A DNA stretch of 60,658 nt, taken from NCBI GenBank assembly GCA_964605225.1, contig CAZSAY010000004.1, positions 1 through 60,658 on the forward strand. The letters are read 5' to 3'. Both the position numbers and the translations under genes were made by a program. A model generated the notes under the pieces. It was given only the letters and a program-made list of their open reading frames with translations. It searched no databases and was not told the origin of the DNA. Positions 1 through 60,658 of the stretch are shown here, piece by piece (position 1 is the first letter of the stretch; the number at the start of each line of letters is the position of its first letter). This stretch comes from an uncultured Thermodesulfobacteriota bacterium (GTDB lineage Bacteria; Desulfobacterota; GWC2-55-46; JADFVP01).

Positions 1-70
1 CCTATTGGTTTTCTTTGCCAAGCTTTCTTTTTTCCAAAAGAAAGCGGAAAGAAAGTGGAAAGGTTTTTTT
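1..70 (+). repeat. Dispersed intergenic repeat, terminal hairpin module (copy A, cut by window start)
   Basis: CCTATTGGTTTTCTTTGCCAA followed by hairpin GCTTTCTTTT-TTCC-AAAAGAAAGC (22-45); the same sequence recurs at 57850 (+) and, reversed, at 49452-49510 and 60520-60575. Confidence 0.9.
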
Positions 71-71
71 C

Positions 72-1136
72 TTATGTAGCCTCTGCCGGAGGCTCGGCGT
101 GTACGCTGGAGGGCTTTTCAAGTTTTCTCGTATCCACTCCCCTCAGTCTTACCAAAAGGGCCTTCAGCGGGTGGTTCACCGTGTCCATGACGGCCGTTGG
201 TTCGTAGCCGCAGTGCACCATGCAGTCGGCGCATTTTGCGTTCCTGTCATATCCGTAGCTATCCCAATCCGTCTTCTCCATAAGTTCTTTGTAGGAGTTT
301 GCGTAGCCTTCGTTGAGGAGGTAACAGGGCATCTGCCAGCCGAATATGTTTCGCGTAGGGTTACCCCACGGCGAACACCTGTAGTCTTCGTTGCCTGCCA
401 GGAAATTGAGAAAAAGACTGCTGTGGTTGAACTTCCATCCCCTCTTCGCCCCCTCTGCCAGTAATTTTCTGAAGATGAGAACGGCGTCTTCGCGTCCAAG
501 AAAGTCTTTTTTTTCTCTGGCGTTGCCGTAGTGAAAGGCCGGTGAGAGCGTCATGCCCTCTACGCCGAGACCTGTTATGAAGTCAAAGAGGGCTATGGCC
601 TCGTCGATGGACTCTCTTCCGTAGATAGTTGTATTGGTGGTTACGCGAAAGCCTTGTTTTTTGGCGAGTCCTATGGCCTCCACGGCGCTATCAAAGACGC
701 CCTCACTGGAGACGAGTTTGTCGTGCCGGTCTTTAAGGCCATCGAGATGAACGCTGAAGGTCAGGTATGGGCTCGGCTCGAATAGCTCCATCTTGCGTTT
801 GAGGAGCAGGGCGTTGGTGCAGAGGTATACGAACTTTTTTAGCCCTACAAGTCCCTTTACGATCTCACCTATCTCAGGATGGATAAGGGGCTCGCCTCCG
901 GGTATGGATACAACCGGCGCGCCGCACTCAAGGGCCGCGTCTATACACTCATCTACGCCGAGCCTTTTTTTAAGTGTCTCGGACGGGTAATCAATCTTGC
1001 CGCATCCCGGGCATGCGAGGTTGCATTGAAAGAGGGGCTCAAGCATGAGGACCAGCGGAAAGCGTTTCTTTCTCTTTAGACACTGCCCTGTTATATAAGC
1101 GCCGATACGTACCTGTTGTATAAGCGGAACACCCAT
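72..1136 (-). CDS. hpnH: Adenosyl-hopene transferase HpnH (radical SAM)
   Basis: N-terminal FPLVLMLEPLFQCNLACPGCGKIDYP (CxxxCxxC); C-terminal KCADCMVHCGYEPTAV typical of HpnH; hopanoid gene context. Confidence 0.93.
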   Translation of the reverse strand: MGVPLIQQVRIGAYITGQCLKRKKRFPLVLMLEPLFQCNLACPGCGKIDYPSETLKKRLGVDECIDAALECGAPVVSIPGGEPLIHPEIGEIVKGLVGLKKFVYLCTNALLLKRKMELFEPSPYLTFSVHLDGLKDRHDKLVSSEGVFDSAVEAIGLAKKQGFRVTTNTTIYGRESIDEAIALFDFITGLGVEGMTLSPAFHYGNAREKKDFLGREDAVLIFRKLLAEGAKRGWKFNHSSLFLNFLAGNEDYRCSPWGNPTRNIFGWQMPCYLLNEGYANSYKELMEKTDWDSYGYDRNAKCADCMVHCGYEPTAVMDTVNHPLKALLVRLRGVDTRKLEKPSSVHAEPPAEAT

Positions 1137-1165
1137 TAATTCTCCTCTATTCCCCTCTCAAGGGT

Positions 1166-2080
1166 TTAAATCGGAAGGCTGAACTTTACGTTCTCATGAG
1201 TTACTTCAATATTTTTTAGCGTTATATCCGCCGCTATTTTGCAGAGGTATTCTATAACCTCCTGTACGAGTATCTCAGGGGCCGAGGCCCCGGCCGTAAT
1301 GGCCACGCACCGGGCGCCTTTAAGCCACTCGTCGGATATGTCTTCGGCGGAGCCTACAAGGTATGAGGGCACGCCGTACCTTGAGCCGAGCTCGCGGAGG
1401 CGGTTCGAGTTGGAGCTGTTTTTGGCGCCTACTACGATAAGGATATCCACGTCTTTTATAACGGCCTTTACGGCGTCCTGCCGGTTCTGCGTGGCGTAGC
1501 AGATATTTTTTTTCCTTGGGCCGCGTATGCCCTTGAATCGAGTCCGCAGGGCCGCCACTATTTCGGCCATATCGTCTACGCTTAGCGTGGTCTGCGTAAC
1601 AAAGGCCAGTTTATCCGGGTCTTTTACCTCAAGGGCCGCCACGTCTTCCGGTGAGGATACAATGTGCATACCTTCCTTTATCTGTCCCATGGTGCCCACT
1701 ACCTCGGGGTGTCCGGCATGTCCTATGAGTATCTGCTCACAGCCCTCCGTGGCGTTACGGCGCGCTTCTCTGTGAACCTTTGTAACAAGGGGACAGGTGG
1801 CGTCGATGACCATGAGATTACGGGACGCGCCCTCTTCCTTAACCTTTCTGGAGACGCCGTGGGCGCTGAAGATAACCACGGCGCCGTCGGGAACCTCGTT
1901 GAGTTCGTCTACGAAGATGACGCCTTTTTTCTTAAGCCCATCGACAACGTGGCGGTTGTGAACTATCTCATGGCGCACGTATATGGGCGTGCCGTACTTC
2001 TCAACGGCAAGCTCAACGGTTCGCACGGCCCGTTCCACACCGGCGCAGAAACCTCTTGGTTTTGCAAGCAGTAGGTCCAT
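1166..2080 (-). CDS. ispH: 4-hydroxy-3-methylbut-2-enyl diphosphate reductase
   Basis: [54 protein letters not shown] motifs; three Fe-S cysteines present. Confidence 0.96.
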
Positions 2081-2100
2081 ATATATTTATTATACCTTAT

Positions 2101-3090
2101 TTAACAGTAATGGTGCCCTCGGAACCACTCCACGGCGTCGCGTAGCGCCTCGGCGGCGGGCCGCGGGCTGTATCCAAGCTTTGCCTTTGCCCTGGCGCTT
2201 GAGAAAAACATATATTTTTTGGCCATCCTTACCCCGTCTTTCGTAAGCATGGGGTTTTGGGCCTTCGTTAGCCTTGCCCACGCTTCGGCTACGTGCGCAA
2301 GGGGCATTACGATACCATGGGGTAGCCGCATCCTTGGCGCCGGCCTTCCCGTTATTTCGGCAAGTTGTTCAAGTATCCCGGCAAGGGTCATGTTATCTCC
2401 GCCAAGGATGTAGCGCTCTCCCACAACCCCCTTTTCCATGGCGAGTATATGTCCCTCGGCCACATCATCAACGTGCACAATATTGAGTCCCGTATCCACA
2501 TATGCTGGCATCTTGCCGGAGACGGCGTTGACTATGATGCGGCCCGTTGGCGTTGGTTTTATGTCGCGCGGTCCTATGGGCGTAGATGGGTTCACGATGA
2601 CGGCCCGAAGACCCTTTTCGGCGATGAGCCGCATAACCGCCTGCTCCGCGAGGAATTTGCTTCGTTTATAGTGGCCTATCATATCGCTTAGCGCCGAGGG
2701 CGTTGTCTCGTCGGCAGGGGTTCTATCGGAATTGAGCCCTATCGTGGCCACGCTACTCGTATATACGATACGGCCCACCCCGGCACTCAGGGCCTCCTCC
2801 ATGATGAACTGCGTCCCACCCTCGTTGGCCTCGTACATGGCCTTGGGGTTCGGGACCCAGAGGCGGTAGTCGGCGGCCACATGAAAGAGGGCCTCACATC
2901 CCTTCAGGGCTTTTTTAAGAGATGCCCTGTCTGTAAGGTCCCCTGTCTGCACCTCCGTGTCAAGGCCGATAATATTTGACCGGTCGCTGCCGGCGCGGAC
3001 AAGGAGACGCACTTCGCGGCCTTTTGCCAGAAGCGCCCGTACAAGGGCCGAGCCGACAAACCCCGTTGCGCCTGTAACAAGGGTACTCAT
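2101..3090 (-). CDS. hpnA: Hopanoid-associated NAD-dependent sugar epimerase/dehydratase HpnA
   Basis: TGATGFVG Rossmann motif, FHVAADYRLW, YKRSK catalytic YxxxK, NPSTPIGPRDIKPTPTG, MPAYVDTGLN. Confidence 0.9.
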   Translation of the reverse strand: MSTLVTGATGFVGSALVRALLAKGREVRLLVRAGSDRSNIIGLDTEVQTGDLTDRASLKKALKGCEALFHVAADYRLWVPNPKAMYEANEGGTQFIMEEALSAGVGRIVYTSSVATIGLNSDRTPADETTPSALSDMIGHYKRSKFLAEQAVMRLIAEKGLRAVIVNPSTPIGPRDIKPTPTGRIIVNAVSGKMPAYVDTGLNIVHVDDVAEGHILAMEKGVVGERYILGGDNMTLAGILEQLAEITGRPAPRMRLPHGIVMPLAHVAEAWARLTKAQNPMLTKDGVRMAKKYMFFSSARAKAKLGYSPRPAAEALRDAVEWFRGHHYC

Positions 3091-4154
3091 TATCTTAAGA
3101 CTTCTCTAAAACCCTTTTTATCTCCCATGGAGGAGCCATGGCCCCTGGGCCCCTGCCCTGCCTTTTTATCTTTTCCCTTAAGACCCGTGAGAAGGGCGAG
3201 GCTCGTCCGCATGGTCTTAAGAGGCTCGCCAAGGGCATGGGATACGAGTCTCGCGCAACCCAGGACGCAACCCGGCTCACAGGGCTTGTGGCGATTATTA
3301 GTACGTATATCACTGGTCGTAAAATCTTCAATGGGCATTGAAAACTCGCTGTTCTGACTGCAGAACTGCACCTTTCCGGCGCCGTTTACATAGAGGAATT
3401 TACTCCCGCCGAGGCACTTCCAGGGGCGTGAATAATCGCCCATGAGGGCCTCTTCGGCGTTACGGCGGTAAAGGTTCATGCCGGCAAAGAGTTTATGTTT
3501 TTTTAGAAGGCTAACGTATCGAGCGCCTTTTATGGCAACACGGCCTCCCGGGCCGTGAAGCAGGGAAAATCCGAAATCAAAAGGGAGCCCCTTCAGAAGG
3601 GCGCGGAAACTTTCATACTCGCCGCAGGTCTCTTTTGTGAGCACGGACTGTACCTTTACCTTGAAGCGGGCCTTTTCGGCGAGCATCTTAAGCCTTGGGA
3701 GAAGGGACTTCAGGGATTTATCGGAGCTCAAGGTGGGGCTTGCAGAGTCAACGCTTATCTGCATCATATCAAGGCCCGCCTCGTTAAGCCCCGCTACAAT
3801 CTCAGTGGTAAGGAGAAAACCGTTGGTTATGAGCGTAACGATGTTGCCACTGCCTCGTAGTCCCTTTATGTAAGAGACAAGGGGGACGATATCTCTGTGC
3901 ATCAGCGGCTCGCCGCCGAGAAGATCGTAGACCATGACGCCAAGGTCATCAAGGCGGTCAATGCGTGCCGTAAGCACAGGGAGAGGCGGAGCGGGCGCGC
4001 CCGTTGTGTATTCGTTACAGTACCCGCAGGAGAGGTTACAGTCCGTAGTGACGACTACCTGCGCGTAAAGGGCCCTTCTGTCATAGAGCCTCTTTAAGCC
4101 GCGCATGATGAAGGCAGGGCCGGGTTTGCTGGATTTTTGTCTTGCTACTCTCAT
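3090..4154 (-). CDS. Radical SAM protein of unknown function with Cys-rich (SPASM/twitch-like) C-terminus
   Basis: CNLSCGYC motif, GGEPL, LITNG; further Cys in CLGG...FCSQ...PCEPGCVLGC; stop abuts the hpnA start; start could be 4106. Confidence 0.85.
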   Translation of the reverse strand: MRVARQKSSKPGPAFIMRGLKRLYDRRALYAQVVVTTDCNLSCGYCNEYTTGAPAPPLPVLTARIDRLDDLGVMVYDLLGGEPLMHRDIVPLVSYIKGLRGSGNIVTLITNGFLLTTEIVAGLNEAGLDMMQISVDSASPTLSSDKSLKSLLPRLKMLAEKARFKVKVQSVLTKETCGEYESFRALLKGLPFDFGFSLLHGPGGRVAIKGARYVSLLKKHKLFAGMNLYRRNAEEALMGDYSRPWKCLGGSKFLYVNGAGKVQFCSQNSEFSMPIEDFTTSDIRTNNRHKPCEPGCVLGCARLVSHALGEPLKTMRTSLALLTGLKGKDKKAGQGPRGHGSSMGDKKGFREVLR

Positions 4155-4347
4155 GGATGTCCTTCTTTAAAAAAAGAGGGGTTTTATATAAAATTCGTAA
4201 GGTTACCTTAAGGTTAAATTTCTCCGTCTCCCTTATCCCGGCAAAGATGAGGTCATAAGAATTCACTTATAAAGTTTAGCACAGGCCTTTTTGGTTCGCA
4301 AATTTCAACTCAAACCTCCGGGGTCTTGAATAGTATGGAAATGCCGG

Positions 4348-5661
4348 TCAGTAGCGCTCGAAGTTGGTGGCATTTCCCGAGGCCATCTTTCTCTGCGAGA
4401 TGTTCATCACCCATGATGTTATAGCCGATAGCGAGGTGGGTAGCGGTAGACGGTGGAGTATGGATGGCCAGGAGTAAAAATCCCTGTACATTTCGCTGAT
4501 GCCCTCTGCAAGCTCATCGGGGGTGAAGTTTTTCGGGTTTACCCTCGCCGAGATTCCGGGCCAGCGGTTGAGGTTATCAGGGTCGAGGATGCGTCCCTCG
4601 GTGAGGTATTTTTTGTACACAGGTGTGCCCTTGTAGGGGCAGAAGGAGTTGAAAAAGGCCACATGCACCTTCTGAGTCTTGAGAAAATCAAGGGTAGTGC
4701 GAAAATCCTCTACGTGGTCCGTATCCCAGCCAAAGATGAGGTTGAAGCTGAAGCTGATATCAAGGTCTCGCAGGGCCATGATTACATCTTTAAGGGTTCC
4801 CGCCTTTGAGGTCTTTTTGTGCATGCCGTCAAGGGTGTCCTGTTTGATGCTCTCGATGCCGAGGTTCACATGGAGGAGTCCGCTTTTTTTCGCGAGGACC
4901 ATGAAGTCTTTCTCAAGGACGCGGTTGGCCGTCCAGAGGGCGCTCCACCGTAATTTCAGGGGGATAAGGGCCTCCATAAGCTTCATGGTGCGGCCGCGGT
5001 TACCGGAAAAGGTGCTGTCGGCGAAGAATATGCGTTTGCTTCCCGTGGCCTTTATCTCGGCGATGACCTCTTCCACGGGACGCATGCGGTATCTGGAGCC
5101 AAGGTAAAAACGTTCGGCGCAGAACTCGCATGAGAAGGGACAGCCGCGGCTTGTCTGAACGGCTACGGTATGAAAGCGCGTGAATGTGCGCGGCTCAAGT
5201 AGGTCTCTACGGGGTAGGGGAAGGTTCAGAAGGTTGTGAAACTCCTTTGCGTGGTAGGAACTCTTAAGTTTTTTAGCGCAGAGGTCCTTGAATATCTCCG
5301 GCAGTACCACCTCTCCCTCGCCAACGGCAACGGCATCGCAATGGGCGGCGGCCTCGTCACCGTAAAAAAAACAGTGAGGCCCGCCGAGTATTACGGTCAC
5401 TCCCTTTGCCCTGAACTTGTCGGCTATTTCATAGGCGCGAAGCGAATTTATGGTCCATACGGTGATGAGGACAAGGTCGGCGGGCCAGTCCATATCAAGG
5501 TCCTGCGTCCTCTCGTCCGTAAGCCTGACCTCGCTACCCTCGGGCATGAGCGCCGCGAGGTAGGCGATGGTCAGGGGCATGAGGTTGAGCTTCTTCGTCT
5601 TGAAGAGTTTCCTGCTGTGCGCGGCGGCGAAATGAGTGGGCTGTATGATGTGTATTTTCAT
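4348..5661 (-). CDS. Cobalamin-binding (class B) radical SAM protein
   Basis: N-terminal B12-binding domain (VILGGPH, GEGE), TSRGCPFSCEFC, FADSTF, GIES, IFGWDTD. Confidence 0.9.
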   Translation of the reverse strand: MKIHIIQPTHFAAAHSRKLFKTKKLNLMPLTIAYLAALMPEGSEVRLTDERTQDLDMDWPADLVLITVWTINSLRAYEIADKFRAKGVTVILGGPHCFFYGDEAAAHCDAVAVGEGEVVLPEIFKDLCAKKLKSSYHAKEFHNLLNLPLPRRDLLEPRTFTRFHTVAVQTSRGCPFSCEFCAERFYLGSRYRMRPVEEVIAEIKATGSKRIFFADSTFSGNRGRTMKLMEALIPLKLRWSALWTANRVLEKDFMVLAKKSGLLHVNLGIESIKQDTLDGMHKKTSKAGTLKDVIMALRDLDISFSFNLIFGWDTDHVEDFRTTLDFLKTQKVHVAFFNSFCPYKGTPVYKKYLTEGRILDPDNLNRWPGISARVNPKNFTPDELAEGISEMYRDFYSWPSILHRLPLPTSLSAITSWVMNISQRKMASGNATNFERY

Positions 5662-5789
5662 AATGAGTTTATCTGAGAGTCTTCCGAATAGAGGGCAGGT
5701 TTTTTATAATAGCGCTTTATTTAAAGGTAGCATCTGCTTTCCCGGCTGTCAAGGAGGTACCCCTAAGGATAGAGAAGGCGGCGCTTTTT

Positions 5790-6836
5790 TTAAGGGTCAG
5801 GTGTTTTTTTATAAATGAGGGCAAGCATTACTCCCGTAAGTATCATGAGGAGCTCTCTACCCCTTCTTATAAGGCTCATGGCAAAGCCTGTCTCGGGGCC
5901 CATGCCCATGAGTACGGCGATGGCCGCTTTGCCTGTCTCCTGCGTACCCATGCCCGCAGGTACGGGAATTATGGCGGCTACGATGATGGTGGCGCACTCG
6001 AAGAGCCCGGCGCCGGTAATGCCGAGATCAACACCATTCGTGCCGATTACATGGGAGATGGCCATCCATTCAAGGGCCGCTGTAAACCACATGCCCATGT
6101 AGCAGGCATAGGCCGCCATGGCCCGTCCCGGGGCCCCTTTTATCTCCTTTGAGGCCGCGACATCAATATGGAGAAAACGGCGAAGCCCCCGTAGCCGTCT
6201 CGGCACGCGGAACCTTACGCGGTAATAGCCGCCAAGGAGCTGACGCCCCACCTGACTCCAGAGCACGATTAGCCATAGAAAGACGGTCATGGCCACCATG
6301 AGGCAGGCCATGGTGATAAAGGTCGCTCGCCATGAGGGGCCGCCTATGCCATGGAGGGCGGCGCTCAGGAAGACAAAGGCCCCAAAGGGTCCAACGGCGG
6401 CAACGTGCAGGAACTTTGCCGCCGCAAGGGCCATGAAGGCGGAGTTTTTGCCCTCTCCCCTGCCTAAGGCTATGAGTTTGTAAGGTTCTCCGCCTATGCC
6501 GCCCGTTGGCATGGCGTAGTTGAGTACCTCGCCTATGTAGCGCGTCCGTGTAAGGCTCAAGATGGTAGTGTTCTGCCAGCCCGCTGAGCCGCGTCTTGTG
6601 CCCAGGAGCCAGAGAGCGAAGGTGCCGAGGCACTGCTGAAGCGCATAGGCCCCCACTACGAAGATAAAGCCCGGCCACCAGCCGCCGGAGAGCTCCTTCC
6701 AGACCTCACCGGGCCCGAGATGCCAGACAAGGTAGATGGCGAGAAGCAGTCCTCCTGCTATGAGAAGGGGCTTTAGAGCGCGGCTTTTTTCCCTGCCCTT
6801 ATCCTTAAGAGTATTACGAGAATCGAGTATATCCAT
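5790..6836 (-). CDS. Lysylphosphatidylglycerol-synthase TM / flippase-like membrane protein (HpnL-like)
   Basis: Multiple hydrophobic segments, GEVLNYAMPTGGIGGEPYK and PVPAGMGTQE...RRGREL motifs of the UPF0104/LPG-synthase TM family; start position uncertain (64-nt overlap with upstream gene). Confidence 0.75.
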   Translation of the reverse strand: MDILDSRNTLKDKGREKSRALKPLLIAGGLLLAIYLVWHLGPGEVWKELSGGWWPGFIFVVGAYALQQCLGTFALWLLGTRRGSAGWQNTTILSLTRTRYIGEVLNYAMPTGGIGGEPYKLIALGRGEGKNSAFMALAAAKFLHVAAVGPFGAFVFLSAALHGIGGPSWRATFITMACLMVAMTVFLWLIVLWSQVGRQLLGGYYRVRFRVPRRLRGLRRFLHIDVAASKEIKGAPGRAMAAYACYMGMWFTAALEWMAISHVIGTNGVDLGITGAGLFECATIIVAAIIPVPAGMGTQETGKAAIAVLMGMGPETGFAMSLIRRGRELLMILTGVMLALIYKKTPDP

Positions 6837-8161
6837 GTACCGATAGTCACTATCCAGAGAAAACCGCCGAGCCAGTCCAGTATGGCAAGGGGAAAGAGGA
6901 GGTAGGAAAAATCACGGCTCGTAAGGGCCTCCACTACCTTTTTAAGGGACCCGTCCGCGGACCCCCGCTCTTTTCTGTACTTATAGGGCCTTAAGAGGGG
7001 AGAGACGGCGATGACGCTGGCCAGGACCCCTAAAACAGCGAATATGGCCAGCGCGTTCCATGGGCCGGGCACGCCGCCGGCCTTCTGACCCATGGCGATG
7101 CCGGAGAATATGGCGATATGCGCGGCGTTGTCAGCAATCATATCATACCAGAAGCCAAGGGGCGTTGCCTTTAATAAAAGCCTGGCGAGCTCGCCGTCAA
7201 CGCCGTCTATGATGGAATGAATCTGAAAGAGCGCGGCCCCGAGAAGCCCCCATGCAGGGGCGTTGCCCCTTGAAAAGGCAAGCCCCGCCAGGAGTCCCAC
7301 GGCGAGGGTAAAGGTAGTGACCATGTTGGGCGTTACACCGAAGCGCCAGATACGGGTGCTGATAAAGAGGCTCACCCTGCGGTTAACGTGCCGGGCCATG
7401 AAACCATCGGCTGGTTTTACAAGCGAGGCGTAGAGTTTTTTTTCGGCCTCACTGATGTCCCCGGCAGTGTCTACATCCTGCCAGTATCCGCCCCTTATGT
7501 TTTGGGCCTTGAGTTTTCTTTTTTCCCCGAGCACGCGCATTATATCCGATATGCCGGGGGCCTGCCCCGCCTTTTGGGCGGCCTTTCTGACCAGCTCCGG
7601 GTTTAGGACGAACATGCCCGTATCAATGGCATCGTACCCGGTGAGGTCTTTTCCTATGGCGGAGATAAACCCGTGCTCTACCTTTACAAGGGTGGCGTCA
7701 TCAAGGTCGCCGTTGAATGTGTTCTTTTCCTCTACCACAAGCCTGGGCACGCCGTCGCTCTTGAATTCATCGATGGTCTCCTCCAATCGTCGGGGGCTGA
7801 AGAGGTGGTCTGACATCAAGAGGGCGAAGGGCTCATGAAGTCCATCAATACCGGCGAGGAGGCTTACTCCGTTTGGTTCAGTGTAACGCCGATTTTCTAT
7901 AAGGGTAAGTTGGCATCCCCCCGGGGTAAGCCCCGGCAGACGGGCGCGCATGACCTCGGCCTCATGTCCGATTACTATGATAAAATGTGTGATACCGGCC
8001 TTTGCCGCCGAGTCCATGACGCGGGATATCAGGGAGACTCCCACAAGGGGCAGGAGGGGCTTGGGCAGGGTTTTGCCGTGCATGCGGGTCCCCATGCCGG
8101 CCGCTACTATAACGGCCGCTCTTACCCCTGTTGAGGATACGTTTTTTTCGCTTCTTTTCAT
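6773..8161 (-). CDS. Bifunctional nucleotidyltransferase / CDP-alcohol phosphotransferase (IPCT/DIPPS-like architecture)
   Basis: N-terminal AAGMGTRM...PKPLL NTP-transferase motif; C-terminal DGVDGELAR-x8-G-x3-D-x3-D CDP-alcohol phosphotransferase signature with TM helices. Confidence 0.88.
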   Translation of the reverse strand: MKRSEKNVSSTGVRAAVIVAAGMGTRMHGKTLPKPLLPLVGVSLISRVMDSAAKAGITHFIIVIGHEAEVMRARLPGLTPGGCQLTLIENRRYTEPNGVSLLAGIDGLHEPFALLMSDHLFSPRRLEETIDEFKSDGVPRLVVEEKNTFNGDLDDATLVKVEHGFISAIGKDLTGYDAIDTGMFVLNPELVRKAAQKAGQAPGISDIMRVLGEKRKLKAQNIRGGYWQDVDTAGDISEAEKKLYASLVKPADGFMARHVNRRVSLFISTRIWRFGVTPNMVTTFTLAVGLLAGLAFSRGNAPAWGLLGAALFQIHSIIDGVDGELARLLLKATPLGFWYDMIADNAAHIAIFSGIAMGQKAGGVPGPWNALAIFAVLGVLASVIAVSPLLRPYKYRKERGSADGSLKKVVEALTSRDFSYLLFPLAILDWLGGFLWIVTIGTWIYSILVILLRIRAGKKAAL

Positions 8162-8434
8162 ATAAAAAGCCCGTTTATTGCAGAGATGGCTTGTATTTCA
8201 TGCCTTGCTGTAGCAATATGTCTTCCTGTAGTATCTCTCTATTAAGGCGATACTCGTTTACGGGTGTTGTTTATTAGAGGCGGTCTGTCTTTTATGTAAA
8301 TTAAGATAATAAGACCTCGGGGCGTTGCCGCGGAAAAGATATCATAGACACTTGTAAAAGACAACCTGAAGAGGCTTTACCATAGGGGGTCTTACTCTAA
8401 GGCCCACAATAACCGGGTAAATGGGAATATTATA

Positions 8435-11125
8435 TTGAAGCTTAAGAGCGAAAAAAGGGGTTTTACGGGAAGGGTGGTCTCGTGGTGGGTGGCCTTTGCA
8501 AGCCGCCACGCCTGGCAGACCGTAATCCTTTGCCTCCTTCTAACCGTCTTTTTAGGCAACTACACCATACATCATATAGGGATAAATACGGACGCCTCGA
8601 AGATGATATCGGAAAAACTCCCGTGGCGGCAGAGGTATCTATCCTACAAAGAAAAATTTCCACAGTTCTTCGGTGAGATAGCTATAGTCATTGATGGCGA
8701 TACGCCGGGGCTTGCCGATAACGCCGCGAAGAGGCTTACAAAGCGCCTTCGAGGCGAGGTCAAGCTATTCAAGAGCGTCTATGAGCCCGGGGGCAATGAT
8801 TTTTTTCGCAGGAACGGTCTACTTTACCTGAGTACCGAAAAGTTGGAAGACCTCTCCGATCACATGGCCGCTGTTCAGCCTTTTCTTGGCTCCCTCATGG
8901 CGGACCAGAGCCTCGGAGGGTTCTTTTCCATGCTTACCACGGCCATGGACGCCGTGGAAAAGGGCGACGTTGACGAGGGGTTTGAGCTCGCGCCCGTGCT
9001 CGGAGGTGTAAGGGACGCGGCCGGGGCCAATGTGGAGAATCGATTTTACCGCCTCTCCTGGCAGGACCTCATGCTTGGAAAAAAGAGCGCGCCATCGGAT
9101 AAAAGAAGGTTCATAGTAGTTCAGCCGAGGCTAAGTTTCTCCGAGCTATTTCAGGGCGAGTCGGCCATGGTGAAGATTCGGGCCCTTGCAGGGGAGTTGT
9201 CCCTCGATAGTGATCACGGAGTGCGAGTGCGCCTCACAGGTTCCGTGGCCCTTGCCAACGAGGAATTTAAGAGCATAAGCCGGGGCGCGGGCCTTGCGAG
9301 CATAGCGGCCCTCATCGCTGTCCTGATAATCCTCTTCGTGGCCCTCCGAAGTCTCACGCTCCTCATCTCATCCTTTATTACCCTTATCTCCGGGATCATC
9401 ATTACCGCGGCCTTCGCCGCCTTTGCCGTGGGTAAGCTCAATATGATATCCATGGCCTTTGCCGTTCTCTATATCGGCCTCGGCATTGATTACGCCATAC
9501 ACCTCTGCCTCCGTTACCGGGAGTTGGTCCATGAGGGTTCTCCTCATGAAGAGGCCATTAAAAAGGCCGCCAGCGACGTGGGGGCCTCTCTGGTTCTCTG
9601 CACCATTACCACGGCGGCGGGCTTTTATTCCTTTATCCCAACGGCTTACTCCGGTGTCTCGGAGCTTGGTCTTATCTCGGGCACGGGTATCTTCATAAGC
9701 CTCGCTGTGAGCCTTACGTTCCTGCCGGCCCTTATATCTCTTCGGCCCCTCCGCGTACCTGCCGCGGTAGAAGTGGCGAAGCCGCTTACAAAGACCCCTT
9801 CTGCCGGTTTTATGGCATGGGCCCGGCAGAGGAGATTTCCTGTCATGGTTATCCTCGCCCTTGTCGGGGCCGGAGGCACGGCGCTCCTTGGTTGGGTCTC
9901 TTTTGACGGTAATCCCATGAATCTGCGTGATGCCTCAATGGAGTCCGTGGCCACCTTTAACGACCTTATGAAAGAGCCCGGCTCATCGCCCCTTACCATA
10001 GTGGCCGTTAAGGAAAAGGATACCGTGAAAGAGGCGGCACGAAAGCTGAAGGCCCTTGCCCTTGTGGACAAGGCCGTGCAGATCGAAGACTTCATACCGT
10101 CCGGGCAGGACGAAAAACTCGATATCATAGAGGAGCTATCCATGCTCATGGGCCCGGAGCTTGATACGCCCGGAGGCGGAACTCCCGGGCAGGGCGCTAA
10201 TAAGGACGGCGAAAGCAGGCTTAATGCCATTAAGGGGCTTACCGCCGCTCTTGCGCGGTACGGGGCAGATGAAGGGGTAAGTGCCGGGGAAAGGAGAGCC
10301 GCAAGGGAGGCGCGTATCGCACTTGGCAGACTTGAGGTAAAGCTTGGGAAGATGGATGGCGCGGCCATGAGACTTAGCCTGGATGAGTTTGAAAAAAGCC
10401 TTCTGGCCTCTCTACCCGACAGGCTAAAGGTTCTGCAGGCTTCTCTTACCGCCGGCCCCGTGGCCTTCAAGGACCTACCCGCCGAGCTTGTAAACCGCTG
10501 GGTGGGAAAGGACGGAGAGAGGCTTATAAAGGTCTTTCCTAAAAAAAATATCTCAGACCTCAATGACCTTACTGATTTTGTGAGGGCCGTTAGCGGTGCC
10601 CTGCCATCTGCAACGGGGCTCCCCGTTGTAATAGTGGAGTCAGGCCACACCGTTGTAAAGGCCTTCAGGCAGGCCTTTATCTATGCCCTTATATTTATCA
10701 TCATCATACTGCTCGTCCTCCTTAGAAATGTAAAAGACACGGCCCTTGTGCTCCTTCCGCTTCTCTATGCCGGTATCCTCACCGGGGCCGCCACTGTGAT
10801 ACTGCAGATACCCTTTAACTTCGCCAATATCATCGCCCTGCCGCTCTTTCTTGGCATAGGCGTTGATAACGGCATACACGTTGTCCATCGTGCGCGCTCC
10901 GCTTCTTCTACCCTTACGGACGGGCTCCTCGGCTCTTCTACCTCAAAGGCCGTATTCTACAGCGCCCTTACAACGGTTATAAGCTTCGGGGGGCTGGCCT
11001 TTTCAAGGCACAGGGGCATGGCGAGCATGGGTCATCTTCTTATCATAGGGATTGTTTTGACGGTTATCTCCACCCTTTTTGTCCTGCCCCTGCTCCTTCC
11101 GGGAGGTGAAGATAAAGGCCATTAA
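8435..11125 (+). CDS. hpnN: Hopanoid transporter HpnN (MMPL/RND family)
   Basis: 896 aa, two MMPL repeats, GLGIDYAIH and GIGVDNGIH motifs, FFRRNGLLYL, divergent from the hopanoid operon. Confidence 0.9.
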   Translation: MKLKSEKRGFTGRVVSWWVAFASRHAWQTVILCLLLTVFLGNYTIHHIGINTDASKMISEKLPWRQRYLSYKEKFPQFFGEIAIVIDGDTPGLADNAAKRLTKRLRGEVKLFKSVYEPGGNDFFRRNGLLYLSTEKLEDLSDHMAAVQPFLGSLMADQSLGGFFSMLTTAMDAVEKGDVDEGFELAPVLGGVRDAAGANVENRFYRLSWQDLMLGKKSAPSDKRRFIVVQPRLSFSELFQGESAMVKIRALAGELSLDSDHGVRVRLTGSVALANEEFKSISRGAGLASIAALIAVLIILFVALRSLTLLISSFITLISGIIITAAFAAFAVGKLNMISMAFAVLYIGLGIDYAIHLCLRYRELVHEGSPHEEAIKKAASDVGASLVLCTITTAAGFYSFIPTAYSGVSELGLISGTGIFISLAVSLTFLPALISLRPLRVPAAVEVAKPLTKTPSAGFMAWARQRRFPVMVILALVGAGGTALLGWVSFDGNPMNLRDASMESVATFNDLMKEPGSSPLTIVAVKEKDTVKEAARKLKALALVDKAVQIEDFIPSGQDEKLDIIEELSMLMGPELDTPGGGTPGQGANKDGESRLNAIKGLTAALARYGADEGVSAGERRAAREARIALGRLEVKLGKMDGAAMRLSLDEFEKSLLASLPDRLKVLQASLTAGPVAFKDLPAELVNRWVGKDGERLIKVFPKKNISDLNDLTDFVRAVSGALPSATGLPVVIVESGHTVVKAFRQAFIYALIFIIIILLVLLRNVKDTALVLLPLLYAGILTGAATVILQIPFNFANIIALPLFLGIGVDNGIHVVHRARSASSTLTDGLLGSSTSKAVFYSALTTVISFGGLAFSRHRGMASMGHLLIIGIVLTVISTLFVLPLLLPGGEDKGH

Positions 11126-11242
11126 GAGGCGCGTAATGGCGCGGCGGGGGGTACCCCGGCATGAGAAGGGCGAAGAAGGCCTGCTGTTTATGAATAGTTG
11201 ATTCGTGGCGGGGCCTTTTCGTAACAAAGAGTGCGCCCGGGG

Positions 11243-11878
11243 CTATTGCTTGTCGTAGGCGGCGATCTTCTTATCGAGTTTTTTGATAAGACTGGCGAAA
11301 CTCTTTTTTTTCAGTATGTAGGTGTACTGGGCGCGTTTAAGAGAGAGGTCGCTTACGCCGTTGGCTATGACGTTTATGGCGCGCCACTGGCCCGTTTTTT
11401 TTGATAGCACATAGTCGAGGTGGATGATTTCGCCATCGGACTTTAGAAGCTCCGTTCGCACAAGGAGACGCCCCCTTCTAAGGGGTTTACTTGAAGTTAC
11501 ACTTAACTTCTCTCCCGAATAACCATCAAAGCGCGCCGCGTATGTGGAGATACTGAGCACCCTAAACCTCTTTATGAGTTTGGCGCGTTGCTCATCGGTA
11601 AAGGTCTTCCATATCCTGCCCACGGAATAACGCGTAATGAGGGCAAAGTCATAGGTGCCCTCTACTACGGGTTTAAGCCGGGCATAGCGCCCGCTGTAGC
11701 CGAGCGTTTCAGCGTCCTTCATGACTGAGATAAGGGTCTTGTTAAGGTTTTCTATGAGGCGTTCGCCCTTGTTCATGCTCTCGGCGCGGACCGCTGAGAT
11801 AGAGCAAAGAGAAGTAATGAGCAATGCCAGGCCCAGAACCTTGAAATGCTTCAGCGCCTTGCTTATATACATATCCAT
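11243..11878 (-). CDS. hpnM: Hopanoid-associated MlaC/Ttg2D-family periplasmic lipid carrier HpnM
   Basis: Signal peptide, RYARLKPVV..YDF, STYAARFDGYSGE, WRAINVIANGVSDLSLKRAQY. Confidence 0.8.
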   Translation of the reverse strand: MDMYISKALKHFKVLGLALLITSLCSISAVRAESMNKGERLIENLNKTLISVMKDAETLGYSGRYARLKPVVEGTYDFALITRYSVGRIWKTFTDEQRAKLIKRFRVLSISTYAARFDGYSGEKLSVTSSKPLRRGRLLVRTELLKSDGEIIHLDYVLSKKTGQWRAINVIANGVSDLSLKRAQYTYILKKKSFASLIKKLDKKIAAYDKQ

Positions 11879-12266
11879 CCCCCATTTTTGAAGTAAATAG
11901 CCAGTTAATGGAAGAAATCTCTTTTATGGTGTATAGTATATTACAGAATTGGGTCTTTAGCAAGGGGCTAAAAGGGGAGGGCTGAAGCGATATGACGGGT
12001 CCCTGTATGTGAGAGGAGTGCTTCCTGTGCAGGGTATAAAGGGGCGATGTATTCAATGAAATATATCTTTTTTAAAGCAGTCCCTTATGGTATATAGGCC
12101 CTGAGATATGCATGTGTACGGGGGGATAGGCCGGGAGTTTTTATGCCCCGGATTTTTTCTGCAAAGTCTATTCCAAAAAGGGGCGTCCATGCGGCAGGTG
12201 GCGTCTATTTAATGAGAGGGGCCGGCTCCTTATAAAGCGGCTACTCTAAACAAAGGTGGTGCGGAT

Positions 12267-12887
12267 TTGAAGAAGATTTTAGTCGCGGTAATGGCACTGT
12301 TCTTTCTGACCATTTTATACACTCCCTCAGATGCCCGGACAGGCCCTGTCACGGAGCGTATAAAGACCACCATTGATAGCGCCCTTGGCGTCCTCAGAGA
12401 CCCGGCCTTGAAAGGCAAGGCCCATAGAGCGGAGCGGCGTGTCCGCATACGAGCCGCTATTGAAGACACCATAGATTTTAGAGAGATGAGCCGCCGGTCC
12501 CTTGGCCTCAACTGGCGAAAGAGGACCGCCGCCGAGAGAAAAGAGTTCACCTCACTTTTCAGCGACCTTCTTGAAAATTCATACATAAGCAAGATTGAGC
12601 AACAGACCGATGAGAAGGTCATTTATCTTGAGGAGAGGATAAATAAGAAGCACACAAGGGCCCTTGTGAAGACAAAGGTCGTTACGAGTCAGAAGACGGA
12701 GATCCCCATATTTTACAGGATGATGATGAAGGATGGCAGGTGGGTGGCCTATGATATCGTTATCGAGGGCGTATCCCTTGTGAGTAACTACCGTACGCAG
12801 TTCGGTAAAATAATCAAGAGGTCTTCATATGAGGACCTTGTGGATAATCTCAGGAAAAAGGTGGAAAAGATAAAATCCGCTTCCTGA
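12267..12887 (+). CDS. MlaC/Ttg2D-family lipid-binding periplasmic protein
   Basis: Signal peptide, IDFREMSRRSLG..W, YDIVIEGVSLVSNYRTQF. Confidence 0.88.
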   Translation: MKKILVAVMALFFLTILYTPSDARTGPVTERIKTTIDSALGVLRDPALKGKAHRAERRVRIRAAIEDTIDFREMSRRSLGLNWRKRTAAERKEFTSLFSDLLENSYISKIEQQTDEKVIYLEERINKKHTRALVKTKVVTSQKTEIPIFYRMMMKDGRWVAYDIVIEGVSLVSNYRTQFGKIIKRSSYEDLVDNLRKKVEKIKSAS

Positions 12888-13256
12888 CTTTGCTTTCTTT
12901 TTGACAAAATAAATGGGGAAAAGAAAAGCAACATGGGATTGGCCTGGTGCCTTTTAGCAAAGGGTGCGCCTGTCAAACCTTCTTAAAAAAACGGGACGAA
13001 GAAAAGCAACGGGTAAAAACCTCATCGCCCTTAGATATAGGCCTTGTTTTATATCCTTGATCTCCACCTCAGGGGAGGCCTCTATCCTTTCTTATAATTC
13101 TATACTTTGCCATAGCCCCGAATTTTAAGTATCAACCACGCCTTTTATCTTACCGGGGCCTCTTCTGCCTGGAGTTAGAGCTTTCCCCCCCTGTCCTCTT
13201 CTGGCCTCACCTTGTGGGGCAAATCCCCTTGAGTCTTTTTCCCCCGGCACAAAAGA

Positions 13257-13289
13257 ATACTTGACAAAAATAATAAGGTATATTAAATT
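13257..13289 (+). promoter_or_regulatory. Sigma70-like promoter overlapping an IscR/Rrf2-type operator
   Basis: TTGACA (13261) - 17 nt - TAAATT (13284); 25-bp ATACTTGACAAAAATAATAAGGTAT (13257-13281) has the ATAC...GTAT frame of IscR type-1 sites and lies upstream of the Rrf2 gene. Confidence 0.6.
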
Positions 13290-13334
13290 TAACCATATAT
13301 GGCGATAAAGTCCTGGGCTCCGGGGTAGAGGAGA

Positions 13335-13470
13335 GGGGGCTTTGATATACGGGGCATGATAACTCCGGAGCTTGAATATACGGGGGCATGATATTTTCGG
13401 GGGGCTTGATATAGGGGGCTTGATATTGCAGAGGGCCTCGTCTCCGGGGGCTAATGGGGGCCTCATGTAT
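13335..13470 (+). repeat. G-tract short tandem repeats, GGGGGC(T/A)TGATA, about five copies in the Rrf2 leader
   Basis: Copies at ~13335, 13351, 13382, 13399, 13414, plus further G5 runs to ~13470. Confidence 0.75.
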
Positions 13471-13511
13471 AGGTCGCCGTTTTTTAAGGGTTATAAGGGT
13501 TATGAGATAAT

Positions 13512-13946
13512 ATGAGATTATCCACAAAAGGGCAATACGCCGTAAGGGCAATGGTAAGCCTTGCGAGGCATGACGGCGACGGACCTGTAACGCTAAAGAA
13601 CATATCAGAGGGAGAGGGTATATCACTATCATACCTTGAACAGCTCTTTGTAAAGCTCCGCAGGGGCCAGATTGTTCGCAGTGTGCGCGGCCCGGGCGGC
13701 GGATACGTACTCGCGAAACCTTCTTCCGAGATAAGCGTAGGTGAGGTAATCTCCGTTGTGGAAGAGCCCCTGAACCCCGTGGCTTGTCTGGATAAGGATT
13801 CCAAGGGTTGCGCCAGAGCGGCAAACTGTTCCACGCAGGGGGTCTGGAAGGGGCTGGCCAATAAGATATCGGAGTTTTTGAACTCCATAAGCATAGAGGA
13901 CATTACGGCAGAAGTAAAGACCGGGGCCGGCAGAGGCCCTCTTTAA
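13512..13946 (+). CDS. Rrf2-family transcriptional regulator (IscR-like)
   Basis: MRLSTKGQYAVRAM, ISLSYLEQLFVKLRR, SVRGPGGGY; three Cys (C-x7-C-x5-C) for an Fe-S cluster. Confidence 0.92.
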   Translation: MRLSTKGQYAVRAMVSLARHDGDGPVTLKNISEGEGISLSYLEQLFVKLRRGQIVRSVRGPGGGYVLAKPSSEISVGEVISVVEEPLNPVACLDKDSKGCARAANCSTQGVWKGLANKISEFLNSISIEDITAEVKTGAGRGPL

Positions 13947-13980
13947 AGAAATGGACTACTGAAAGGAGGTCTCGTTTAAG

Positions 13981-15147
13981 TTGGATAAAATATATATAGA
14001 CCACAACGCCACAACACCGCTGGACCCTAAGGTCCTTGAAGAAATGTTACCCTATCTCCAGGATGACTGGGGAAATCCCTCAAGCGTGCACTGGGCCGCA
14101 AGAGGCCCCAAGGCGGGCCTTGATAGGGCGCGCGAACGCGTGGCCGCGTTGCTGAACGCCGCGCCTCTTGAGATAGTCTTCAACTCAACGGGCACGGAGG
14201 GAGATAATCACGCCATAAAGGGCGCCGCTTTTGCCAGAAAAAACAAGGGTAATCACATCATAACAACAGTGGTTGAGCACCCGGCGGTATTGAATACCTG
14301 CAAATATCTTGAAAAAGAGGGTTTTACCGTAACGTACCTCAAGGTAGACCCAATGGGCATGCTGGACCTTGAGGAGCTTAAGGCGGCCATCAGGCCCGAG
14401 ACTATTCTCATAACAATTATGTACGCCAATAACGAGACAGGTGTTATCTTTCCCATCCCCGAAATAGGCGATATCGCCAAGGAAAGGGGCATTATCTTTC
14501 ACACCGATGCGGTGCAGGCCGTGGGCAAGATTCCAATAGACGTAAAGACACTTAACGTAGATCTACTCACCCTCTCCGGGCATAAGCTCTACGGCCCCAA
14601 GGGCACAGGCGCCCTCTATGTAAGAAGGGGCGTGCGCCTTGTACCCCTTCTCCATGGCGGCCATCAGGAGAGGAGCCGCAGAGGCGGCACGGAGAACGTC
14701 GCCGGTCTTGTGGCCCTCGGCAAGGCCTGCGAGCTTGCGGGAGAGAATCTTGCCGAAAACATGGCCCGCAAGAAGGCCCTCCGCGACAGGCTCGAAAAGG
14801 GCATTATGGCAAACGTACCGGATGCGAAGATAAACGGCGATATTGAGAAGAGGCTCCCCAATACGACTAATATAAGTTTCGAGTACGTCGAGGGCGAGTC
14901 CCTTCTTCTGCACCTCGATATGAGGGGAGTGGCGGCATCAAGCGGCTCTGCCTGCACATCGGGAAGCCTCGAAGCCAGCCATGTCCTTCTTGCCATGAGC
15001 CTCTCTCACGAGATGAGCCACGGCTCCGTAAGGTTCAGCCTTGGCAGGCACAATACGGAAGCTGAAATTGACTACATTATAGAGATAATGCCGCCCATAG
15101 TGGAGCGCATGCGGAGCATGTCCCCTCTTTACGCGGGAGCTAAATAA
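13981..15147 (+). CDS. iscS: Cysteine desulfurase (IscS/NifS)
   Basis: DHNATTP, HTDAVQ, SGHKLYGPKG (PLP Lys), SSGSACTSGS (catalytic Cys). Confidence 0.96.
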   Translation: MDKIYIDHNATTPLDPKVLEEMLPYLQDDWGNPSSVHWAARGPKAGLDRARERVAALLNAAPLEIVFNSTGTEGDNHAIKGAAFARKNKGNHIITTVVEHPAVLNTCKYLEKEGFTVTYLKVDPMGMLDLEELKAAIRPETILITIMYANNETGVIFPIPEIGDIAKERGIIFHTDAVQAVGKIPIDVKTLNVDLLTLSGHKLYGPKGTGALYVRRGVRLVPLLHGGHQERSRRGGTENVAGLVALGKACELAGENLAENMARKKALRDRLEKGIMANVPDAKINGDIEKRLPNTTNISFEYVEGESLLLHLDMRGVAASSGSACTSGSLEASHVLLAMSLSHEMSHGSVRFSLGRHNTEAEIDYIIEIMPPIVERMRSMSPLYAGAK

Positions 15148-15174
15148 CTCACTACTTTAAGGAGAACGCATAAT

Positions 15175-15561
15175 ATGTATAGCGAAAAGGTCATGGACCA
15201 CTTTACAAACCCGAGGAACGTGGGCGAGATAGAAAAGCCCAGCGGAGAGGGCACCGTGGGCAACCCCGCCTGCGGCGATATAATGAAACTTACCATCAAG
15301 GTCGAGGACGAGAAGATAACGGATGTGAAGTTCAAGACCTTTGGCTGCGGCGCCGCCATAGCCACAAGCTCCATGGTAACGGAGCTTGTAAAGGGGAAAA
15401 ACCTTGACGATGCCGAGCATATCTCAAACGATACCGTGGCCGAGGCCCTTGACGGTCTCCCGCCCGTAAAGATGCATTGCTCTAACCTCGCTGCCGACGC
15501 CCTGCACGCGGCCATCGAGAACTATAAAGAACAGCACGCCGACGATAAAAAGCAGGGCTGA
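15175..15561 (+). CDS. iscU: Fe-S cluster scaffold IscU/NifU-N
   Basis: YSEKVMDHFTNPRNVG, GNPACGD, FKTFGCGAAIA, KMHCSNLA. Confidence 0.95.
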   Translation: MYSEKVMDHFTNPRNVGEIEKPSGEGTVGNPACGDIMKLTIKVEDEKITDVKFKTFGCGAAIATSSMVTELVKGKNLDDAEHISNDTVAEALDGLPPVKMHCSNLAADALHAAIENYKEQHADDKKQG

Positions 15562-15585
15562 AGATAAAAATCTTAATGTATATGC

Positions 15586-15630
15586 GAGGGGCCCCCGGTA
15601 TTTATAAACCCCGGGGGTCTCTTTTATTTT
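15586..15630 (+). terminator. Intrinsic terminator-like hairpin after iscU
   Basis: GAGGGGCCCCCGG...CCGGGGGTCTC followed by TTTTATTTT. Confidence 0.6.
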
Positions 15631-15678
15631 TCTTCATTAGGGGGGCTTTTTCAGATAAGATTACCTTAAGGAAGAAAG

Positions 15679-16818
15679 ATGAAAAAGGGCCGCCAAGAGG
15701 GACGGATTCGAGAGATGGTCTTAAATAAAAAAGAAAAAGTCGTTGTAGCCATGAGCGGCGGCGTGGACTCCTCAGTGGCCCTTGCCCTTTTAAAAGAAGA
15801 GGGCTACGATTGCATCGGCATAACCATGCAATTATGGGACTACTCGGAGGCAGAGGGTTCCGGGGCCGTCGCGGGCGGATGCTGCTCATTGGAAGACGTA
15901 AATGACGCCCGCCGCGTAGCCCACTCCCTTGACGTGCCCTTTTATGTCCTTAACATGGAGGGGCTCTTTGAAAAAGAGGTAGTGGATTATTTTACCAAGG
16001 CCTACATGAACGGCAAAACACCCAACCCCTGCATTAAGTGTAACGATGTATTAAAGTTCGACGCCCTTATGAAAAAGGCACGCGCCCTTGGCGCCGATAA
16101 GCTTGCCACGGGACACTACGCGCGTATAAAATATGCAGACGGCAGGCCCGTGCTCTTCAGGGGCGTGGACAGGACAAAAGACCAGAGTTATTTTCTCTTT
16201 ACCATGACCGGGGCGCAGATGAACGGCACGCTCTTTCCCCTTGGGACGATGACGAAGCGTGATGTGCGCGAGAAGGCAAGGGCCCTGGGGCTCAAGACCT
16301 CGGAGAAAAAAGAGAGTCAGGAGATATGCTTTGTAGAGGGCGGCACTTACAGAGAGTTTGTGCGCTCGCGTCCCGATGGGGGCTCCCTGGCCTCTCCCGG
16401 TGAGATACGGGACGGCGCCGGTAATATCCTTGGAAGCCACAGGGGTCTTTTTAACTACACCATAGGCCAGAGAAAGGGGCTCGGTCTGCAGGGAGGGAGT
16501 GGGCCTTTTTATGTAACAGAGATAGACGCTGTAAATAACCGCCTCGTCGTCGGCCCTGTAGAGGGGCTTTACTCAGTGGGGCTTCGGGCAAGGGGCCTGA
16601 TATGGAGGGGAGAAGAGGCCGAGGGGGCGGTTGGCCTCACGGCCCGCATCCGTTATAGCCCCGAAGAGGCCGCCTGCCGGATTGTATCGAGGGTCGGCGG
16701 TGATATCGTGGTGGAGTTCAGCGCCCCGCAAAAGGCCGTAACGCCGGGGCAGGCCGTTGTCTTTTACCGGGGTGATGAGGTCCTTGGCGGGGCCTGGATA
16801 GAGGAGGCCATGGGGTGA
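15679..16818 (+). CDS. mnmA: tRNA 2-thiouridine(34) synthase MnmA
   Basis: AMSGGVDSS PP-loop, PNPCIKCN, ATGHYA, KDQSYFL, ESQEICF, TIGQRKGLG, AVTPGQ; start may be 15715. Confidence 0.95.
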   Translation: MKKGRQEGRIREMVLNKKEKVVVAMSGGVDSSVALALLKEEGYDCIGITMQLWDYSEAEGSGAVAGGCCSLEDVNDARRVAHSLDVPFYVLNMEGLFEKEVVDYFTKAYMNGKTPNPCIKCNDVLKFDALMKKARALGADKLATGHYARIKYADGRPVLFRGVDRTKDQSYFLFTMTGAQMNGTLFPLGTMTKRDVREKARALGLKTSEKKESQEICFVEGGTYREFVRSRPDGGSLASPGEIRDGAGNILGSHRGLFNYTIGQRKGLGLQGGSGPFYVTEIDAVNNRLVVGPVEGLYSVGLRARGLIWRGEEAEGAVGLTARIRYSPEEAACRIVSRVGGDIVVEFSAPQKAVTPGQAVVFYRGDEVLGGAWIEEAMG

Positions 16819-18161
16819 GGGGTAATATTAAAAAAACCTTCTGCGTGACCACCCTTGGTTGCAAGGCCAATCAGTACGATTCCTCTGCCATGGAGGAGGG
16901 GCTTTCCTGGGAGCTCGGTCTTCGCGCCGTATCCTTTCCCGGCCCCGCCGATGTCTGTATCATCAACACCTGTACCGTGACGGCAAGCTCGGACAGGCAG
17001 TCGCGTCAGCTTATCAGGCGGGCAAGGCGGGAAAACCCCGGGGCAGTGGTGATTGTGACGGGCTGTTATGCCGAGGTCTCGGCGGCGGAGGTGGCGGGGT
17101 TGGAAGAGGCTGATTATGTCATCGGAAATTCCGCCAAGGCGGATATCGCCCGGTATATAAACAGGGTTAGTGACGGTGGCTCCATCACGTCTTTTGCGCC
17201 TGCCGGAGAGGGCGTGCCATGGAGCCTGCGCTCAAGCTCGGCCTCGGGACGAACCCGCATAAACCTCAAGATTCAGGACGGCTGTGATAGAAGTTGCTCG
17301 TACTGCATAATACCAAGGGCGAGGGGGGGCTCAAGGTCTCTACCTGCCGGTAAAATCCTCGGTGAGATAGATGAGATAGTGAGGCGCGGGTTTAAAGAGA
17401 TAGTCCTTACGGGCATTCACCTTGGCGGCTGGGGCCGTGACCTCTCCGCGCCAAAAGAGATAACCGGTCTATTAAAAAAAATTGAGGAAAAAAACTACCC
17501 CTGCCGCTTCAGGATAAGCTCCATTGACCCTGATGAGGTTACAGATGATTTTGTCCATGCCCTGGCCGGGTCCGCATCAATATGTAATCATCTCCATCTG
17601 GCCCTGCAGAGCGGCGACGATAAGATACTTAAAGCCATGCGCCGTACCCACGACAGCGCCCTTTTTAGAGATAAGGTCCTGGGGCTAAGAGAGAGGGTAC
17701 AGGGAATAAACATTGGCGTTGACGTCATCGTGGGTTTTCCCGGCGAGGGTGAGGCCGAATTTGAGAATACCTATTCTTTTCTGAAATCCCTGCCCGTCAG
17801 CTACCTCCATGTATTCCCTTTTTCACCTCGCGCCGGTACAGCGGCATTTGATATGAAGGGGCGCGTAGACGGGCAGGTCATCAAAGAGCGGTGCGCCCGT
17901 TTACGGGAGCTTGGCGATGAGAAAAAAAGGTCTTTTTATAAAACCTTTATCGGGGTAGAGGCAGAGGTACTGATTGAGGGAAAGAGGGATAAGGCCACGG
18001 GACTCTCCCATGGCAAGACAAGAAACTATATCAATGTCATCGTTGACCATATACCCGGCCATGCAGTCCATGAGAACGAATCTCTAAGACTTCGCCTCAA
18101 GGGGCCTGCCACGATAAAGGGGTTAAAGGGCGAGCCTTTTACGGGGGCAGAGGCAATATAA
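16815..18161 (+). CDS. mtaB: tRNA t6A methylthiotransferase MtaB
   Basis: TLGCKANQYDS, INTCTVT, VTGCYA, KIQDGCDRSCSYC, HLALQSG, HVFPFSPRAGT. Confidence 0.9.
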   Translation: MRGNIKKTFCVTTLGCKANQYDSSAMEEGLSWELGLRAVSFPGPADVCIINTCTVTASSDRQSRQLIRRARRENPGAVVIVTGCYAEVSAAEVAGLEEADYVIGNSAKADIARYINRVSDGGSITSFAPAGEGVPWSLRSSSASGRTRINLKIQDGCDRSCSYCIIPRARGGSRSLPAGKILGEIDEIVRRGFKEIVLTGIHLGGWGRDLSAPKEITGLLKKIEEKNYPCRFRISSIDPDEVTDDFVHALAGSASICNHLHLALQSGDDKILKAMRRTHDSALFRDKVLGLRERVQGINIGVDVIVGFPGEGEAEFENTYSFLKSLPVSYLHVFPFSPRAGTAAFDMKGRVDGQVIKERCARLRELGDEKKRSFYKTFIGVEAEVLIEGKRDKATGLSHGKTRNYINVIVDHIPGHAVHENESLRLRLKGPATIKGLKGEPFTGAEAI

Positions 18162-18175
18162 CTCAAGGCAAGACA

Positions 18176-18934
18176 TTGAAAAAAAAACCAATTAAGCCTG
18201 ACTTCATGGACGACTTTCAAAAGGGCCTTGATGCCTTTAACGCCGCACTCATCCCGCCTTTTAAGGACCCCGCGCTCCTTAAAGAGGTCTTTACGCATAG
18301 CTCCTTTTTGAACGAGGCCCCACCCCCGGGCGGGCCCATGGATAGGCGCTCAAATGAGCGTCTTGAGTTTCTTGGAGACTCTGTCCTTGGCGCGGCCATA
18401 AGTCATATTCTCTTTCTCCGTTACCCCCTTATGCCAGAGGGCTCTCTTACGCGTCTTCGTGCCCGCCTTGTAAACGGACGAGTCCTCTTCGGCCTTGCGA
18501 TTGATTTGGGGCTTCAGAATCATATCCTCATGGGCCGGGGCATGGCCGGGACAGGGGGCGCTAAAAACGAGAAGGCCCTTGCCGGGCTCTTCGAGGCATA
18601 TCTTGGAGCCCGTTATATTGAAGAAGGTTTTACCGGGCTCTTTGCCCATGTAGAGAGGCTTTTTTCCGGGCTTATTGATGACGCCGTGCGGGAGCCCGGT
18701 TATTTTGATTATAAACCGGCCCTGCAGGAGCTTGCCCAGAGGCTTTTAAAGTCCATGCCCATCTATACCGTTACAGGCAGGAGCGGCGCCGCCCATGACC
18801 GGACCTTTGATGTGGAGGTCTCCATAAAGGGCAGGGTTCGCGGTAGCGGCATTGGAAAAAGCAAGAAAGAGGCGGAGCAGGCGGCGGCCAGGGATGCCCT
18901 TGAAAGACTCGCCGAAGAGGCCGAAGAGTCATGA
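18176..18934 (+). CDS. rnc: Ribonuclease III
   Basis: NERLEFLGDSVL signature, C-terminal dsRBD (GIGKSKKEAEQAAA). Confidence 0.95.
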   Translation: MKKKPIKPDFMDDFQKGLDAFNAALIPPFKDPALLKEVFTHSSFLNEAPPPGGPMDRRSNERLEFLGDSVLGAAISHILFLRYPLMPEGSLTRLRARLVNGRVLFGLAIDLGLQNHILMGRGMAGTGGAKNEKALAGLFEAYLGARYIEEGFTGLFAHVERLFSGLIDDAVREPGYFDYKPALQELAQRLLKSMPIYTVTGRSGAAHDRTFDVEVSIKGRVRGSGIGKSKKEAEQAAARDALERLAEEAEES

Positions 18935-19764
18935 GCAGGATGCTCATCATACCGTTTTTTATTCCCTTTAAGGGTTGTAAGACCATATGCGTCTTCTGCG
19001 ACCAGAGAGGCATTACGGGTTTTGACAGGGCTCCGGCTCCGGTTGATATTACAGAGCAGATAGAGCTTTACCTCGGCTCGTGGAAGGGGAGTGGGCGGCG
19101 CGAGGCGGCCTTCTACGGCGGAACCTTTACGGCCCTGCCATTGGCGGAGCAGGAGGCAATCCTGGCCCCGGCAGAGGCGTTTTTACGGGCCGGGCGCATA
19201 GACGGCATCAGGGTCTCCACACGCCCCGATTGTATTTCCACGGCCATTACAGCCTTTTTATCTCTCCATGGCGTGGATACGGTAGAGCTTGGCGTCCAGT
19301 CCATGGACAACGACGTGCTGGCCAAAAGCAATAGGGGCCATACCGCCGAAGATACGGTAAAGGCCGTGGCCATGCTCCGTGAGGCAAGGCTCAAGGTGGG
19401 TCTGCAGATTATGCCCGGCCTTCCAGGCGGCGACGCCGGGAGCGCGTTGGCCACGGCGCGTGCGGTTATCGACTTAGCCCCGGACTTTGTGCGCGTATAC
19501 CCCACGGTGGTTATGAAAAACACCACCCTTTTTAAGATGACCCTTGCCGACGCTTACAGGCCATGGTCCATGGAAGAGATGGTAGATGTATGCGCCGGGA
19601 TATCCTCTCTATTCAGGGACGCCGGCATAAGGATAATCAGGATGGGCCTTCAGCATACGGCGAGCCTTGCCAGAGGCGTTGTAGCCGGACCCTATCACCC
19701 TTCATTCAGGGACCTTGTGCAGAGGCGGCTTCGAGAGGCGGGAACCGGGAAAGTCGTAAAATAA
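18931..19764 (+). CDS. Elp3-like radical SAM protein without acetyltransferase domain
   Basis: IPFFIPFKGCKTICVFCDQ, FYGGTFTA, STRPD, ELGVQS, GPYHPSF; overlaps the rnc stop. Confidence 0.8.
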   Translation: MSRMLIIPFFIPFKGCKTICVFCDQRGITGFDRAPAPVDITEQIELYLGSWKGSGRREAAFYGGTFTALPLAEQEAILAPAEAFLRAGRIDGIRVSTRPDCISTAITAFLSLHGVDTVELGVQSMDNDVLAKSNRGHTAEDTVKAVAMLREARLKVGLQIMPGLPGGDAGSALATARAVIDLAPDFVRVYPTVVMKNTTLFKMTLADAYRPWSMEEMVDVCAGISSLFRDAGIRIIRMGLQHTASLARGVVAGPYHPSFRDLVQRRLREAGTGKVVK

Positions 19765-19851
19765 GGCTGTTATTTTATCTTAAATAGATATATACTTTAT
19801 TTGAAGCATAATTCATACATGCCATGAGAGCATGAGTAAAAGGAGGAAGAC

Positions 19852-20130
19852 ATGAAGAAAATAGTCTTGGCCCTCTGTTTTATCGCCCTTGTGATGAGCA
19901 GTCCGGCGGCCTTTGCCTATGAGCATCATGAAGAGCCCTCAGATCTTAGTGTGCTCGCGGACGTTGCCTTCTTGAGACCCGTTGGAGCCGCGGCCCTGGC
20001 GGCCGGGGTGGGGATCTTTATAGTTGCCCTTCCATTCTCTCTTATTACCAACTCTGTAGACGGCACGGCAAAAGCGCTTCTTAAAAAACCCTTCCATTAC
20101 GTCTTCATAAGAGACGTGGGCGATATATAA
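19852..20130 (+). CDS. Small exported/membrane hypothetical protein
   Basis: AGGAGG RBS, signal-peptide-like N-terminus, one further hydrophobic helix (RPVG...LPFS). Confidence 0.7.
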   Translation: MKKIVLALCFIALVMSSPAAFAYEHHEEPSDLSVLADVAFLRPVGAAALAAGVGIFIVALPFSLITNSVDGTAKALLKKPFHYVFIRDVGDI

Positions 20131-20245
20131 CCCGGGGCGGGATTTGTCTTTATAAAGCACGGGCCCGGATGCAGGACGAAAGCGATATATAACCCTGTGC
20201 GGGCTCTGTCTTTTAAACCACGGGCCCGGATGCAGGGCCAGAGCG
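20120..20245. repeat. Imperfect 62-bp tandem duplication
   Basis: GCGATATATAACCC...CACGGGCCCGGATGCAGG starts at 20120 and again at 20182. Confidence 0.85.
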
Positions 20246-20391
20246 GGCCGCTCTTGATACGAGGGTGAGAGGCAGTTTATCTTCCATACGCAACGTGGAT
20301 GCAAGACGATAGCAGGTTGCTCTTGATACAGGGGTTATATCCGCGATTATCTTAAACCTTGTTTTTTATCTTTTTGGCTCATATTGGAAAT

Positions 20392-20430
20392 AAAAAAGCC
20401 GCCTCCGAAAAAGGGGCGGCTTTCTGTTTT
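20392..20430. terminator. Bidirectional terminator-like hairpin
   Basis: AAAAAAGCCGCCTC-CGAAAAA-GGGGCGGCTTT between convergent genes. Confidence 0.65.
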
Positions 20431-20447
20431 TTTTTAATATTACGTAC

Positions 20448-21638
20448 TCACTCCCTTGCCTCGGAGGCCGGAATTGAGGACCTAAAACTCAGGACAAAGG
20501 ATGTACCTTTCTTAGGGCCCGTATCAACGTCTATGGTGCCCTTATGTTTTGAGATGATACCGTGTGTTACGTAGAGGCCGAGCCCCGTGCCTATGCCAAC
20601 GGGTTTTGTCGTAAAAAAGGGGTCGTAGATATGATTAATGTACTCGGGCGCTATGCCGGGGCCGCTATCAGAGACCTCGGCCTTTACGTGGGCTCCGTGC
20701 CTGTAGCAACGTAGCCTCAATGTTCCGCTACCTTCCATGGCCTGCGTGGCGTTTATTATGAGGTTTACAAATACCTGTTGAATCTCACCCTCATTGCCCG
20801 TTATCTGGCAATCTTCCCTCAGGTCCTGCACAACCTTCACGCGCTTGAAGGAGATGGAATGCTTGCTCATCTTAAGGGACCTTGCCATGACCCCGGATAT
20901 ATCAAAGAGCGTATCCGATTCGTCCGTGGCCGCCCTTGAGTAAGCGGAAAGCTCCTTGACGATGTTGGCCGCCACGGTGGCATACCTTATGATATCTCCG
21001 CTGTATTCCTTGATGGTATTGATATTATCCTCGTCCCTTATGGCCTCGGCCATGCCGAGTACTCCGGCAAGGGGGTTATTTATCTCATGGGCTATGCCTG
21101 TTGCGAGGGTGCCTATGCCCACGAGTTTTTCTGCCTGCATGAGTTTGAACTGAAGCCTCTTTTCCTCGGAGATATCCTTGCCTATGGCAACGGCGCCTAT
21201 GGTCTTGCCCGCCTCGTTTACCATCTGTGAGACGGTGAGGTTTATATACACGAGCCGGCCTGATTTTGCCTTTAAGACAACCTCGTGGTTATGTATGGTC
21301 TCTGGTTTTTTGAGGCCTTTGATCCATTCGCTAAGGACCTTGTTAGACCGGGATTTATCCTCAAAGAGTATGGCGGCTGATTTTCTGGAGAGTTCCTGCT
21401 TGGTGTAGCCCAGGAGCCTTTCGCCCTCACGGTTAAACTCCACAATGAACCCGGCCCTGTCCGTTGTCACTATGAGGGCCTTGGAGTTGTCCAGTATCAT
21501 CTGAAGATAGGTGCTTATGCCGTTAAGTTCCCTCACGGTCCGCGCGATGTCTACGGTCTTTTTTCCCTTCAGCAGGGTCTTTGCCTGCCCGGGGCCTTTA
21601 ATGAGACCGGTCTTTTTTATAGCATCCCGCTTTAACAT
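20448..21638 (-). CDS. Cytoplasmic PAS-domain sensor histidine kinase
   Basis: PAS (IVTTDRAG.IVEFN), H-box GIAHEINNPL, N-box NLIINATQAM, DSGPGI, FFTTK, GTGLGL; no TM segment. Confidence 0.92.
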   Translation of the reverse strand: MLKRDAIKKTGLIKGPGQAKTLLKGKKTVDIARTVRELNGISTYLQMILDNSKALIVTTDRAGFIVEFNREGERLLGYTKQELSRKSAAILFEDKSRSNKVLSEWIKGLKKPETIHNHEVVLKAKSGRLVYINLTVSQMVNEAGKTIGAVAIGKDISEEKRLQFKLMQAEKLVGIGTLATGIAHEINNPLAGVLGMAEAIRDEDNINTIKEYSGDIIRYATVAANIVKELSAYSRAATDESDTLFDISGVMARSLKMSKHSISFKRVKVVQDLREDCQITGNEGEIQQVFVNLIINATQAMEGSGTLRLRCYRHGAHVKAEVSDSGPGIAPEYINHIYDPFFTTKPVGIGTGLGLYVTHGIISKHKGTIDVDTGPKKGTSFVLSFRSSIPASEARE

Positions 21639-22714
21639 AGGGCCTCGCTCTTATGGATAATGGTGTCCATATTATCTAAAAAAATCTCCACTATCTCGGG
21701 GTCCAGCTGTGTGCCCGAGACCCGCTTCATCTCTTTTACGATGTCCTCGCGCTTGATGCCTTTTCTGTATGGGCGGTCGTTGCTCATGGCGTCATAGACG
21801 TCGGCGGCGGAGATAATCCTCGCCCCGAGGGGTATGGCATCGCCCTTCAGCCCTCTGGGGTAACCGCTTCCGTCGAAGTTCTCATGATGTGAAACTATTA
21901 TATCGGCAACACTCTCCATGAGAGGTATGCCCTTGAGGATTTTTTTGCCTATCTCCGGGTGTATCTTCACATGCTCCTTTTCTTCGTCGTTCAGTGGGCC
22001 GTTTTTATTAAGGACCACTTCGTTTACGCCTATCTTGCCTATGTCATGGAGCATGGAGGCGTATTCGAGGAGTTCGAGGTGTTTTTTCTCAAGACCTATA
22101 ATCTTGCCAAGCTCCACGCAGAGCTGGCGCATACGGTTGCAATGGCCCCGTGTATGGCGGTCCTTTGCCTCTATGGTCTCGGCGAGTACGTTTACGAACC
22201 GGAAGTTCATGGACTTTAATGTGCCGTAGGCCTTCATAAGCTCGACGCTCCTGTTGCCAAGGTCCTCGGCGCTGTCGCTTATCTTTTTCTCAAGGAGTAT
22301 CTGATAGCGTTTGACCTCACGGGCGAGGCGCCTGTTCTCAAGGAGGAGTTCTCTTCTTGCAAATGCCTTGCATACGACACTTAGGAGATCGGTCTTTGTT
22401 ACAGGTTTCATCAGATAATCAAAGGCGCCTCGCTTCATTACATCAATGGCCATGGAGACGTCCGTAAGCCCTGTGAGCATTACGACGGGCACGGTCTTCA
22501 TGTGGAGCCTCATGTAATCGAGTATCTTAAGACCGCTTACTTCAGGCATCTTGATGTCGCAGATGATTATCTCGGCACGGCTCTGCCTGATGTCCCCTAA
22601 TACGTCACTGCCCCCCGAGGAGGTCACGACCTTGTAGCCTTCCCGGGTAAGGTGGGTCTTAAGGACCTTGCGCACCGCTTCTTCGTCATCTATGATAAGT
22701 ATTTTGCCGGCCAT
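21632..22714 (-). CDS. Response regulator with HD-GYP phosphodiesterase domain
   Basis: Receiver (KILIIDDE...DIKMP), HDIGK, HHENFDGSGYP; start set at MAGKIL (22714). Confidence 0.92.
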   Translation of the reverse strand: MAGKILIIDDEEAVRKVLKTHLTREGYKVVTSSGGSDVLGDIRQSRAEIIICDIKMPEVSGLKILDYMRLHMKTVPVVMLTGLTDVSMAIDVMKRGAFDYLMKPVTKTDLLSVVCKAFARRELLLENRRLAREVKRYQILLEKKISDSAEDLGNRSVELMKAYGTLKSMNFRFVNVLAETIEAKDRHTRGHCNRMRQLCVELGKIIGLEKKHLELLEYASMLHDIGKIGVNEVVLNKNGPLNDEEKEHVKIHPEIGKKILKGIPLMESVADIIVSHHENFDGSGYPRGLKGDAIPLGARIISAADVYDAMSNDRPYRKGIKREDIVKEMKRVSGTQLDPEIVEIFLDNMDTIIHKSEALC

Positions 22715-23146
22715 GAGATTATGATATCCTGTTATGATTATCGCAAGGCCTGCCAGGGAGGGAGGTTGCCCGAAAAAAAAGCCGAGGGAAAAAGACAGAG
22801 GAGCTAATTTTTCCTTGCCAAAGGGGCTCTCTTCTATGAAAATAAGATACTGCCCACGGCCCTTTCGTGTATGTAACTCTGGACACGGACAAGGGGGCAC
22901 AAGATTACCGAGAATCAAGGCCGCGGGTTGCCTGTTTTTTACCCGGCCTGATGGAAGAACGCATCTCGGAGCCGGCAGTCTTTTGTGCCGTACTCTCGTT
23001 GCCGGGGCACCACCTCTTAAGACAGGTTATCAGAAAAAAAATCTTTTGACGAGTTAAAAGGGAGTAAAAGGCGCGCCCCGTAAAGGCCTCCTCTTTAGCC
23101 TATGGTAAATAAATAGAGTTATTAAATACTTAGAGGTGCCGTATAT

Positions 23147-23776
23147 ATGACTACCATGCCAGAGGAGCTTGACGCGCTGGATGTGAAGATAAGAAGGCTG
23201 AAGCAGGAATACGAGCAGTACTTCCTGCGTATCCTGAAACGCGAGCCCCTTATCCACAAAAAGGAGATTGAGGGTCTAATACTGCGTTATACGAATATGA
23301 CCATAAATAATACTGCCGATCAGTTTAAATTGAACTGCCTCATGTCAAGGTTCAACTCCTACAGGCAGTACTGGGTTCGGACGTTGCGGGCCATTGAGGA
23401 CGGCGTATATGTGAGGAGGGCCGAGTCCGGGCCGATCGCCTCTCAAGTATCTTCCATGGATTGGGGGGGGATAAGCGCCCCCCACAGGGCCGGAAATGAT
23501 AGAGAGGGCCCCGAAGAGGCGCAACACCGGAGCCCGGAGATGGAGTCAAGGGCCAGAGAAGACCTTACCCCCCTTTATAACGAGTATATCGAGGCGCGAA
23601 AGAAAAACAATATCAATGTAAAGGGCCTTAGTAAGGAAAAATTCCTTGCCAGCGTAAAGAACACAAGAGATCGGATAGCCCGCACCTATGACGTGACGGA
23701 GACCGAGGTTACGGTCATAGAGAAAGACGGGCAGGTAAAGCTCGTCATAAAACCCGCCGGAGTCAAGGCGGAGTGA
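23147..23776 (+). CDS. Conserved hypothetical protein (MXAN_5187 C-terminal-domain-like)
   Basis: LKQEYEQYF..I.KREP N-terminus and LYNEYIEARK...VIEKDGQVKL C-terminus recalled from deltaproteobacterial MXAN_5187-like proteins. Confidence 0.6.
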   Translation: MTTMPEELDALDVKIRRLKQEYEQYFLRILKREPLIHKKEIEGLILRYTNMTINNTADQFKLNCLMSRFNSYRQYWVRTLRAIEDGVYVRRAESGPIASQVSSMDWGGISAPHRAGNDREGPEEAQHRSPEMESRAREDLTPLYNEYIEARKKNNINVKGLSKEKFLASVKNTRDRIARTYDVTETEVTVIEKDGQVKLVIKPAGVKAE

Positions 23777-23804
23777 TTATCCTTACAACAGCGCACCCCT
23801 TTTT

Positions 23805-24944
23805 ATGAAATCAAAAAAAACAGTACGTATCTTTGCCCTGGCATCGTTTTTTAACGACCTTGGCTCGGATATGATATATCCCATATGGCCGTTATTTGTG
23901 ACCATTTTTCTGGGCGCCGATATGGCCGCGCTGGGCTTTATCGACGGGCTCGGAGATGCCGTTGTCTCCGTATCAAAGGCCGTCTCGGGTTACGCCTCCG
24001 ATAGATTACAGAAGAGAAAGGCCTTTATCTGGACAGGCTATGTACTGGGCTCCCTATCAAGGGTGGGCTACGCCTTCTCAGGGACGTGGCAACATATAAT
24101 ACCTTTTCGCGTACTGGACCGTGCGGGCAAGATAAGGAGCTCGCCCCGCGATGCCATCATCGCGGACATCTCCACAAAGAGAGCGCGGGGCAGAAACTTC
24201 GGCCTTGTGCGCGCCATGGACAACCTCGGCGCCGTAACGGGCATCATCATCTGCATCGTGCTTTTTAAGCGCCTCGGTTACAGAAATCTTTTCCTCCTCG
24301 CGGCCATCCCCTCGGTCATCGCCGCCCTTCTCATACTCTTTTTCATCCATGAAAAGAGGACCCCACGCGAAAAAATATTCAAGGGCCTTTCCCTCGGCGA
24401 CCTTGACGGTAACTTCCGGTTATTTCTTCTGGCAAGCGCTGTCTTTGCCCTGGGTTCATTCAGCTACTCATTTTTGCTCATATTCGCGAAGCGCTCAGGC
24501 TTTCAGATTACCTTCATCCCCGTTCTTTACCTCATCTATACGGCCTCGGCCTCCCTCGTATCCCTTCCCTTCGGGCACCTCTCGGACCGGGTGGGCAGAA
24601 AGGGCGTTCTCCTGCTCTCTCTATTTTTCTGGGTCCTCGTATGCCTGAGCCTCCTCTTTGCCCACGGTTATACCGCAATTATTTTCACCTTTATCCTCTA
24701 CGGTCTGCACAAAGGGGGCCTTGAAACAGTACAGAGAACACTGGTGGCAGAGCTTGCCCCCACTAAATTGCGGGCAAGCTGTCTTGGAGGATTTCAGATG
24801 GTCATGGGGCTCTGCGCCCTGCCGGCCTCGCTTGTAGCGGGCATCCTCTGGGAGAGGGTGGGCATGCTAGCCCCATTTTATCTTTCATTAGGGCTGACGG
24901 TCCTGGCCATGGGAATGCTTTTATTTGTAAGGGAGGAGGGGTAG
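23805..24944 (+). CDS. MFS transporter
   Basis: About 12 TM segments; GYASDRLQKRK and GHLSDRVGRK MFS motif A; RDAIIADIS. Confidence 0.92.
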   Translation: MKSKKTVRIFALASFFNDLGSDMIYPIWPLFVTIFLGADMAALGFIDGLGDAVVSVSKAVSGYASDRLQKRKAFIWTGYVLGSLSRVGYAFSGTWQHIIPFRVLDRAGKIRSSPRDAIIADISTKRARGRNFGLVRAMDNLGAVTGIIICIVLFKRLGYRNLFLLAAIPSVIAALLILFFIHEKRTPREKIFKGLSLGDLDGNFRLFLLASAVFALGSFSYSFLLIFAKRSGFQITFIPVLYLIYTASASLVSLPFGHLSDRVGRKGVLLLSLFFWVLVCLSLLFAHGYTAIIFTFILYGLHKGGLETVQRTLVAELAPTKLRASCLGGFQMVMGLCALPASLVAGILWERVGMLAPFYLSLGLTVLAMGMLLFVREEG

Positions 24945-25002
24945 GGAAGAGAAGAGATAGGGGAAGTGTCCCTTGTTTTTCCCTAGGGGACTGTCCTATT
25001 GG

Positions 25003-25797
25003 TTAGATTTTTATCCCTTTCGGATAATTTAGCTTTCCATCTTTTGTAGTTACTATTTCGTAAAGGGTCTCGAAATATATATCTAATAGTTTCTTTATTT
25101 CCTTATTGTTGTTTACAAAAGTGTTTTTATATTTTTTTCTTATTTTTCTGTAATCTGGTTCTAATAGATCTTTAAAATCACGCATTTCTTTTCCGCCATA
25201 TTCGACTAACAGCTCCAAAGAAGATAGTCGGGCTAAATCCTCATTTTTAAATCTTCTTTCATGGACATGCATATTTCTGGTTTCAGAAATCCCGTAAAAA
25301 AATTTCTTGATGAGAGAGAATAGGGGTTTAGTTTGCTTCAGAATATCCGCATGGTTAGGATTTTTCTTGTACAAACGTCCTACAGTAGTAACGTATTCTC
25401 GGAGTCGATTTCTCAAAATAGAAATTTCGCTGAAATAATTTGCTATATGATAATTCATACAACTAACTCTTGAAATTTTCTTCTTAGAATATGGAAAACT
25501 GCCGATGTATGTTTCTATATCTACAAGGCTATAATATGAGCCACTAATCTCACTAAAACCATAGAAAAGTTTTGAGAAAAAGATGTCTGCAGGCGCCTTT
25601 TTTCTTGTTAGATGCGTCGGCCCGGATAACCTAAAAAGATGATTTTTGAAAACCGTTAGATATTCCGGGTCATTTTTAAAAGTATTGTAAATGCTAGATT
25701 CACGAAAGTTGTCAATTAAAAATTTTTGATATATTTTAAAGCCTTCCATGATATCTCTACCGTGTAGTTTTGTGGCGTTTTTTTTCAACTCAATCAA
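25003..25797 (-). CDS. HEPN-domain protein (Cthe_2314-like), AT-rich and probably horizontally acquired
   Basis: RNMHVH = R-x4-H HEPN motif (nt 25261-25278); all-helical character; markedly AT-rich relative to flanks; start may be 25749. Confidence 0.7.
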   Translation of the reverse strand: MIELKKNATKLHGRDIMEGFKIYQKFLIDNFRESSIYNTFKNDPEYLTVFKNHLFRLSGPTHLTRKKAPADIFFSKLFYGFSEISGSYYSLVDIETYIGSFPYSKKKISRVSCMNYHIANYFSEISILRNRLREYVTTVGRLYKKNPNHADILKQTKPLFSLIKKFFYGISETRNMHVHERRFKNEDLARLSSLELLVEYGGKEMRDFKDLLEPDYRKIRKKYKNTFVNNNKEIKKLLDIYFETLYEIVTTKDGKLNYPKGIKI

Positions 25798-25829
25798 TTT
25801 TATTAAGACTTATCAAATACTTTGTGATT

Positions 25830-25869
25830 TTTCCCAAATATGATGCTTATAACAGGCATATTTGGGAAA
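25830..25869. repeat. Perfect 13-bp inverted repeat upstream of the HEPN gene
   Basis: TTTCCCAAATATG - 14 nt - CATATTTGGGAAA. Confidence 0.85.
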
Positions 25870-25983
25870 TGTGGGATTTCTTTTTGCAATACAGAGAGTT
25901 GTAATTCCATAAGGAGTTTTTATTATTTTTAAGGAGACTACTACCGAAACCCATTTTACGTTAAAAATCCCCGACCCCACAAC

Positions 25984-26012
25984 AAAAAAGGGGCCCTCTT
26001 ATCAAGGCCCCT
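25984..26012 (-). terminator. atp operon terminator
   Basis: Minus strand AGGGGCC...GGCCCCT followed by TTTTTT, just downstream of atpC. Confidence 0.7.
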
Positions 26013-26059
26013 CTGATTTTTTTATATATTTTTAATATCTCACCCCACGGGCTGTCTTT

Positions 26060-26473
26060 TTACTTTCCCGGCCCCTGCTTCATCTCGATACGGGCCTCGG
26101 CGTAGGCAATGTCGTCTTCTGCGGCCTTAAATACCGGGTCATCGGGCTCAAGGCCCTTCATCTTTTCCGTGGCCTCTGTAATCTCCTGCCTCGCAGTCTC
26201 TACGTCTATCTCCGCCTCTGTCATGGCGTTATCAAGCAGGAGGATGGTCTTTTCAGGGCCAACCTCGGCGTAGCCGCTGCTGATGGCTATGCGGCCCTTT
26301 TTGGAGCCCGCCTTGTAGCTCACCGCCCCGGCCTTCAGGAGGGAGAAAAAATGCATATGCCCGGGAAGTATGCCGAACTCGCCAAGGTCTCCCGGGGCCG
26401 TCAGATCTTCGGCGTCAAGAGAGAGTATCTTTCTTGAGGGCGTTATTATCTCAAGTAAAAAAGTGTTTGCCAT
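26060..26473 (-). CDS. atpC: ATP synthase F1 epsilon subunit
   Basis: LEIITPSR, PGDLGEFGILPGH, ISSGYAEV. Confidence 0.93.
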   Translation of the reverse strand: MANTFLLEIITPSRKILSLDAEDLTAPGDLGEFGILPGHMHFFSLLKAGAVSYKAGSKKGRIAISSGYAEVGPEKTILLLDNAMTEAEIDVETARQEITEATEKMKGLEPDDPVFKAAEDDIAYAEARIEMKQGPGK

Positions 26474-26500
26474 GAGGTCCTGTTAAGTTCGTTATTTTTT

Positions 26501-26521
26501 GGTGGGCAGTGCCCACCCTAC
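26501..26521 (-). repeat. GTAG-type REP element
   Basis: Minus strand GTAG-GGTGGGCA-C-TGCCCACC: GTAG tetranucleotide followed by a perfect palindrome. Confidence 0.7.
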
Positions 26522-26540
26522 ATGTATAGTCCAAGCAACC

Positions 26541-26655
26541 TGTCCCCCACTATCCCCCGTCTTTAATACGCCCCCGTACTCCCCATACGCCCCCGTACTC
26601 CGTCTTCCCAAACACTTCGCCCCTCATACGCCCCGTCTCTAATACGCCCCGTCCT
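26541..26655 (-). repeat. G-tract short repeats (ACGGGG(G)CGTAT x4) between atpD and atpC
   Basis: Plus-strand ATACGCCCC(C)GT at 26566, 26585, 26626, 26642. Confidence 0.85.
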
Positions 26656-29005
<2,350 letters not shown>

Positions 29006-29092
29006 GCGCTGATATTAAACCCCTTGAATTGATCCTGCTTTAAGTCTCTTGCCTGTTGAATCGAAGGCGCTCTTCGTCTCTTATTTGGCCCC

Positions 29093-30610
29093 TTACTTCT
29101 TGTCGCTTGGGACAAAAAGGTCTTTCAGCTCGTCAAGTGCGGCAACTACCTTTGCCTTCAGGTCATCGTCAAGGACCTTCTTATCGGCTACGGCGCTTAG
29201 AACCTCGGGGCGCCTTGTCTCAAAGAAACTGTAAAGCTCCTGCTCGTACCTCAGGAGATCCTCAGGCGGGTAATCATCGACGTACCCGTTTGTGGCGGCG
29301 TATATTACGATAATCTGCCTCTCTACGGGTAGAGGCGTGTACTGGTTCTGTTTGAGTATCTCAACAAGACGCTCGCCTCGGGCAAGCTGACGCTGTGTGG
29401 CCGGGTCAAGGTCTGAGCCAAACTGCGCGAAGGCCGCGAGCTCTCTGTACTGGGCGAGCTCAAGCCTCATGGTTCCGGCAACCTGCTTCATGCCCTTTAC
29501 CTGGGCGCTACCGCCCACACGGGAGACGGAGAGGCCAACGTTAATGGCCGGCCTGATGCCCGAATAAAAGAGGTCGGACTCAAGGTATATCTGTCCGTCG
29601 GTAATGGAGATGACGTTTGTGGGAATATACGCAGAGACGTCTCCTGCCTGCGTCTCAATAACAGGTAGAGCGGTAAGGGAGCCGCCGCCAAGGGCGTCGC
29701 TGAGCTTTGCCGCCCTCTCAAGGAGCCTTGAATGGAGATAAAAGACGTCTCCGGGGAAGGCCTCACGGCCCGGAGGCCTTCTGAGGAGCAGTGATAACTG
29801 GCGGTACGCCACGGCGTGCTTGGATAGATCATCGTATATGATAAGGGCGTGCTGGCCCTTGTCTCTAAAATACTCGCCTATGGTGCAGCCCGAGTATGGG
29901 GCGATAAACTGCAGGGGCGCGGGAGTTGATGCCGTGGCGGCTACGATTACGGTGTAGTCCATGGCTCCGTGCTCGCTGAGTTTTTGCACTATCTGCGCCA
30001 CTGTGGACTGCTTCTGCCCTATGGCGACGTATATGCAGAATACGTCAAGGCCCTTCTGGTTGATGATGGTGTCTATGGCGATGGCCGTTTTACCAGTCTG
30101 GCGGTCGCCGATGATGAGCTCGCGCTGGCCTCTGCCAATGGGTATCATGGCGTCGATGGCCTTAATCCCTGTCTGGAGCGGCTCTTTAACGGATTTTCTC
30201 GCTACAATGCCCGGGGCCTTTATCTCTATTCTTCTGTTAAGATCAGACTCTATGGGACCTTTGTCGTCAATGGGGTTTCCAAGGGCGTCCACGACCCTGC
30301 CCATGAGGGCCTCGCCAACGGGTATCTCGACGATCCTGCCAGTACGCTTTACCGTATCGCCTTCTTTAATGCCAAAGTCCTCGCCAAGGACGGTGACGCC
30401 TACGTTGTCCTCTTCAAGGTTCAGTATCATGCCGTAAAGACCTGCGGAAAACTCCACAAGCTCTCCGGCCATGGCCTTCTCAAGTCCGTAGACCCTGGCA
30501 ACGCCGTCACCTACGGAGATGACAGTGCCAACCTCCTGAATGTCTACCTCTTTCTCAAAACCCTCTATGCGGGTCCTGATAAGGTTGCTTATCTCTTCTG
30601 CCTTTATCAT
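29093..30610 (-). CDS. atpA: ATP synthase F1 alpha subunit
   Basis: [23 protein letters not shown]; start set at MIKAEEIS (30610) because the longer ORF runs through a repeat. Confidence 0.97.
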
Positions 30611-30642
30611 ATTATCCCACCCCTTGAAGAATTTGCCGTTAT

Positions 30643-30880
30643 AACCTTTCTTACTTTCTTTTGGAAAAAAGTAAAGTAAGACAAAGAAAACCAATAGGGA
30701 ATTAACACTGTTGCTATAAAACCTGCTTCCAACGCCCCGCTAAGCCTAAAGTTCGGAAAAAAGAAAGCAAGGCAAAGAAAACCAATAGGGAATTACCCGT
30801 ACTGCTATTGAATTTACTTCCTGCGCCCCTCCAAACTAAGTACAAAAAAAGAAAGCAAGATAAAAAAACAATATTACCCT
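30643..30880 (-). repeat. Three degenerate tandem copies of the dispersed repeat in the atpH-atpA spacer
   Basis: CAAAGAAAACCAATAGGGAATTA at 30682 and 30773, weaker copy at ~30861; hairpin variant CTTACTTTCTTTT-GGAA-AAAAG(T)AAAGTAAG at 30650-30680. Confidence 0.8.
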
Positions 30881-30945
30881 CTTAACCGTCTCGGCCTGCC
30901 CTTAATTATGCCCCCCTTGAATCATAGCTCCCCGATAAAGCCCGG

Positions 30946-31488
30946 TCAGGCACCCGTCATCCTGGTTTTGAGGAGTTCTAATTGGGTCCTGATGCTACCG
31001 TCTATTACGGTGTTGTCCATCTTTATTACAAGCCCTCCGATAAGGGAAGGATCTGTTGCGGAGGTGAGCACCACCTCTTTACCTGTAATCTCACTTAGTC
31101 TTGACTTTATCTCTGATACTACCTCGCCAGAGAGCTCTTTCGGGGCCTCTATTGTAGCCCTCACCCTTCCGGAGAGCTCATCGTCGAGCTTTGCGTAGGC
31201 CGACTCTATCTCCGTTATAAGGCGGATATGCCTTGTCTCTATAAGGATGACCATGAATTTTTCAACGGCAGTGCTGACCTCAAGCGCAACGGAGACCTTA
31301 TTCATAAGGTCTATCCTCTCATCGAGGCTGTACATAGGGTTCAGGAGGGTGCCGGCAAGCTGGCCGTTGGCACGGAATACGGCCGCGATTTGTTTAAGGT
31401 CAGAGCCAAATCTCTCTGCCTCTCCGCCGGGTCTGCCTACATCCATGAGGGACTTGGCCAGTTTTTTAGCTACGCCAGTGTTTTTCAT
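30946..31488 (-). CDS. atpH: ATP synthase F1 delta subunit
   Basis: Position in operon; VRATIEAP, DPSLIGGLVIKMDNTVIDGSIRTQL. Confidence 0.9.
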   Translation of the reverse strand: MKNTGVAKKLAKSLMDVGRPGGEAERFGSDLKQIAAVFRANGQLAGTLLNPMYSLDERIDLMNKVSVALEVSTAVEKFMVILIETRHIRLITEIESAYAKLDDELSGRVRATIEAPKELSGEVVSEIKSRLSEITGKEVVLTSATDPSLIGGLVIKMDNTVIDGSIRTQLELLKTRMTGA

Positions 31489-31586
31489 GTTTTTAAGGAG
31501 GTTAGACCTCTTTTATCCCCAAAATGCCTGATTTAATTGTTGCTATAAAAGCGTGTTCCTAGCCCAATTTTCCGCCTGCATCTATT

Positions 31587-31649
31587 CCCCATTGGCCGCC
31601 CCCTACCCCCGACTGCCCCCATTGGCCACCCAGTACCCCCTACTGCCCC
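31587..31649 (-). repeat. Two 30-bp G-rich tandem units in the atpF-atpH spacer
   Basis: Plus-strand CCCCATTGGCC at 31587 and 31617; the mRNA strand has seven runs of 3-5 G. Confidence 0.8.
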
Positions 31650-31686
31650 TTTTTTTGCAAATATCCCTTCTTACGCCCACTGCTTT

Positions 31687-32658
31687 TTAATTCAGCCGCA
31701 GGTTCGAGATGTAATTTTTAATTAGCCTCTGCTGGTCTTCGGGTTTGAGTTCCTCGGCGAGTAACTCTTTTGCCATCTGTACGGCAAGCTCGGCGACTTC
31801 GGCGCGTATCTCTATGCGCGCCTTTTTTATTTCCTGCCCGGCCGTGAGCTTTGCCTGCTCTTTTAGCCTTATACCGGCTTGCTCGGCCTCGCTTATAATA
31901 CGCCTTTTTTCCGCCTCGCCCTCAAGCCGGAGCTCTTCGGCTATGGAGGCGAGCCTTGACTCGAGGGTGTTAACGAGTTCCCTGTACTGCAAGGCCGCTT
32001 TTTCCGCCTCTTCTTTTACGCGCGTCGCCTCACTCATGGCCTCTTTTATATCGGCCTGCCTCTTGTCAAGGGCTACGGCGATGACCTTTTTCCAGACAAA
32101 ATATACGGCCACGATGAGGATTATAAAGTTGAGTATCTTCCAGATGCCGAGGATGTGCCCGCCTTCTTCGGCGTGCTCCGCGGCCCTTGATAAAAGGGGA
32201 AGCGAGGTAAGAATCCCGGCGATAAGGGCGATGGCCAGTTTTCGCTCAATAAGCCTCCCGGCTATATCCCTTGAGATGGACCTTGTCTCTACGTTAAGTT
32301 TTTTGATGGCCGAGTCTTTCTCGACGGCTATTTTTTCGCGCATTGAGGTTAATTCGGCAGAGACCTCCTTGCCTGAGGCCTCAAGAAGTTTTTTTTCTTC
32401 CTTGAGGGCTTCTTCTTTTAATTTGGCCCGTACCTCGCCGCCCTTTACCCGCGCTTCAAGCAGTTTTTTCTCATAGGTCACACGGCCCTCTGCAACCTCT
32501 TTCTCTATATCTTCCGCGGCCTTCAAGGTCCCCGTGGTCAGACGGTCCCTCTCTTCCATGACCTTTAAAAGGGGCTTGAAGAGTAGCTTGTCGAGGATGA
32601 TGAGGAGAACGAAAAAACCGATAATCTGATATAGGATGGTAAGGTCCAGCGATAACAT
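31687..32658 (-). CDS. atpF: ATP synthase F0 b'-b fusion (two tandem b-type domains)
   Basis: First half MLSLDLT...LLFKPLLKVMEERD (b'); hydrophobic linker; AAEHAEEGGH...WKILNF...LDKRQADIK (b); no stop codon in 323 codons. Confidence 0.85.
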   Translation of the reverse strand: MLSLDLTILYQIIGFFVLLIILDKLLFKPLLKVMEERDRLTTGTLKAAEDIEKEVAEGRVTYEKKLLEARVKGGEVRAKLKEEALKEEKKLLEASGKEVSAELTSMREKIAVEKDSAIKKLNVETRSISRDIAGRLIERKLAIALIAGILTSLPLLSRAAEHAEEGGHILGIWKILNFIILIVAVYFVWKKVIAVALDKRQADIKEAMSEATRVKEEAEKAALQYRELVNTLESRLASIAEELRLEGEAEKRRIISEAEQAGIRLKEQAKLTAGQEIKKARIEIRAEVAELAVQMAKELLAEELKPEDQQRLIKNYISNLRLN

Positions 32659-32797
32659 TACCCTTTTCTCCCGATAGCAAAGGGGAGTGCATACCTCCCC
32701 CGCATTGACAAAATAAATGATAAAATATACTGGTTAATCACGGTATTGCTAACACATGCGCCAAGGAATTGTCAAGATAATAATAGGGTCAAAATCC

Positions 32798-32945
32798 CTT
32801 ACTTTCTTTTGGAAAAAAGAAACCAAGGGAATGTGAACCAACAGGGGACAATCGTCCCGCCCCTGAACCGGCCCCTTTTGCCCCGCGAAACCACCTTAAA
32901 AAAAAGAAAGTAAGACAAAAAAATCCAAGAGGGGGACAATCTTAC
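32798..32945 (-). repeat. Degenerate copies of the dispersed repeat upstream of atpF
   Basis: CTTACTTTCTTTTGGAAAAAAGAAACCAAG at 32798 and AAAAAAAGAAAGTAAGACAAAAAAATCCAAG at ~32899, each followed by GGGGACAAT. Confidence 0.6.
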
Positions 32946-32974
32946 CCCCTTTCAAGAAACATCGCGGCCTTGCT

Positions 32975-34363
32975 TCAGCCGCCTCCGCCTACGGTAATCT
33001 CTGGTATGCGCAGGGTCGGCTGTGCATCGGCTACGGGTACGCCCTGAGCATCTTTTCCACAGGTCCCTATGCCGAAACCCAGGTCAGTGCCCACCATGTC
33101 TATCTTCTTAAGTATCTCCGGGCCGTTGCCCGTAAGGGTAGCGCCCCTCACAGGGGCCCCTATCCGGCCTTTTTCTATGAGGTAGCCCTCTGTTACCTCA
33201 AAGACAAAGTCCCCGTTTACGGTGTTTACCTGACCGCCGCCCATCTTTTTTACGAAGAGTCCTTTTTCAAGGGAGTGTATTATCTCTTCGGGAGGTGTCT
33301 GGCCGGGGGCTATCATGGTATTGGTCATCCTTGGTATGGGTTTAAAGCGATAGGACTGGCGCCGTCCGTTGCCCGTGGAGGAGGTCTTGTCCTTCATGGC
33401 GCTCAGCCTGTCATACATGTAGCTCTTAAGGATACCATTCTCTATAAGGATGGTCTTTTCAGTCGGGGTGCCCTCTTCGTCAAAGAAGGCGCTACCCCTT
33501 TTGTAAGGTATTGTGCCGTCGTCGATGACCGTTATCAAGGGGGAGGCAACCTCCTCGCCCATCCTGCCGGAGTAGACCGAGAGTCCGCCAAGGGCAAGGT
33601 CCGCCTCAAGGCCGTGCCCCACTGCCTCATGTATCATCGTGCCGCCTGCCTCGCTCGATAGGATTACCGCCATGGCCCCACAGGGGGCTTTTTGTGCGCC
33701 GAGCATCTGCACCGCCCGTCTCGCCGCGGCAAGGCCTACCTCTTCAGGCGGGGTCTTATCGAAGACCTCAAGGCCCTCGGCCCCGCCAAGGGGCTCGTAC
33801 CCTGTCTGCAGGACATCTCCGTCTTTCGCTATGGCGGAAGTGAAAAAGACAAGGCCTGTCTTTTCTTCCTCTACCCACTCGCCAAGGGAATTTATCATGG
33901 AGAGCCTTCTTCTCACGTCTCCATAAAGGGCTTTTACCTGCACTATACGCCGGTCAAAGCCCCGCGCCGCTTTCTCGGCCCTTTTGACAAGCCCTACCTT
34001 CTCGGCAAGGTCTACGTCTCCGGGCCTCTTTTTTATCTCAAGGCCCGGCGCGTTTTGCTTTTTAAGCGCCCGGGTACTCCCCGCCGGCTCACCACGGGCC
34101 ACACCTTCGGAGACTGATGCGGCAAGGTCTATGAGCGACCCCTCCGTAATCTCGTTAGTATGGGCGTAGAAGGTCTTGAGCCCGGCGATAACCCTTATGC
34201 CGCAACCCTTCTCAATGCCTGTAACGACTTTTTCAATTTTTCTGTCTTCACACGTTATAGAGGTCTTAACCGTCTCCTCTATAAAGATGTCGGCGAATTC
34301 TCCGCCGCGGGCAAGCGCTGTTTTCAAGACCCTCTCGGCGTCGAAATTGGAGCCATGTCCCAT
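32975..34363 (-). CDS. tldD: TldD/PmbA-family metalloprotease (TldD type)
   Basis: HEAVGHGLE HExxxH motif, TGNGRRQSY, PRMTNT, GTCGKDAQGVPV..AQPT; start set by AAGGAGG RBS. Confidence 0.93.
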   Translation of the reverse strand: MGHGSNFDAERVLKTALARGGEFADIFIEETVKTSITCEDRKIEKVVTGIEKGCGIRVIAGLKTFYAHTNEITEGSLIDLAASVSEGVARGEPAGSTRALKKQNAPGLEIKKRPGDVDLAEKVGLVKRAEKAARGFDRRIVQVKALYGDVRRRLSMINSLGEWVEEEKTGLVFFTSAIAKDGDVLQTGYEPLGGAEGLEVFDKTPPEEVGLAAARRAVQMLGAQKAPCGAMAVILSSEAGGTMIHEAVGHGLEADLALGGLSVYSGRMGEEVASPLITVIDDGTIPYKRGSAFFDEEGTPTEKTILIENGILKSYMYDRLSAMKDKTSSTGNGRRQSYRFKPIPRMTNTMIAPGQTPPEEIIHSLEKGLFVKKMGGGQVNTVNGDFVFEVTEGYLIEKGRIGAPVRGATLTGNGPEILKKIDMVGTDLGFGIGTCGKDAQGVPVADAQPTLRIPEITVGGGG

Positions 34364-34680
34364 GGATCCCTCCTTTTTTGCTTCAAGAAAGTATATCAGC
34401 CCCGGCAAGGGCAGTCAAGGACGCCTCAGCCGTCTCGCTACTCACTTATGGCCTGCGAAGAGAACCATCGTCCCGAGACGGCCCCATCCCATAAGGACAT
34501 ATACCCTCCATGCCCGGCGCAAAGGCATCTTAACAAAGCCTTGCGCCCTACAATCTTCCATGATAAAATGTAAAAAGTGGTACTTTGCCTGAAGGGCTAC
34601 CCTTGGCTCTTGGGCTGGTTAATAAAGACGTTGTTTTTCAGGCCTCGCCGTACAAGGCAGGCCAGGTTGAGGTATAGGGT

Positions 34681-35544
34681 ATGAGAGTTTTTTTTGTCGC
34701 CCTTTTTGCATTGACACTTGTCATTATCCCTGAAGGCATTGTTTTCAGCGGGGCCTATGAGGGTGACTATAGTGTTGGTTCAGCGGCAAATGGCATAGGG
34801 TTCTCAAGGCATAATCTCGGCAAATACGGCGGCCGGACGCGCAAAGAGAAGAACTTCGAGATGTGCGTTTTTTGCCACACTCCCCATAGTCCCGCCGATA
34901 CGCCCGGCCCTCTCTGGGGCGGCCAGGACCCTGCCGTAACGAGCTTTACGGCCTACGGTACGGGTTTGAAGGGCGTGAAATCCATTAATACGGGGTTGGG
35001 CTCGCCGTCACTTGCCTGCCTCAGTTGTCATGACGGCTCAACGGCCTTTGACAACCTTGCAAACTCACCGGGAAAAAAGAAAAAAGCTCGAATGTCGACA
35101 CCGGCTAAGTGGGGTTTCAACTTTACCGAAAGTTCGATGAACCCCGCTCTTGTAAGCACCCGGCTTTTGCTCGGCCCGGTCCTTACCAACGACCATCCCG
35201 TCAATGTCCTTTTCAGGGGCGGTCAATATGCCTCACTGAGGCAAAAAAATACCATAATCAGCCAGATAAACCTGAGCGCGGGCCTTTATGATACCATGTA
35301 TGGCCGCATAATCCCCAACCTCTGGTCCATTAAGGGTTTTATCTCGGACACGGCTACCATAGGCGACCTTCTGAGAGACGGGAGGATAGAGTGTTCGAGT
35401 TGCCACGACCCCCATTTTAATAACAAGAGCTGGTCAGAGACGGCCAGCAGGTTCATAAACTGGAATGATATGGACGGGCTTTTTCTGAGGCGTATCGGCG
35501 GAAATTTCGCATCGGGAGTATGCCGGACCTGTCACGGAAAATAG
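34681..35544 (+). CDS. OmcE-like tetraheme c-type cytochrome (paralog 1)
   Basis: Signal peptide; four CxxCH (CVFCH, CLSCH, CSSCH, CRTCH) plus conserved His in RHNL, HTPH, NDHP, HDPH. Confidence 0.85.
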   Translation: MRVFFVALFALTLVIIPEGIVFSGAYEGDYSVGSAANGIGFSRHNLGKYGGRTRKEKNFEMCVFCHTPHSPADTPGPLWGGQDPAVTSFTAYGTGLKGVKSINTGLGSPSLACLSCHDGSTAFDNLANSPGKKKKARMSTPAKWGFNFTESSMNPALVSTRLLLGPVLTNDHPVNVLFRGGQYASLRQKNTIISQINLSAGLYDTMYGRIIPNLWSIKGFISDTATIGDLLRDGRIECSSCHDPHFNNKSWSETASRFINWNDMDGLFLRRIGGNFASGVCRTCHGK

Positions 35545-35657
35545 GCGCCTGAAGCGCCTGTTTTTTTGTCTTGAGCTTTTTCCCGGGCCCCTTCTCAGGC
35601 GGGAGGCATCTTCGCGGCCCTCCCGCGCAAGGGGCCCCGGAGGGCTAAGGCGAGAGC

Positions 35658-36317
35658 TTGAAAATCGTCAAAGAGCGCTACAGAGACCGGGAGGAGGCAG
35701 GCCGGGTTTTAGCCGCTGAGCTCGAAGTCTACAGGGGGCTTGAGCCCCTTGTCCTCGGGCTTCCAAGGGGAGGGGTGATAGTGGCGGCCGTGGTGGCCGG
35801 GGCCCTGGGCTCAGCGCTTGATGTCTTCTCCGTTGCAAAGCTAAGGGCCCCGGAAAATCCGGAGTTCGCCATAGGGGCGGTTAGCGAGGGCGGTGAGGTC
35901 TATATTGACAGGACCTCTTTTTCTTTAGCGTTGATTACGGATGAGTGGATTGAGGAGGAAAAGGCAAGGGCCCTTGAGGTGATGAGGCAGAGGCTCGCCA
36001 GATACAGGGCCGTAAAGCAGAAGGTTCCCATCAAGGGGCGTAGGGTAATCATCGTCGATGACGGTCTTGCAACGGGCGCTACCATGACCGCCGCGGCAGA
36101 GGCCGCCCGCGCCGAAGGGGCCGACGTTATAATCGCCGCCGCGGCCGTTGGCTCAAGGGAAGCCATAAGGCAGGTGGGCGGGTTGAAAGAGGTCCTTGCC
36201 GTGGTATGCCCCTCTTCGCCGCCGGACTTTTTCTCCGTGAGCCAGTTCTATCTTGATTTTCACGAGGTCAGTGTGGCCGAGGTCTGCGGGGCCCTTAAGG
36301 GACGTGCCCGCACCTGA
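35658..36317 (+). CDS. Phosphoribosyltransferase-family protein
   Basis: DREEAGRVLA, VLGLPRGG, KLRAPENPEFAIGA, VIIVDDGLATGAT PRPP loop. Confidence 0.88.
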   Translation: MKIVKERYRDREEAGRVLAAELEVYRGLEPLVLGLPRGGVIVAAVVAGALGSALDVFSVAKLRAPENPEFAIGAVSEGGEVYIDRTSFSLALITDEWIEEEKARALEVMRQRLARYRAVKQKVPIKGRRVIIVDDGLATGATMTAAAEAARAEGADVIIAAAAVGSREAIRQVGGLKEVLAVVCPSSPPDFFSVSQFYLDFHEVSVAEVCGALKGRART

Positions 36318-36367
36318 GGTCCTTGCCAGAGCCTCAGGCAGTAAAGGTCCCGGCGGTTATCAATGCC

Positions 36368-36397
36368 TTGACAAAAAAAGTTTTTTTGTAGTAATTT
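36368..36397 (+). promoter_or_regulatory. Sigma70-like promoter for the c7 cytochrome gene
   Basis: TTGACA (36368) - 18 nt - TAATTT. Confidence 0.45.
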
Positions 36398-36510
36398 TAT
36401 CCTAATAACACCTAAAGAGATAGTATGAATGTGCGGCTCAACGGCGTTATGTCCCTTTCCTTATTGCCCGCGGTTGGCTCATCTTCTATTAAAGAGGGAA
36501 TCTTAGATTA

Positions 36511-37140
36511 TTGAGAGTGATTGTGAAAGGTAAGATTTTAAGTCTACTTATCCTCACCGTGGCCTCGGCCCTGCTCCTCTCCGGGTGCCGTCAAAAGACC
36601 AGGGATCTTCTTAATATTGACGCCGGCACGAAGAAGGCGGAAAAAGAGAAGGCCGGCGGACATATGACGGATTATTACGACAAGTTCTTCCGGAGCGTGG
36701 TGCAGAGGGCCTCTATACGCTCCTCGCCAGAGGATCTGCCCGCGTTGAGAGACCTTCCAAAAGACACGGAGGGCCGCGTGAACTGGACGGCATCTGTTAT
36801 GGGGGGCTTTATAAACCCCCGCGGAGTACTCGACCCAAAGGACAAGGAAAAGCCTCCCCTTGACCTTAATATCTTTATAGAGGCCAAGGTTCCCCTCATG
36901 GCCAATGTCATCTTTCCTCATTCCATTCACACGTACTGGCTGAAATGCAGTAACTGCCACCCGAAGATTTTTCTGGCCGAGGCCGGGGCCAACCCTATTA
37001 CAATGAACGAGATATGGCAGGGCAAATGGTGCGGAAGGTGCCACGGCAAGGTCGCCTTTGATTTTTGGCCCAGGGCGAATTGCCTGAGATGTCATATGAT
37101 TTTAAAGGGCCGCTCTCTTGAGAAGGAGCAGTGGAAGTAA
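36511..37140 (+). CDS. c7-type triheme cytochrome lipoprotein
   Basis: Lipobox LSGC; VIFPHSIH, CSNCH, CGRCHGKVAF, CLRCH. Confidence 0.85.
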   Translation: MRVIVKGKILSLLILTVASALLLSGCRQKTRDLLNIDAGTKKAEKEKAGGHMTDYYDKFFRSVVQRASIRSSPEDLPALRDLPKDTEGRVNWTASVMGGFINPRGVLDPKDKEKPPLDLNIFIEAKVPLMANVIFPHSIHTYWLKCSNCHPKIFLAEAGANPITMNEIWQGKWCGRCHGKVAFDFWPRANCLRCHMILKGRSLEKEQWK

Positions 37141-37236
37141 ACTCTTAAGTCTGTGGCGGACCCCTTTTTGGGGGGAGGCCGGGTCTGTTACTGTGAGCGC
37201 ATGGCCGCGATTTTTTTCCCGCCATGCTCGTTATGC

Positions 37237-37265
37237 TTGACTAAAGAAGGGCCTCGTAGTAAAAT
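37237..37265 (+). promoter_or_regulatory. Sigma70-like promoter for the NHL gene
   Basis: TTGACT - 17 nt - TAAAAT. Confidence 0.55.
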
Positions 37266-37401
37266 CTGCCGATTATCGGTGGTCCTATCTGCGGCGGTAT
37301 CTTAAGTAGCCGCCCTTAAGGGCACTTATATAATAATGATATAGATTTCGGTGGTATAGAGATGAACTTAAATCATAACGCCTGACCGGAGAAAGAAAAA
37401 A

Positions 37402-38442
37402 ATGCTGAAGATACTTAAAGGCCTCTTAATCATAGCCGTCCCTTTACTCGTTATCAGTTGCACTCCGCCAAAGGTGCCGGACATTGTATGGCCGGGCCCT
37501 CCGGACCCGCCGCGGGTAAAATACGTCAGATCCTTTCACAGCGCCACAGACCTCAAGGGCTTCTCCGTTGTGGGTACCCTTGTGCTTGGCGCGGACACGT
37601 CTTTTACCATGAGAAAGCCGAACAGCATAACCGTGGATAAGGATGGCAGGATCCTGGTTTCTGATACGGCCCATGCGGATATCTTCATATATGACCTTAA
37701 AAAGAAGAAGGTCTCGTCTGTGAGCTCATCGGGGACTCGCATATTTTCCAAGCCCATAGGGGTGGCAACCGATGATTCGGGCAGGATATTTGTCTCTGAT
37801 ACAAGGACAGACCAGGTTGCCGTACTTGACAATAGAGGCCGGCTCATGAAATATCTCGCTCCCGGCACCCCCTTCAAGCAGCCCACGGGCATGGCCGTGG
37901 ATAAGAAACTGGGCAGGCTCTATGTAGTGGATACCCACCTTCACAACGTGCAGTCTTTTGATCTTAAGACCTTGAAGTATTTAAAGACCTTCGGCGAGAG
38001 GGGCAAGGAGGAGGGGAGCTTCAACTTCCCTTCAAATATCGCTGTTGACGCAAAAAGCAACATTTACGTAGTGGACACCATGAACGCCAGGGTGCAGGTC
38101 TTTGACAGCCTGGGCAGGTTTCTTTACAGCTACGGCCGTTTCGGAGATTCCCCCGGCGAGTTCGCGCGGCCAAAGGGAGTCGCCATAGACAGCGAGGGGC
38201 ATGTGTATGTAGTAGACGCGGCCTTTAATAACGTGCAGATATTCGATGACGAGGGCAAGATCCTCATGTCCTTTGGCAGCTACGGCAACGGCAGGGGGCA
38301 GATGATACTGCCCGTGGGCATAGCCATTGATCAGGATGACTTTATATATGTAACTGATTCATGGAACGAGCGCGTGGATGTCTATGAGTTTCTTGGAAAA
38401 AAACACGCCGAGAGAGAGGCCGCCGGCAAGACAGAGAAGTAA
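37402..38442 (+). CDS. NHL-repeat beta-propeller lipoprotein
   Basis: Lipobox-like VISC; six repeats of F..P.G.AVD..G..YV.D..N.RVQVF. Confidence 0.9.
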   Translation: MLKILKGLLIIAVPLLVISCTPPKVPDIVWPGPPDPPRVKYVRSFHSATDLKGFSVVGTLVLGADTSFTMRKPNSITVDKDGRILVSDTAHADIFIYDLKKKKVSSVSSSGTRIFSKPIGVATDDSGRIFVSDTRTDQVAVLDNRGRLMKYLAPGTPFKQPTGMAVDKKLGRLYVVDTHLHNVQSFDLKTLKYLKTFGERGKEEGSFNFPSNIAVDAKSNIYVVDTMNARVQVFDSLGRFLYSYGRFGDSPGEFARPKGVAIDSEGHVYVVDAAFNNVQIFDDEGKILMSFGSYGNGRGQMILPVGIAIDQDDFIYVTDSWNERVDVYEFLGKKHAEREAAGKTEK

Positions 38443-38489
38443 TATTGCCGGCGCCCCATGTTTTTTATTAAAAAAACATTAATTTTTCC

Positions 38490-38517
38490 TTGACAGAGAT
38501 TAATTTTTCGGTATAAT
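38490..38517 (+). promoter_or_regulatory. Consensus sigma70 promoter for the OmcE-like gene
   Basis: Perfect TTGACA (38490) - 16 nt - TATAAT (38512). Confidence 0.75.
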
Positions 38518-38679
38518 AACAGTTAATATAGGTTCATGGGCTCATGGCGGGCCTCATAGAAGCCAAAGGCGATGGACGCCTCGATACTGCCGTTGACATG
38601 AGGCGCGGCAGGTTCGGAGGTTTTTCTGCGTAAAAATCTCCTCAACAAAGTTAAAGAAAAACAGAAAAGGAGCTATCAA

Positions 38680-39687
38680 ATGAAAAGATTTTTAGCCATC
38701 GCCATAGCGGCAACCATGGGCCTCTTTTACGTAGGCCACGCCAACGCCGCCTCTACCTTCCAGGCCGGCGCCACAGGCACCAGCGGAAAATCAGTTGGTG
38801 GACCTCTTGACACCTACACGGCAGGTATGGCCGCCAACGGCGTCGTGCAGTCCAGGCATAACCTTGGCGCCTTCAGTCATCACCTTGGCACCAGGAATGA
38901 CAACACAGCCGGCACCGTAACAGGCACGACGCAGATATGTGTGTTCTGTCATACGCCTCACCATTCCAACACCGAGACCATGCCTCTGTGGAACAGGAAT
39001 ATGCCGAACTCCTCAAGCTATATCGGTTACGGCACGACCAAGGCCGGCACCGCTATAAGCCAGCCGCAGCAGGGTTCCGTATCACTTGCCTGTCTCTCCT
39101 GTCATGATGGTGTAACCACCTTTGACAACCTTGTCAACGCGCCAGGTAAGGGCCTTGCCATGGTAGGCGTCGGTGGCGGCGCCCCCGACCAGTTCTCAAG
39201 CTGGACCTTCTATGATGACGGTACCGCTCTTATCGCCAACAAGACCCTGAGCTTTTCCGCGAGGGTAAATCTCGGCACAGACCTCACCAATGACCATCCG
39301 GTGAACGTGGATTACAGTGGCGGCAAAAAGGCCTCCCTGAGGCCGAGGGGCACAGACATCGCCACCATCAACCTCTCTGCCGGTCTTAACCAGACCACGT
39401 CATACTTTGACTATATGAAGTCCAACCTCTGGGCTGTATCCGGTTTCATCAGCAGTACCGCTACAATCGGAGACCTCCTCAGGGCTGACAGCACAACAGC
39501 TGGAGCAAAGAACAAGGTTGAGTGCGCCAGTTGCCATGACCCACACTTCAGCAACGGTAGCTATCCTGAGTACACCAGGGATTCGAACAACAAATTCACC
39601 GGCCTTAACGCAGGTGATGGCGTATTCCTGAGAAGAGTGGGCGGTAACATGGGTTCCGGCGTTTGCAGAACCTGCCACAACAAGTAA
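38680..39687 (+). CDS. omcE: OmcE-like tetraheme c-type cytochrome (paralog 2, probable major subunit)
   Basis: AAGGAG RBS, signal peptide; SRHNL, TQICVFCHTPH, PLWNR, SLACLSCHDG, NLGTDLTNDHPVN, VECASCHDPH, FLRR, CRTCHNK follow the motif order I recall for Geobacter OmcE; orthology not verified. Confidence 0.85.
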   Translation: MKRFLAIAIAATMGLFYVGHANAASTFQAGATGTSGKSVGGPLDTYTAGMAANGVVQSRHNLGAFSHHLGTRNDNTAGTVTGTTQICVFCHTPHHSNTETMPLWNRNMPNSSSYIGYGTTKAGTAISQPQQGSVSLACLSCHDGVTTFDNLVNAPGKGLAMVGVGGGAPDQFSSWTFYDDGTALIANKTLSFSARVNLGTDLTNDHPVNVDYSGGKKASLRPRGTDIATINLSAGLNQTTSYFDYMKSNLWAVSGFISSTATIGDLLRADSTTAGAKNKVECASCHDPHFSNGSYPEYTRDSNNKFTGLNAGDGVFLRRVGGNMGSGVCRTCHNK

Positions 39688-39706
39688 GTTACATATCTAC
39701 ATACAC

Positions 39707-39744
39707 AAAAAAAAGAGGGCCGATTCGCGGCCCTCTTTTTTTTT
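39707..39744 (+). terminator. Strong intrinsic terminator after the OmcE-like gene
   Basis: AAAAAAGAGGGCCG-ATTCG-CGGCCCTCTTTTTTTTT. Confidence 0.85.
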
Positions 39745-39895
39745 CTTCGTTCCCCATGGAGCGTTAAATATTGGCCGGAAGAGTACCCGTCTTTAAGCTG
39801 AGTCCCTTTTTTATATATAACCTCCATGGCATGCTACAAAATCATGGCGCCTGTCACGTTAAAATATTTTAATACCCGGATAATCCTTATTTTAG

Positions 39896-39924
39896 TTAAC
39901 AATAATAAAATAATCTTGTATAAT
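39896..39924 (+). promoter_or_regulatory. Sigma70-like promoter for the PPIase-cytochrome-FGE genes
   Basis: TTAACA - 17 nt - TATAAT in an AT-rich spacer. Confidence 0.55.
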
Positions 39925-39982
39925 AATACGCTAGGCCTTTCTTGCGTACACATAACGTGGCAACTAACATGGAGGAAATTAA

Positions 39983-41014
39983 ATGACAATGTCTTTTAAG
40001 AGGCCCGTCCTCTTTGCCGGGGTCGTCCTTATGGCGCTATTTATCGGTAACCCGGTCTTTTCCGCGGAGACCAGTCCTGATGAATTGCCGCTTATTCGTT
40101 CAATTAAAGACCCTGTAGCTCGAGTAAACGGTAAGGAGATAACAGAGGAAACCCTCCGTATAGCCGTAAACAACGTAATGCCGATGAAGAGCTTTCATAC
40201 AACTGTCTCTGACAGGCGCTTCCGCGCCATAAGAAAAGAGGCCCTTGAGAGGCTTATCAACAACAGGCTCGCCTACGACCTCGCTGTATCGAGGAAGGAG
40301 GATAAGATTACAACAAAAGAGTTTGAAGAGGGCATCAAGGTACTGAAAAAGAGGCTCCGCAGTGGTGATACCCTTGATGATGTCCTTAAGCGGAGCCATA
40401 TGACCAGGAAAGACCTCAAAGAGGACATGAAGTTCAATATTGTAGTGGCCCGGGTCCGCAGGAATGCGGAGGAGAGTCTGAAAAAAAAATCCGAGGACCT
40501 TGTCACCGAAAAGTACATGCGGCATTACTACGATACCCATCTTGATAAGTTCAAAGTGCCGGCTCAACTTCATCTGAGGGGGATTCTCATTAAAGTGGGC
40601 CCGTCCGAGAGCCAGAGGTTATGGAACAAGGCAAGAAAGAAGTTGCACGATATATCCGCAGAGGCCAGGAAAGGGGGGGATTTCGCCGCCCTTGCAAAAA
40701 AATACTCTCAGGCCGCAAGCGCCGCAAATGGCGGGGATATGGGTTGGGCACATGAGGGTAGCCTTTTACCTGACATAGAACGTACCGTGTCCGCTCTGAA
40801 AGTCGGCGAGATATCCAGGCCGGTTATGAGCATATACGGTTTTCATATATTTAAACTTGAGGGTAAGAGGCCCGCGACACAGAAAAAGTTCTCCAAACTT
40901 AACTTAAAGCGCCTGAAGTCTGAGCTTGTAGCCAAAGACTACAAGGGCCGCCTGGATGCCTGGCTAAAGAATCTTCGTAAGGGCGCAAAGGTAGAGTATC
41001 TTAGAAAAATCTAA
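39983..41014 (+). CDS. SurA/PpiC-type peptidyl-prolyl isomerase chaperone
   Basis: Signal peptide, VARVNGKEIT SurA-N-like domain, parvulin motifs GGDFAALAKKYS, GGDMGW, SIYGFHIFK. Confidence 0.9.
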   Translation: MTMSFKRPVLFAGVVLMALFIGNPVFSAETSPDELPLIRSIKDPVARVNGKEITEETLRIAVNNVMPMKSFHTTVSDRRFRAIRKEALERLINNRLAYDLAVSRKEDKITTKEFEEGIKVLKKRLRSGDTLDDVLKRSHMTRKDLKEDMKFNIVVARVRRNAEESLKKKSEDLVTEKYMRHYYDTHLDKFKVPAQLHLRGILIKVGPSESQRLWNKARKKLHDISAEARKGGDFAALAKKYSQAASAANGGDMGWAHEGSLLPDIERTVSALKVGEISRPVMSIYGFHIFKLEGKRPATQKKFSKLNLKRLKSELVAKDYKGRLDAWLKNLRKGAKVEYLRKI

Positions 41015-41025
41015 GTACGATAAAG

Positions 41026-41568
41026 GTGGTCATGAGATGTGATTTAAAGGATAGATCATGGTCTGTGCGTACCATTAAGGGCCAGGGGGTTGTACTGAGC
41101 CTGGGTATGCTTTTGTCTTTAGGGCTTTTTTCCCCACCCCATTTCGTGTTTGGCGCGGGGCAGGCCGTTACAGAGGCGAAGGACGCGCTTACGGGCAGGC
41201 GCGGCGACCCCGTGGCCGGTAAGCTAATCTACGAAAGATACTGTCATTACTGCCATGGCAGACAGGGTTACGGAGACGGCCCCGTAGGCACGGCCATTAC
41301 GCCTCATCCCGCGGATTTTGTTCATGATAGCAAGCGTATGAGAAAGTCCGATGAGAAACTCTTCAAATCCATAAGCGAGGGCGTTCAGAGGAAGATAGGC
41401 GGTGAGGCCATGGCCATGCCGCGGTGGGCGAATATCCTTGGCGAAAGAGAAAGGTGGGATGTCCTGGCGTATATCAGGGAGCTTGAGAGAAAGGGCCGCG
41501 CTCGTGAGGGGCTTGGTCCCATTGGAGACAAAGGGGCCTCTGGTCCTGCAAAGAGTACAAAGAGGTGA
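41026..41568 (+). CDS. Monoheme class I c-type cytochrome
   Basis: GKLIYERYCHYCHG..GYGDGP, HPADF, MAMPRWANIL...WDVLAYIR. Confidence 0.88.
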   Translation: MVMRCDLKDRSWSVRTIKGQGVVLSLGMLLSLGLFSPPHFVFGAGQAVTEAKDALTGRRGDPVAGKLIYERYCHYCHGRQGYGDGPVGTAITPHPADFVHDSKRMRKSDEKLFKSISEGVQRKIGGEAMAMPRWANILGERERWDVLAYIRELERKGRAREGLGPIGDKGASGPAKSTKR

Positions 41569-42611
41569 AGTTGCTTAATAGATACCATTTTTTTTTGAGC
41601 GCCCAGATCGTGGCCCTTGGGTTATTGACCGTGACAACTGCCATGGCGCTTCCTCCCGCACCCGATGATTATGACCCCGGCACAGGTGAGCCGCGTTGCA
41701 TAAAATGTCATAACAACGATAAAAAATATTCAATAGATTACTCAAGAGAGCCCTCATGCTTTTCGTGCCACGGCCCCGGTCTCAGTGAGCGGTACATCGC
41801 GGTAAACAAGAAGTATCGCCATAAAGAAGGAGATGAAGACCTTACCGTAGCGGCGGCAGAGGCGCCCCGCAAACCGGGCCTTAAGAAGGCGGCCCTGAAA
41901 AAAACCGTTAGTCCCACGGTTGCAGGAAAAAAGAATATGGTTTTTGTGCCGGCCGGGGCCTTTACCATGGGTTCCAATGACTGGTGGCCCAAGACTCAGC
42001 CCGAGCATAAAAGGTTTGTAAAGGGTTTTTATATCGATAAGTATGAGGTTACTCTCGAACGCTATGCCGCCTTCATCAAGGCTACGGGGCATAGCGCTCC
42101 CCCGAACTGGATCGAAGGCAAAATCCCTCCTGAAAAAGCCGGCCATCCAGTAACGTATGTTAGCTGGTTTGACGCCGATGCCTTTTGCAGATGGGAGGGT
42201 AAGCATCTGCCCTCTGAAGAGCAGTGGGAGAAGGCCGCCAGGGGCACCGACAAGCGTGCCTTTCCATGGGGAGAGAGGTTTTCTCGAAAAAAGGCCAATA
42301 CGCCGCAGTTCGGCTACGGCAATACCATGAAAGTAGGCAGTTTTTCCGAGGGTGTCAGCCCCTATGGCGCCTACGATATGGCGGGGAATGCCTGGGAATG
42401 GGTGGATAACTGGTTTAAGCCATATCCCGGCAACAGGCACCCCGATGAGAACTACGGGGAGAGGTTCAAGGTCCTGCGGGGAGGGTCGTGGTACGACTGC
42501 ACATACTACAAGTGCGGGATAAGCGCCCCGAGTTATAACAGGATATTTTTTAACCCTGAGACAAAAAATAACAACTTCGGGTTCAGATGCGCTACCGAAG
42601 GACAGGGGTAA
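41565..42611 (+). CDS. Diheme cytochrome c fused to an FGE-sulfatase (SUMF1/EgtB/PvdO) domain
   Basis: Signal peptide; CIKCH and CFSCH; then FTMGS, FYIDKYEVT, HPVTYVSW, LPSEEQWEKAARG, YDMAGNAWEW, RGGSWYDCTYYKC, FGFRC. Confidence 0.88.
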   Translation: MKLLNRYHFFLSAQIVALGLLTVTTAMALPPAPDDYDPGTGEPRCIKCHNNDKKYSIDYSREPSCFSCHGPGLSERYIAVNKKYRHKEGDEDLTVAAAEAPRKPGLKKAALKKTVSPTVAGKKNMVFVPAGAFTMGSNDWWPKTQPEHKRFVKGFYIDKYEVTLERYAAFIKATGHSAPPNWIEGKIPPEKAGHPVTYVSWFDADAFCRWEGKHLPSEEQWEKAARGTDKRAFPWGERFSRKKANTPQFGYGNTMKVGSFSEGVSPYGAYDMAGNAWEWVDNWFKPYPGNRHPDENYGERFKVLRGGSWYDCTYYKCGISAPSYNRIFFNPETKNNNFGFRCATEGQG

Positions 42612-42693
42612 GGTCGAATGCCATATAAAGGCGCGGGGCTATGCGCCTTTTGGGCTTCAGGATCTTCAGGCAGATGTTTTTTTAATGTAAGCA

Positions 42694-43527
42694 ATGGAGG
42701 TGGCAGTGTTTAAGGCAGGTTGGGGGGGTGCGATAAAGTATTTTGTCATGGCCCTCTTTCTAATTACGCCCGTGGCGCTTTCCGGGTGCGCGGAAAAAAA
42801 GAAAGACCTCCATGAGAATATGGTCCTTGTGCCGGGGGGCGAATTTATAATGGGTAGCAACAGGGTGGACACCGATGCCAAGGCCATGCAGTATGGATCG
42901 AGAAAACCATGGTTCGCCAATGAGTCGCCGGAGAGAAAGCTCTCTCTTAAGGCCTTTTATATTGATAAGACCGAGGTATCCATGGATGCCTACGGCAAGT
43001 TTGTCTCCGCCACAAACAGAAAACCCCCCGCAAACTGGACCGGCGGGGCGGTACCCGGGGGAAAGGGCAAGTACCCTGTGACCAATGTGAGCTGGTTTGA
43101 CGCCACGGCGTATTGCAAGTGGAAGGGAGGCAGGTTGCCGGGTGAACGGGAGTGGGAAAAGGCCGCCAGGGGCACGGATGGACGCGTCTTTCCCTGGGAA
43201 GGGGATTTTGATATTAAGAAGTTAAACACCCTTGGCGAATATGGAGGGACGACAACGGTGGGCAGGTTTCCCGAAGGTGCAAGCCCTTACGGCGTCCTTG
43301 ATATGGCGGGAAACGTACAGGAGTGGACGGCAGACTGGTATGGCCGGTATCCCGGCAATACCTATGATGACAAGGATTACGGCGAGAGGTTCAAGGTGGT
43401 AAGAGGTGGCGGCTGGGGCGGTATGGGACATTATACCATGCAGGTCTATGTTAGCGCCCCTTTCAGGAGCATAGCCCCGCCAAAGGGCGCTTATAATGAC
43501 GTTGGCTTTAGATGTATCCGAGAATAG
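42694..43527 (+). CDS. FGE-sulfatase-domain lipoprotein lacking the Cys pair
   Basis: Lipobox LSGC; FIMGS, YPVTNVSW, LPGEREWEKAARG, DMAGNVQEW, RGGGWGGMGH, VGFRC; start may be GTG 42706. Confidence 0.88.
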   Translation: MEVAVFKAGWGGAIKYFVMALFLITPVALSGCAEKKKDLHENMVLVPGGEFIMGSNRVDTDAKAMQYGSRKPWFANESPERKLSLKAFYIDKTEVSMDAYGKFVSATNRKPPANWTGGAVPGGKGKYPVTNVSWFDATAYCKWKGGRLPGEREWEKAARGTDGRVFPWEGDFDIKKLNTLGEYGGTTTVGRFPEGASPYGVLDMAGNVQEWTADWYGRYPGNTYDDKDYGERFKVVRGGGWGGMGHYTMQVYVSAPFRSIAPPKGAYNDVGFRCIRE

Positions 43528-43619
43528 GTTCATAGAGCCTCAAGTGGCGTGCGCCTTATCTCCGATTGTTGTTTTAATATCTTTCTAATGTAAATATAGA
43601 GAGAATAAAGATATGTATA

Positions 43620-43636
43620 AGGGCAAGACACTTGCA
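43620..43636 (+). promoter_or_regulatory. Sigma54-like -24/-12 element
   Basis: GGCAAGACACTTGCA: GG-N10-GC spacing, close to TGGCACGRNNNTTGCW, with an AT-rich upstream tract. Confidence 0.5.
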
Positions 43637-43677
43637 CCACTACCCACTTCCTGCATTACATAAAAAGGGTAATCGCT

Positions 43678-45633
43678 ATGAAATTCATTAAGAGGATATG
43701 CCTGGCATTGGGACTGTTGTCGGCTCTCCTCTTTTTGCCGTCCAGTGGATGGTGCGTTGATATAGACCCTTACACCTATCATACCATCATCGGAACGGTC
43801 TTTTTCGAGTACGAGCATGAGACCCGCACGGAGACGGATAGCTCAATAGCAGATAAGACCTCGAATTTCCGGCAGAACTACGGGTTGACGCTTCAGGGCT
43901 TTTTCATGGCAAGGACCCTGGCTATATACGATGGATCTTTTGATTTTGAGAGAGAGAGTACCACTAATAATTCTTCAAAACACACCAGAAATAATTTTTC
44001 CTTTGACGTAAAAACAACTCTACTGCCCTTAAGCCAGATACCTTTAACGCTTTTTGGCAGCCGGTCCTTCGGTTCATCATCTTCCACCGGGGGCTCCGTG
44101 CCTGCCGCTACCACCACCACCGTAGGCCTTGACTGGACGGGTAAATTCAGGGTACTGCCCCTGTTGCGCTTTAGTCTTGTCAGGACAGCATACAGCCTTG
44201 AAGATGACAATAGTCATGATCTTCGCATAGGATTCAGCGCGGATAAGAATTATGGCCCTACGACAAACCGCTTTAATTACGGAGGCACTTTTAGCGGTGG
44301 ATCAAGCGGGTCCACAGGAAGTACCAACACAATAGGTTTTACCAACACTACGCTATTGTCCAGCCATTCCACCTTTAACCTGGGGGTTACAGGCAATAAC
44401 AACAGTACGAACGATATCGACAATGACACCGTCGTAGGGGTTACCATGGGGCTTAACTCATACCCGAGCCGCTTTTTCAGCCAGTCGCACAACTTCTCCT
44501 ACTTCAGGAACACCTCCGATAATACGACTTTTACCGGGACAACTTATGGAGGTAGTCTGCGGTACGATCTTTCAAGGAAGATATCCACCAACCTTTCGCT
44601 CGGCATATCCAAGACCTTTACAGAGACGCCTACGAGCTCGTTGGATCTTACCACTACCAACGCCTCGGGCTCTCTCGCCTATAAGCTTACGGAGCACCTC
44701 TATACCACGCAGGTAGCGAACTTCTCTCTTACGGAGTCCAGCTCTTCGGAACAGAGCACTATCAATCTGAGCGACAGAAAGCTTGTGAGGACCACAAGTA
44801 ACCTTGTTTATAACAGGAGCTTTTCACGCTTCGGCCTAAACGCACAATACGGACTCGGATACCTCTGGGATACGGATATCAATCTTGATTCGCCGGATAA
44901 CGGCGGGCAGGCTATAACCCATAACGGAGGCTTAAGCTTAAACAGGATAGATATCACCAGGTTCTTTTTCTTTGACACAAGTGTTCATTTCAGCGGCGTA
45001 CTGAAGACTACCGCCGGCACGGTTAATGACCAGAGTAGAAGTTTCAGTGCGCATTTTAATAATAGATTCTGGCAAAGATATATTGGTATTAGCGGTGGCT
45101 TTACGAAAAGCAATTCCAAGGAGGCAGTGCAATCCCTTGAGGACAAGAGTGAGGTAACAGAGATCCATATAACATCAAATCCCATTAAAGGCTCAAGTAT
45201 TGCTTTGAGCGCACAGCGCACAGTGTTTTTCAACGACCTCTCCGGGTTTAGCCATACAAACTCAGGGAATTTGTCGGGAAGCTATGGACATGGGTTACTG
45301 GGAGGCGCCTTGACTGGCCATGTTACCTACAGCATATTAGACAGGACATTCTCGGGAGGTTCTGATGTAACGCGAAACACACACTACACACTGGACTACC
45401 AGAGGAGTCTGCTACGGCGTGTGATGTGGAAGTTCAAAGCCAGTAGATTTGAAAGGAGGACAGGGGATGTTTTCACTAACAACACAATATTTGCAAATAC
45501 GGCCTTTTACCGGCTGAGGGCCTGGTCTCTATCCCTGACGCATAGCTACTCCATCACGCAGGAGAGCACAAGGGACGAAAGGGATAACAGGATATTTTTC
45601 AGGATCGGGCGTATATTCGCAAGGTTCTACTGA
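43678..45633 (+). CDS. Large outer-membrane beta-barrel (porin-like)
   Basis: Signal peptide; Ser/Thr/Asn/Gly-rich with alternating hydrophobic/aromatic pattern throughout; aromatic C-terminus (RIFARFY); no TM helices. Confidence 0.7.
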   Translation: MKFIKRICLALGLLSALLFLPSSGWCVDIDPYTYHTIIGTVFFEYEHETRTETDSSIADKTSNFRQNYGLTLQGFFMARTLAIYDGSFDFERESTTNNSSKHTRNNFSFDVKTTLLPLSQIPLTLFGSRSFGSSSSTGGSVPAATTTTVGLDWTGKFRVLPLLRFSLVRTAYSLEDDNSHDLRIGFSADKNYGPTTNRFNYGGTFSGGSSGSTGSTNTIGFTNTTLLSSHSTFNLGVTGNNNSTNDIDNDTVVGVTMGLNSYPSRFFSQSHNFSYFRNTSDNTTFTGTTYGGSLRYDLSRKISTNLSLGISKTFTETPTSSLDLTTTNASGSLAYKLTEHLYTTQVANFSLTESSSSEQSTINLSDRKLVRTTSNLVYNRSFSRFGLNAQYGLGYLWDTDINLDSPDNGGQAITHNGGLSLNRIDITRFFFFDTSVHFSGVLKTTAGTVNDQSRSFSAHFNNRFWQRYIGISGGFTKSNSKEAVQSLEDKSEVTEIHITSNPIKGSSIALSAQRTVFFNDLSGFSHTNSGNLSGSYGHGLLGGALTGHVTYSILDRTFSGGSDVTRNTHYTLDYQRSLLRRVMWKFKASRFERRTGDVFTNNTIFANTAFYRLRAWSLSLTHSYSITQESTRDERDNRIFFRIGRIFARFY

Positions 45634-46433
45634 TGGTGGACGATAGAAACGCTCTTCCATTTATACTTGTATTCGGCCTCCTTATTACTGCCTTTGGCAT
45701 AGCCTCTTTTCATCGCAACCGCATCTGGCTCTCTCCCCTTTCTCTCTGGTCCGACTCGACCCAAAAAAGTCCCGGAAAGGCGAGACCTCATTACAACTAC
45801 GCTGTGACCCTGGCCGGAAGTGGAGACCTTGAGGCCGCGCTCAGGGAGAATCTGCGCGCCCTTGAGATAAATCCGCTACTCGCCAAGGCGTATTTTAACG
45901 TAGGGGCCATATACCAGAATAATGGTGATACTCGTGGGGGCATAAGGCAATACCGGATAGCCCTGGCCTTGCGTCCGGACCTTTCCCTTGCCCACAATAA
46001 TCTCGGTGTTGCCTATCGTACGCTGGGACGCCTTGACGAGGCGAAGAGGGAGTATGACGATGCCATAAGGCTGGATTCGAATTATGCGAGAGCCTACATT
46101 AACAGGGCGGATCTGATGATGGAGCTTGGCTCGCCGGAGATGGCCGCGGCCGATTACCGCAGCGCCATAGCCTCCGGCGGAGGCCACGCAGGGGTATACT
46201 ACAGGCTTGCCATGGCCTTTAACGCCCTTAATCGCCGGGACCGGGCCTTTAACGCCTTATTAATGGCGATAAGGATGGATCCGGGGCTTTCTGAGGGATA
46301 TTATGAGCTGGGACTCATACTGGAAGCAAGGGGAAAGCCTGGAGAGGCCTCAAGGTATTACCGGGAGGCTTTAAGGCTTGACCCGGCGGGAGACAAGGCA
46401 AGGCAAAGGCTGAAGCAATTGTATGGCAGATAA
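45633..46433 (+). CDS. Membrane-anchored TPR protein
   Basis: One N-terminal TM, RNRIW..PLSLWSD..QKSP, ~6 TPRs; ATG overlaps the barrel stop (TGATG). Confidence 0.88.
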   Translation: MVDDRNALPFILVFGLLITAFGIASFHRNRIWLSPLSLWSDSTQKSPGKARPHYNYAVTLAGSGDLEAALRENLRALEINPLLAKAYFNVGAIYQNNGDTRGGIRQYRIALALRPDLSLAHNNLGVAYRTLGRLDEAKREYDDAIRLDSNYARAYINRADLMMELGSPEMAAADYRSAIASGGGHAGVYYRLAMAFNALNRRDRAFNALLMAIRMDPGLSEGYYELGLILEARGKPGEASRYYREALRLDPAGDKARQRLKQLYGR

Positions 46434-46503
46434 GTGATGCTGATGATGAGGCCCCTAGGGAGCCTCTTTCAGCGCATGGTTTTTCCGGTTCTCTAAACGG
46501 CGG

Positions 46504-47304
46504 TCAAAGCGTCCTTTTGATACTGTGCAGGGTCTTTTGAGCTTCAAGCCTGATGGCCTCGGAGCTATCATCGGCAAAGGCAACGATAAAAGCTTCATAT
46601 TTCATGGCCTCTTTCCTGAACAGGGCCGCTACCTTAAGTAGCTCCACCACAAGGGGTATGTCCCTATTGTCTCCGGCACGCATCAGCGCATCCATGACCG
46701 CCGGCATATGCTCCACTTTTATCTCTTCCTCTATCCCGGCTATGGCCTCTGCCGCGGAAAAAACAGGGCCGGGCATCTCTGTATGAAGGATGGCAAATAG
46801 CGTGGCCATGCCGCTATCTCCCGTGGCGGCGAGGCCCTGGGCAGAGGTGGCGCGGTAGAAAGGCTCTTCATGAGAGAGGATATGTTTTTTCAGTATATTA
46901 AGGCCATCCTCGCCGTAATCCTCGGCAAGGGCCACGGCCGCGCTTCTTCTTACATGATAGGTACAGTTGTCCAGATTTTTTATTAGTGCGCGTTTTGCCC
47001 CGTCTGTCCTTAGCCGCGCGAGCTCCGAGGCGGCCATGGAGGATACATCTTCATTCTGGCTCTCAATGCTCTCGGCAATGATATTAAAAAGGGCCTTATT
47101 TCTCGCAAGCGCTATGGTGTGGAGCATGGTTTTTTGAAAGATATTACGGGGCGGATTTTCAATAAGGAATGAGAGGGAGTTTATGGTCTCTTCTCTGTTC
47201 TCCTTTACGAGATGATTGATGAGTATGGCGCCTTCTTCCCGTGAGACTGTACCGGCGATTATCTTGGAGAACATGATTGTTAGTTTGTCTATAAATGGGT
47301 TCAT
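46504..47304 (-). CDS. HEAT-repeat protein
   Basis: Helical repeats such as VSSMAASELARL, VRRSAAVALAE, RATSAQGLAA. Confidence 0.75.
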   Translation of the reverse strand: MNPFIDKLTIMFSKIIAGTVSREEGAILINHLVKENREETINSLSFLIENPPRNIFQKTMLHTIALARNKALFNIIAESIESQNEDVSSMAASELARLRTDGAKRALIKNLDNCTYHVRRSAAVALAEDYGEDGLNILKKHILSHEEPFYRATSAQGLAATGDSGMATLFAILHTEMPGPVFSAAEAIAGIEEEIKVEHMPAVMDALMRAGDNRDIPLVVELLKVAALFRKEAMKYEAFIVAFADDSSEAIRLEAQKTLHSIKRTL

Positions 47305-47585
47305 GCCGTCCTATCCACTATGAGAGTTTTCTATGAAAATCAGGCCGGAGAAGGCGCGACCAGACCAGCTATGAGCGTAGGCCGGGTCTTGCTTGAGTCG
47401 CCTGTAGTATATTATTATATGGCTAAGAAGGCCGCTCTGGTAGCGCCCTTACATTAAGTTTTTTATTATACCCGTTAGGTTGCTATCAATCAAATCTTTT
47501 TAAGGCCTCTTTCTTCGTCCCCCCGGGGGGGGCCGCGGTGTATACGTGGGGGCCGGTGTTTTTAATGAAAAAAGGGCGCCGCGGC

Positions 47586-49448
47586 TTATCTTTGGCGGCG
47601 GCGGCCGAGGATCTCTCGCACCTTGTCTCTTGCCGGGCCGTACGCCGGGTCCGAGGCAAGGGCCTTCTTGAATTCATTTAACGCATCTTCGTCCATGCCT
47701 CTGTCTTCGTATATTATGCCCATGTTGTAATGGGCATCGGCGCTGCGAGGCGCGAGCCTCAGGACCGCTCTGTAATGGACGATGGCGTTGGCGTAATCGC
47801 CGATCTCCTGATAGGTCCAGGCCAGGTTGTAGTGGGCGTCTTCATTTTTCGGGTCCTTGTCTATGGCCTGATTGTAAAAGTTGATGGCCTCTCTCCGTTG
47901 GCCCGCACTCTGGTATATCATGGCGATATTGTAGTATGTCATTGAGGCGGGCCTTAATCGCAGGGATATCATGTAGTGCTTTAGAGCCATCCGGTGGTCT
48001 CCCTTTTCCTCATAGATGAGGGCGGCGTTGTAGTGTGCGTCCTCTTTATCGGGCTTTATCCGGATGGCATCCTCATATAACTTCAGGGCCCGATCAAGGT
48101 CCCCTGCCTCTGCCCTGCCCTGAAGGACCCACCCGAGGTTGTAGAGCGCGTTGGGACTTGATGGGGATTTAATCACGGCATCGGACCAGAGGGAGTAGTC
48201 GCTTCGCCAGACAAAGGCCCTCTTTATGGAACCCGTTGAGTAGAGTAGCAGTATGAGGATGACGGCTGCGAGGTAAATGGTCTGATGCCCCTTTTTTCTT
48301 ACATTACCCTCATAGAACCTGAAGATCAGCAGGCCAATGCATGAGGCAAAACCCACGGTGGAGAGATAGAGGTAGCGATCGGCAAAACCCCCTACTGAGA
48401 GTATGGGCATGTAGAGCACCGGCAGAAGCGGTATTAGTATCCAGAGCAGGAAGAATATCGCGGACTTCTTTTTTCCGAAGAGATATATCAAGGCCCCAAA
48501 GACCGCGGCGGCGAGAAGGCCTGTTATGAACATGGGACTCAGGGCGGAGTGCACTGGCTCGAAGGAGTATATTACGCTAAGGCCCACTGGTACGATGAGT
48601 TTGCCAAGGTATCTCGCAACAAGGGGAAGTACGTTCAGTAGCCCTTCGTAAAAGCTCATATTAATGAGACGCATCTGCGTCATGCCCCCGAGGGCATAGG
48701 TCCTCATGGCCATATATAAGATGGCCGGTATGAGATAATAGAGGTAGACCTTCCAGCGTCTCATGGCCTTAAAACCAAGGCGGGTGAACTCGTAAAGCGG
48801 TATGATGATAATAAGCGCCATGGCCGTCTCTTTTGAGAGGAGTGCTACGGAGAAAGCGGCTACAGAGGCGGCGTAATATAAAGCGGCCCTGCCGCGAGTC
48901 CTATCGGCGAGAAGGTAGAGGATGAAGGAAGAGAGGACCATGAGTGTAAAGACAAGCTCTGGTATGGCCCCAACCCAGGCGACAACCTCGCTATTTATCG
49001 GATGGAGGGCGAAGACGAGAGCGGCGATAAAGGGTGCCACCAGCCTTCCCGGCCTCGTGGTATTTTGTCCCGGTGTTGGCCTCTCTTTTTTTGTGAGAAA
49101 AAGAGAGGCCAGGGTGAAGACGGCCACAGCGTTCATGGCGTGAAGCACGACGTTCACCAGGTGCCACGCCCAGGGCCTCAGCCCGAAGGCAAAGTACTCG
49201 GCCATGTAGACGAGGTAAAATACGGGCCGGTATGTATTGGAGGGCCGTCCATTTAGAAAACTCATGGTCGAGGAGGCAAAGAGGGCGGGGATCTTTCCGG
49301 CGTCTCTTATCCAGGGGTTATCGATTATCTGGACGTTGTCGTCGTAAACAAAAGCGCCCGTAAGGGTTATGGAGTAGATTAAAAGAGGTATGAGGAAGAC
49401 GAGAGAAGGGAGTACATACCGTGATCTTAAGATTCTTCTCTTTCGCAA
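47586..49448 (-). CDS. TMTC-like GT-C membrane glycosyltransferase with C-terminal TPRs
   Basis: FVYDDNVQI.DNP, YRPV, FALHPINSEVVAW, LLSKET, ADRYLYL, ~11 TM segments, then TPR array. Confidence 0.8.
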   Translation of the reverse strand: MRKRRILRSRYVLPSLVFLIPLLIYSITLTGAFVYDDNVQIIDNPWIRDAGKIPALFASSTMSFLNGRPSNTYRPVFYLVYMAEYFAFGLRPWAWHLVNVVLHAMNAVAVFTLASLFLTKKERPTPGQNTTRPGRLVAPFIAALVFALHPINSEVVAWVGAIPELVFTLMVLSSFILYLLADRTRGRAALYYAASVAAFSVALLSKETAMALIIIIPLYEFTRLGFKAMRRWKVYLYYLIPAILYMAMRTYALGGMTQMRLINMSFYEGLLNVLPLVARYLGKLIVPVGLSVIYSFEPVHSALSPMFITGLLAAAVFGALIYLFGKKKSAIFFLLWILIPLLPVLYMPILSVGGFADRYLYLSTVGFASCIGLLIFRFYEGNVRKKGHQTIYLAAVILILLLYSTGSIKRAFVWRSDYSLWSDAVIKSPSSPNALYNLGWVLQGRAEAGDLDRALKLYEDAIRIKPDKEDAHYNAALIYEEKGDHRMALKHYMISLRLRPASMTYYNIAMIYQSAGQRREAINFYNQAIDKDPKNEDAHYNLAWTYQEIGDYANAIVHYRAVLRLAPRSADAHYNMGIIYEDRGMDEDALNEFKKALASDPAYGPARDKVREILGRRRQR

Positions 49449-49451
49449 GTT

Positions 49452-49584
49452 TTAAACCTTCCCGCTTTCTTTTGGAAAAAAGAAAGCTTGGCAAAGAAAA
49501 CCAATAGGGGGTCGATAAGGGTTCTAACATCACCTGTGGCCGCCCTTGGATACTGCCGTTGCCCTGGCAAAGAAAACCAATAGG
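49452..49584 (-). repeat. Dispersed repeat copy E (core + unit + terminal hairpin)
   Basis: GGCAAAGAAAACCAATAGG twice (ending ~49508 and 49584); hairpin GCTTTCTTTT-GGAA-AAAAGAAAGC; ends just upstream of the TTG start at 49448. Confidence 0.9.
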
Positions 49585-49732
49585 CGTAAAGCCGCTTGTG
49601 ACGATAGTGGCTTTACTTAACTACATATTATAACTTATCATTATACTTAAATACAAGGATTGTCCGCATTTGTTTTTTAGGTTTTTTAGTATAAACTGTG
49701 CTGAGAGGGGGGGTAATGCCAGTGATTTTCCT

Positions 49733-52453
49733 ATGAGAGTGGAATACGCCAAAGAGCGGATAAAATTTTTTGATAATCTTCCCGGGAATATTGAGGCGAT
49801 ACATAGCGGTGCCCTCTGTTCCATATCCCCTGAGGGTTTAAGGTTTAAGCACGGCCATACCATCGCGGAGCTCAAGGTGCCTTATCATCTTGGTTCTGAC
49901 GATGAGGCTGTGTGCAAGGATGGCGTACTGGGGCTTGCGGCCCTTATCAGAAGCCGCTACGAATCTTTGAAACAAGCGCTTAAGGAAGCGGACTCACCCA
50001 GGGAGGGAGGTATTTATGTTAAGATACCGCAGCTACGAGAAAAAACCTTACGACTTGATATATTCGCCGCTCAATCCTTTGAGAGAGCCCTCGCGGCCAG
50101 AATACTTGAGAATACACCCTATGTTGACAGCGCCGTTCTTTACGCATGGCTCAGTCCCGGCGAGAGCGGCCATGAGTTTGTAAAGTGGCTTAGGGCCATC
50201 TTGAAAAAGGCCCGTAGCGACGAACTGCGCCACGGCCAATCTGAACATACCTCCTACCTGACGCTTCTCGCGCTTATTAAAACCATGCGTAAACATCAGA
50301 AAAACCTCAAGGATTTCCGCATACAAGGTCTTGCCTACGATAAGCTCGATCTCGCGGTAGGACTCACTTTTTTTCACCTCTTCTGCGCTATTATCGAGGA
50401 GCTTACAGGGGGATGGAGCGAGAACGATGGCCTCGGAGTTGTGCTGAGGTCGGCCCTTCTTCCAGAGCATTTTTTAAGCGTAAGATCCGGCATCCTCAAT
50501 ACCTCCCATAATCCCTACGGGCTCTCCATGGATACACTTGAGGCCCTGCGGCCGCTCATGGTTCCCCTTACGGACAATATTGAGTCCATGGGTCTTCTTG
50601 TTACAGAGGGGGTAAAGCGCGTAAGGAACGATAAGGCGGTTTTGAGGGCGGTCATAAGGCAGATAAAGTTAAGGCGCTTCAGGCAAAAGGCCCTTGAGTA
50701 TATGAAGTCATTCGATGTCCCCGATATAGATCTGCGCAAAGAGCTTTCCGAGCTCTATAACGAGGACCGGCTTATCTCCAACCTGATCAAGGATGGGAGA
50801 AAGGCCTCTACCCTTGCGGCCTCTCTTGAGGCGCAGCAAAAGGTAGTTGAAAAAGACCATGACCGCGCCGGCAAGCTCGGGGAAATTCGAGCTATTGTAC
50901 TTGAGCTGAGCAAAAAGAGGTCTCTATTTGGGGGGTTTGCAGGAGGCGGCAAGGAGGAGGAAAACGCCGAGATAGCCTCCGTCTTAGAAGGTTACTATGC
51001 CTTTGTACTTGACGAAATGGTTAAAGAGACCGTTGACCTTATGATGGACATACTTGTAGATAGGCGGCTGAAGCTCTCCAACAAGATGCTTCGTGATGAA
51101 TACCTGAAAGGTCAGATATACCGTTTTTCCACTGATAAGAGGGCCATGATAAAGACCCTTCATTCCAGGGAGGAGGGACAACTCTTTGTGGACATGAAGG
51201 ATTTCACCCGTAAGACGCATAATGTCAAAGAACTGGCCATGGCTGATTTCATGAAGGAATACTTCTTTAAGCCCATACTGGACGCCGCAGGGGGATATAC
51301 CGACGGGGAGGGGTTCAGCGAGGATGAGATGGGGATAAGGCTTACGAATATCCCCGGTGACGCCATTATCTTTTCAGGCGGCATGAGGCGCCTTGTGGCC
51401 CTTGCCCATGATATTCAGAGGATAATAAGCGAGTCGGGCAAGGCCCTGGAGAGAAGGCTACCGCCTGGAAGCGGCAGGGAAGCCCTTGAGGGGGTTCACC
51501 AGAGGTTCGAGGAGCGCAAAGCGGCAATCAGGAAGAAGAGGCTTGAGACGATAACCGGGATAGGGGACGGCAAGGAGGACTCGGCCGAGGCCATCTTGAG
51601 GATAGGCGAGGAAGAGAGCCGTCTTGAGAGAATATATAAAGACGAACTTGCGGCGGCCATCAAGCATGAGATGGAGGCGGGGCTCTTTATAACATATGGC
51701 GCCAGGGCCGAGGTAATAGATCTCGGATTTTCCAGGGGCTACAAGGGGCCTGTTAACGTCTCCATAGGAGAAAAGATAAACGAGGCCTCGCGCGGCACCT
51801 TCCGTCACCCCATGGTCAAGGCCTTTCTGGAGATACTTCTCTCAGGAGAGAGGGAGAGGCGGAGAAACAGGGAGCTCAAATACCCCTTTGATGTGTATAT
51901 CCATACGGCCTATACGCTGAGGATGCCTCCGGAGATCGAGCACGCATTTGAAAAACTCATCTCCGGGCAAAAGCTATCAAACGCCAGGGCCCTTACCAGG
52001 CTTATTACGGAGAACTATCTCAAGGACTTCGAGAAGATAATCGCCGGTGAGTCCTTCTCCGAGTTAAGGCTTATTACATCTATTACGGATATATACAACA
52101 AGGGGCAGGCCCTTAGCGATGAGGCCCTTGGCGCATACATAAAAGAGAGCAGGGGGGAGAAGTCTTTTTTAAGGAAGATAATCTGTAGAGATGATCTGCA
52201 TGAATCCATAAAAGGGGCCTTTTTTCTCCCACAGGAACGGATGGAGTTTATCTATAGCGCAAATCTTGATAAGGCCCCGGTGGAACTCTTTTACCGCGCC
52301 GGGGAGCTCATCTTCCGTGGTTTTGAGGCGGAGCCGCCAAGGGAGGTATACGAGATGCTGAACCCTGAAGGCGAGTTTTTCGCGGCTATCAAAGAGCATC
52401 ACCTCAAGGACTGGATTGAAGAGGCAAGGGAGGCAGGCGAAGAGCCCCTCTGA
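49733..52453 (+). CDS. Large cytoplasmic protein with a class III nucleotidyl-cyclase-like domain
   Basis: LFVDMKDFT, IPGDAII, EAGLFITYG, SIGEKINEASR match the order of class III cyclase motifs; start set at MRVEY. Confidence 0.65.
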   Translation: MRVEYAKERIKFFDNLPGNIEAIHSGALCSISPEGLRFKHGHTIAELKVPYHLGSDDEAVCKDGVLGLAALIRSRYESLKQALKEADSPREGGIYVKIPQLREKTLRLDIFAAQSFERALAARILENTPYVDSAVLYAWLSPGESGHEFVKWLRAILKKARSDELRHGQSEHTSYLTLLALIKTMRKHQKNLKDFRIQGLAYDKLDLAVGLTFFHLFCAIIEELTGGWSENDGLGVVLRSALLPEHFLSVRSGILNTSHNPYGLSMDTLEALRPLMVPLTDNIESMGLLVTEGVKRVRNDKAVLRAVIRQIKLRRFRQKALEYMKSFDVPDIDLRKELSELYNEDRLISNLIKDGRKASTLAASLEAQQKVVEKDHDRAGKLGEIRAIVLELSKKRSLFGGFAGGGKEEENAEIASVLEGYYAFVLDEMVKETVDLMMDILVDRRLKLSNKMLRDEYLKGQIYRFSTDKRAMIKTLHSREEGQLFVDMKDFTRKTHNVKELAMADFMKEYFFKPILDAAGGYTDGEGFSEDEMGIRLTNIPGDAIIFSGGMRRLVALAHDIQRIISESGKALERRLPPGSGREALEGVHQRFEERKAAIRKKRLETITGIGDGKEDSAEAILRIGEEESRLERIYKDELAAAIKHEMEAGLFITYGARAEVIDLGFSRGYKGPVNVSIGEKINEASRGTFRHPMVKAFLEILLSGERERRRNRELKYPFDVYIHTAYTLRMPPEIEHAFEKLISGQKLSNARALTRLITENYLKDFEKIIAGESFSELRLITSITDIYNKGQALSDEALGAYIKESRGEKSFLRKIICRDDLHESIKGAFFLPQERMEFIYSANLDKAPVELFYRAGELIFRGFEAEPPREVYEMLNPEGEFFAAIKEHHLKDWIEEAREAGEEPL

Positions 52454-52465
52454 AAAATATCCATA

Positions 52466-53338
52466 TCAGAGGACCTCGTTCATGCTCCCCGTTCTGTAAC
52501 CCTCAAGGTCCATTGTGACGTAAACAAAACCAAGTTCTTTCATGGCCCTTGTGATGGCCGTTCTTGAGTTTTCCTCAAGGAGGCGGCCCATCTCATCGGG
52601 GCTGGTCTCTATTCTCACCGTATTGCCGTGGTACCTTACCCTGAACTGGACAAACCCCAGCTCCCTCATGTATTGCTCCGCCCGGGCTACCTGCAAAAGC
52701 CTCTCTTCCGTAATATCCGTTCCATAGGGAAACCTTGATGATAGGCAGGCCATGGCGGGCTTGTCCCATGTGGATAGCCCTCTATCCCGGCTGATGGCCC
52801 GAATATTTTTTTTTGTGAGCCCGGCTTCACGTAGAGGGCTCCTTACGCCGAGTTCCCGCGCGGCCTCGCCGCCGGGCCTGTAGTCTTTTAGGTCGTCAAG
52901 ATTGGCCCCGTCGGCAAGGTGGGAGATACCAAGGGCGCGGGCCTCTTTCAAGGCGATTTTAAAGAGTTCATTTTTGCAGTGATAACATCTTTCCGGCGTA
53001 TTGGCGGAAAAACCCGGTATCTCCAGCTCATTTGATTGGGTGATAATATGATTTACGCCCATCTCTCTCGCAATCCTCACGGCCTCCTCGAACTCATGGG
53101 CCGGGTACGTGGGGGAGGTCGCCGTAATGGCTACGGCTTTGTCGCCGAGCACCTTTACCGCCGTCTGCAGGAGCAGTGTAGAGTCAACGCCTCCCGAGAA
53201 GGCCACCATAAGAGAACCCATATCCCTTATAATTGCCTCAAGTCTATGTAGTTTTGCAAGGGTCTCGTCGTCTAACCCTCTTATATCGGGGACTTTCGCC
53301 GGAGTCGACCTGGCAAGGTTTCCTTCTTTTATCCGCAT
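52466..53338 (-). CDS. larE: LarE-family ATP-dependent sulfur transferase
   Basis: AFSGGVDS PP-loop, RCYHCK, DGANLDD..DYRPG, PAMACLSSRFPYG, RVRYHG, GYRTGSMN. Confidence 0.9.
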   Translation of the reverse strand: MRIKEGNLARSTPAKVPDIRGLDDETLAKLHRLEAIIRDMGSLMVAFSGGVDSTLLLQTAVKVLGDKAVAITATSPTYPAHEFEEAVRIAREMGVNHIITQSNELEIPGFSANTPERCYHCKNELFKIALKEARALGISHLADGANLDDLKDYRPGGEAARELGVRSPLREAGLTKKNIRAISRDRGLSTWDKPAMACLSSRFPYGTDITEERLLQVARAEQYMRELGFVQFRVRYHGNTVRIETSPDEMGRLLEENSRTAITRAMKELGFVYVTMDLEGYRTGSMNEVL

Positions 53339-54342
53339 ACCCTTGCCTCCTGTAGCTCCTCTTCTGTTACGGCCCTTTGGGGGGTAAACTCCTCGGTTTT
53401 GCCCTTAAAGGATACCTTTATCCTCTTATCTTCCCCGGCCTTGGCCGAGGCATAACGGAGGATAAGCCCGCCGGCAAATTGGCGCAGGCACTCATTTGCT
53501 TTGCCGGCGATGACTACAAGGGGGCCTGGAAAATCAACGGGCTCAAAGGCCATGTACTCAGGGGTGATGAGGGATTTGAGCTTCGCGTTGTCGGCCTCGT
53601 CCCGGCCTACCACTATCTTAAAGCCCTCATGGCGTAGATGCCTTCCCGTCTTTAGAAGCAGGAGGTCTCTTTTTTCTATCTTTTCCTTATTATCAAAGAG
53701 ATCCCGAACCTTCTTGGAGAAGGTGGCATCCGTCAGGAGGCATCCCCCCGAGGGGCAGGGATAGTCGTTTACACCGAGCTCCTCGGCAAGATCCATCTGC
53801 GGCCTTCTGCCCCGTCCCGCTACGGAGAGGAGTTTTTCCCTGTCTACAAGGCCCTCTTTTTCCGCTATCGTAGGCTCGAGATGACCGGCGCAGAGGGGGC
53901 GCAGGATAAGGCCGGTAAGGCCGCTATCACGCTCGATTATCCTCATGCTGTCACGACGCTGGCTCATGGGCCTCTGTCCGAGGACCTCGCCGGTGAGGAT
54001 GAAAGAGGCCCCTATCTCATCCATGTATTTTTTCGCCGCCTTAAACATGTATATGCGGCAGTCCACGCAGGGGTTCATTCCCTTGCCGTAGCCATGGGCC
54101 GGCGCTCGCACTACATCCATATAGTCATCGCCCTTTACGATAACCTTTATGGGTATGCCGAACTCTTCGGCTACGCGCCTCGATTCGCTCTTACAGCCCC
54201 CGGCCTTTCTCGCGCTCGTCGTGCATGTGCAGAAAGCCGATGTGAAGTTAAGTGCATGGACCTCAATGCCCTGGTCTATTATCATCTTTACGGCAAGTGT
54301 GCTGTCAAGTCCCCCTGAGAGCAGGGCCACTGCTTTTGTCAT
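53329..54342 (-). CDS. PP-loop tRNA-sulfurtransferase-like protein (ThiI/MnmA-like, no THUMP domain)
   Basis: ALLSGGLDS, NPCVDCR, TGEVLGQRPMSQ, PSGGCLLTD, GRHLR...GRDEADN. Confidence 0.75.
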   Translation of the reverse strand: MTKAVALLSGGLDSTLAVKMIIDQGIEVHALNFTSAFCTCTTSARKAGGCKSESRRVAEEFGIPIKVIVKGDDYMDVVRAPAHGYGKGMNPCVDCRIYMFKAAKKYMDEIGASFILTGEVLGQRPMSQRRDSMRIIERDSGLTGLILRPLCAGHLEPTIAEKEGLVDREKLLSVAGRGRRPQMDLAEELGVNDYPCPSGGCLLTDATFSKKVRDLFDNKEKIEKRDLLLLKTGRHLRHEGFKIVVGRDEADNAKLKSLITPEYMAFEPVDFPGPLVVIAGKANECLRQFAGGLILRYASAKAGEDKRIKVSFKGKTEEFTPQRAVTEEELQEARVCG

Positions 54343-54437
54343 ATTGAGTTATCTCTCCTTTTTGATCTTTTTCCGCACCTTATCCTCTGTATTTGTTATG
54401 GGCCGGAGGGTAAAGTCCTTGTAATTTAATTAATATA

Positions 54438-54466
54438 ATTATACTGTGAATAGCAAGTAAAATCAA
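54438..54466 (-). promoter_or_regulatory. Sigma70-like promoter for the sulfurtransferase-larE pair
   Basis: Minus strand TTGATT - 17 nt - TATAAT. Confidence 0.5.
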
Positions 54467-54474
54467 AGGGGCCG

Positions 54475-55575
54475 TTGGAAGAGGGGGCCATTAACCCGCT
54501 AAGGGGATTGTTGGATTTGAAGAAAGAGAGACTTGTAAGCCTATTATTAGTGGCCCTTATCGGGTACCTTACTTACCGGATGATGGCCCCTTTCTTTATC
54601 CCCGTCTTCTGGGCCGTGATTTTTGTAATACTCTTCCACCCCTTTTACGTCTGGATACTTCGCCGCCTGAGGGTAAAGGCGGCCGCCTCGGCGCTTACCT
54701 GTATCATCATAGCCTTATTTTTTTTAGTGCCCATGATTATTCTCGCCGCCATGCTTACAAAGGAGGCCCTGGACCTTTACCTCGGGGCGCAGCACTATGT
54801 TGCCAACCACGTGGCAGGCCCCGAGGGTGCGCACTTTTTTTTATTAAAGGACCTTCAGGATTTTCTTGAAAGGTATGTACATATCTCTACCATGGATCTT
54901 CGGAAAATCTTCGCCACCGCCTTACAGCAGGTGAGCGGCTACGTTGTACCCGGCCTGAAGGGCGCTGTCAGTAATTTTGCCCAGCTCTTTATCAACATTG
55001 TCCTCGCCTTTTTTACCATGTTCTTTCTCTTCATGGAGAGCGGCCGTCTTCTTGAACTCCTGAGGGATCTGCTCCCATTAAGCGCGGAGCGAAAGGCCGA
55101 GGTCATCGCGAAGAACCGTCTTATCATCACCGCCACCCTTACGGGCGGCGTCCTTGTAGGCGCCCTGCAGGGGGCGCTTGGAGGGCTTGCCTTCTGGTTT
55201 CTTGGCATTTCCTCGCCTTTCTTATGGGGTTTTGTCATGTTTATCACCTCATTTCTACCTGGCATCGGGACCCTTGCCGTTGTAATACCCGCCATAATAT
55301 ACCTCCTCATACAGGGGGCCATGGTCAAGGCGCTTATTCTTTTGATATGGGGCGCCCTTGTCATAGGCCTCGTAGACAATCTCCTCCGGCCTATTATCAT
55401 AAGCGGCAAGACTCATCAGCACCCCCTACTGCTTTTTTTCAGCGTACTCGGGGCGGTGCACGCCTTTGGTTTCATAGGGATAATAGCAGGCCCCATTATA
55501 CTGAGCCTTGCCCAATCCGCCCTTGATATATACAGGATGACCTTAAAAGAGGGGCCGGGAGAGGGGTCTCGCTGA
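54475..55575 (+). CDS. AI-2E family transporter
   Basis: PFFIPVFWA...HP, VDNLLRPIII, HPLLLFFSVLG...FG.IG.IAGP. Confidence 0.9.
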   Translation: MEEGAINPLRGLLDLKKERLVSLLLVALIGYLTYRMMAPFFIPVFWAVIFVILFHPFYVWILRRLRVKAAASALTCIIIALFFLVPMIILAAMLTKEALDLYLGAQHYVANHVAGPEGAHFFLLKDLQDFLERYVHISTMDLRKIFATALQQVSGYVVPGLKGAVSNFAQLFINIVLAFFTMFFLFMESGRLLELLRDLLPLSAERKAEVIAKNRLIITATLTGGVLVGALQGALGGLAFWFLGISSPFLWGFVMFITSFLPGIGTLAVVIPAIIYLLIQGAMVKALILLIWGALVIGLVDNLLRPIIISGKTHQHPLLLFFSVLGAVHAFGFIGIIAGPIILSLAQSALDIYRMTLKEGPGEGSR

Positions 55576-55576
55576 T

Positions 55577-56458
55577 ATGAAGAGGCTATTTGCCGGCAGA
55601 AGACCTTTTTTATCACAGAGAACGCGAAGGTTTGTGCCGCTTTTTCTTTTTTTTACTACGCTCTTTACCACGATTATGGCAGGGGCCCTCTATCAGGGCG
55701 CCGAGATATTTCATCACCCGCGAGAGCTCCTTTTGGGGCTACCCTTTTCCATCTCCCTTATCCTTATCCTCGGCACCCATGAGCTTGGCCACTACATAGC
55801 CGCAAAGAGGCATGACGTCCTGACAACGTGGCCTCTTTTTATCCCCGCCCCGCCCATCCCCCCGATGATAGGGACCTTCGGCGCGGTGATAAGGATAAAA
55901 TCCCCTATTACGGCAAAGAACGCCCTTGTGGATATCGGCGCCGCCGGGCCTCTCGCGGGTTTTGTAATGGCATGTATCGTAACATACATGGGGCTCCGAT
56001 CCTCTGCCATTACGCCTGTCATGCACGGCACGGGCGCCATGGGCCTTGGCTCGTCCCTTGTCTTCAAGGGGCTTACCTACCTGGCCGTCGGAGCGGTGCC
56101 GCAGGGGTTCGATGTCTTCCTTGGCCCCGTGGCCTTTGCCGGTTGGATAGGTTTTTTTGTTACTGCCATGAACCTCCTGCCCCTTGGTCAGCTTGACGGC
56201 GGTCATGTAATGTATGCCCTTCTTGGTGAGCGGCAGAGGCCCATTTCCCTGATGCTCGTGGTTGTCATGGCCGTGCTTGGCTACCTCACATGGCCGGGCT
56301 GGTTTATCTGGGCGGCCCTTATCTCCATTATAGGGCTCAGGCACCCGCCCATTCAGGACCATCACATCGCCATGGACAACAGGAGAAAGCTCACCGCTAT
56401 AGCCTCCATAGTGGTTTTTGTATTGACTTTCATGCCAACGCCATTTTATATTGTTTAA
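55577..56458 (+). CDS. Site-2 protease (M50 family)
   Basis: HELGH (HExxH), AGPLAG, NLLPLGQLDGG. Confidence 0.92.
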   Translation: MKRLFAGRRPFLSQRTRRFVPLFLFFTTLFTTIMAGALYQGAEIFHHPRELLLGLPFSISLILILGTHELGHYIAAKRHDVLTTWPLFIPAPPIPPMIGTFGAVIRIKSPITAKNALVDIGAAGPLAGFVMACIVTYMGLRSSAITPVMHGTGAMGLGSSLVFKGLTYLAVGAVPQGFDVFLGPVAFAGWIGFFVTAMNLLPLGQLDGGHVMYALLGERQRPISLMLVVVMAVLGYLTWPGWFIWAALISIIGLRHPPIQDHHIAMDNRRKLTAIASIVVFVLTFMPTPFYIV

Positions 56459-56461
56459 ATC

Positions 56462-56695
56462 ATGAAAAAATTCACGGAAGAAGAACTCAAAAAATTCGAT
56501 GGCTCCAATGCGGGAGACCCCATATATTTTGCCTACAAGGGTAAGGTATACGACGCCACCAAGAGCCCTCTCTTTGTTGAAGGCATGCACTTTGAGCATT
56601 ATGCCGGCTGTGACCTTACTCCCTACATGGAGGACGCGCCTCACGATGACGAGGTCATTGAGGAGCTTACCGCGGTTGGAGAGTACGAAGAATAA
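56462..56695 (+). CDS. Cytochrome b5-like heme/steroid-binding protein
   Basis: FTEEELKKFDG, YKGKVYD, H...H.AG.DLT, APH. Confidence 0.88.
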   Translation: MKKFTEEELKKFDGSNAGDPIYFAYKGKVYDATKSPLFVEGMHFEHYAGCDLTPYMEDAPHDDEVIEELTAVGEYEE

Positions 56696-56700
56696 GGTGG

Positions 56701-56742
56701 GGGCTTGCCGATGGCCTGCCCGGTGACGGAAGCCCTTTTTTT
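56701..56742 (+). terminator. Intrinsic terminator-like hairpin
   Basis: GGGCTTGCCG...CGGAAGCCC followed by T7. Confidence 0.55.
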
Positions 56743-56858
56743 GCAGGCGGGATGACCTCGTTGAGTGGCTGTTCCGGACGAGGGGTTTTCTCTGTCTTGT
56801 CCGGTGTCGTCATCTCCCGGGTCAGGGTCTGGCCTCTGTCCTGTGATGGGGTATCGCC

Positions 56859-57632
56859 ATGAAACTCCTTATATTAGGTTGCGGCACATCTACGGGTGTG
56901 CCTGTAATAGGGTGTGCCTGCGAGGTATGCCTCTCAGCGGACCCACGAAACACACGCACACGGTCTTCCGTCCTTCTGAAGACCAAAACCCTTAATATCC
57001 TAATCGACACATCTACGGATCTACGCGCTCAGGCCCTCTCTTTTGGCATTAAAAGAGTAGACGCCGTCCTCTTCACCCATCCCCATGCCGACCATATACA
57101 CGGAATAGACGAGCTCCGCTCTTTTAATATGATTCAAGACGGCCCCATCCCGTGTTTTTCCAACAGCGAAACAGCGGAACGCATCAAGACAATCTTTAAT
57201 TATATATTCAACCCCGAGAGGGCCGACAGCATCACGCCACAGCTCTCGATAAACGTAGTGAACGGGCCTTTCAGCGTAGGTCCCGTGGAGGTCATCCCCA
57301 TAGAGGCAAGGCATGGCCGGGCCATGGTACTGGGGTTTCGCATCAAGGATTTTGCCTATATGACGGATTGTAGCCTGATACCCCCCGCCTCCATGAGCAA
57401 GCTTCGTGGCCTTGAACTTCTTGTCCTTGACGCGCTCAGATTCAGGTCCCATCCCACTCATATGAACATAGATGAGGCCATAGAGGTGGTGAGAAAACTC
57501 TCCCCCCGCAGGACAATCCTCACGCACCTCAGTCACGAGATAGATTACGAGCGGGATAACCCGAGGCTCCCCGGGGCCATGGAGTTTGCCTTTGATGGCA
57601 TGGTTGTAGAAGATATCGGGGGTAATGGGTGA
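56859..57632 (+). CDS. MBL-fold metallo-hydrolase (PhnP-like)
   Basis: LGCGTSTGVP.IGC.C.VC, THPHADHIHG, YMTD, THLSH. Confidence 0.9.
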   Translation: MKLLILGCGTSTGVPVIGCACEVCLSADPRNTRTRSSVLLKTKTLNILIDTSTDLRAQALSFGIKRVDAVLFTHPHADHIHGIDELRSFNMIQDGPIPCFSNSETAERIKTIFNYIFNPERADSITPQLSINVVNGPFSVGPVEVIPIEARHGRAMVLGFRIKDFAYMTDCSLIPPASMSKLRGLELLVLDALRFRSHPTHMNIDEAIEVVRKLSPRRTILTHLSHEIDYERDNPRLPGAMEFAFDGMVVEDIGGNG

Positions 57633-57672
57633 CGGCGGCGTGAGGAGTGAGTAGAATACCGGTTTGATGATT

Positions 57673-57910
57673 CCCCTATCTCTTTTCTTTGTCAGGCTTT
57701 TTGCCAGGACAAGGTTGTATCCAAGGGTGGCCGCAGGTGATGTTAGTGGCGAAGTTGCCCCCCTATTGGTTTTCTTTGCCAAGCTTTTTGTCAGGACAAC
57801 GATAGTATCCAAGGGTGGCCGCAGGGGATGTTAGTGGCGAAGTTGCTCCCCTATTGGTTTTCTTTGCCAAGCTTTCTTTTTTCCAAAAGAAAGCGGAAGG
57901 TTTTTTTAAA
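57673..57910 (+). repeat. Dispersed repeat copy F: two ~87-bp tandem units plus terminal hairpin
   Basis: Cores at 57675, 57762, 57850 (periods 87 and 88); GTATCCAAGGGTGGCCGCAGG.GATGTTAGTGGCGAAGTTGC twice. Confidence 0.92.
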
Positions 57911-58846
57911 GTGAAAAAAGCAATAATCTCCATCGGCGGTAACGCCTTAATAAAGCGCGGCGAGTCCGGGACCATTGAAGAGCAGTTTCATAATGCCGGG
58001 GCCGCCTGCACCCTTGCGTCAAAGTTACTGGCAGAGGGATGGGGGGTAATCATCACGCACGGCAACGGCCCTGTAGTGGGAAATATCGTCATCAGAAACG
58101 AGGCGGCAAAGGAGTTTATTCCGCCCATGCCCCTCTATATATCCGACGCCGACTCCGAGGGCGGGCTCGGATTCATGATTCAGCAGACCATATATAACGA
58201 GTTTATAAAGGCCGCTATTAAGACCGAGGTAGTCACCCTTATTACGCAGGTCGTTGTAAACCCCGAAGACCCTGCATTCATGGCTCCCACTAAACCCGTG
58301 GGACCATATTACACAAAAGACGAGGCCCAAAGACTTGGCCGGACAAAGGGCTGGACCATGCGGGAAGAAATCGGCCGCGGCATACGCCGCGTGGTCCCAT
58401 CGCCGAGGCCGCTTCGCATAATAGAGGCAGGTGTCATCAAGGCCCTCTCGGAGAGCGGCGTAGTGGTAATAGCGGCAGGCGGAGGCGGCGTCCCGGTTGT
58501 GGAGACAGATGAGGGGACCCTTAAGGGCGTAGACGCCGTAGTGGATAAAGACCTCTCAACGACTCTTCTCGCGAAAGAGACGGAGGCGAAGCGTATACTC
58601 AACCTTACAAGTATTGATGGCGTGTATCTTGATTTCGGTGGACCAGAGCAGAGGCCCCTTCGTGAGCTCAAGGTAAGAGACGCCAAAAAATATTTTGAGC
58701 AAGGTGAGTTCGCGTCGGGTAGTATGGGGCCGAAGATTGAGGCGGCCATAGAGTTTATCGAGTCAGGCGGCGAGGAGGTAATAATAACCACACCGGCCCT
58801 TATGAGCGAGGCCATGGAAGGCCGCGTTGGGACGAGGATCTTTTAA
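57911..58846 (+). CDS. arcC: Carbamate kinase
   Basis: SIGGNAL, THGNGP, TKPVGP, RRVVPSP.P, GGGGVPV, AVVDKD, GSMGPK; start set at GTG 57911. Confidence 0.92.
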   Translation: MKKAIISIGGNALIKRGESGTIEEQFHNAGAACTLASKLLAEGWGVIITHGNGPVVGNIVIRNEAAKEFIPPMPLYISDADSEGGLGFMIQQTIYNEFIKAAIKTEVVTLITQVVVNPEDPAFMAPTKPVGPYYTKDEAQRLGRTKGWTMREEIGRGIRRVVPSPRPLRIIEAGVIKALSESGVVVIAAGGGGVPVVETDEGTLKGVDAVVDKDLSTTLLAKETEAKRILNLTSIDGVYLDFGGPEQRPLRELKVRDAKKYFEQGEFASGSMGPKIEAAIEFIESGGEEVIITTPALMSEAMEGRVGTRIF

Positions 58847-58874
58847 TCCATAACCTTAAGAAGAGAGCGAAAAG

Positions 58875-60155
58875 ATGTCAAGTGATACGATAACGTGCCC
58901 AAACTGCGACGAGACCATACCCCTCACAGAGGCACTCTCACGGGAGATTAGTGAGGGTTTTAAAAAGGAATATGAGGCGCGCGAACGCGAAAGGGAAAAA
59001 GATATCAACAGGCGCGAGGAGGAATTAAGGAAGGAAAAGGCCGGTGTGGAGAGGCTCGTAACGGAAAAACTCTCGGCAGAGCGCGCCCGTCTTGAGCTTG
59101 AGGCACGAAAACGGGCCGAGCAGGCGGCGGCGGTAAAGATAACCGCCCTTGAGGAAGAAACCATTAAGAACAAAAAACTTCTTGCAGAGGCGAACCAGAA
59201 GGAGTTGGCCCACCTGAAAGAAAAGAGCGCCTTCGAAGATGAAAAAAGAGACTTCGAACTGAAAAAGGCCCGCGCCATGGAAGAAGAACGCACAGCCATA
59301 AGAGAAAAGGCTGAAAAGGTCTTTATCGAGGAACATCGCCTGAAAGATCTTGAAAAAGACAAAATGATTCAAGACATGAAAGGTATCATAACAGAGCTCA
59401 AGAGAAAATCCGAGCAGGGCTCAATGCAGACGCAGGGCGAGGTCATGGAGCTTGACCTTGAGGGCGCGCTGAAGGTCCGTTTCCCCTTTGACGAGATTGT
59501 GCCCGTGCCAAAAGGCATACGGGGAGCGGACATTATACAGAAGGTTCATACTAATACGGGACACTACTGCGGCACAATAATATGGGAACTGAAACGCACA
59601 AAGGCATGGAGCGGCGAGTGGCTTATAAAACTAAAAGATGATCAGCGCGAAGTAAAGGCCGATATCGCCGTTATCGCTACCGAGGCCATGCCTAAAGAGA
59701 CAAGTTCCTTTGATCTCATAGACGGCGTATGGGTGACGGAATACCATCTTGCCGGGAACCTTGCCTATGTCCTCAGAGAATCTCTTGTGAACGCGGCGCG
59801 TATCGTACAATCAGCCGTGGGCAAAGAGGAGAAGATGGAGGCCATATACAAGTATCTATCCGGTTCGGAGTTCACACAAAAAGTAAGGGCCGTACTTGAG
59901 ACTACCAATATCCTGAAGGCCGAGCTGAGCAAGGAAAAGGCCGCCATGAACAGGCTCTGGGGCAAACGCGATAAGCAGATAGATAAGATATTCATTACTA
60001 CGGCCGGGATGTACGGCGACCTTGAGGGCATTATAGGCGCGGCACTGCCCCCTATAAAGGCGCTTGAGCTTGAAGAGGGGAACAATGAGGTTGAAGAGGC
60101 CTCTCTACCTTCTCTCGAAGTGGGAAGAGACGAAAAAGAAGAAGAACTCTTTTAA
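58875..60155 (+). CDS. DUF2130-domain coiled-coil protein
   Basis: N-terminal CPNC, long coiled coil, SMQTQGEVME, GADIIQ, IIWELKRTKAW. Confidence 0.85.
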   Translation: MSSDTITCPNCDETIPLTEALSREISEGFKKEYEAREREREKDINRREEELRKEKAGVERLVTEKLSAERARLELEARKRAEQAAAVKITALEEETIKNKKLLAEANQKELAHLKEKSAFEDEKRDFELKKARAMEEERTAIREKAEKVFIEEHRLKDLEKDKMIQDMKGIITELKRKSEQGSMQTQGEVMELDLEGALKVRFPFDEIVPVPKGIRGADIIQKVHTNTGHYCGTIIWELKRTKAWSGEWLIKLKDDQREVKADIAVIATEAMPKETSSFDLIDGVWVTEYHLAGNLAYVLRESLVNAARIVQSAVGKEEKMEAIYKYLSGSEFTQKVRAVLETTNILKAELSKEKAAMNRLWGKRDKQIDKIFITTAGMYGDLEGIIGAALPPIKALELEEGNNEVEEASLPSLEVGRDEKEEELF

Positions 60156-60214
60156 GTCCTGCCATGGACTCAGCGTGAGACTTAAGATATATTATAGGCA
60201 TAGGGGGGTTTGAT

Positions 60215-60508
60215 GTGACAACTACATCTATCATCATAATAATATACATAGTGGCGGCCCTATGCGTGGGCGTTGCCTTGGGCTTTATGGCAAGTAAAGA
60301 CGGAGGCAGTTTCGTCAAATGGTTTTTGTACGGCGCGCTATTGCCTTTTATCGCCTTGCCAAAGGCCCTCTCTATAATTAAGGGTGTGGCCAGTACCGGC
60401 GGCGGAGGAGGCGGCGGCTACAAAAAATGTATGTACTGCCGTAAAAAAGTCAAATTCAGCGCCACGCACTGCCCCAAATGCGGCTACGAGTTTATAGACT
60501 GGCAATGA
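60215..60508 (+). CDS. Small membrane protein with C-terminal zinc ribbon
   Basis: Two hydrophobic helices, Gly linker, CMYC...CPKCG. Confidence 0.7.
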   Translation: MTTTSIIIIIYIVAALCVGVALGFMASKDGGSFVKWFLYGALLPFIALPKALSIIKGVASTGGGGGGGYKKCMYCRKKVKFSATHCPKCGYEFIDWQ

Positions 60509-60519
60509 GAAGGGCTTAA

Positions 60520-60658
60520 AAACCTTTCCGCTTTCTTTTGGAAAAAAGAAAGCTTGGCAAAGAAAACCAATAGGGGATCCACAGAGCCACTAACATTCCC
60601 CGTGGCCGCCCTTGGATTCAACCTTGCCCTGGCAAAAAGCTTGGCAAAGAAAACCAAT
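60520..60658 (-). repeat. Dispersed repeat copy G (hairpin + unit + core, cut by window end)
   Basis: Reverse complement of copy F; GGCAAAGAAAACCAAT ends at 60571 and 60658 (period 87). Confidence 0.92.

Follow-up and report, generated by a model that had tools for sequence, protein, structure and literature searches.

What does a protein do that joins a di-haem cytochrome c to a domain that has the fold of formylglycine-generating enzyme (FGE)? The question is raised by a gene on a 60,658-nt stretch of DNA from an uncultured Thermodesulfobacteriota bacterium (positions 1 to 60,658 of contig CAZSAY010000004.1, assembly GCA_964605225.1), the whole of which is called the window in the following. 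Its product, subunit A, had been predicted from the sequence to be a self-reducing periplasmic copper enzyme wired to the cytochrome chain. The gene, its parts and its neighbors are listed in Table 1.

Table 1 Features of the subunit A locus and the adjoining gene cluster (positions within the window).
Feature	Position	Strand	Evidence or remark
c7-type trihaem cytochrome	36511..37140	+	TIGR04257 nanowire_3heme E 1.1e-18; PF14522
NHL beta-propeller lipoprotein	37402..38442	+	PF01436 E 6.4e-36; single Cys, residue 20
Perfect sigma-70 promoter, bracketing the OmcE-like gene on its 5′ side	38490-38517
OmcE-like tetrahaem filament subunit	38680..39687	+	phmmer: 7TFS (OmcE filament) E 2.6e-19, 9YUQ E 1.2e-13
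16-bp terminator, bracketing the OmcE-like gene on its 3′ side	39707-39743
Promoter-like site before the PpiC gene	39896-39924		11/12 matches
SurA/PpiC-type peptidyl-prolyl isomerase, first operon gene	39983..41014	+	PF00639 E 2.6e-23; SurA_N
Class I cytochrome c with one haem (CHYCH), in translational coupling with A	41026..41568	+	PF13442, PF00034
Subunit A, di-haem cytochrome c and FGE-fold domain with Cys pair, 348 aa	41565..42611	+	PF03781 E 3.3e-54
Sec signal peptide of A, residues ~1-28	41565..41648	+	AMA/LPP cut; read from translation
Haem motif 1 of A, C45-I-K-C-H49	41697..41711	+	C45, C48, H49 invariant
Haem motif 2 of A, C65-F-S-C-H69	41757..41771	+	C65, C68, H69 invariant
Lys/Ala/Pro-rich flexible linker of A, residues 86-122	41820..41930	+	sequence; pLDDT <50 over 85-118
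FGE-sulfatase fold domain of A, residues 123-343	41931..42593	+	Pfam PF03781; AF2; Foldseek
C208 of A, paired with C342 (42588-42590)	42186..42188	+	corresponds to structural disulfide C218-C365 of FGE; human alignment
Loop S308...R326 of A at the active-site position	42486..42542	+	C312 = 42498-42500, C317 = 42513-42515
Subunit B, FGE-fold lipoprotein without Cys pair, 277 aa	42694..43527	+	PF03781 E 7.6e-51; lipobox LSGC
651-aa secreted protein	43678..45633	+	signal peptide, C-terminal aromatic residue
TPR protein, last operon gene	45633..46433	+	TPR Pfam families; overlaps stop of putative barrel gene

Subunit A starts with a GTG codon, and the first 4 bases of its gene coincide with the end of the upstream cytochrome c gene, stop codon included. 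A TTG two codons further 3′, at which the database copy P0001 (346 aa) starts, is served by a better Shine-Dalgarno sequence. The order proposed originally, a diheme cytochrome followed by a linker and an FGE domain with RGGSWYD-CTYYKC, agrees with the open reading frame, its signal peptide, the two CxxCH motifs and the PF03781 match. Attachment of c-type haem requires a periplasmic location. The di-haem module gives a weak Pfam match (Cytochrom_c3_2, E 0.0075), and apart from the haem motifs, no His or Met within residues 29–90 is invariant in an alignment of 63 sequences; the linker varies in length among homologs. For the FGE-fold domain alone, modeled by AF2 from an alignment of 104 sequences from three clades, we obtained a pLDDT of 91.7 and a pTM of 0.90, with T313–K316, between the two Cys, as the sole stretch of pLDDT below 50. 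A full-length AF2 model based on 63 close homologs was discarded (pLDDT 63, Cys loop below 50). These data show that A is secreted, that a flexible tether carries its two sites for c-type haem, and that its FGE fold is of high confidence. The proposed link to the cytochrome chain is likewise supported by the translationally coupled mono-haem cytochrome c upstream, and a cytochrome c occupies the same position relative to A in L001, L082–L087 and L006.

At a maximum e-value of 1e-10, we identified 7089 homologs of A. Both CxxCH motifs occur in all 120 close homologs, with a spacing of 20 residues that is fixed in this close family, and 119 of the 120, down to ~53% identity, combine them with the C-x4-C pair. 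In the 63-sequence alignment, the invariant residues include C45, C48, H49, C65, C68, H69, C208, C312, C317 and C342. The conservation of this architecture and its motifs is beyond chance. In the wider FGE superfamily the pair is rare, as had been assumed: among the 149 nearest representatives of clusters at 50% identity, 10 carry the motif C-x4-C-G-[IL]-S. Multi-domain proteins in which the FGE domain is repeated prevail in this set, which was used for this count only. Judged by sequence, the Cys pair is a marker of one clade, whose carriers belong to Thermodesulfobacteriota, Nitrospirota and Gammaproteobacteria MAGs and include haem-less members. The columns that are invariant specifically in A cluster in the Cys loop (S308, C312, C317, G318, S320, P322 and N325). 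H148, considered as a further clade-specific residue, was dropped, as a His is found there in other FGE-domain proteins, such as the B protein of L004. Scanning contigs with the generic pattern D[ML]AGN[VA][WF]EW was swamped by unspecific matches, and the informative loci were L002–L007.

How closely does this domain resemble a true FGE? Foldseek aligned the domain model with TMq values of 0.81–0.86 to CalU17, ToxD and the FGEs 6MUJ, 6S07 and 1Y1E. The true FGEs (SUMF1/FGE; 1Y1E, 5SSZ, 6MUJ, 6S07) have the same fold as A (TMq 0.81–0.83; profile E 7e-40) and share with it the serine of GGS, the tryptophan of A-W-E-W and the glutamate of Y-E-V-T. Their structural disulfide C218–C365, following the assignments in human FGE (PMC4505483), is kept in A as C208/C342. 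Solved FGEs read GGS[YF][LM]-C-H-x-S-Y-C at the loop in question (for example LCHDSYCNRYRVAAR, LCHESYCNRYRVAAR and MCHRSYCYRYRCAAR), consistent with the background assumption of a C-x4-C just after RGGS. The loop of A runs from R305 through GGSWYD, C312, TYYK and C317 to GISAPSYNR326. The suggestion that A keeps the copper-site motif therefore holds in part. In the MAFFT alignment, C312/C317 of A lie in the same loop and with the same spacing as C336/C341 of FGE, but the register of the pair is shifted by one from GGS (1–2 columns in MAFFT), and A lacks the flanks of the FGE motif, namely the His after the first Cys, the S-Y before the second and R-Y-R. A does not match the FGE signature GGS[YF][LM]-C-H-x-S-Y-C-x-R-Y-R-x-A-A-R around the pair and reads YDCTYYKCGISAPSYNR instead.

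The MAFFT register also aligns R326 with human R349, the Arg in A-A-R of FGE, and from this Arg to G-F-R-C there are exactly 13 residues in both A and human FGE, with a Pro at +5 in each. A HMMER register equating C312/C317 with human C341/C346 was rejected. It calls for a 4-residue deletion and 6 inserted residues, compared with two single insertions, and breaks the 13-residue match. Moreover, C235, the partner of C346 in human FGE, is Ala in A, which would leave C317 without a partner; it is therefore most likely that C312 and C317 function as a pair.

The database names of the family (‘formylglycine-generating enzyme family protein’), the fold and the C-x4-C would all fit a genuine FGE that matures Cys-type sulfatases and uses the cytochrome as reductant. 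We regard this as extremely improbable: besides the missing signature, 54 residues of human FGE (147–200) are matched in HMMER by 13 residues of A (178–190), such that ~41 are missing. This segment presumably forms much of the groove for the CxPxR substrate. The idea of an FGE-type substrate also finds no support in the genomic context. There is no sulfatase (PF00884) among the window ORFs scanned, and no C-x-P-x-R was seen in the window, as checked in the proteins of the cluster; free Cys are absent from the OmcE-like subunit. A further differs from true FGE in its di-haem N-terminal module and its nearly constant FGE-fold partner, and neither this partner nor the conserved gene contexts are related to sulfatases. 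As the Cys pair is kept in the active-site loop while the substrate groove is lacking, A is probably a redox enzyme and not a sulfatase maturase.

Part of the system, and missing from the original prediction, is the FGE-fold partner, subunit B. Its gene follows that of A in 15 of the 16 distinct A proteins with downstream sequence. None of 120 B homologs has the Cys pair or a haem motif. The B loop equivalent to the Cys loop of A has the same length, lacks Cys and carries the motif W-G-G-x-G-H-Y with invariant W237, G238, G239, G241, H242 and Y243. Folding therefore does not depend on the pair. Against a redox role, two Cys conserved in a periplasmic protein could be a mere disulfide; since the pair is invariant in A and B manages without it, a purely structural disulfide is less likely. 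B contains S-A-P-F-R, which looks like the motif of Ser-type sulfatases; it is not conserved and was not considered further.

The reading that we favor, holding it possible rather than probable, is that A is the catalytic subunit of a conserved, uncharacterized two-subunit periplasmic oxidoreductase of the FGE fold with a built-in haem wire. The Cys pair would be its redox center, most likely in the form of a Cu(I) bis-thiolate like that of FGE, or alternatively as a redox-active dithiol/disulfide. Its substrate would be something other than a sulfatase CxPxR motif. A protein with these properties can be compared with several FGE-fold families, although none of the FGE-fold NCBIfam models matching A reaches its cut-off. 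PvdO (5HHA), which acts in pyoverdine maturation and is named ‘dihydropyoverdine dehydrogenase’ in NCBIfam, is a periplasmic FGE-fold protein to which an oxidoreductase role on a non-sulfatase substrate is ascribed (E 3e-19, TMq 0.73–0.78 to A). By analogy, it may serve as a precedent for an enzyme of this kind. A itself carries haems and the Cys pair; the PvdO model NF051459 scores 53.2 bits on A against a cut-off of 500, and A lacks a pyoverdine context.

The best structural matches to A are CalU17 (6VQP) and ToxD (7SPQ), with TMq 0.86 and 0.85, respectively. Both are cytoplasmic proteins of natural-product pathways with poorly defined roles, and their PDB entries name no cytochrome module. 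With EgtB, OvoA and SenA, which are cytoplasmic non-haem iron enzymes, A has the C-terminal FGE-like domain in common (TIGR03440, E 9e-33) but not the DinB-type N-terminal domain. Accordingly, TIGR03440 (113.9 versus 360 bits) and NF041186 (107.7 versus 420 bits) match A in the C-terminal half of the models only. Together with those of PvdO and GldK, these equivalog scores, far below cut-off, also speak against a genuine FGE.

PorK/GldK and GldJ of the type IX secretion ring are FGE-fold lipoproteins like B and are encoded with outer-membrane export components. They suggest another explanation, in which A and B, along with the putative 651-aa barrel and the TPR protein, are envelope building blocks of this kind that export or anchor the OmcE-like filament, the Cys pair being a structural disulfide and the haems serving only to relay electrons from periplasmic cytochromes to the filament base. 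Non-enzymatic FGE folds do exist, in PorK (9MZU matched, E 1.4e-18) and in the Tsi3 immunity proteins; B is a lipoprotein, and the long flexible tether of A would suit electron relay. Yet the GldK model TIGR03525 gives 72.5 bits for A and 72.9 bits for B against a cut-off of 350, and T9SS genes are absent. Specialized, invariant loops at the catalytic position in both A and B, and a loop that, as B shows, needs no disulfide, also argue against such a role.

The gene neighborhood bears on the same question. The operon reads PpiC, cytochrome c, A, B, putative barrel and TPR protein, and adjoins the OmcE homolog. The 651-aa protein has no Pfam or NCBIfam match and is probably an outer-membrane beta-barrel; genes of 645–686 aa are syntenic with it in L001 and L082–L086. 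OmcE clusters have been reported to include a large beta-barrel (bioRxiv 10.1101/2025.10.22.684050), and the cluster described here matches published accounts of OmcE and osc clusters in its OmcE homolog, its c7-type cytochrome, its lipoprotein with an NHL propeller, its prolyl isomerase and its large putative barrel. The conserved synteny of barrel and TPR genes beside the OmcE homolog would favor the building-block explanation. However, the OmcE clusters of Desulfuromonadia are described without FGE-fold genes, and in Nitrospirota and Gammaproteobacteria A and B occur in housekeeping contexts without barrel, TPR or filament genes. Unlike PorK/GldK, the pair is thus also found without any envelope machine, and we consider a scaffolding function unlikely. 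The Geobacter osc products OscE, OscF and OscG are reported as 701, 169 and 367 aa long, respectively, lengths that do not fit A (348 aa) or B (277 aa). For OscE and OscF, this counts against the scaffold, and size lends no support to equating A/B with OscE/OscF. A literature search for cytochrome filaments or Osc together with FGE or sulfatase found nothing linking the two.

Under the oxidoreductase reading, this lineage would have inserted a module of cytochrome c, A and B into the operon 3′ of the OmcE-like filament gene. Because of this position near the filament gene, its role here would probably be to carry out an oxidation or a reduction as the envelope apparatus is built or maintained. 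Isomerases, propellers and barrels are so far known to take part in cytochrome-nanowire biogenesis, and the inserted module would add a candidate redox or maturation factor to these.

Are the haems part of the chemistry? The original prediction had them integral to a self-reducing enzyme. This does not hold for the family, as ~20 full-length haem-less members keep the Cys pair; the haems are therefore an optional accessory and not intrinsic to the chemistry. A search for a distal ligand found no FGE-domain column correlating with haem presence, and this haem module also occurs in L007, attached there to a Cys-less domain of the B type.

Members that keep the pair without haems could use another redox partner, as would be expected if A were a thiol/disulfide or sulfur enzyme whose metal-free pair exchanges with periplasmic Cys (such as those of apocytochrome CxxCH) or small sulfur compounds, with the haems carrying electrons. 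There is a chemical basis for this in apo-FGE, in which a C336–C341 disulfide, a mixed disulfide of C341 with the substrate Cys and the catalyzed formation of a substrate disulfide have been described (PMC4505483). The periplasmic location and haem wire of A would also fit, and many multihaem cytochrome genes surround it. We nevertheless regard this as unlikely: a C-x4-C in a loop differs from the classical redox-active CxxC on a helix dipole, A has no thioredoxin-like element, nothing in the housekeeping contexts points to cytochrome maturation, and no conserved partner besides B was found.

Copper handling in the manner of NirV or Sco proteins is another alternative, in which the pair would bind Cu(I), the haems would keep it reduced and the metal would be passed to periplasmic cuproenzymes. 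FGE-type Cys pairs bind Cu(I) according to the titles of 6MUJ, 5SSZ and 6S07, and NirV, implicated in nitrite reduction, belongs to PF03781. In L092, A/B are adjoined by genes for a multicopper oxidase, two cytochromes c and a Cu-oxidase in the order multicopper oxidase/cytochrome c/cytochrome c/Cu-oxidase, and in L006 by a COX1-like gene and a gene for a UbiA-family prenyltransferase, which we read as haem O synthase. These two loci would equally fit the oxidoreductase reading. Copper or haem-copper enzymes are, however, found in only 2 of ~16 contexts, no cuproenzyme gene is among the window ORFs scanned, and an FGE fold of 230 residues with a partner would be elaborate for a chaperone. This function appears very unlikely.

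Returning to the oxidoreductase, the tethered haems would pass electrons between the Cys-pair center and the co-translated mono-haem cytochrome c. In FGE, two Cys hold the Cu and an external donor of 2 e-/2 H+ is needed (PMC4505483; bioRxiv 10.1101/2021.05.21.445229), the second electron pair being supplied in vitro by thiols such as DTT (PMC4505483). Supply through the haems could replace this soluble reductant. In its most specific version, A/B would be a cytochrome-wired Cu(I)-thiolate enzyme whose haems feed an O2-activating or other oxidizing center acting on a non-sulfatase periplasmic substrate, here in a step of filament building or upkeep. We consider this version decidedly unlikely; the probable anaerobic lifestyle of many carriers speaks against O2 chemistry. 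If it were true, a physiological electron supply would be defined for an FGE-fold copper enzyme for the first time, and a nanowire cluster would have its first enzymatic accessory factor of this kind.

The natural fusion of an FGE-like Cys pair with two haems, together with the coupled cytochrome c, hints at how such a center may be fed in the periplasm. We know of no established physiological electron donor of true FGE, and A is a tractable protein for testing electron supply to an FGE-like center. With a second specialized FGE fold as a fixed partner, A represents a new two-subunit system. The A family has a large membership in at least three phyla, known solely through MAGs, and its members bear generic or wrong database names, such as ‘FGE family’, ‘non-haem iron enzyme’ and ‘hercynylcysteine S-oxide synthase’.

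The gene for subunit A (table) encodes a secreted protein with a tethered di-haem module and an FGE-fold domain (FGE, formylglycine-generating enzyme, which matures sulfatases). The original prediction had read it as a self-reducing periplasmic copper oxidase or oxygenase, and all the elements it listed were recovered in place from the translation and the PF03781 match. Translation of A begins at a GTG that shares bases with the TGA ending the cytochrome c gene before it (GTGA), to which A is translationally coupled; an alternative TTG start two codons further in has a better ribosome-binding site, and P0001, an identical protein of 346 aa in the database, begins there. Among the 120 best homologues (53-100% identity), two CxxCH motifs are present in all, spaced by 20 residues in all except one, and the C-x4-C pair is kept in 119. 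C45, C48, H49, C65, C68, H69, C208, C312, C317, and C342 are invariant in an alignment of 63 sequences. These elements are thus not due to chance.

Features of the window and of related loci (L numbers: other contigs or MAG loci carrying relatives of A)
Feature	Position	Strand	Evidence or remark
A, open reading frame	41565-42611	+	348 residues
Sec signal peptide	A N-terminus, ends AMA/LPP	+	translation
Haem motifs	C45-IKC-H49, C65-FSC-H69 of A	+	translation
Lys/Ala/Pro-rich stretch	A residues about 86-122	+	translation
PF03781 FGE-sulfatase domain	A residues 123-343	+	E 3.3e-54
Cys loop of A	R-G-G-S-W-Y-D-C312-T-Y-Y-K-C317-G-I-S-A-P-S-Y-N-R326	+	within PF03781 domain
B, FGE-fold protein with lipobox	42694-43527	+	directly downstream of A
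OmcE-like tetrahaem gene	38680-39687
OmcE-like gene with its promoter and terminator	38490-39743		own perfect sigma-70 promoter, TTGACA-16-TATAAT
OmcE-like leader segment omitted from one contig	38552-38677		126 bases
Second four-CxxCH cytochrome	34681-35544		287 aa, upstream of cluster
Protein without Pfam match	49670-52453		927 aa, downstream of divergent HEAT-repeat gene
Probable hopanoid-associated set	72-11125		DUF3463 radical-SAM (HpnH-like), LytB/IspH, NAD-dependent epimerase, MMPL transporter (HpnN-like), two further radical-SAM proteins, one with B12-binding domain
F-type ATP synthase operon	26060-32658	-	epsilon, beta, gamma, alpha, delta, b subunits
COX1-like gene with cytochrome c-A-B	L006 685-6812		COX1-like (PF00115, E 4.8e-17) and UbiA-family prenyltransferase directly precede cytochrome c, A, B and a third FGE-fold lipoprotein
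A-type di-haem module with B-type domain	L007 7839-8861		340 aa, loop G-S-V-S-G-H-Y, no Cys pair
Di-haem A, B, di-haem A, B in tandem	L088 9001-13002		JGI metagenome contig
A/B beside copper oxidase genes	L092 8001-14062		multicopper oxidase / cytochrome c / cytochrome c / Cu-oxidase
Spermine/spermidine-synthase-domain protein between A and B	L082 10986-12611, L084 10990-12585, L086 11070-12629		520-540 aa

The wider family was surveyed by scanning genomes and by searching with L004, a Nitrospirota relative that lacks haem motifs, as seed. Its members share the signature G-G-S-[WFY]-x-[DHN]-C-[ST]-x-Y-x-C-G-[ILVM]-S-A-P-x-[FY]-N-R, and C-x4-C occurs in all 117 proteins among the matches listed. 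Two CxxCH motifs with variable spacing are found in 83 of these and none in 32; about 20 haem-less members are complete and carry a signal anchor at the N-terminus, and their gene starts were confirmed in L004 and L090. The hosts are MAGs of Thermodesulfobacteriota, Nitrospirota, and Gammaproteobacteria, and the database names are generic only. In a superfamily of 147,098 representatives (clusters at 50% identity), the motif was present in 10 of the 149 closest, in agreement with the earlier statement that most FGE-domain proteins lack these cysteines.

A second FGE-fold protein, subunit B, accompanies A. Neither a Cys pair nor a haem motif was found in 120 homologues of B, and the loop equivalent to the Cys loop carries an invariant W-G-G-x-G-H-Y. 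Of 16 distinct A proteins for which the sequence continues downstream, 15 are followed by a B-type gene, directly or one gene later (window, L001-L004, L006, L082/83, L084/85, L086, L088 with two tandem pairs, L089, L090, L091, and L092); L005 is the sole exception. Residues conserved throughout A, whether haem is present or absent, yet not conserved in B (S308, C312, C317, G318, S320, P322, N325, F328, and F329), cluster in the Cys loop, and no column of the FGE domain tracks haem presence. Together, these comparisons indicate that the A/B pair with its two specialised loops is the functional unit and that the haem module is an accessory. The L007 protein looks like an A/B recombinant; it could be genuine or a chimera created in assembly. 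The spermine/spermidine-synthase insert is found in many relatives and is absent from the window.

The Cys pair was compared with FGEs of solved structure, whose loops read GGSYL-C-HDSY-C-NRYRVAAR (S. coelicolor), GGSFL-C-HESY-C-NRYRVAAR (T. curvata), and GGSYM-C336-HRSY-C341-YRYR-C346-AAR349 (human). In the human enzyme C336/C341 form the active-site pair, C346-C235 and C365-C218 are structural disulfides, and added thiols are the electron source in vitro (PMC4505483). The copper that binds substrate is held by the two active-site cysteines (bioRxiv 10.1101/2021.05.21.445229). In HMMER alignments, C208/C342 of A match human C218/C365, and R326 matches human R349 by MAFFT. The stretch from this Arg to G-F-R-C is exactly 13 residues long in A, FGE, and generic family members, with Pro at +5 (MAFFT). 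The loop from GGS[WY] to Arg comprises 16 residues in A, of which the third and eighth are Cys, 14 in true FGE, where Cys occupies positions 2 and 7, and 11 in generic members. An alternative HMMER register, pairing C312-TYYK-C317 with C341-YRYR-C346, was rejected because it requires larger gaps, wrecks the register downstream of the loop, and would leave C317 partnerless, the C235 equivalent being Ala in A. The 13-residue match and this rejection argue that the pair occupies the FGE catalytic loop with FGE spacing. The proposed FGE-type nature of the pair is therefore upheld for loop and C-x4-C spacing, but its register is shifted by one and its flanks are unlike those of FGE.

Further differences concern the substrate side. 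Human residues 147-200 (54 residues, S-T-G-Y-L to H-P-V), which in FGE-peptide structures supply much of the groove for the sulfatase motif CxPxR, are reduced to 13 residues in A. There was no sulfatase among the window ORFs scanned, no C-x-P-x-R motif in proteins of the window's filament cluster, and no Cys outside the four CxxCH motifs in its OmcE-like subunit. These differences count decisively against membership, and we consider a genuine FGE highly improbable. Overall, the original interpretation holds in part: the secreted di-haem protein with an FGE fold stands.

AlphaFold2 gave a poor model of the whole protein with a shallow alignment (pLDDT 63). Restricted to the domain (residues 115-348) and supplied with 104 sequences drawn from three clades, it reached pLDDT 91.7 and pTM 0.90. 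The best Foldseek matches in the PDB (query-normalised TM-scores) were CalU17 (0.86) and ToxD (0.85), followed by human, Streptomyces, and Thermomonospora FGE (0.81-0.83), EgtB (0.81), and PvdO (0.73-0.78). Besides the first three residues, only T313-K316, between the two cysteines, fell below pLDDT 50, as would be expected for a loop ordered by ligand or redox state; this discriminates nothing.

By analogy with FGE, we tentatively favour a reading in which the Cys pair would be a redox centre, most likely a Cu(I) bis-thiolate. The haems would link it to the cytochrome pool, supplying or accepting the electrons that FGE gets from added thiols in vitro, and the substrate would be other than a sulfatase. 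The invariant pair in the catalytic loop, the tethered haems, the coupling to cytochrome c, and the obligatory partner with its own invariant loop are the observed base. Against this reading stand the shifted register and foreign flanks, the haem-less members, the fact that no distal haem ligands could be identified in A, and the probably anaerobic lifestyle of many carriers. Among the rival readings, a PorK-like structural role of A/B, with the pair as a structural disulfide, is rather unlikely, and an enzyme of thiol/disulfide or sulfur redox chemistry that works without metal appears slightly less likely still. A NirV/Sco-like copper-handling protein is improbable, and the remaining probability falls to something else.

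The neighbourhoods of A/B differ widely. The pair lies between serS and rho in L004 and L090, after tilS or murJ in L088 and L089, and beside copper oxidase genes in L092, an arrangement reminiscent of the ncgABC-nirK clusters of ammonia oxidisers. In L006, where the prenyltransferase is probably a haem O synthase, the same mono-haem cytochrome c as in the window precedes A, and a third FGE-fold lipoprotein follows B. These unrelated contexts point to a mobile cytochrome c-A-B module, recruited in the window into a filament operon. The gene order does not vary between the window and its close relatives: c7-type trihaem cytochrome, NHL propeller lipoprotein, OmcE-like tetrahaem protein, SurA/PpiC isomerase, mono-haem cytochrome c, A, B (some relatives have a spermine-synthase-like membrane protein between the two), a ~650-aa protein without Pfam match (probably a barrel), and a TPR protein. 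The tetrahaem protein is a homologue of the filament subunit OmcE (7TFS, E 2.6e-19; 9YUQ, E 1.2e-13). A strong terminator with a 16-bp stem follows its gene, and promoter and terminator together fit a highly expressed filament subunit, as expected; another promoter-like site lies ahead of the PpiC-to-TPR operon. Published accounts of OmcE clusters mention a large barrel along with cytochromes and propellers and list no FGE genes (bioRxiv 10.1101/2025.10.22.684050). The Geobacter Osc proteins, proposed channel formers, have reported lengths of 701 (OscE), 169 (OscF), and 367 aa (OscG); compared by these lengths, A and B are probably not their orthologues. Neither the FGE fold nor the concept of a copper site made by a Cys pair is new. 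New, judged by the accessible literature and database names, are a di-haem cytochrome fused to an FGE-like Cys-pair domain, a second FGE fold as obligatory partner, a Cys-loop signature distinct from that of FGE, and the position of A/B within a cytochrome-filament operon.

Word depth in DNA sequencing run X1 was 100-221 for the OmcE-like gene versus about 30 for adjoining genes; together with the leader gap, this suggests several strains or paralogues. The second four-CxxCH cytochrome, with a comparable gene (344 aa) at the same position in L001, may be a filament-subunit paralogue or a cap/adaptor. The 927-aa protein, syntenic in L082 and L083 (903-938 aa), may belong to the filament apparatus. 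For window positions 40000-44000, fractions of 0.89 and 0.64 of sampled words were present in two runs labelled microbial mat metagenome.

Follow-up and report, generated by a model that had tools for sequence, protein, structure and literature searches.

A clade-specific family of mosaic intergenic repeats in uncultured Thermodesulfobacteriota, with an inverted pair of arrays at inversion breakpoints

The repeat array directly upstream of the carbamate kinase gene arcC (array A) was part of a real, clade-specific mosaic repeat family, and an inverted pair of arrays of this family coincided with the breakpoints of an inversion. We give a probability of approximately 0.6 to the reading that array A is a member of a clade-restricted, non-coding and non-autonomous family of mosaic intergenic repeats, BIME- or BOX-like in architecture; this value includes the spread, growth and RNA-level role proposed below. 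The family was named the box-hairpin family after its two conserved parts. The window is the whole stretch of DNA that was analysed (60.7 kb), and all positions refer to it.

Organization of array A

Tandem Repeats Finder (TRF) detected a repeat at 57683–57875 with a period of 88, 2.2 copies and 92% matches. A profile search added a degenerate first unit and gave a span of 57633–57905. In all, the array (57633–57907) comprised approximately three head-to-tail units of approximately 88 bp (Table 1). The array started immediately 3' of the stop codon of an MBL-fold gene (56859–57632), and the GTG start codon of arcC (57911), an ORF whose identity was confirmed, was located directly 3' of it. A full unit had four parts: a 28-nt box (CCCCTATTGGTTTTCTTTGCCAAGCTTT), a 12-nt mini-palindrome, a core (GTATCCAAGGGTGGCCGCAGG(T/G)GATGTTAG) and a more variable stretch of 12–13 nt. 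At three or fewer mismatches, the 28-nt box occurred five times in the window, compared with zero expected from shuffles. The tandem unit of approximately 87 bp described in the initial annotation was thus confirmed, both by the TRF period and by the box count.

The inner palindrome had been described as covarying, and both forms were present: TTGCC..GGCAA at 60625–60636 and 49561–49573, and TTGTC..GACAA at 57788–57799. The palindrome at 57701–57712 was a one-mismatch intermediate (TTGCC..GACAA, with a C-A pair). The discrete variable slot of approximately 13 nt did not hold up, since both units of array A were identical there and the variation across the family spanned the whole interior of approximately 45 nt. 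The hairpin of the terminal module, perfect over 10 bp and A/T-rich, was the sole inverted repeat within array A; apart from this hairpin itself no terminal inverted repeats were found in array A, in agreement with the annotation. The fixed hairpin end was also upheld, as every array in the window terminated in the hairpin, intact or decayed.

Table 1. Members of the box-hairpin family in the window, parts of array A and the inverted segment.
Feature	Position	Strand	Evidence and remarks
Terminal module at contig start	1–70	+	Covariance model; window begins inside box
Decayed copy, approximately two units, downstream of MlaC-family gene	12888–13044	-	nhmmer; covariance model, 24.6 bits, E = 4e-4
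Divergent subfamily, 2.4 units of 91 bp and terminal module	30644–30870	-	TRF; nhmmer; covariance model, 74.3 bits
Two divergent units between tldD/pmbA and atpF	32791–32966	-	nhmmer; covariance model, 55.3 bits
Array B, one unit and terminal module	49454–49592	-	nhmmer; covariance model, 79.2 bits
Array A, leading interior module, degenerate	57633–57672	+	nhmmer with unit profile, match 57633–57700, E = 7e-5
Array A, unit 1	57673–57759	+	Sequence; TRF period 88; repeat family D7
Unit 1, degenerate box	57673–57700		
Unit 1, mini-palindrome	57701–57712		TTGCCAGGACAA
Unit 1, GTATCCAAGGGTGGCCGCAGGTGATGTTAG	57717–57746		
Unit 1, variable stretch	57747–57758		TGGCGAAGTTGC
Array A, unit 2	57760–57847	+	Sequence; TRF; repeat family; box count
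Unit 2, exact 28-nt box	57760–57787		
Unit 2, mini-palindrome	57788–57799		TTGTCAGGACAA
Unit 2, conserved core	57805–57834		
Unit 2, variable stretch	57835–57846		Same as in unit 1
Array A, terminal module	57848–57907	+	Covariance model R1, 77.1 bits, E = 1.4e-16; inverted repeat I1
Terminal module, box	57848–57875		
Terminal module, hairpin	57871–57894		GCTTTCTTTT-TTCC-AAAAGAAAGC
Terminal module, GGAAGG	57895–57900		
Terminal module, T7	57901–57907		
Inverted segment arcC-DUF2130-orf97, approximately 2.7 kb	57840–60576		blastn of L060 against L061, L064, L065 and L067; gene orders
Array C, inverted relative to array A	60519–60658	-	Sequence; covariance model

Copies in the window and gene context

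Family loci in the window were called with nhmmer and with a covariance model of the terminal module run with filters off, and the two methods agreed. Seven loci were found in 60.7 kb, four of them intact and three divergent or decayed (Table 1), matching the four intact and two or three decayed loci of the initial annotation. All seven were intergenic and no transposase was present among the genes of the window, as had also been claimed. The 3' end of the copy at the contig start faced the stop codon of a radical-SAM/DUF3463 gene (72–1136, minus strand), and an orthologous copy was found in CAYYUX (L027). The copy at 30644–30870 was located between atpH and atpA and had the same sense as the atp operon; efficient termination within this operon would be harmful. 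Array B occupied a divergent intergenic region immediately upstream of the TTG start codon (49448) of a gene encoding a 620-aa TPR protein. The terminal module of array C (60521–60580) adjoined the stop codon of a 97-aa gene, and the window ended inside the next box. Contig L060 (110,573 nt), which is longer and comes from the same genome, showed that array C had four units and reached up to the 3' end of a Pyr_redox gene. Since both ends of the window lay inside a box, the assembly was broken at these repeats. Gene callers emitted spurious ORFs across the arrays.

Copies were strictly intergenic across the family as well. Relative to the flanking genes, 21 were co-directional (++), 11 antisense to both (--), seven convergent (+-) and seven divergent (-+), and the orientation was thus close to unbiased. 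The neighbours were housekeeping genes, in the window those for a radical-SAM/DUF3463 protein, MlaC, tldD, atpF, atpH, atpA, a TPR protein, an MBL-fold hydrolase and carbamate kinase. The ten genes bracketed by elements were all housekeeping genes, with no transposase among them. Modules typically adjoined gene ends, a few nucleotides from start or stop codons. In 24 of 78 modules, a same-strand ORF (at least 100 codons, or at least 80 if cut by the end of the locus) started 2–30 nt after the stem, and 21 of 78 had a convergent gene whose stop codon faced them at a distance of 45 nt or less. One module adjoined the 3' end of a tRNA-Cys gene.

The conserved terminal module

The constant part of the family was a terminal module of approximately 55 nt, consisting of the box, the hairpin, approximately three purines (often GGAGG-like) and a T-run. 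The invariant 20-nt box was CCCCTATTGGTTTTCTTTGyC; in 43 aligned copies GGTTTTCTTT was invariant and the preceding CCCTATT nearly so. The hairpin had an A/T-rich stem of 10–13 bp with a TTCC or TTCT loop; its 5' flank was TTTG(Y)C and its 3' flank GGR in the 43 aligned copies. The upper nine stem pairs were invariant in the 43 aligned copies and almost so in 86 copies. Each of the four basal pairs was found in these 86 copies either as C-G or T-A, or as G-C or A-T, the two partners changing together, with the variants CTTA/TAAG, CCCG/CGGG, CCTA/TAGG and CCTGG/CCAGG; the lineage of the window had the variant CAAG/CGGA and a stem of 10 bp. A covariance model was built, and covariation was found at the hairpin base. 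Because the basal pairs covaried, with compensatory changes in 18 cells compared with 7.6 expected, the pattern indicates that the terminal hairpin is maintained by selection. The count of G-T versus A-C asymmetry for the folding strand found few non-Watson-Crick pairs.

Approximately three purines followed the stem, and then a T-rich tail in which T was commonest at +4 to +11; 47 of 84 copies had a T-run of at least four. In the consensus module, a predicted basal extension pairs these purines with UUUG(U/C)C 5' of the stem, a pairing absent in some subfamilies. As modelled, this extension would be terminator- or stabilizer-like and would also hide the Shine-Dalgarno sequence. A standard consensus terminator scan did not call the terminal hairpin. 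No consistent sigma-70 hexamers were found inside the element. On inspection, TGGTTTTCTTTGC was discarded as a sigma-54 promoter, since the GG-GC spacing was two bases short and many copies had GT, not GC.

Upstream of the terminal module were zero to four or more directly repeated units of 83–110 bp. Each unit began with a box, often degenerate, followed by a variable G+C-rich region (YGYGGGGCGC ... TTCAATG-like ... CCCC). In the window, the hairpin was retained by the last unit only, whereas it was retained by every unit in some arrays elsewhere (L016, L065).

Distribution of the family

A genome collection was scanned with the 20-nt box pattern, with one genome per species, which yielded 59 loci; as an exact-match search, it gave a sample biased towards conserved copies. 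Real copies were present at 55 of the 59 loci, 54 of them in six species-level metagenome-assembled genomes (MAGs) of Thermodesulfobacteriota/Deltaproteobacteria (CAYYJQ, CAZMKZ, CAYYUX, JAJRZX, CAYOVP and JBHHUP). The other real copy was on a contig binned as Phycisphaeraceae that was 93% identical to a CAYYUX contig and was probably mis-binned. The remaining four loci were chance matches without the hairpin. Copies were also found in a seventh MAG (CAZEBZ). In two DNA metagenomes holding the window sequence, the summed contig depth over the terminal module was approximately 3,500 and 10,000 times the flanking depth, and the modules had hundreds of different flanks. The metatranscriptome runs of the same study were tiny and contained one small contig with a copy, which says nothing on strand or RNA ends.

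A search of the whole window against Rfam gave no matches at gathering thresholds, consistent with the annotation, in which the family could not be named; at permissive E-values the best match (0.02) was an unrelated viral stem-loop. No tRNA or tmRNA genes were found in the window. Phage and plasmid records gave no blastn match, and the lone match in viral contigs was due to chance, with the hairpin absent. The same was true of all 13 matches in a metagenome collection of 241 million records, and an earlier metagenome scan with an N-run pattern gave none. High copy number together with absence from the other collections indicates a family that is abundant yet phylogenetically narrow. By these searches, the family had not been catalogued before and is confined to one small clade of uncultured Thermodesulfobacteriota.

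Turnover at orthologous sites

Orthologous sites differed in their content of elements. One copy was kept in L017 and L020 and unrecognizable in L040, another was intact in L026 and had decayed to near-neutral similarity in L039, and a copy in L023 had no counterpart at the orthologous site in L058. At the junction of the genes for the 96-aa and MBL proteins, the element was present in CAYYUX, CAYYJQ and the window genome and absent in CAZMKZ and CAZEBZ. The single clean pair of a filled and an empty site was in L026 and L039, other pairs being too diverged to align: where L026 had a composite insertion of 297 nt, two genes in L039 overlapped at an empty TAATG junction, and any duplication amounted to 1 nt at most. 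The MITE-like nature considered in the initial annotation was therefore not supported, as terminal inverted repeats were lacking and the one clean pair, with its composite insertion, had no target duplication beyond 1 nt.

The site upstream of arcC was compared in five genomes. A module was located directly before arcC in all five, despite a changed upstream neighbour after an inversion, while the number of units ranged from one to five or more. The hairpin base had compensatory changes among these orthologous copies. Additionally, some orthologous copies had a perfect consensus box and hairpin beside genes that were only 72–82% identical at the protein level. Selection by the host or gene conversion would account for this better than pure selfishness of the element.

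These observations raise the alternative that the module is a cis-acting signal of the host, either a site bound by a conserved DNA- or RNA-binding protein specific to the clade or a terminator-plus-ribosome-binding 'punctuation' of the clade itself, under purifying selection at gene boundaries, with arrays arising only by local duplication. That the 20-nt box and upper stem do not vary across species, that modules are close to start and stop codons, and that the tail is purine-rich and then T-rich are all in line with such a signal. However, the orientation relative to flanking genes was nearly random, with 11 copies antisense to both neighbours, and orthologous copies were decayed or missing with no visible replacement. 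Interior subfamilies were common to unrelated loci and genomes, which indicates copying between sites. The invariance itself was seen in a sample biased to conserved copies by the exact-match search. We therefore regard a host signal as unlikely, but this explanation stays alive because the box is strictly conserved in some orthologous copies.

Inversion of arcC-DUF2130-orf97

Gene order around arcC was compared with that in four relatives (CAZMKZ, CAYYUX, CAZEBZ and CAYYJQ). Against each of them, blastn aligned 57840–60576 on the plus strand and both flanks on the minus strand. The order in the relatives was EF-G > orf331 > AP-endonuclease > Pyr_redox > (element +) arcC > DUF2130 > orf96, continuing to the right of orf96 with (element -, in CAYYUX and CAYYJQ) < MBL < Cyt-b5 < M50 < AI-2E. 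In the window genome it was MBL > (array A +) arcC > DUF2130 > orf97 > (array C -) < Pyr_redox. The breakpoints of the inversion were inside arrays A and C, which are inverted copies of one subfamily. Judging from these gene orders, the inversion is most simply explained if two elements that lay in inverted orientation in an ancestor recombined homologously, a pair that is still visible in CAYYUX and CAYYJQ.

Search for a mobilizing enzyme and the co-resident REP family

A RAYT motif search over an initial set of element-bearing loci gave no result. Using tblastn with E. coli RayT over approximately 570 kb of element-bearing loci, a single RAYT gene was found, in L049. Its product matched E. 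coli RayT with 49% identity over residues 1–70 and contained the HUH motif PDHIH. In its 5' flank, approximately 25 nt upstream of the start, was a canonical GTAG-tagged REP (GTAG-GGTGGGCTGTGCCCACC), and a box-hairpin element was located directly beyond this REP. RAYT homologues on two other contigs (L070 and L071) had a GTAG-REP on both sides and no box-hairpin module. The RAYT thus belongs to a second repeat family, whose REP, of the form GGTGGGC-NNN-GCCCACC, carries the tag (as in GGTGGGCAGTGCCCACC-CTAC). The initial annotation had suggested looking for an HUH/RAYT or IS200/IS605 nuclease flanked by the element; a RAYT did occur in the clade, but it was flanked by this separate GTAG-REP. 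Over the approximately 570 kb, no mobilizing enzyme with box-hairpin ends was found, nor was a TnpA, TnpB or other HUH gene carrying such ends found in the element-bearing loci.

The box-hairpin family could nevertheless be part of the REP/RAYT system of the clade, as an extra BIME motif that travels with the GTAG-REP or is mobilized by its RAYT. In addition to the arrangement in L049, a terminal module was present within 150 nt of 20 of the 31 REP-like sites in the element-bearing loci, a proximity that is inflated because the loci were picked for containing the box. Module and GTAG-REP formed BIME-like mosaics in CAYYJQ, CAYOVP and JBHHUP, and the window genome also held one GTAG-REP (26501–26521). 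Against this, the module was approximately seven times commoner than the REP in that genome, was absent beside the two RAYT homologues, and differed from the REP in its A/T-rich sequence, its head-to-tail arrangement and the absence of a GTAG or CGTC tag. Membership in the REP/RAYT system is therefore decidedly improbable.

Folding of the unit interior

Many unit interiors could be folded as a hairpin closed by GGGG/CCCC. Compared with dinucleotide shuffles, the mean folding z-score was -0.7, significantly different from zero and equal on both strands. RNAalifold over the copies recovered the terminal hairpin alone, with no further conserved helix, and a search for compensatory change in the GGGG/CCCC helix found none. 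A multi-helix RNA model of the interior thus found little support. The structured RNA considered in the initial annotation was supported for the terminal hairpin only and not for the interior, which folded barely better than shuffles and had no strand preference. Small RNA genes or riboswitch-like RNAs, with each unit a conserved multi-helix fold, are accordingly a highly improbable explanation: the terminal hairpin does resemble the 3' end of an sRNA, but the small strand-symmetric z-score is joined by the lack of an Rfam match, a consistent promoter, a preferred orientation and related gene contexts.

Comparison with known repeat classes

REP and BIME sequences of Enterobacteria and Pseudomonas are G+C-rich imperfect palindromes of 20–40 bp, in alternating or inverted orientation (REPIN, BIME). 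At one end, REP palindromes have an unpaired GTAG or CGTC tag (PMC3733652). Like BIMEs and REPs, the box-hairpin family was high-copy and intergenic, combined a hairpin motif with accessory motifs, and formed mosaic clusters of variable units between and within operons. BIMEs and REPs are also known as substrates of rearrangement, and box-hairpin arrays were located at inversion breakpoints. Unlike in REP, the box-hairpin stem was A/T-rich with a perfect upper part and 10–13 bp long, neither tag was present, and the most conserved part of the family was an unpaired 20-nt box. The units were head-to-tail direct repeats with periods of 83–110 bp, unlike REP/BIME, and no RAYT directly flanked by a box-hairpin module was found in the approximately 570 kb of loci. 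By every defining feature, the family is outside the REP/RAYT class. Of the BIME/REP-like assignment in the initial annotation, the dispersed, unnamed family stood (high-copy, intergenic, modular, tandem-capable and without an Rfam match), and a strict RAYT-type REP did not.

Mobilization of BOX, a repeat of Streptococcus pneumoniae, by an IS has been proposed. BOX (boxA-boxB(n)-boxC) likewise has fixed ends and a variable number of internal modules, is intergenic and non-coding, and has undergone a past expansion followed by decay; BOX is also transcribed with its neighbours (PMC3184786), as is proposed below for the box-hairpin family. The likeness is one of architecture only; the host phylum is unrelated and the box-hairpin family has no Rfam match. 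Unlike in BOX, its left end is another copy of the box, with no distinct A module.

SPRITE, a pneumococcal element resembling a Rho-independent terminator, is similar in its stem-loop with a T-run end and its many copies at gene 3' ends. In contrast to SPRITE, the box-hairpin family had no 3'-end orientation bias, the 24 of 78 modules described above were right before a start codon, a 3-nt purine spacer separated stem and T-run, and sense copies occurred inside operons. Mycobacterial interspersed repetitive units (MIRUs) share the tandem units of 40–100 bp, the location in intergenic regions of operons and a copy number that varies between species. Unlike the box-hairpin family, MIRUs are co-oriented with the operon and have small ORFs overlapping the flanking genes. 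Neisseria REP2 likewise has no terminal inverted repeats and has a ribosome-binding site just before ORFs (PMC3184786), but a promoter and a start codon are part of REP2, and neither was seen in the box-hairpin family. As in the palindrome-associated elements derived from IS200/IS605 and other HUH substrates, a sub-terminal hairpin was located beside a conserved single-stranded motif, without terminal inverted repeats and, in the one informative case, with at most 1 nt of target duplicated.

Proposed origin and role

A hairpin beside a single-stranded motif, together with the lack of terminal repeats and of a duplication beyond 1 nt in the clean case, suggests HUH-style processing of single strands. 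Under the favoured reading of a non-autonomous mosaic repeat family, we hypothesize that past spread was mediated in trans by an enzyme reading the folded hairpin and the adjacent single-stranded box. Arrays may then have gained and lost units as the directly repeated boxes slipped or recombined unequally, which would explain why only the last unit has a hairpin in this window. Inserted elements would be transcribed together with the genes beside them. In sense copies, the terminal module would form a hairpin with a U-tract and could act as a terminator, an attenuator or a 3'-end stabilizer. In roughly a quarter of the copies, the GGAGG-like purines of the module may supply the Shine-Dalgarno sequence of the next gene. 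Since no terminator was called and sense copies were present inside the atp operon and before arcC, any effect at the RNA level would be context-dependent.

A further-reaching proposal is that the module, far from being a passive relic of the REP kind, is the recognition site of a clade-specific enzyme or binding protein, either an HUH nuclease distinct from RAYT or a global RNA-binding factor, and that it acts as mobile gene punctuation. We consider this doubtful, and rank it between the host signal and membership in the REP/RAYT system. If true, the element would bring a hairpin/U-tract stop and a Shine-Dalgarno sequence to any gene boundary that it reached, and interaction with the enzyme or protein would be the reason why the 20-nt box is invariant across species.

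Implications

Few types of dispersed repeat are known in bacteria, and the box-hairpin family, found in an uncultured lineage that has been little studied, adds a distinct architecture in which head-to-tail units are combined with an invariant unpaired box and an A/T-rich hairpin. Contigs end inside the box at both ends of this window and in many MAG contigs, so the family fragments assemblies. Variation in unit number could serve as a strain marker. With the GTAG-REP/RAYT system and the box-hairpin family side by side, the clade is suited to asking if one enzyme serves both. The inversion of arcC-DUF2130-orf97 provides a concrete example of how a genome can be reshaped by repeats of this kind.

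Repeats in the atp operon spacers

The clade carries a second repeat system, distinct from the box-hairpin family and consisting of GTAG-tagged REPs and RAYT genes. The window contained a canonical GTAG-REP, and its family was also present in related MAGs. REPs of this family flanked a RAYT gene on contig L049 (731-946) and, on contigs L070 and L071, RAYT genes that have decayed. Shortly 3' of the window REP, several copies of a motif of about 10 nt (ATACGCCCC / GTACTCC) were observed in the atpD|atpC spacer (26566-26650).

In addition to its tandem repeat, the atpF|atpH spacer contained a minus-strand stretch, CTTTTATAGCAACAATTAA, similar to the interior of the box-hairpin element between atpH and atpA. 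The stretch is possibly a further, strongly decayed copy of the box-hairpin family, which would be the eighth in the window. If it is counted, repeats are found in four spacers of the atp operon.

Coordinates of repeats and array-spanning ORFs (L060, longer contig of the same genome)
Feature	Sequence	Position	Location or remark
GTAG-tagged REP, canonical	GGTGGGCAGTGCCCACC-CTAC	window 26501-26521	atpD-atpC spacer
30-nt tandem repeat, 2.1 copies	CCCCATTGGCCACCCACTACCCCCGACTGC	within window 31520-31650	atpF|atpH spacer
32-nt tandem repeat, 2.9 copies, 76% matches	GGGGGCTTGATATAGGGGGCATGATATTCTC	window 13335-13427	unrelated to box-hairpin family
Array-spanning ORF		window 57664-57834	
Array-spanning ORF		L060 9757-9924	
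Array-spanning ORF		L060 12644-12967	

Open reading frames and gene content

Along the repeat arrays, ORFs of 55-107 aa were called by ORF finders and by the JGI gene caller. None of them matched a family, and most likely they are artefacts of the repeats. The 32-nt tandem repeat fell within a 205-aa ORF on the minus strand (13207-13824), which had no match in a Pfam search and may be spurious. Pfam matches were also not obtained for the 927-aa ORF divergent from the element copy at 49454-49592 (49670-52453) or for a 290-aa ORF (52466-53338).

Two adjacent FGE-sulfatase-domain paralogues (41565-43527) shared DNA stretches with 75-76% identity. A 68-nt stretch (35008-35075 and 39082-39149, 76% identical) was common to the ORFs 34681-35544 and 38680-39687, neither of which matched Pfam at the thresholds used. 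The region of these paralogues and the shared stretch also encoded cytochrome c7-like, cytochrome c, NHL-repeat and PPIase proteins.

A possible hopanoid-type lipid cluster was noted at 72-11125. Encoded there, in addition to a radical-SAM/DUF3463 protein and IspH/LytB, are an epimerase, two more radical-SAM proteins, a nucleotidyl/CDP-alcohol transferase fusion and an MMPL transporter; MlaC genes come after these. The first ~7.9 kb of this stretch were collinear with contig L027 of the related MAG CAYYUX (83% identity).

Assembly breaks and binning

On the MAG contig L028 (10-132), a tRNA-Cys gene lay on the strand opposite to a terminal module, and the 3' arm of the module's hairpin overlapped the gene's 3' end by a few bases.

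The element was also detected on a 5.2-kb contig (L032, CAZWWW010000257.1) assigned to a Phycisphaeraceae MAG. This contig shared 93% identity over 483 aligned nt with a contig of CAYYUX, a Thermodesulfobacteriota MAG, and its placement is probably a binning error. The box was located at both ends of the window contig (1-28 and 60636-60658) and at the start or end of many MAG contigs (L006, L012, L019, L028, L030, L047 and L054). Within this clade, assemblies frequently break at copies of the box-hairpin family.
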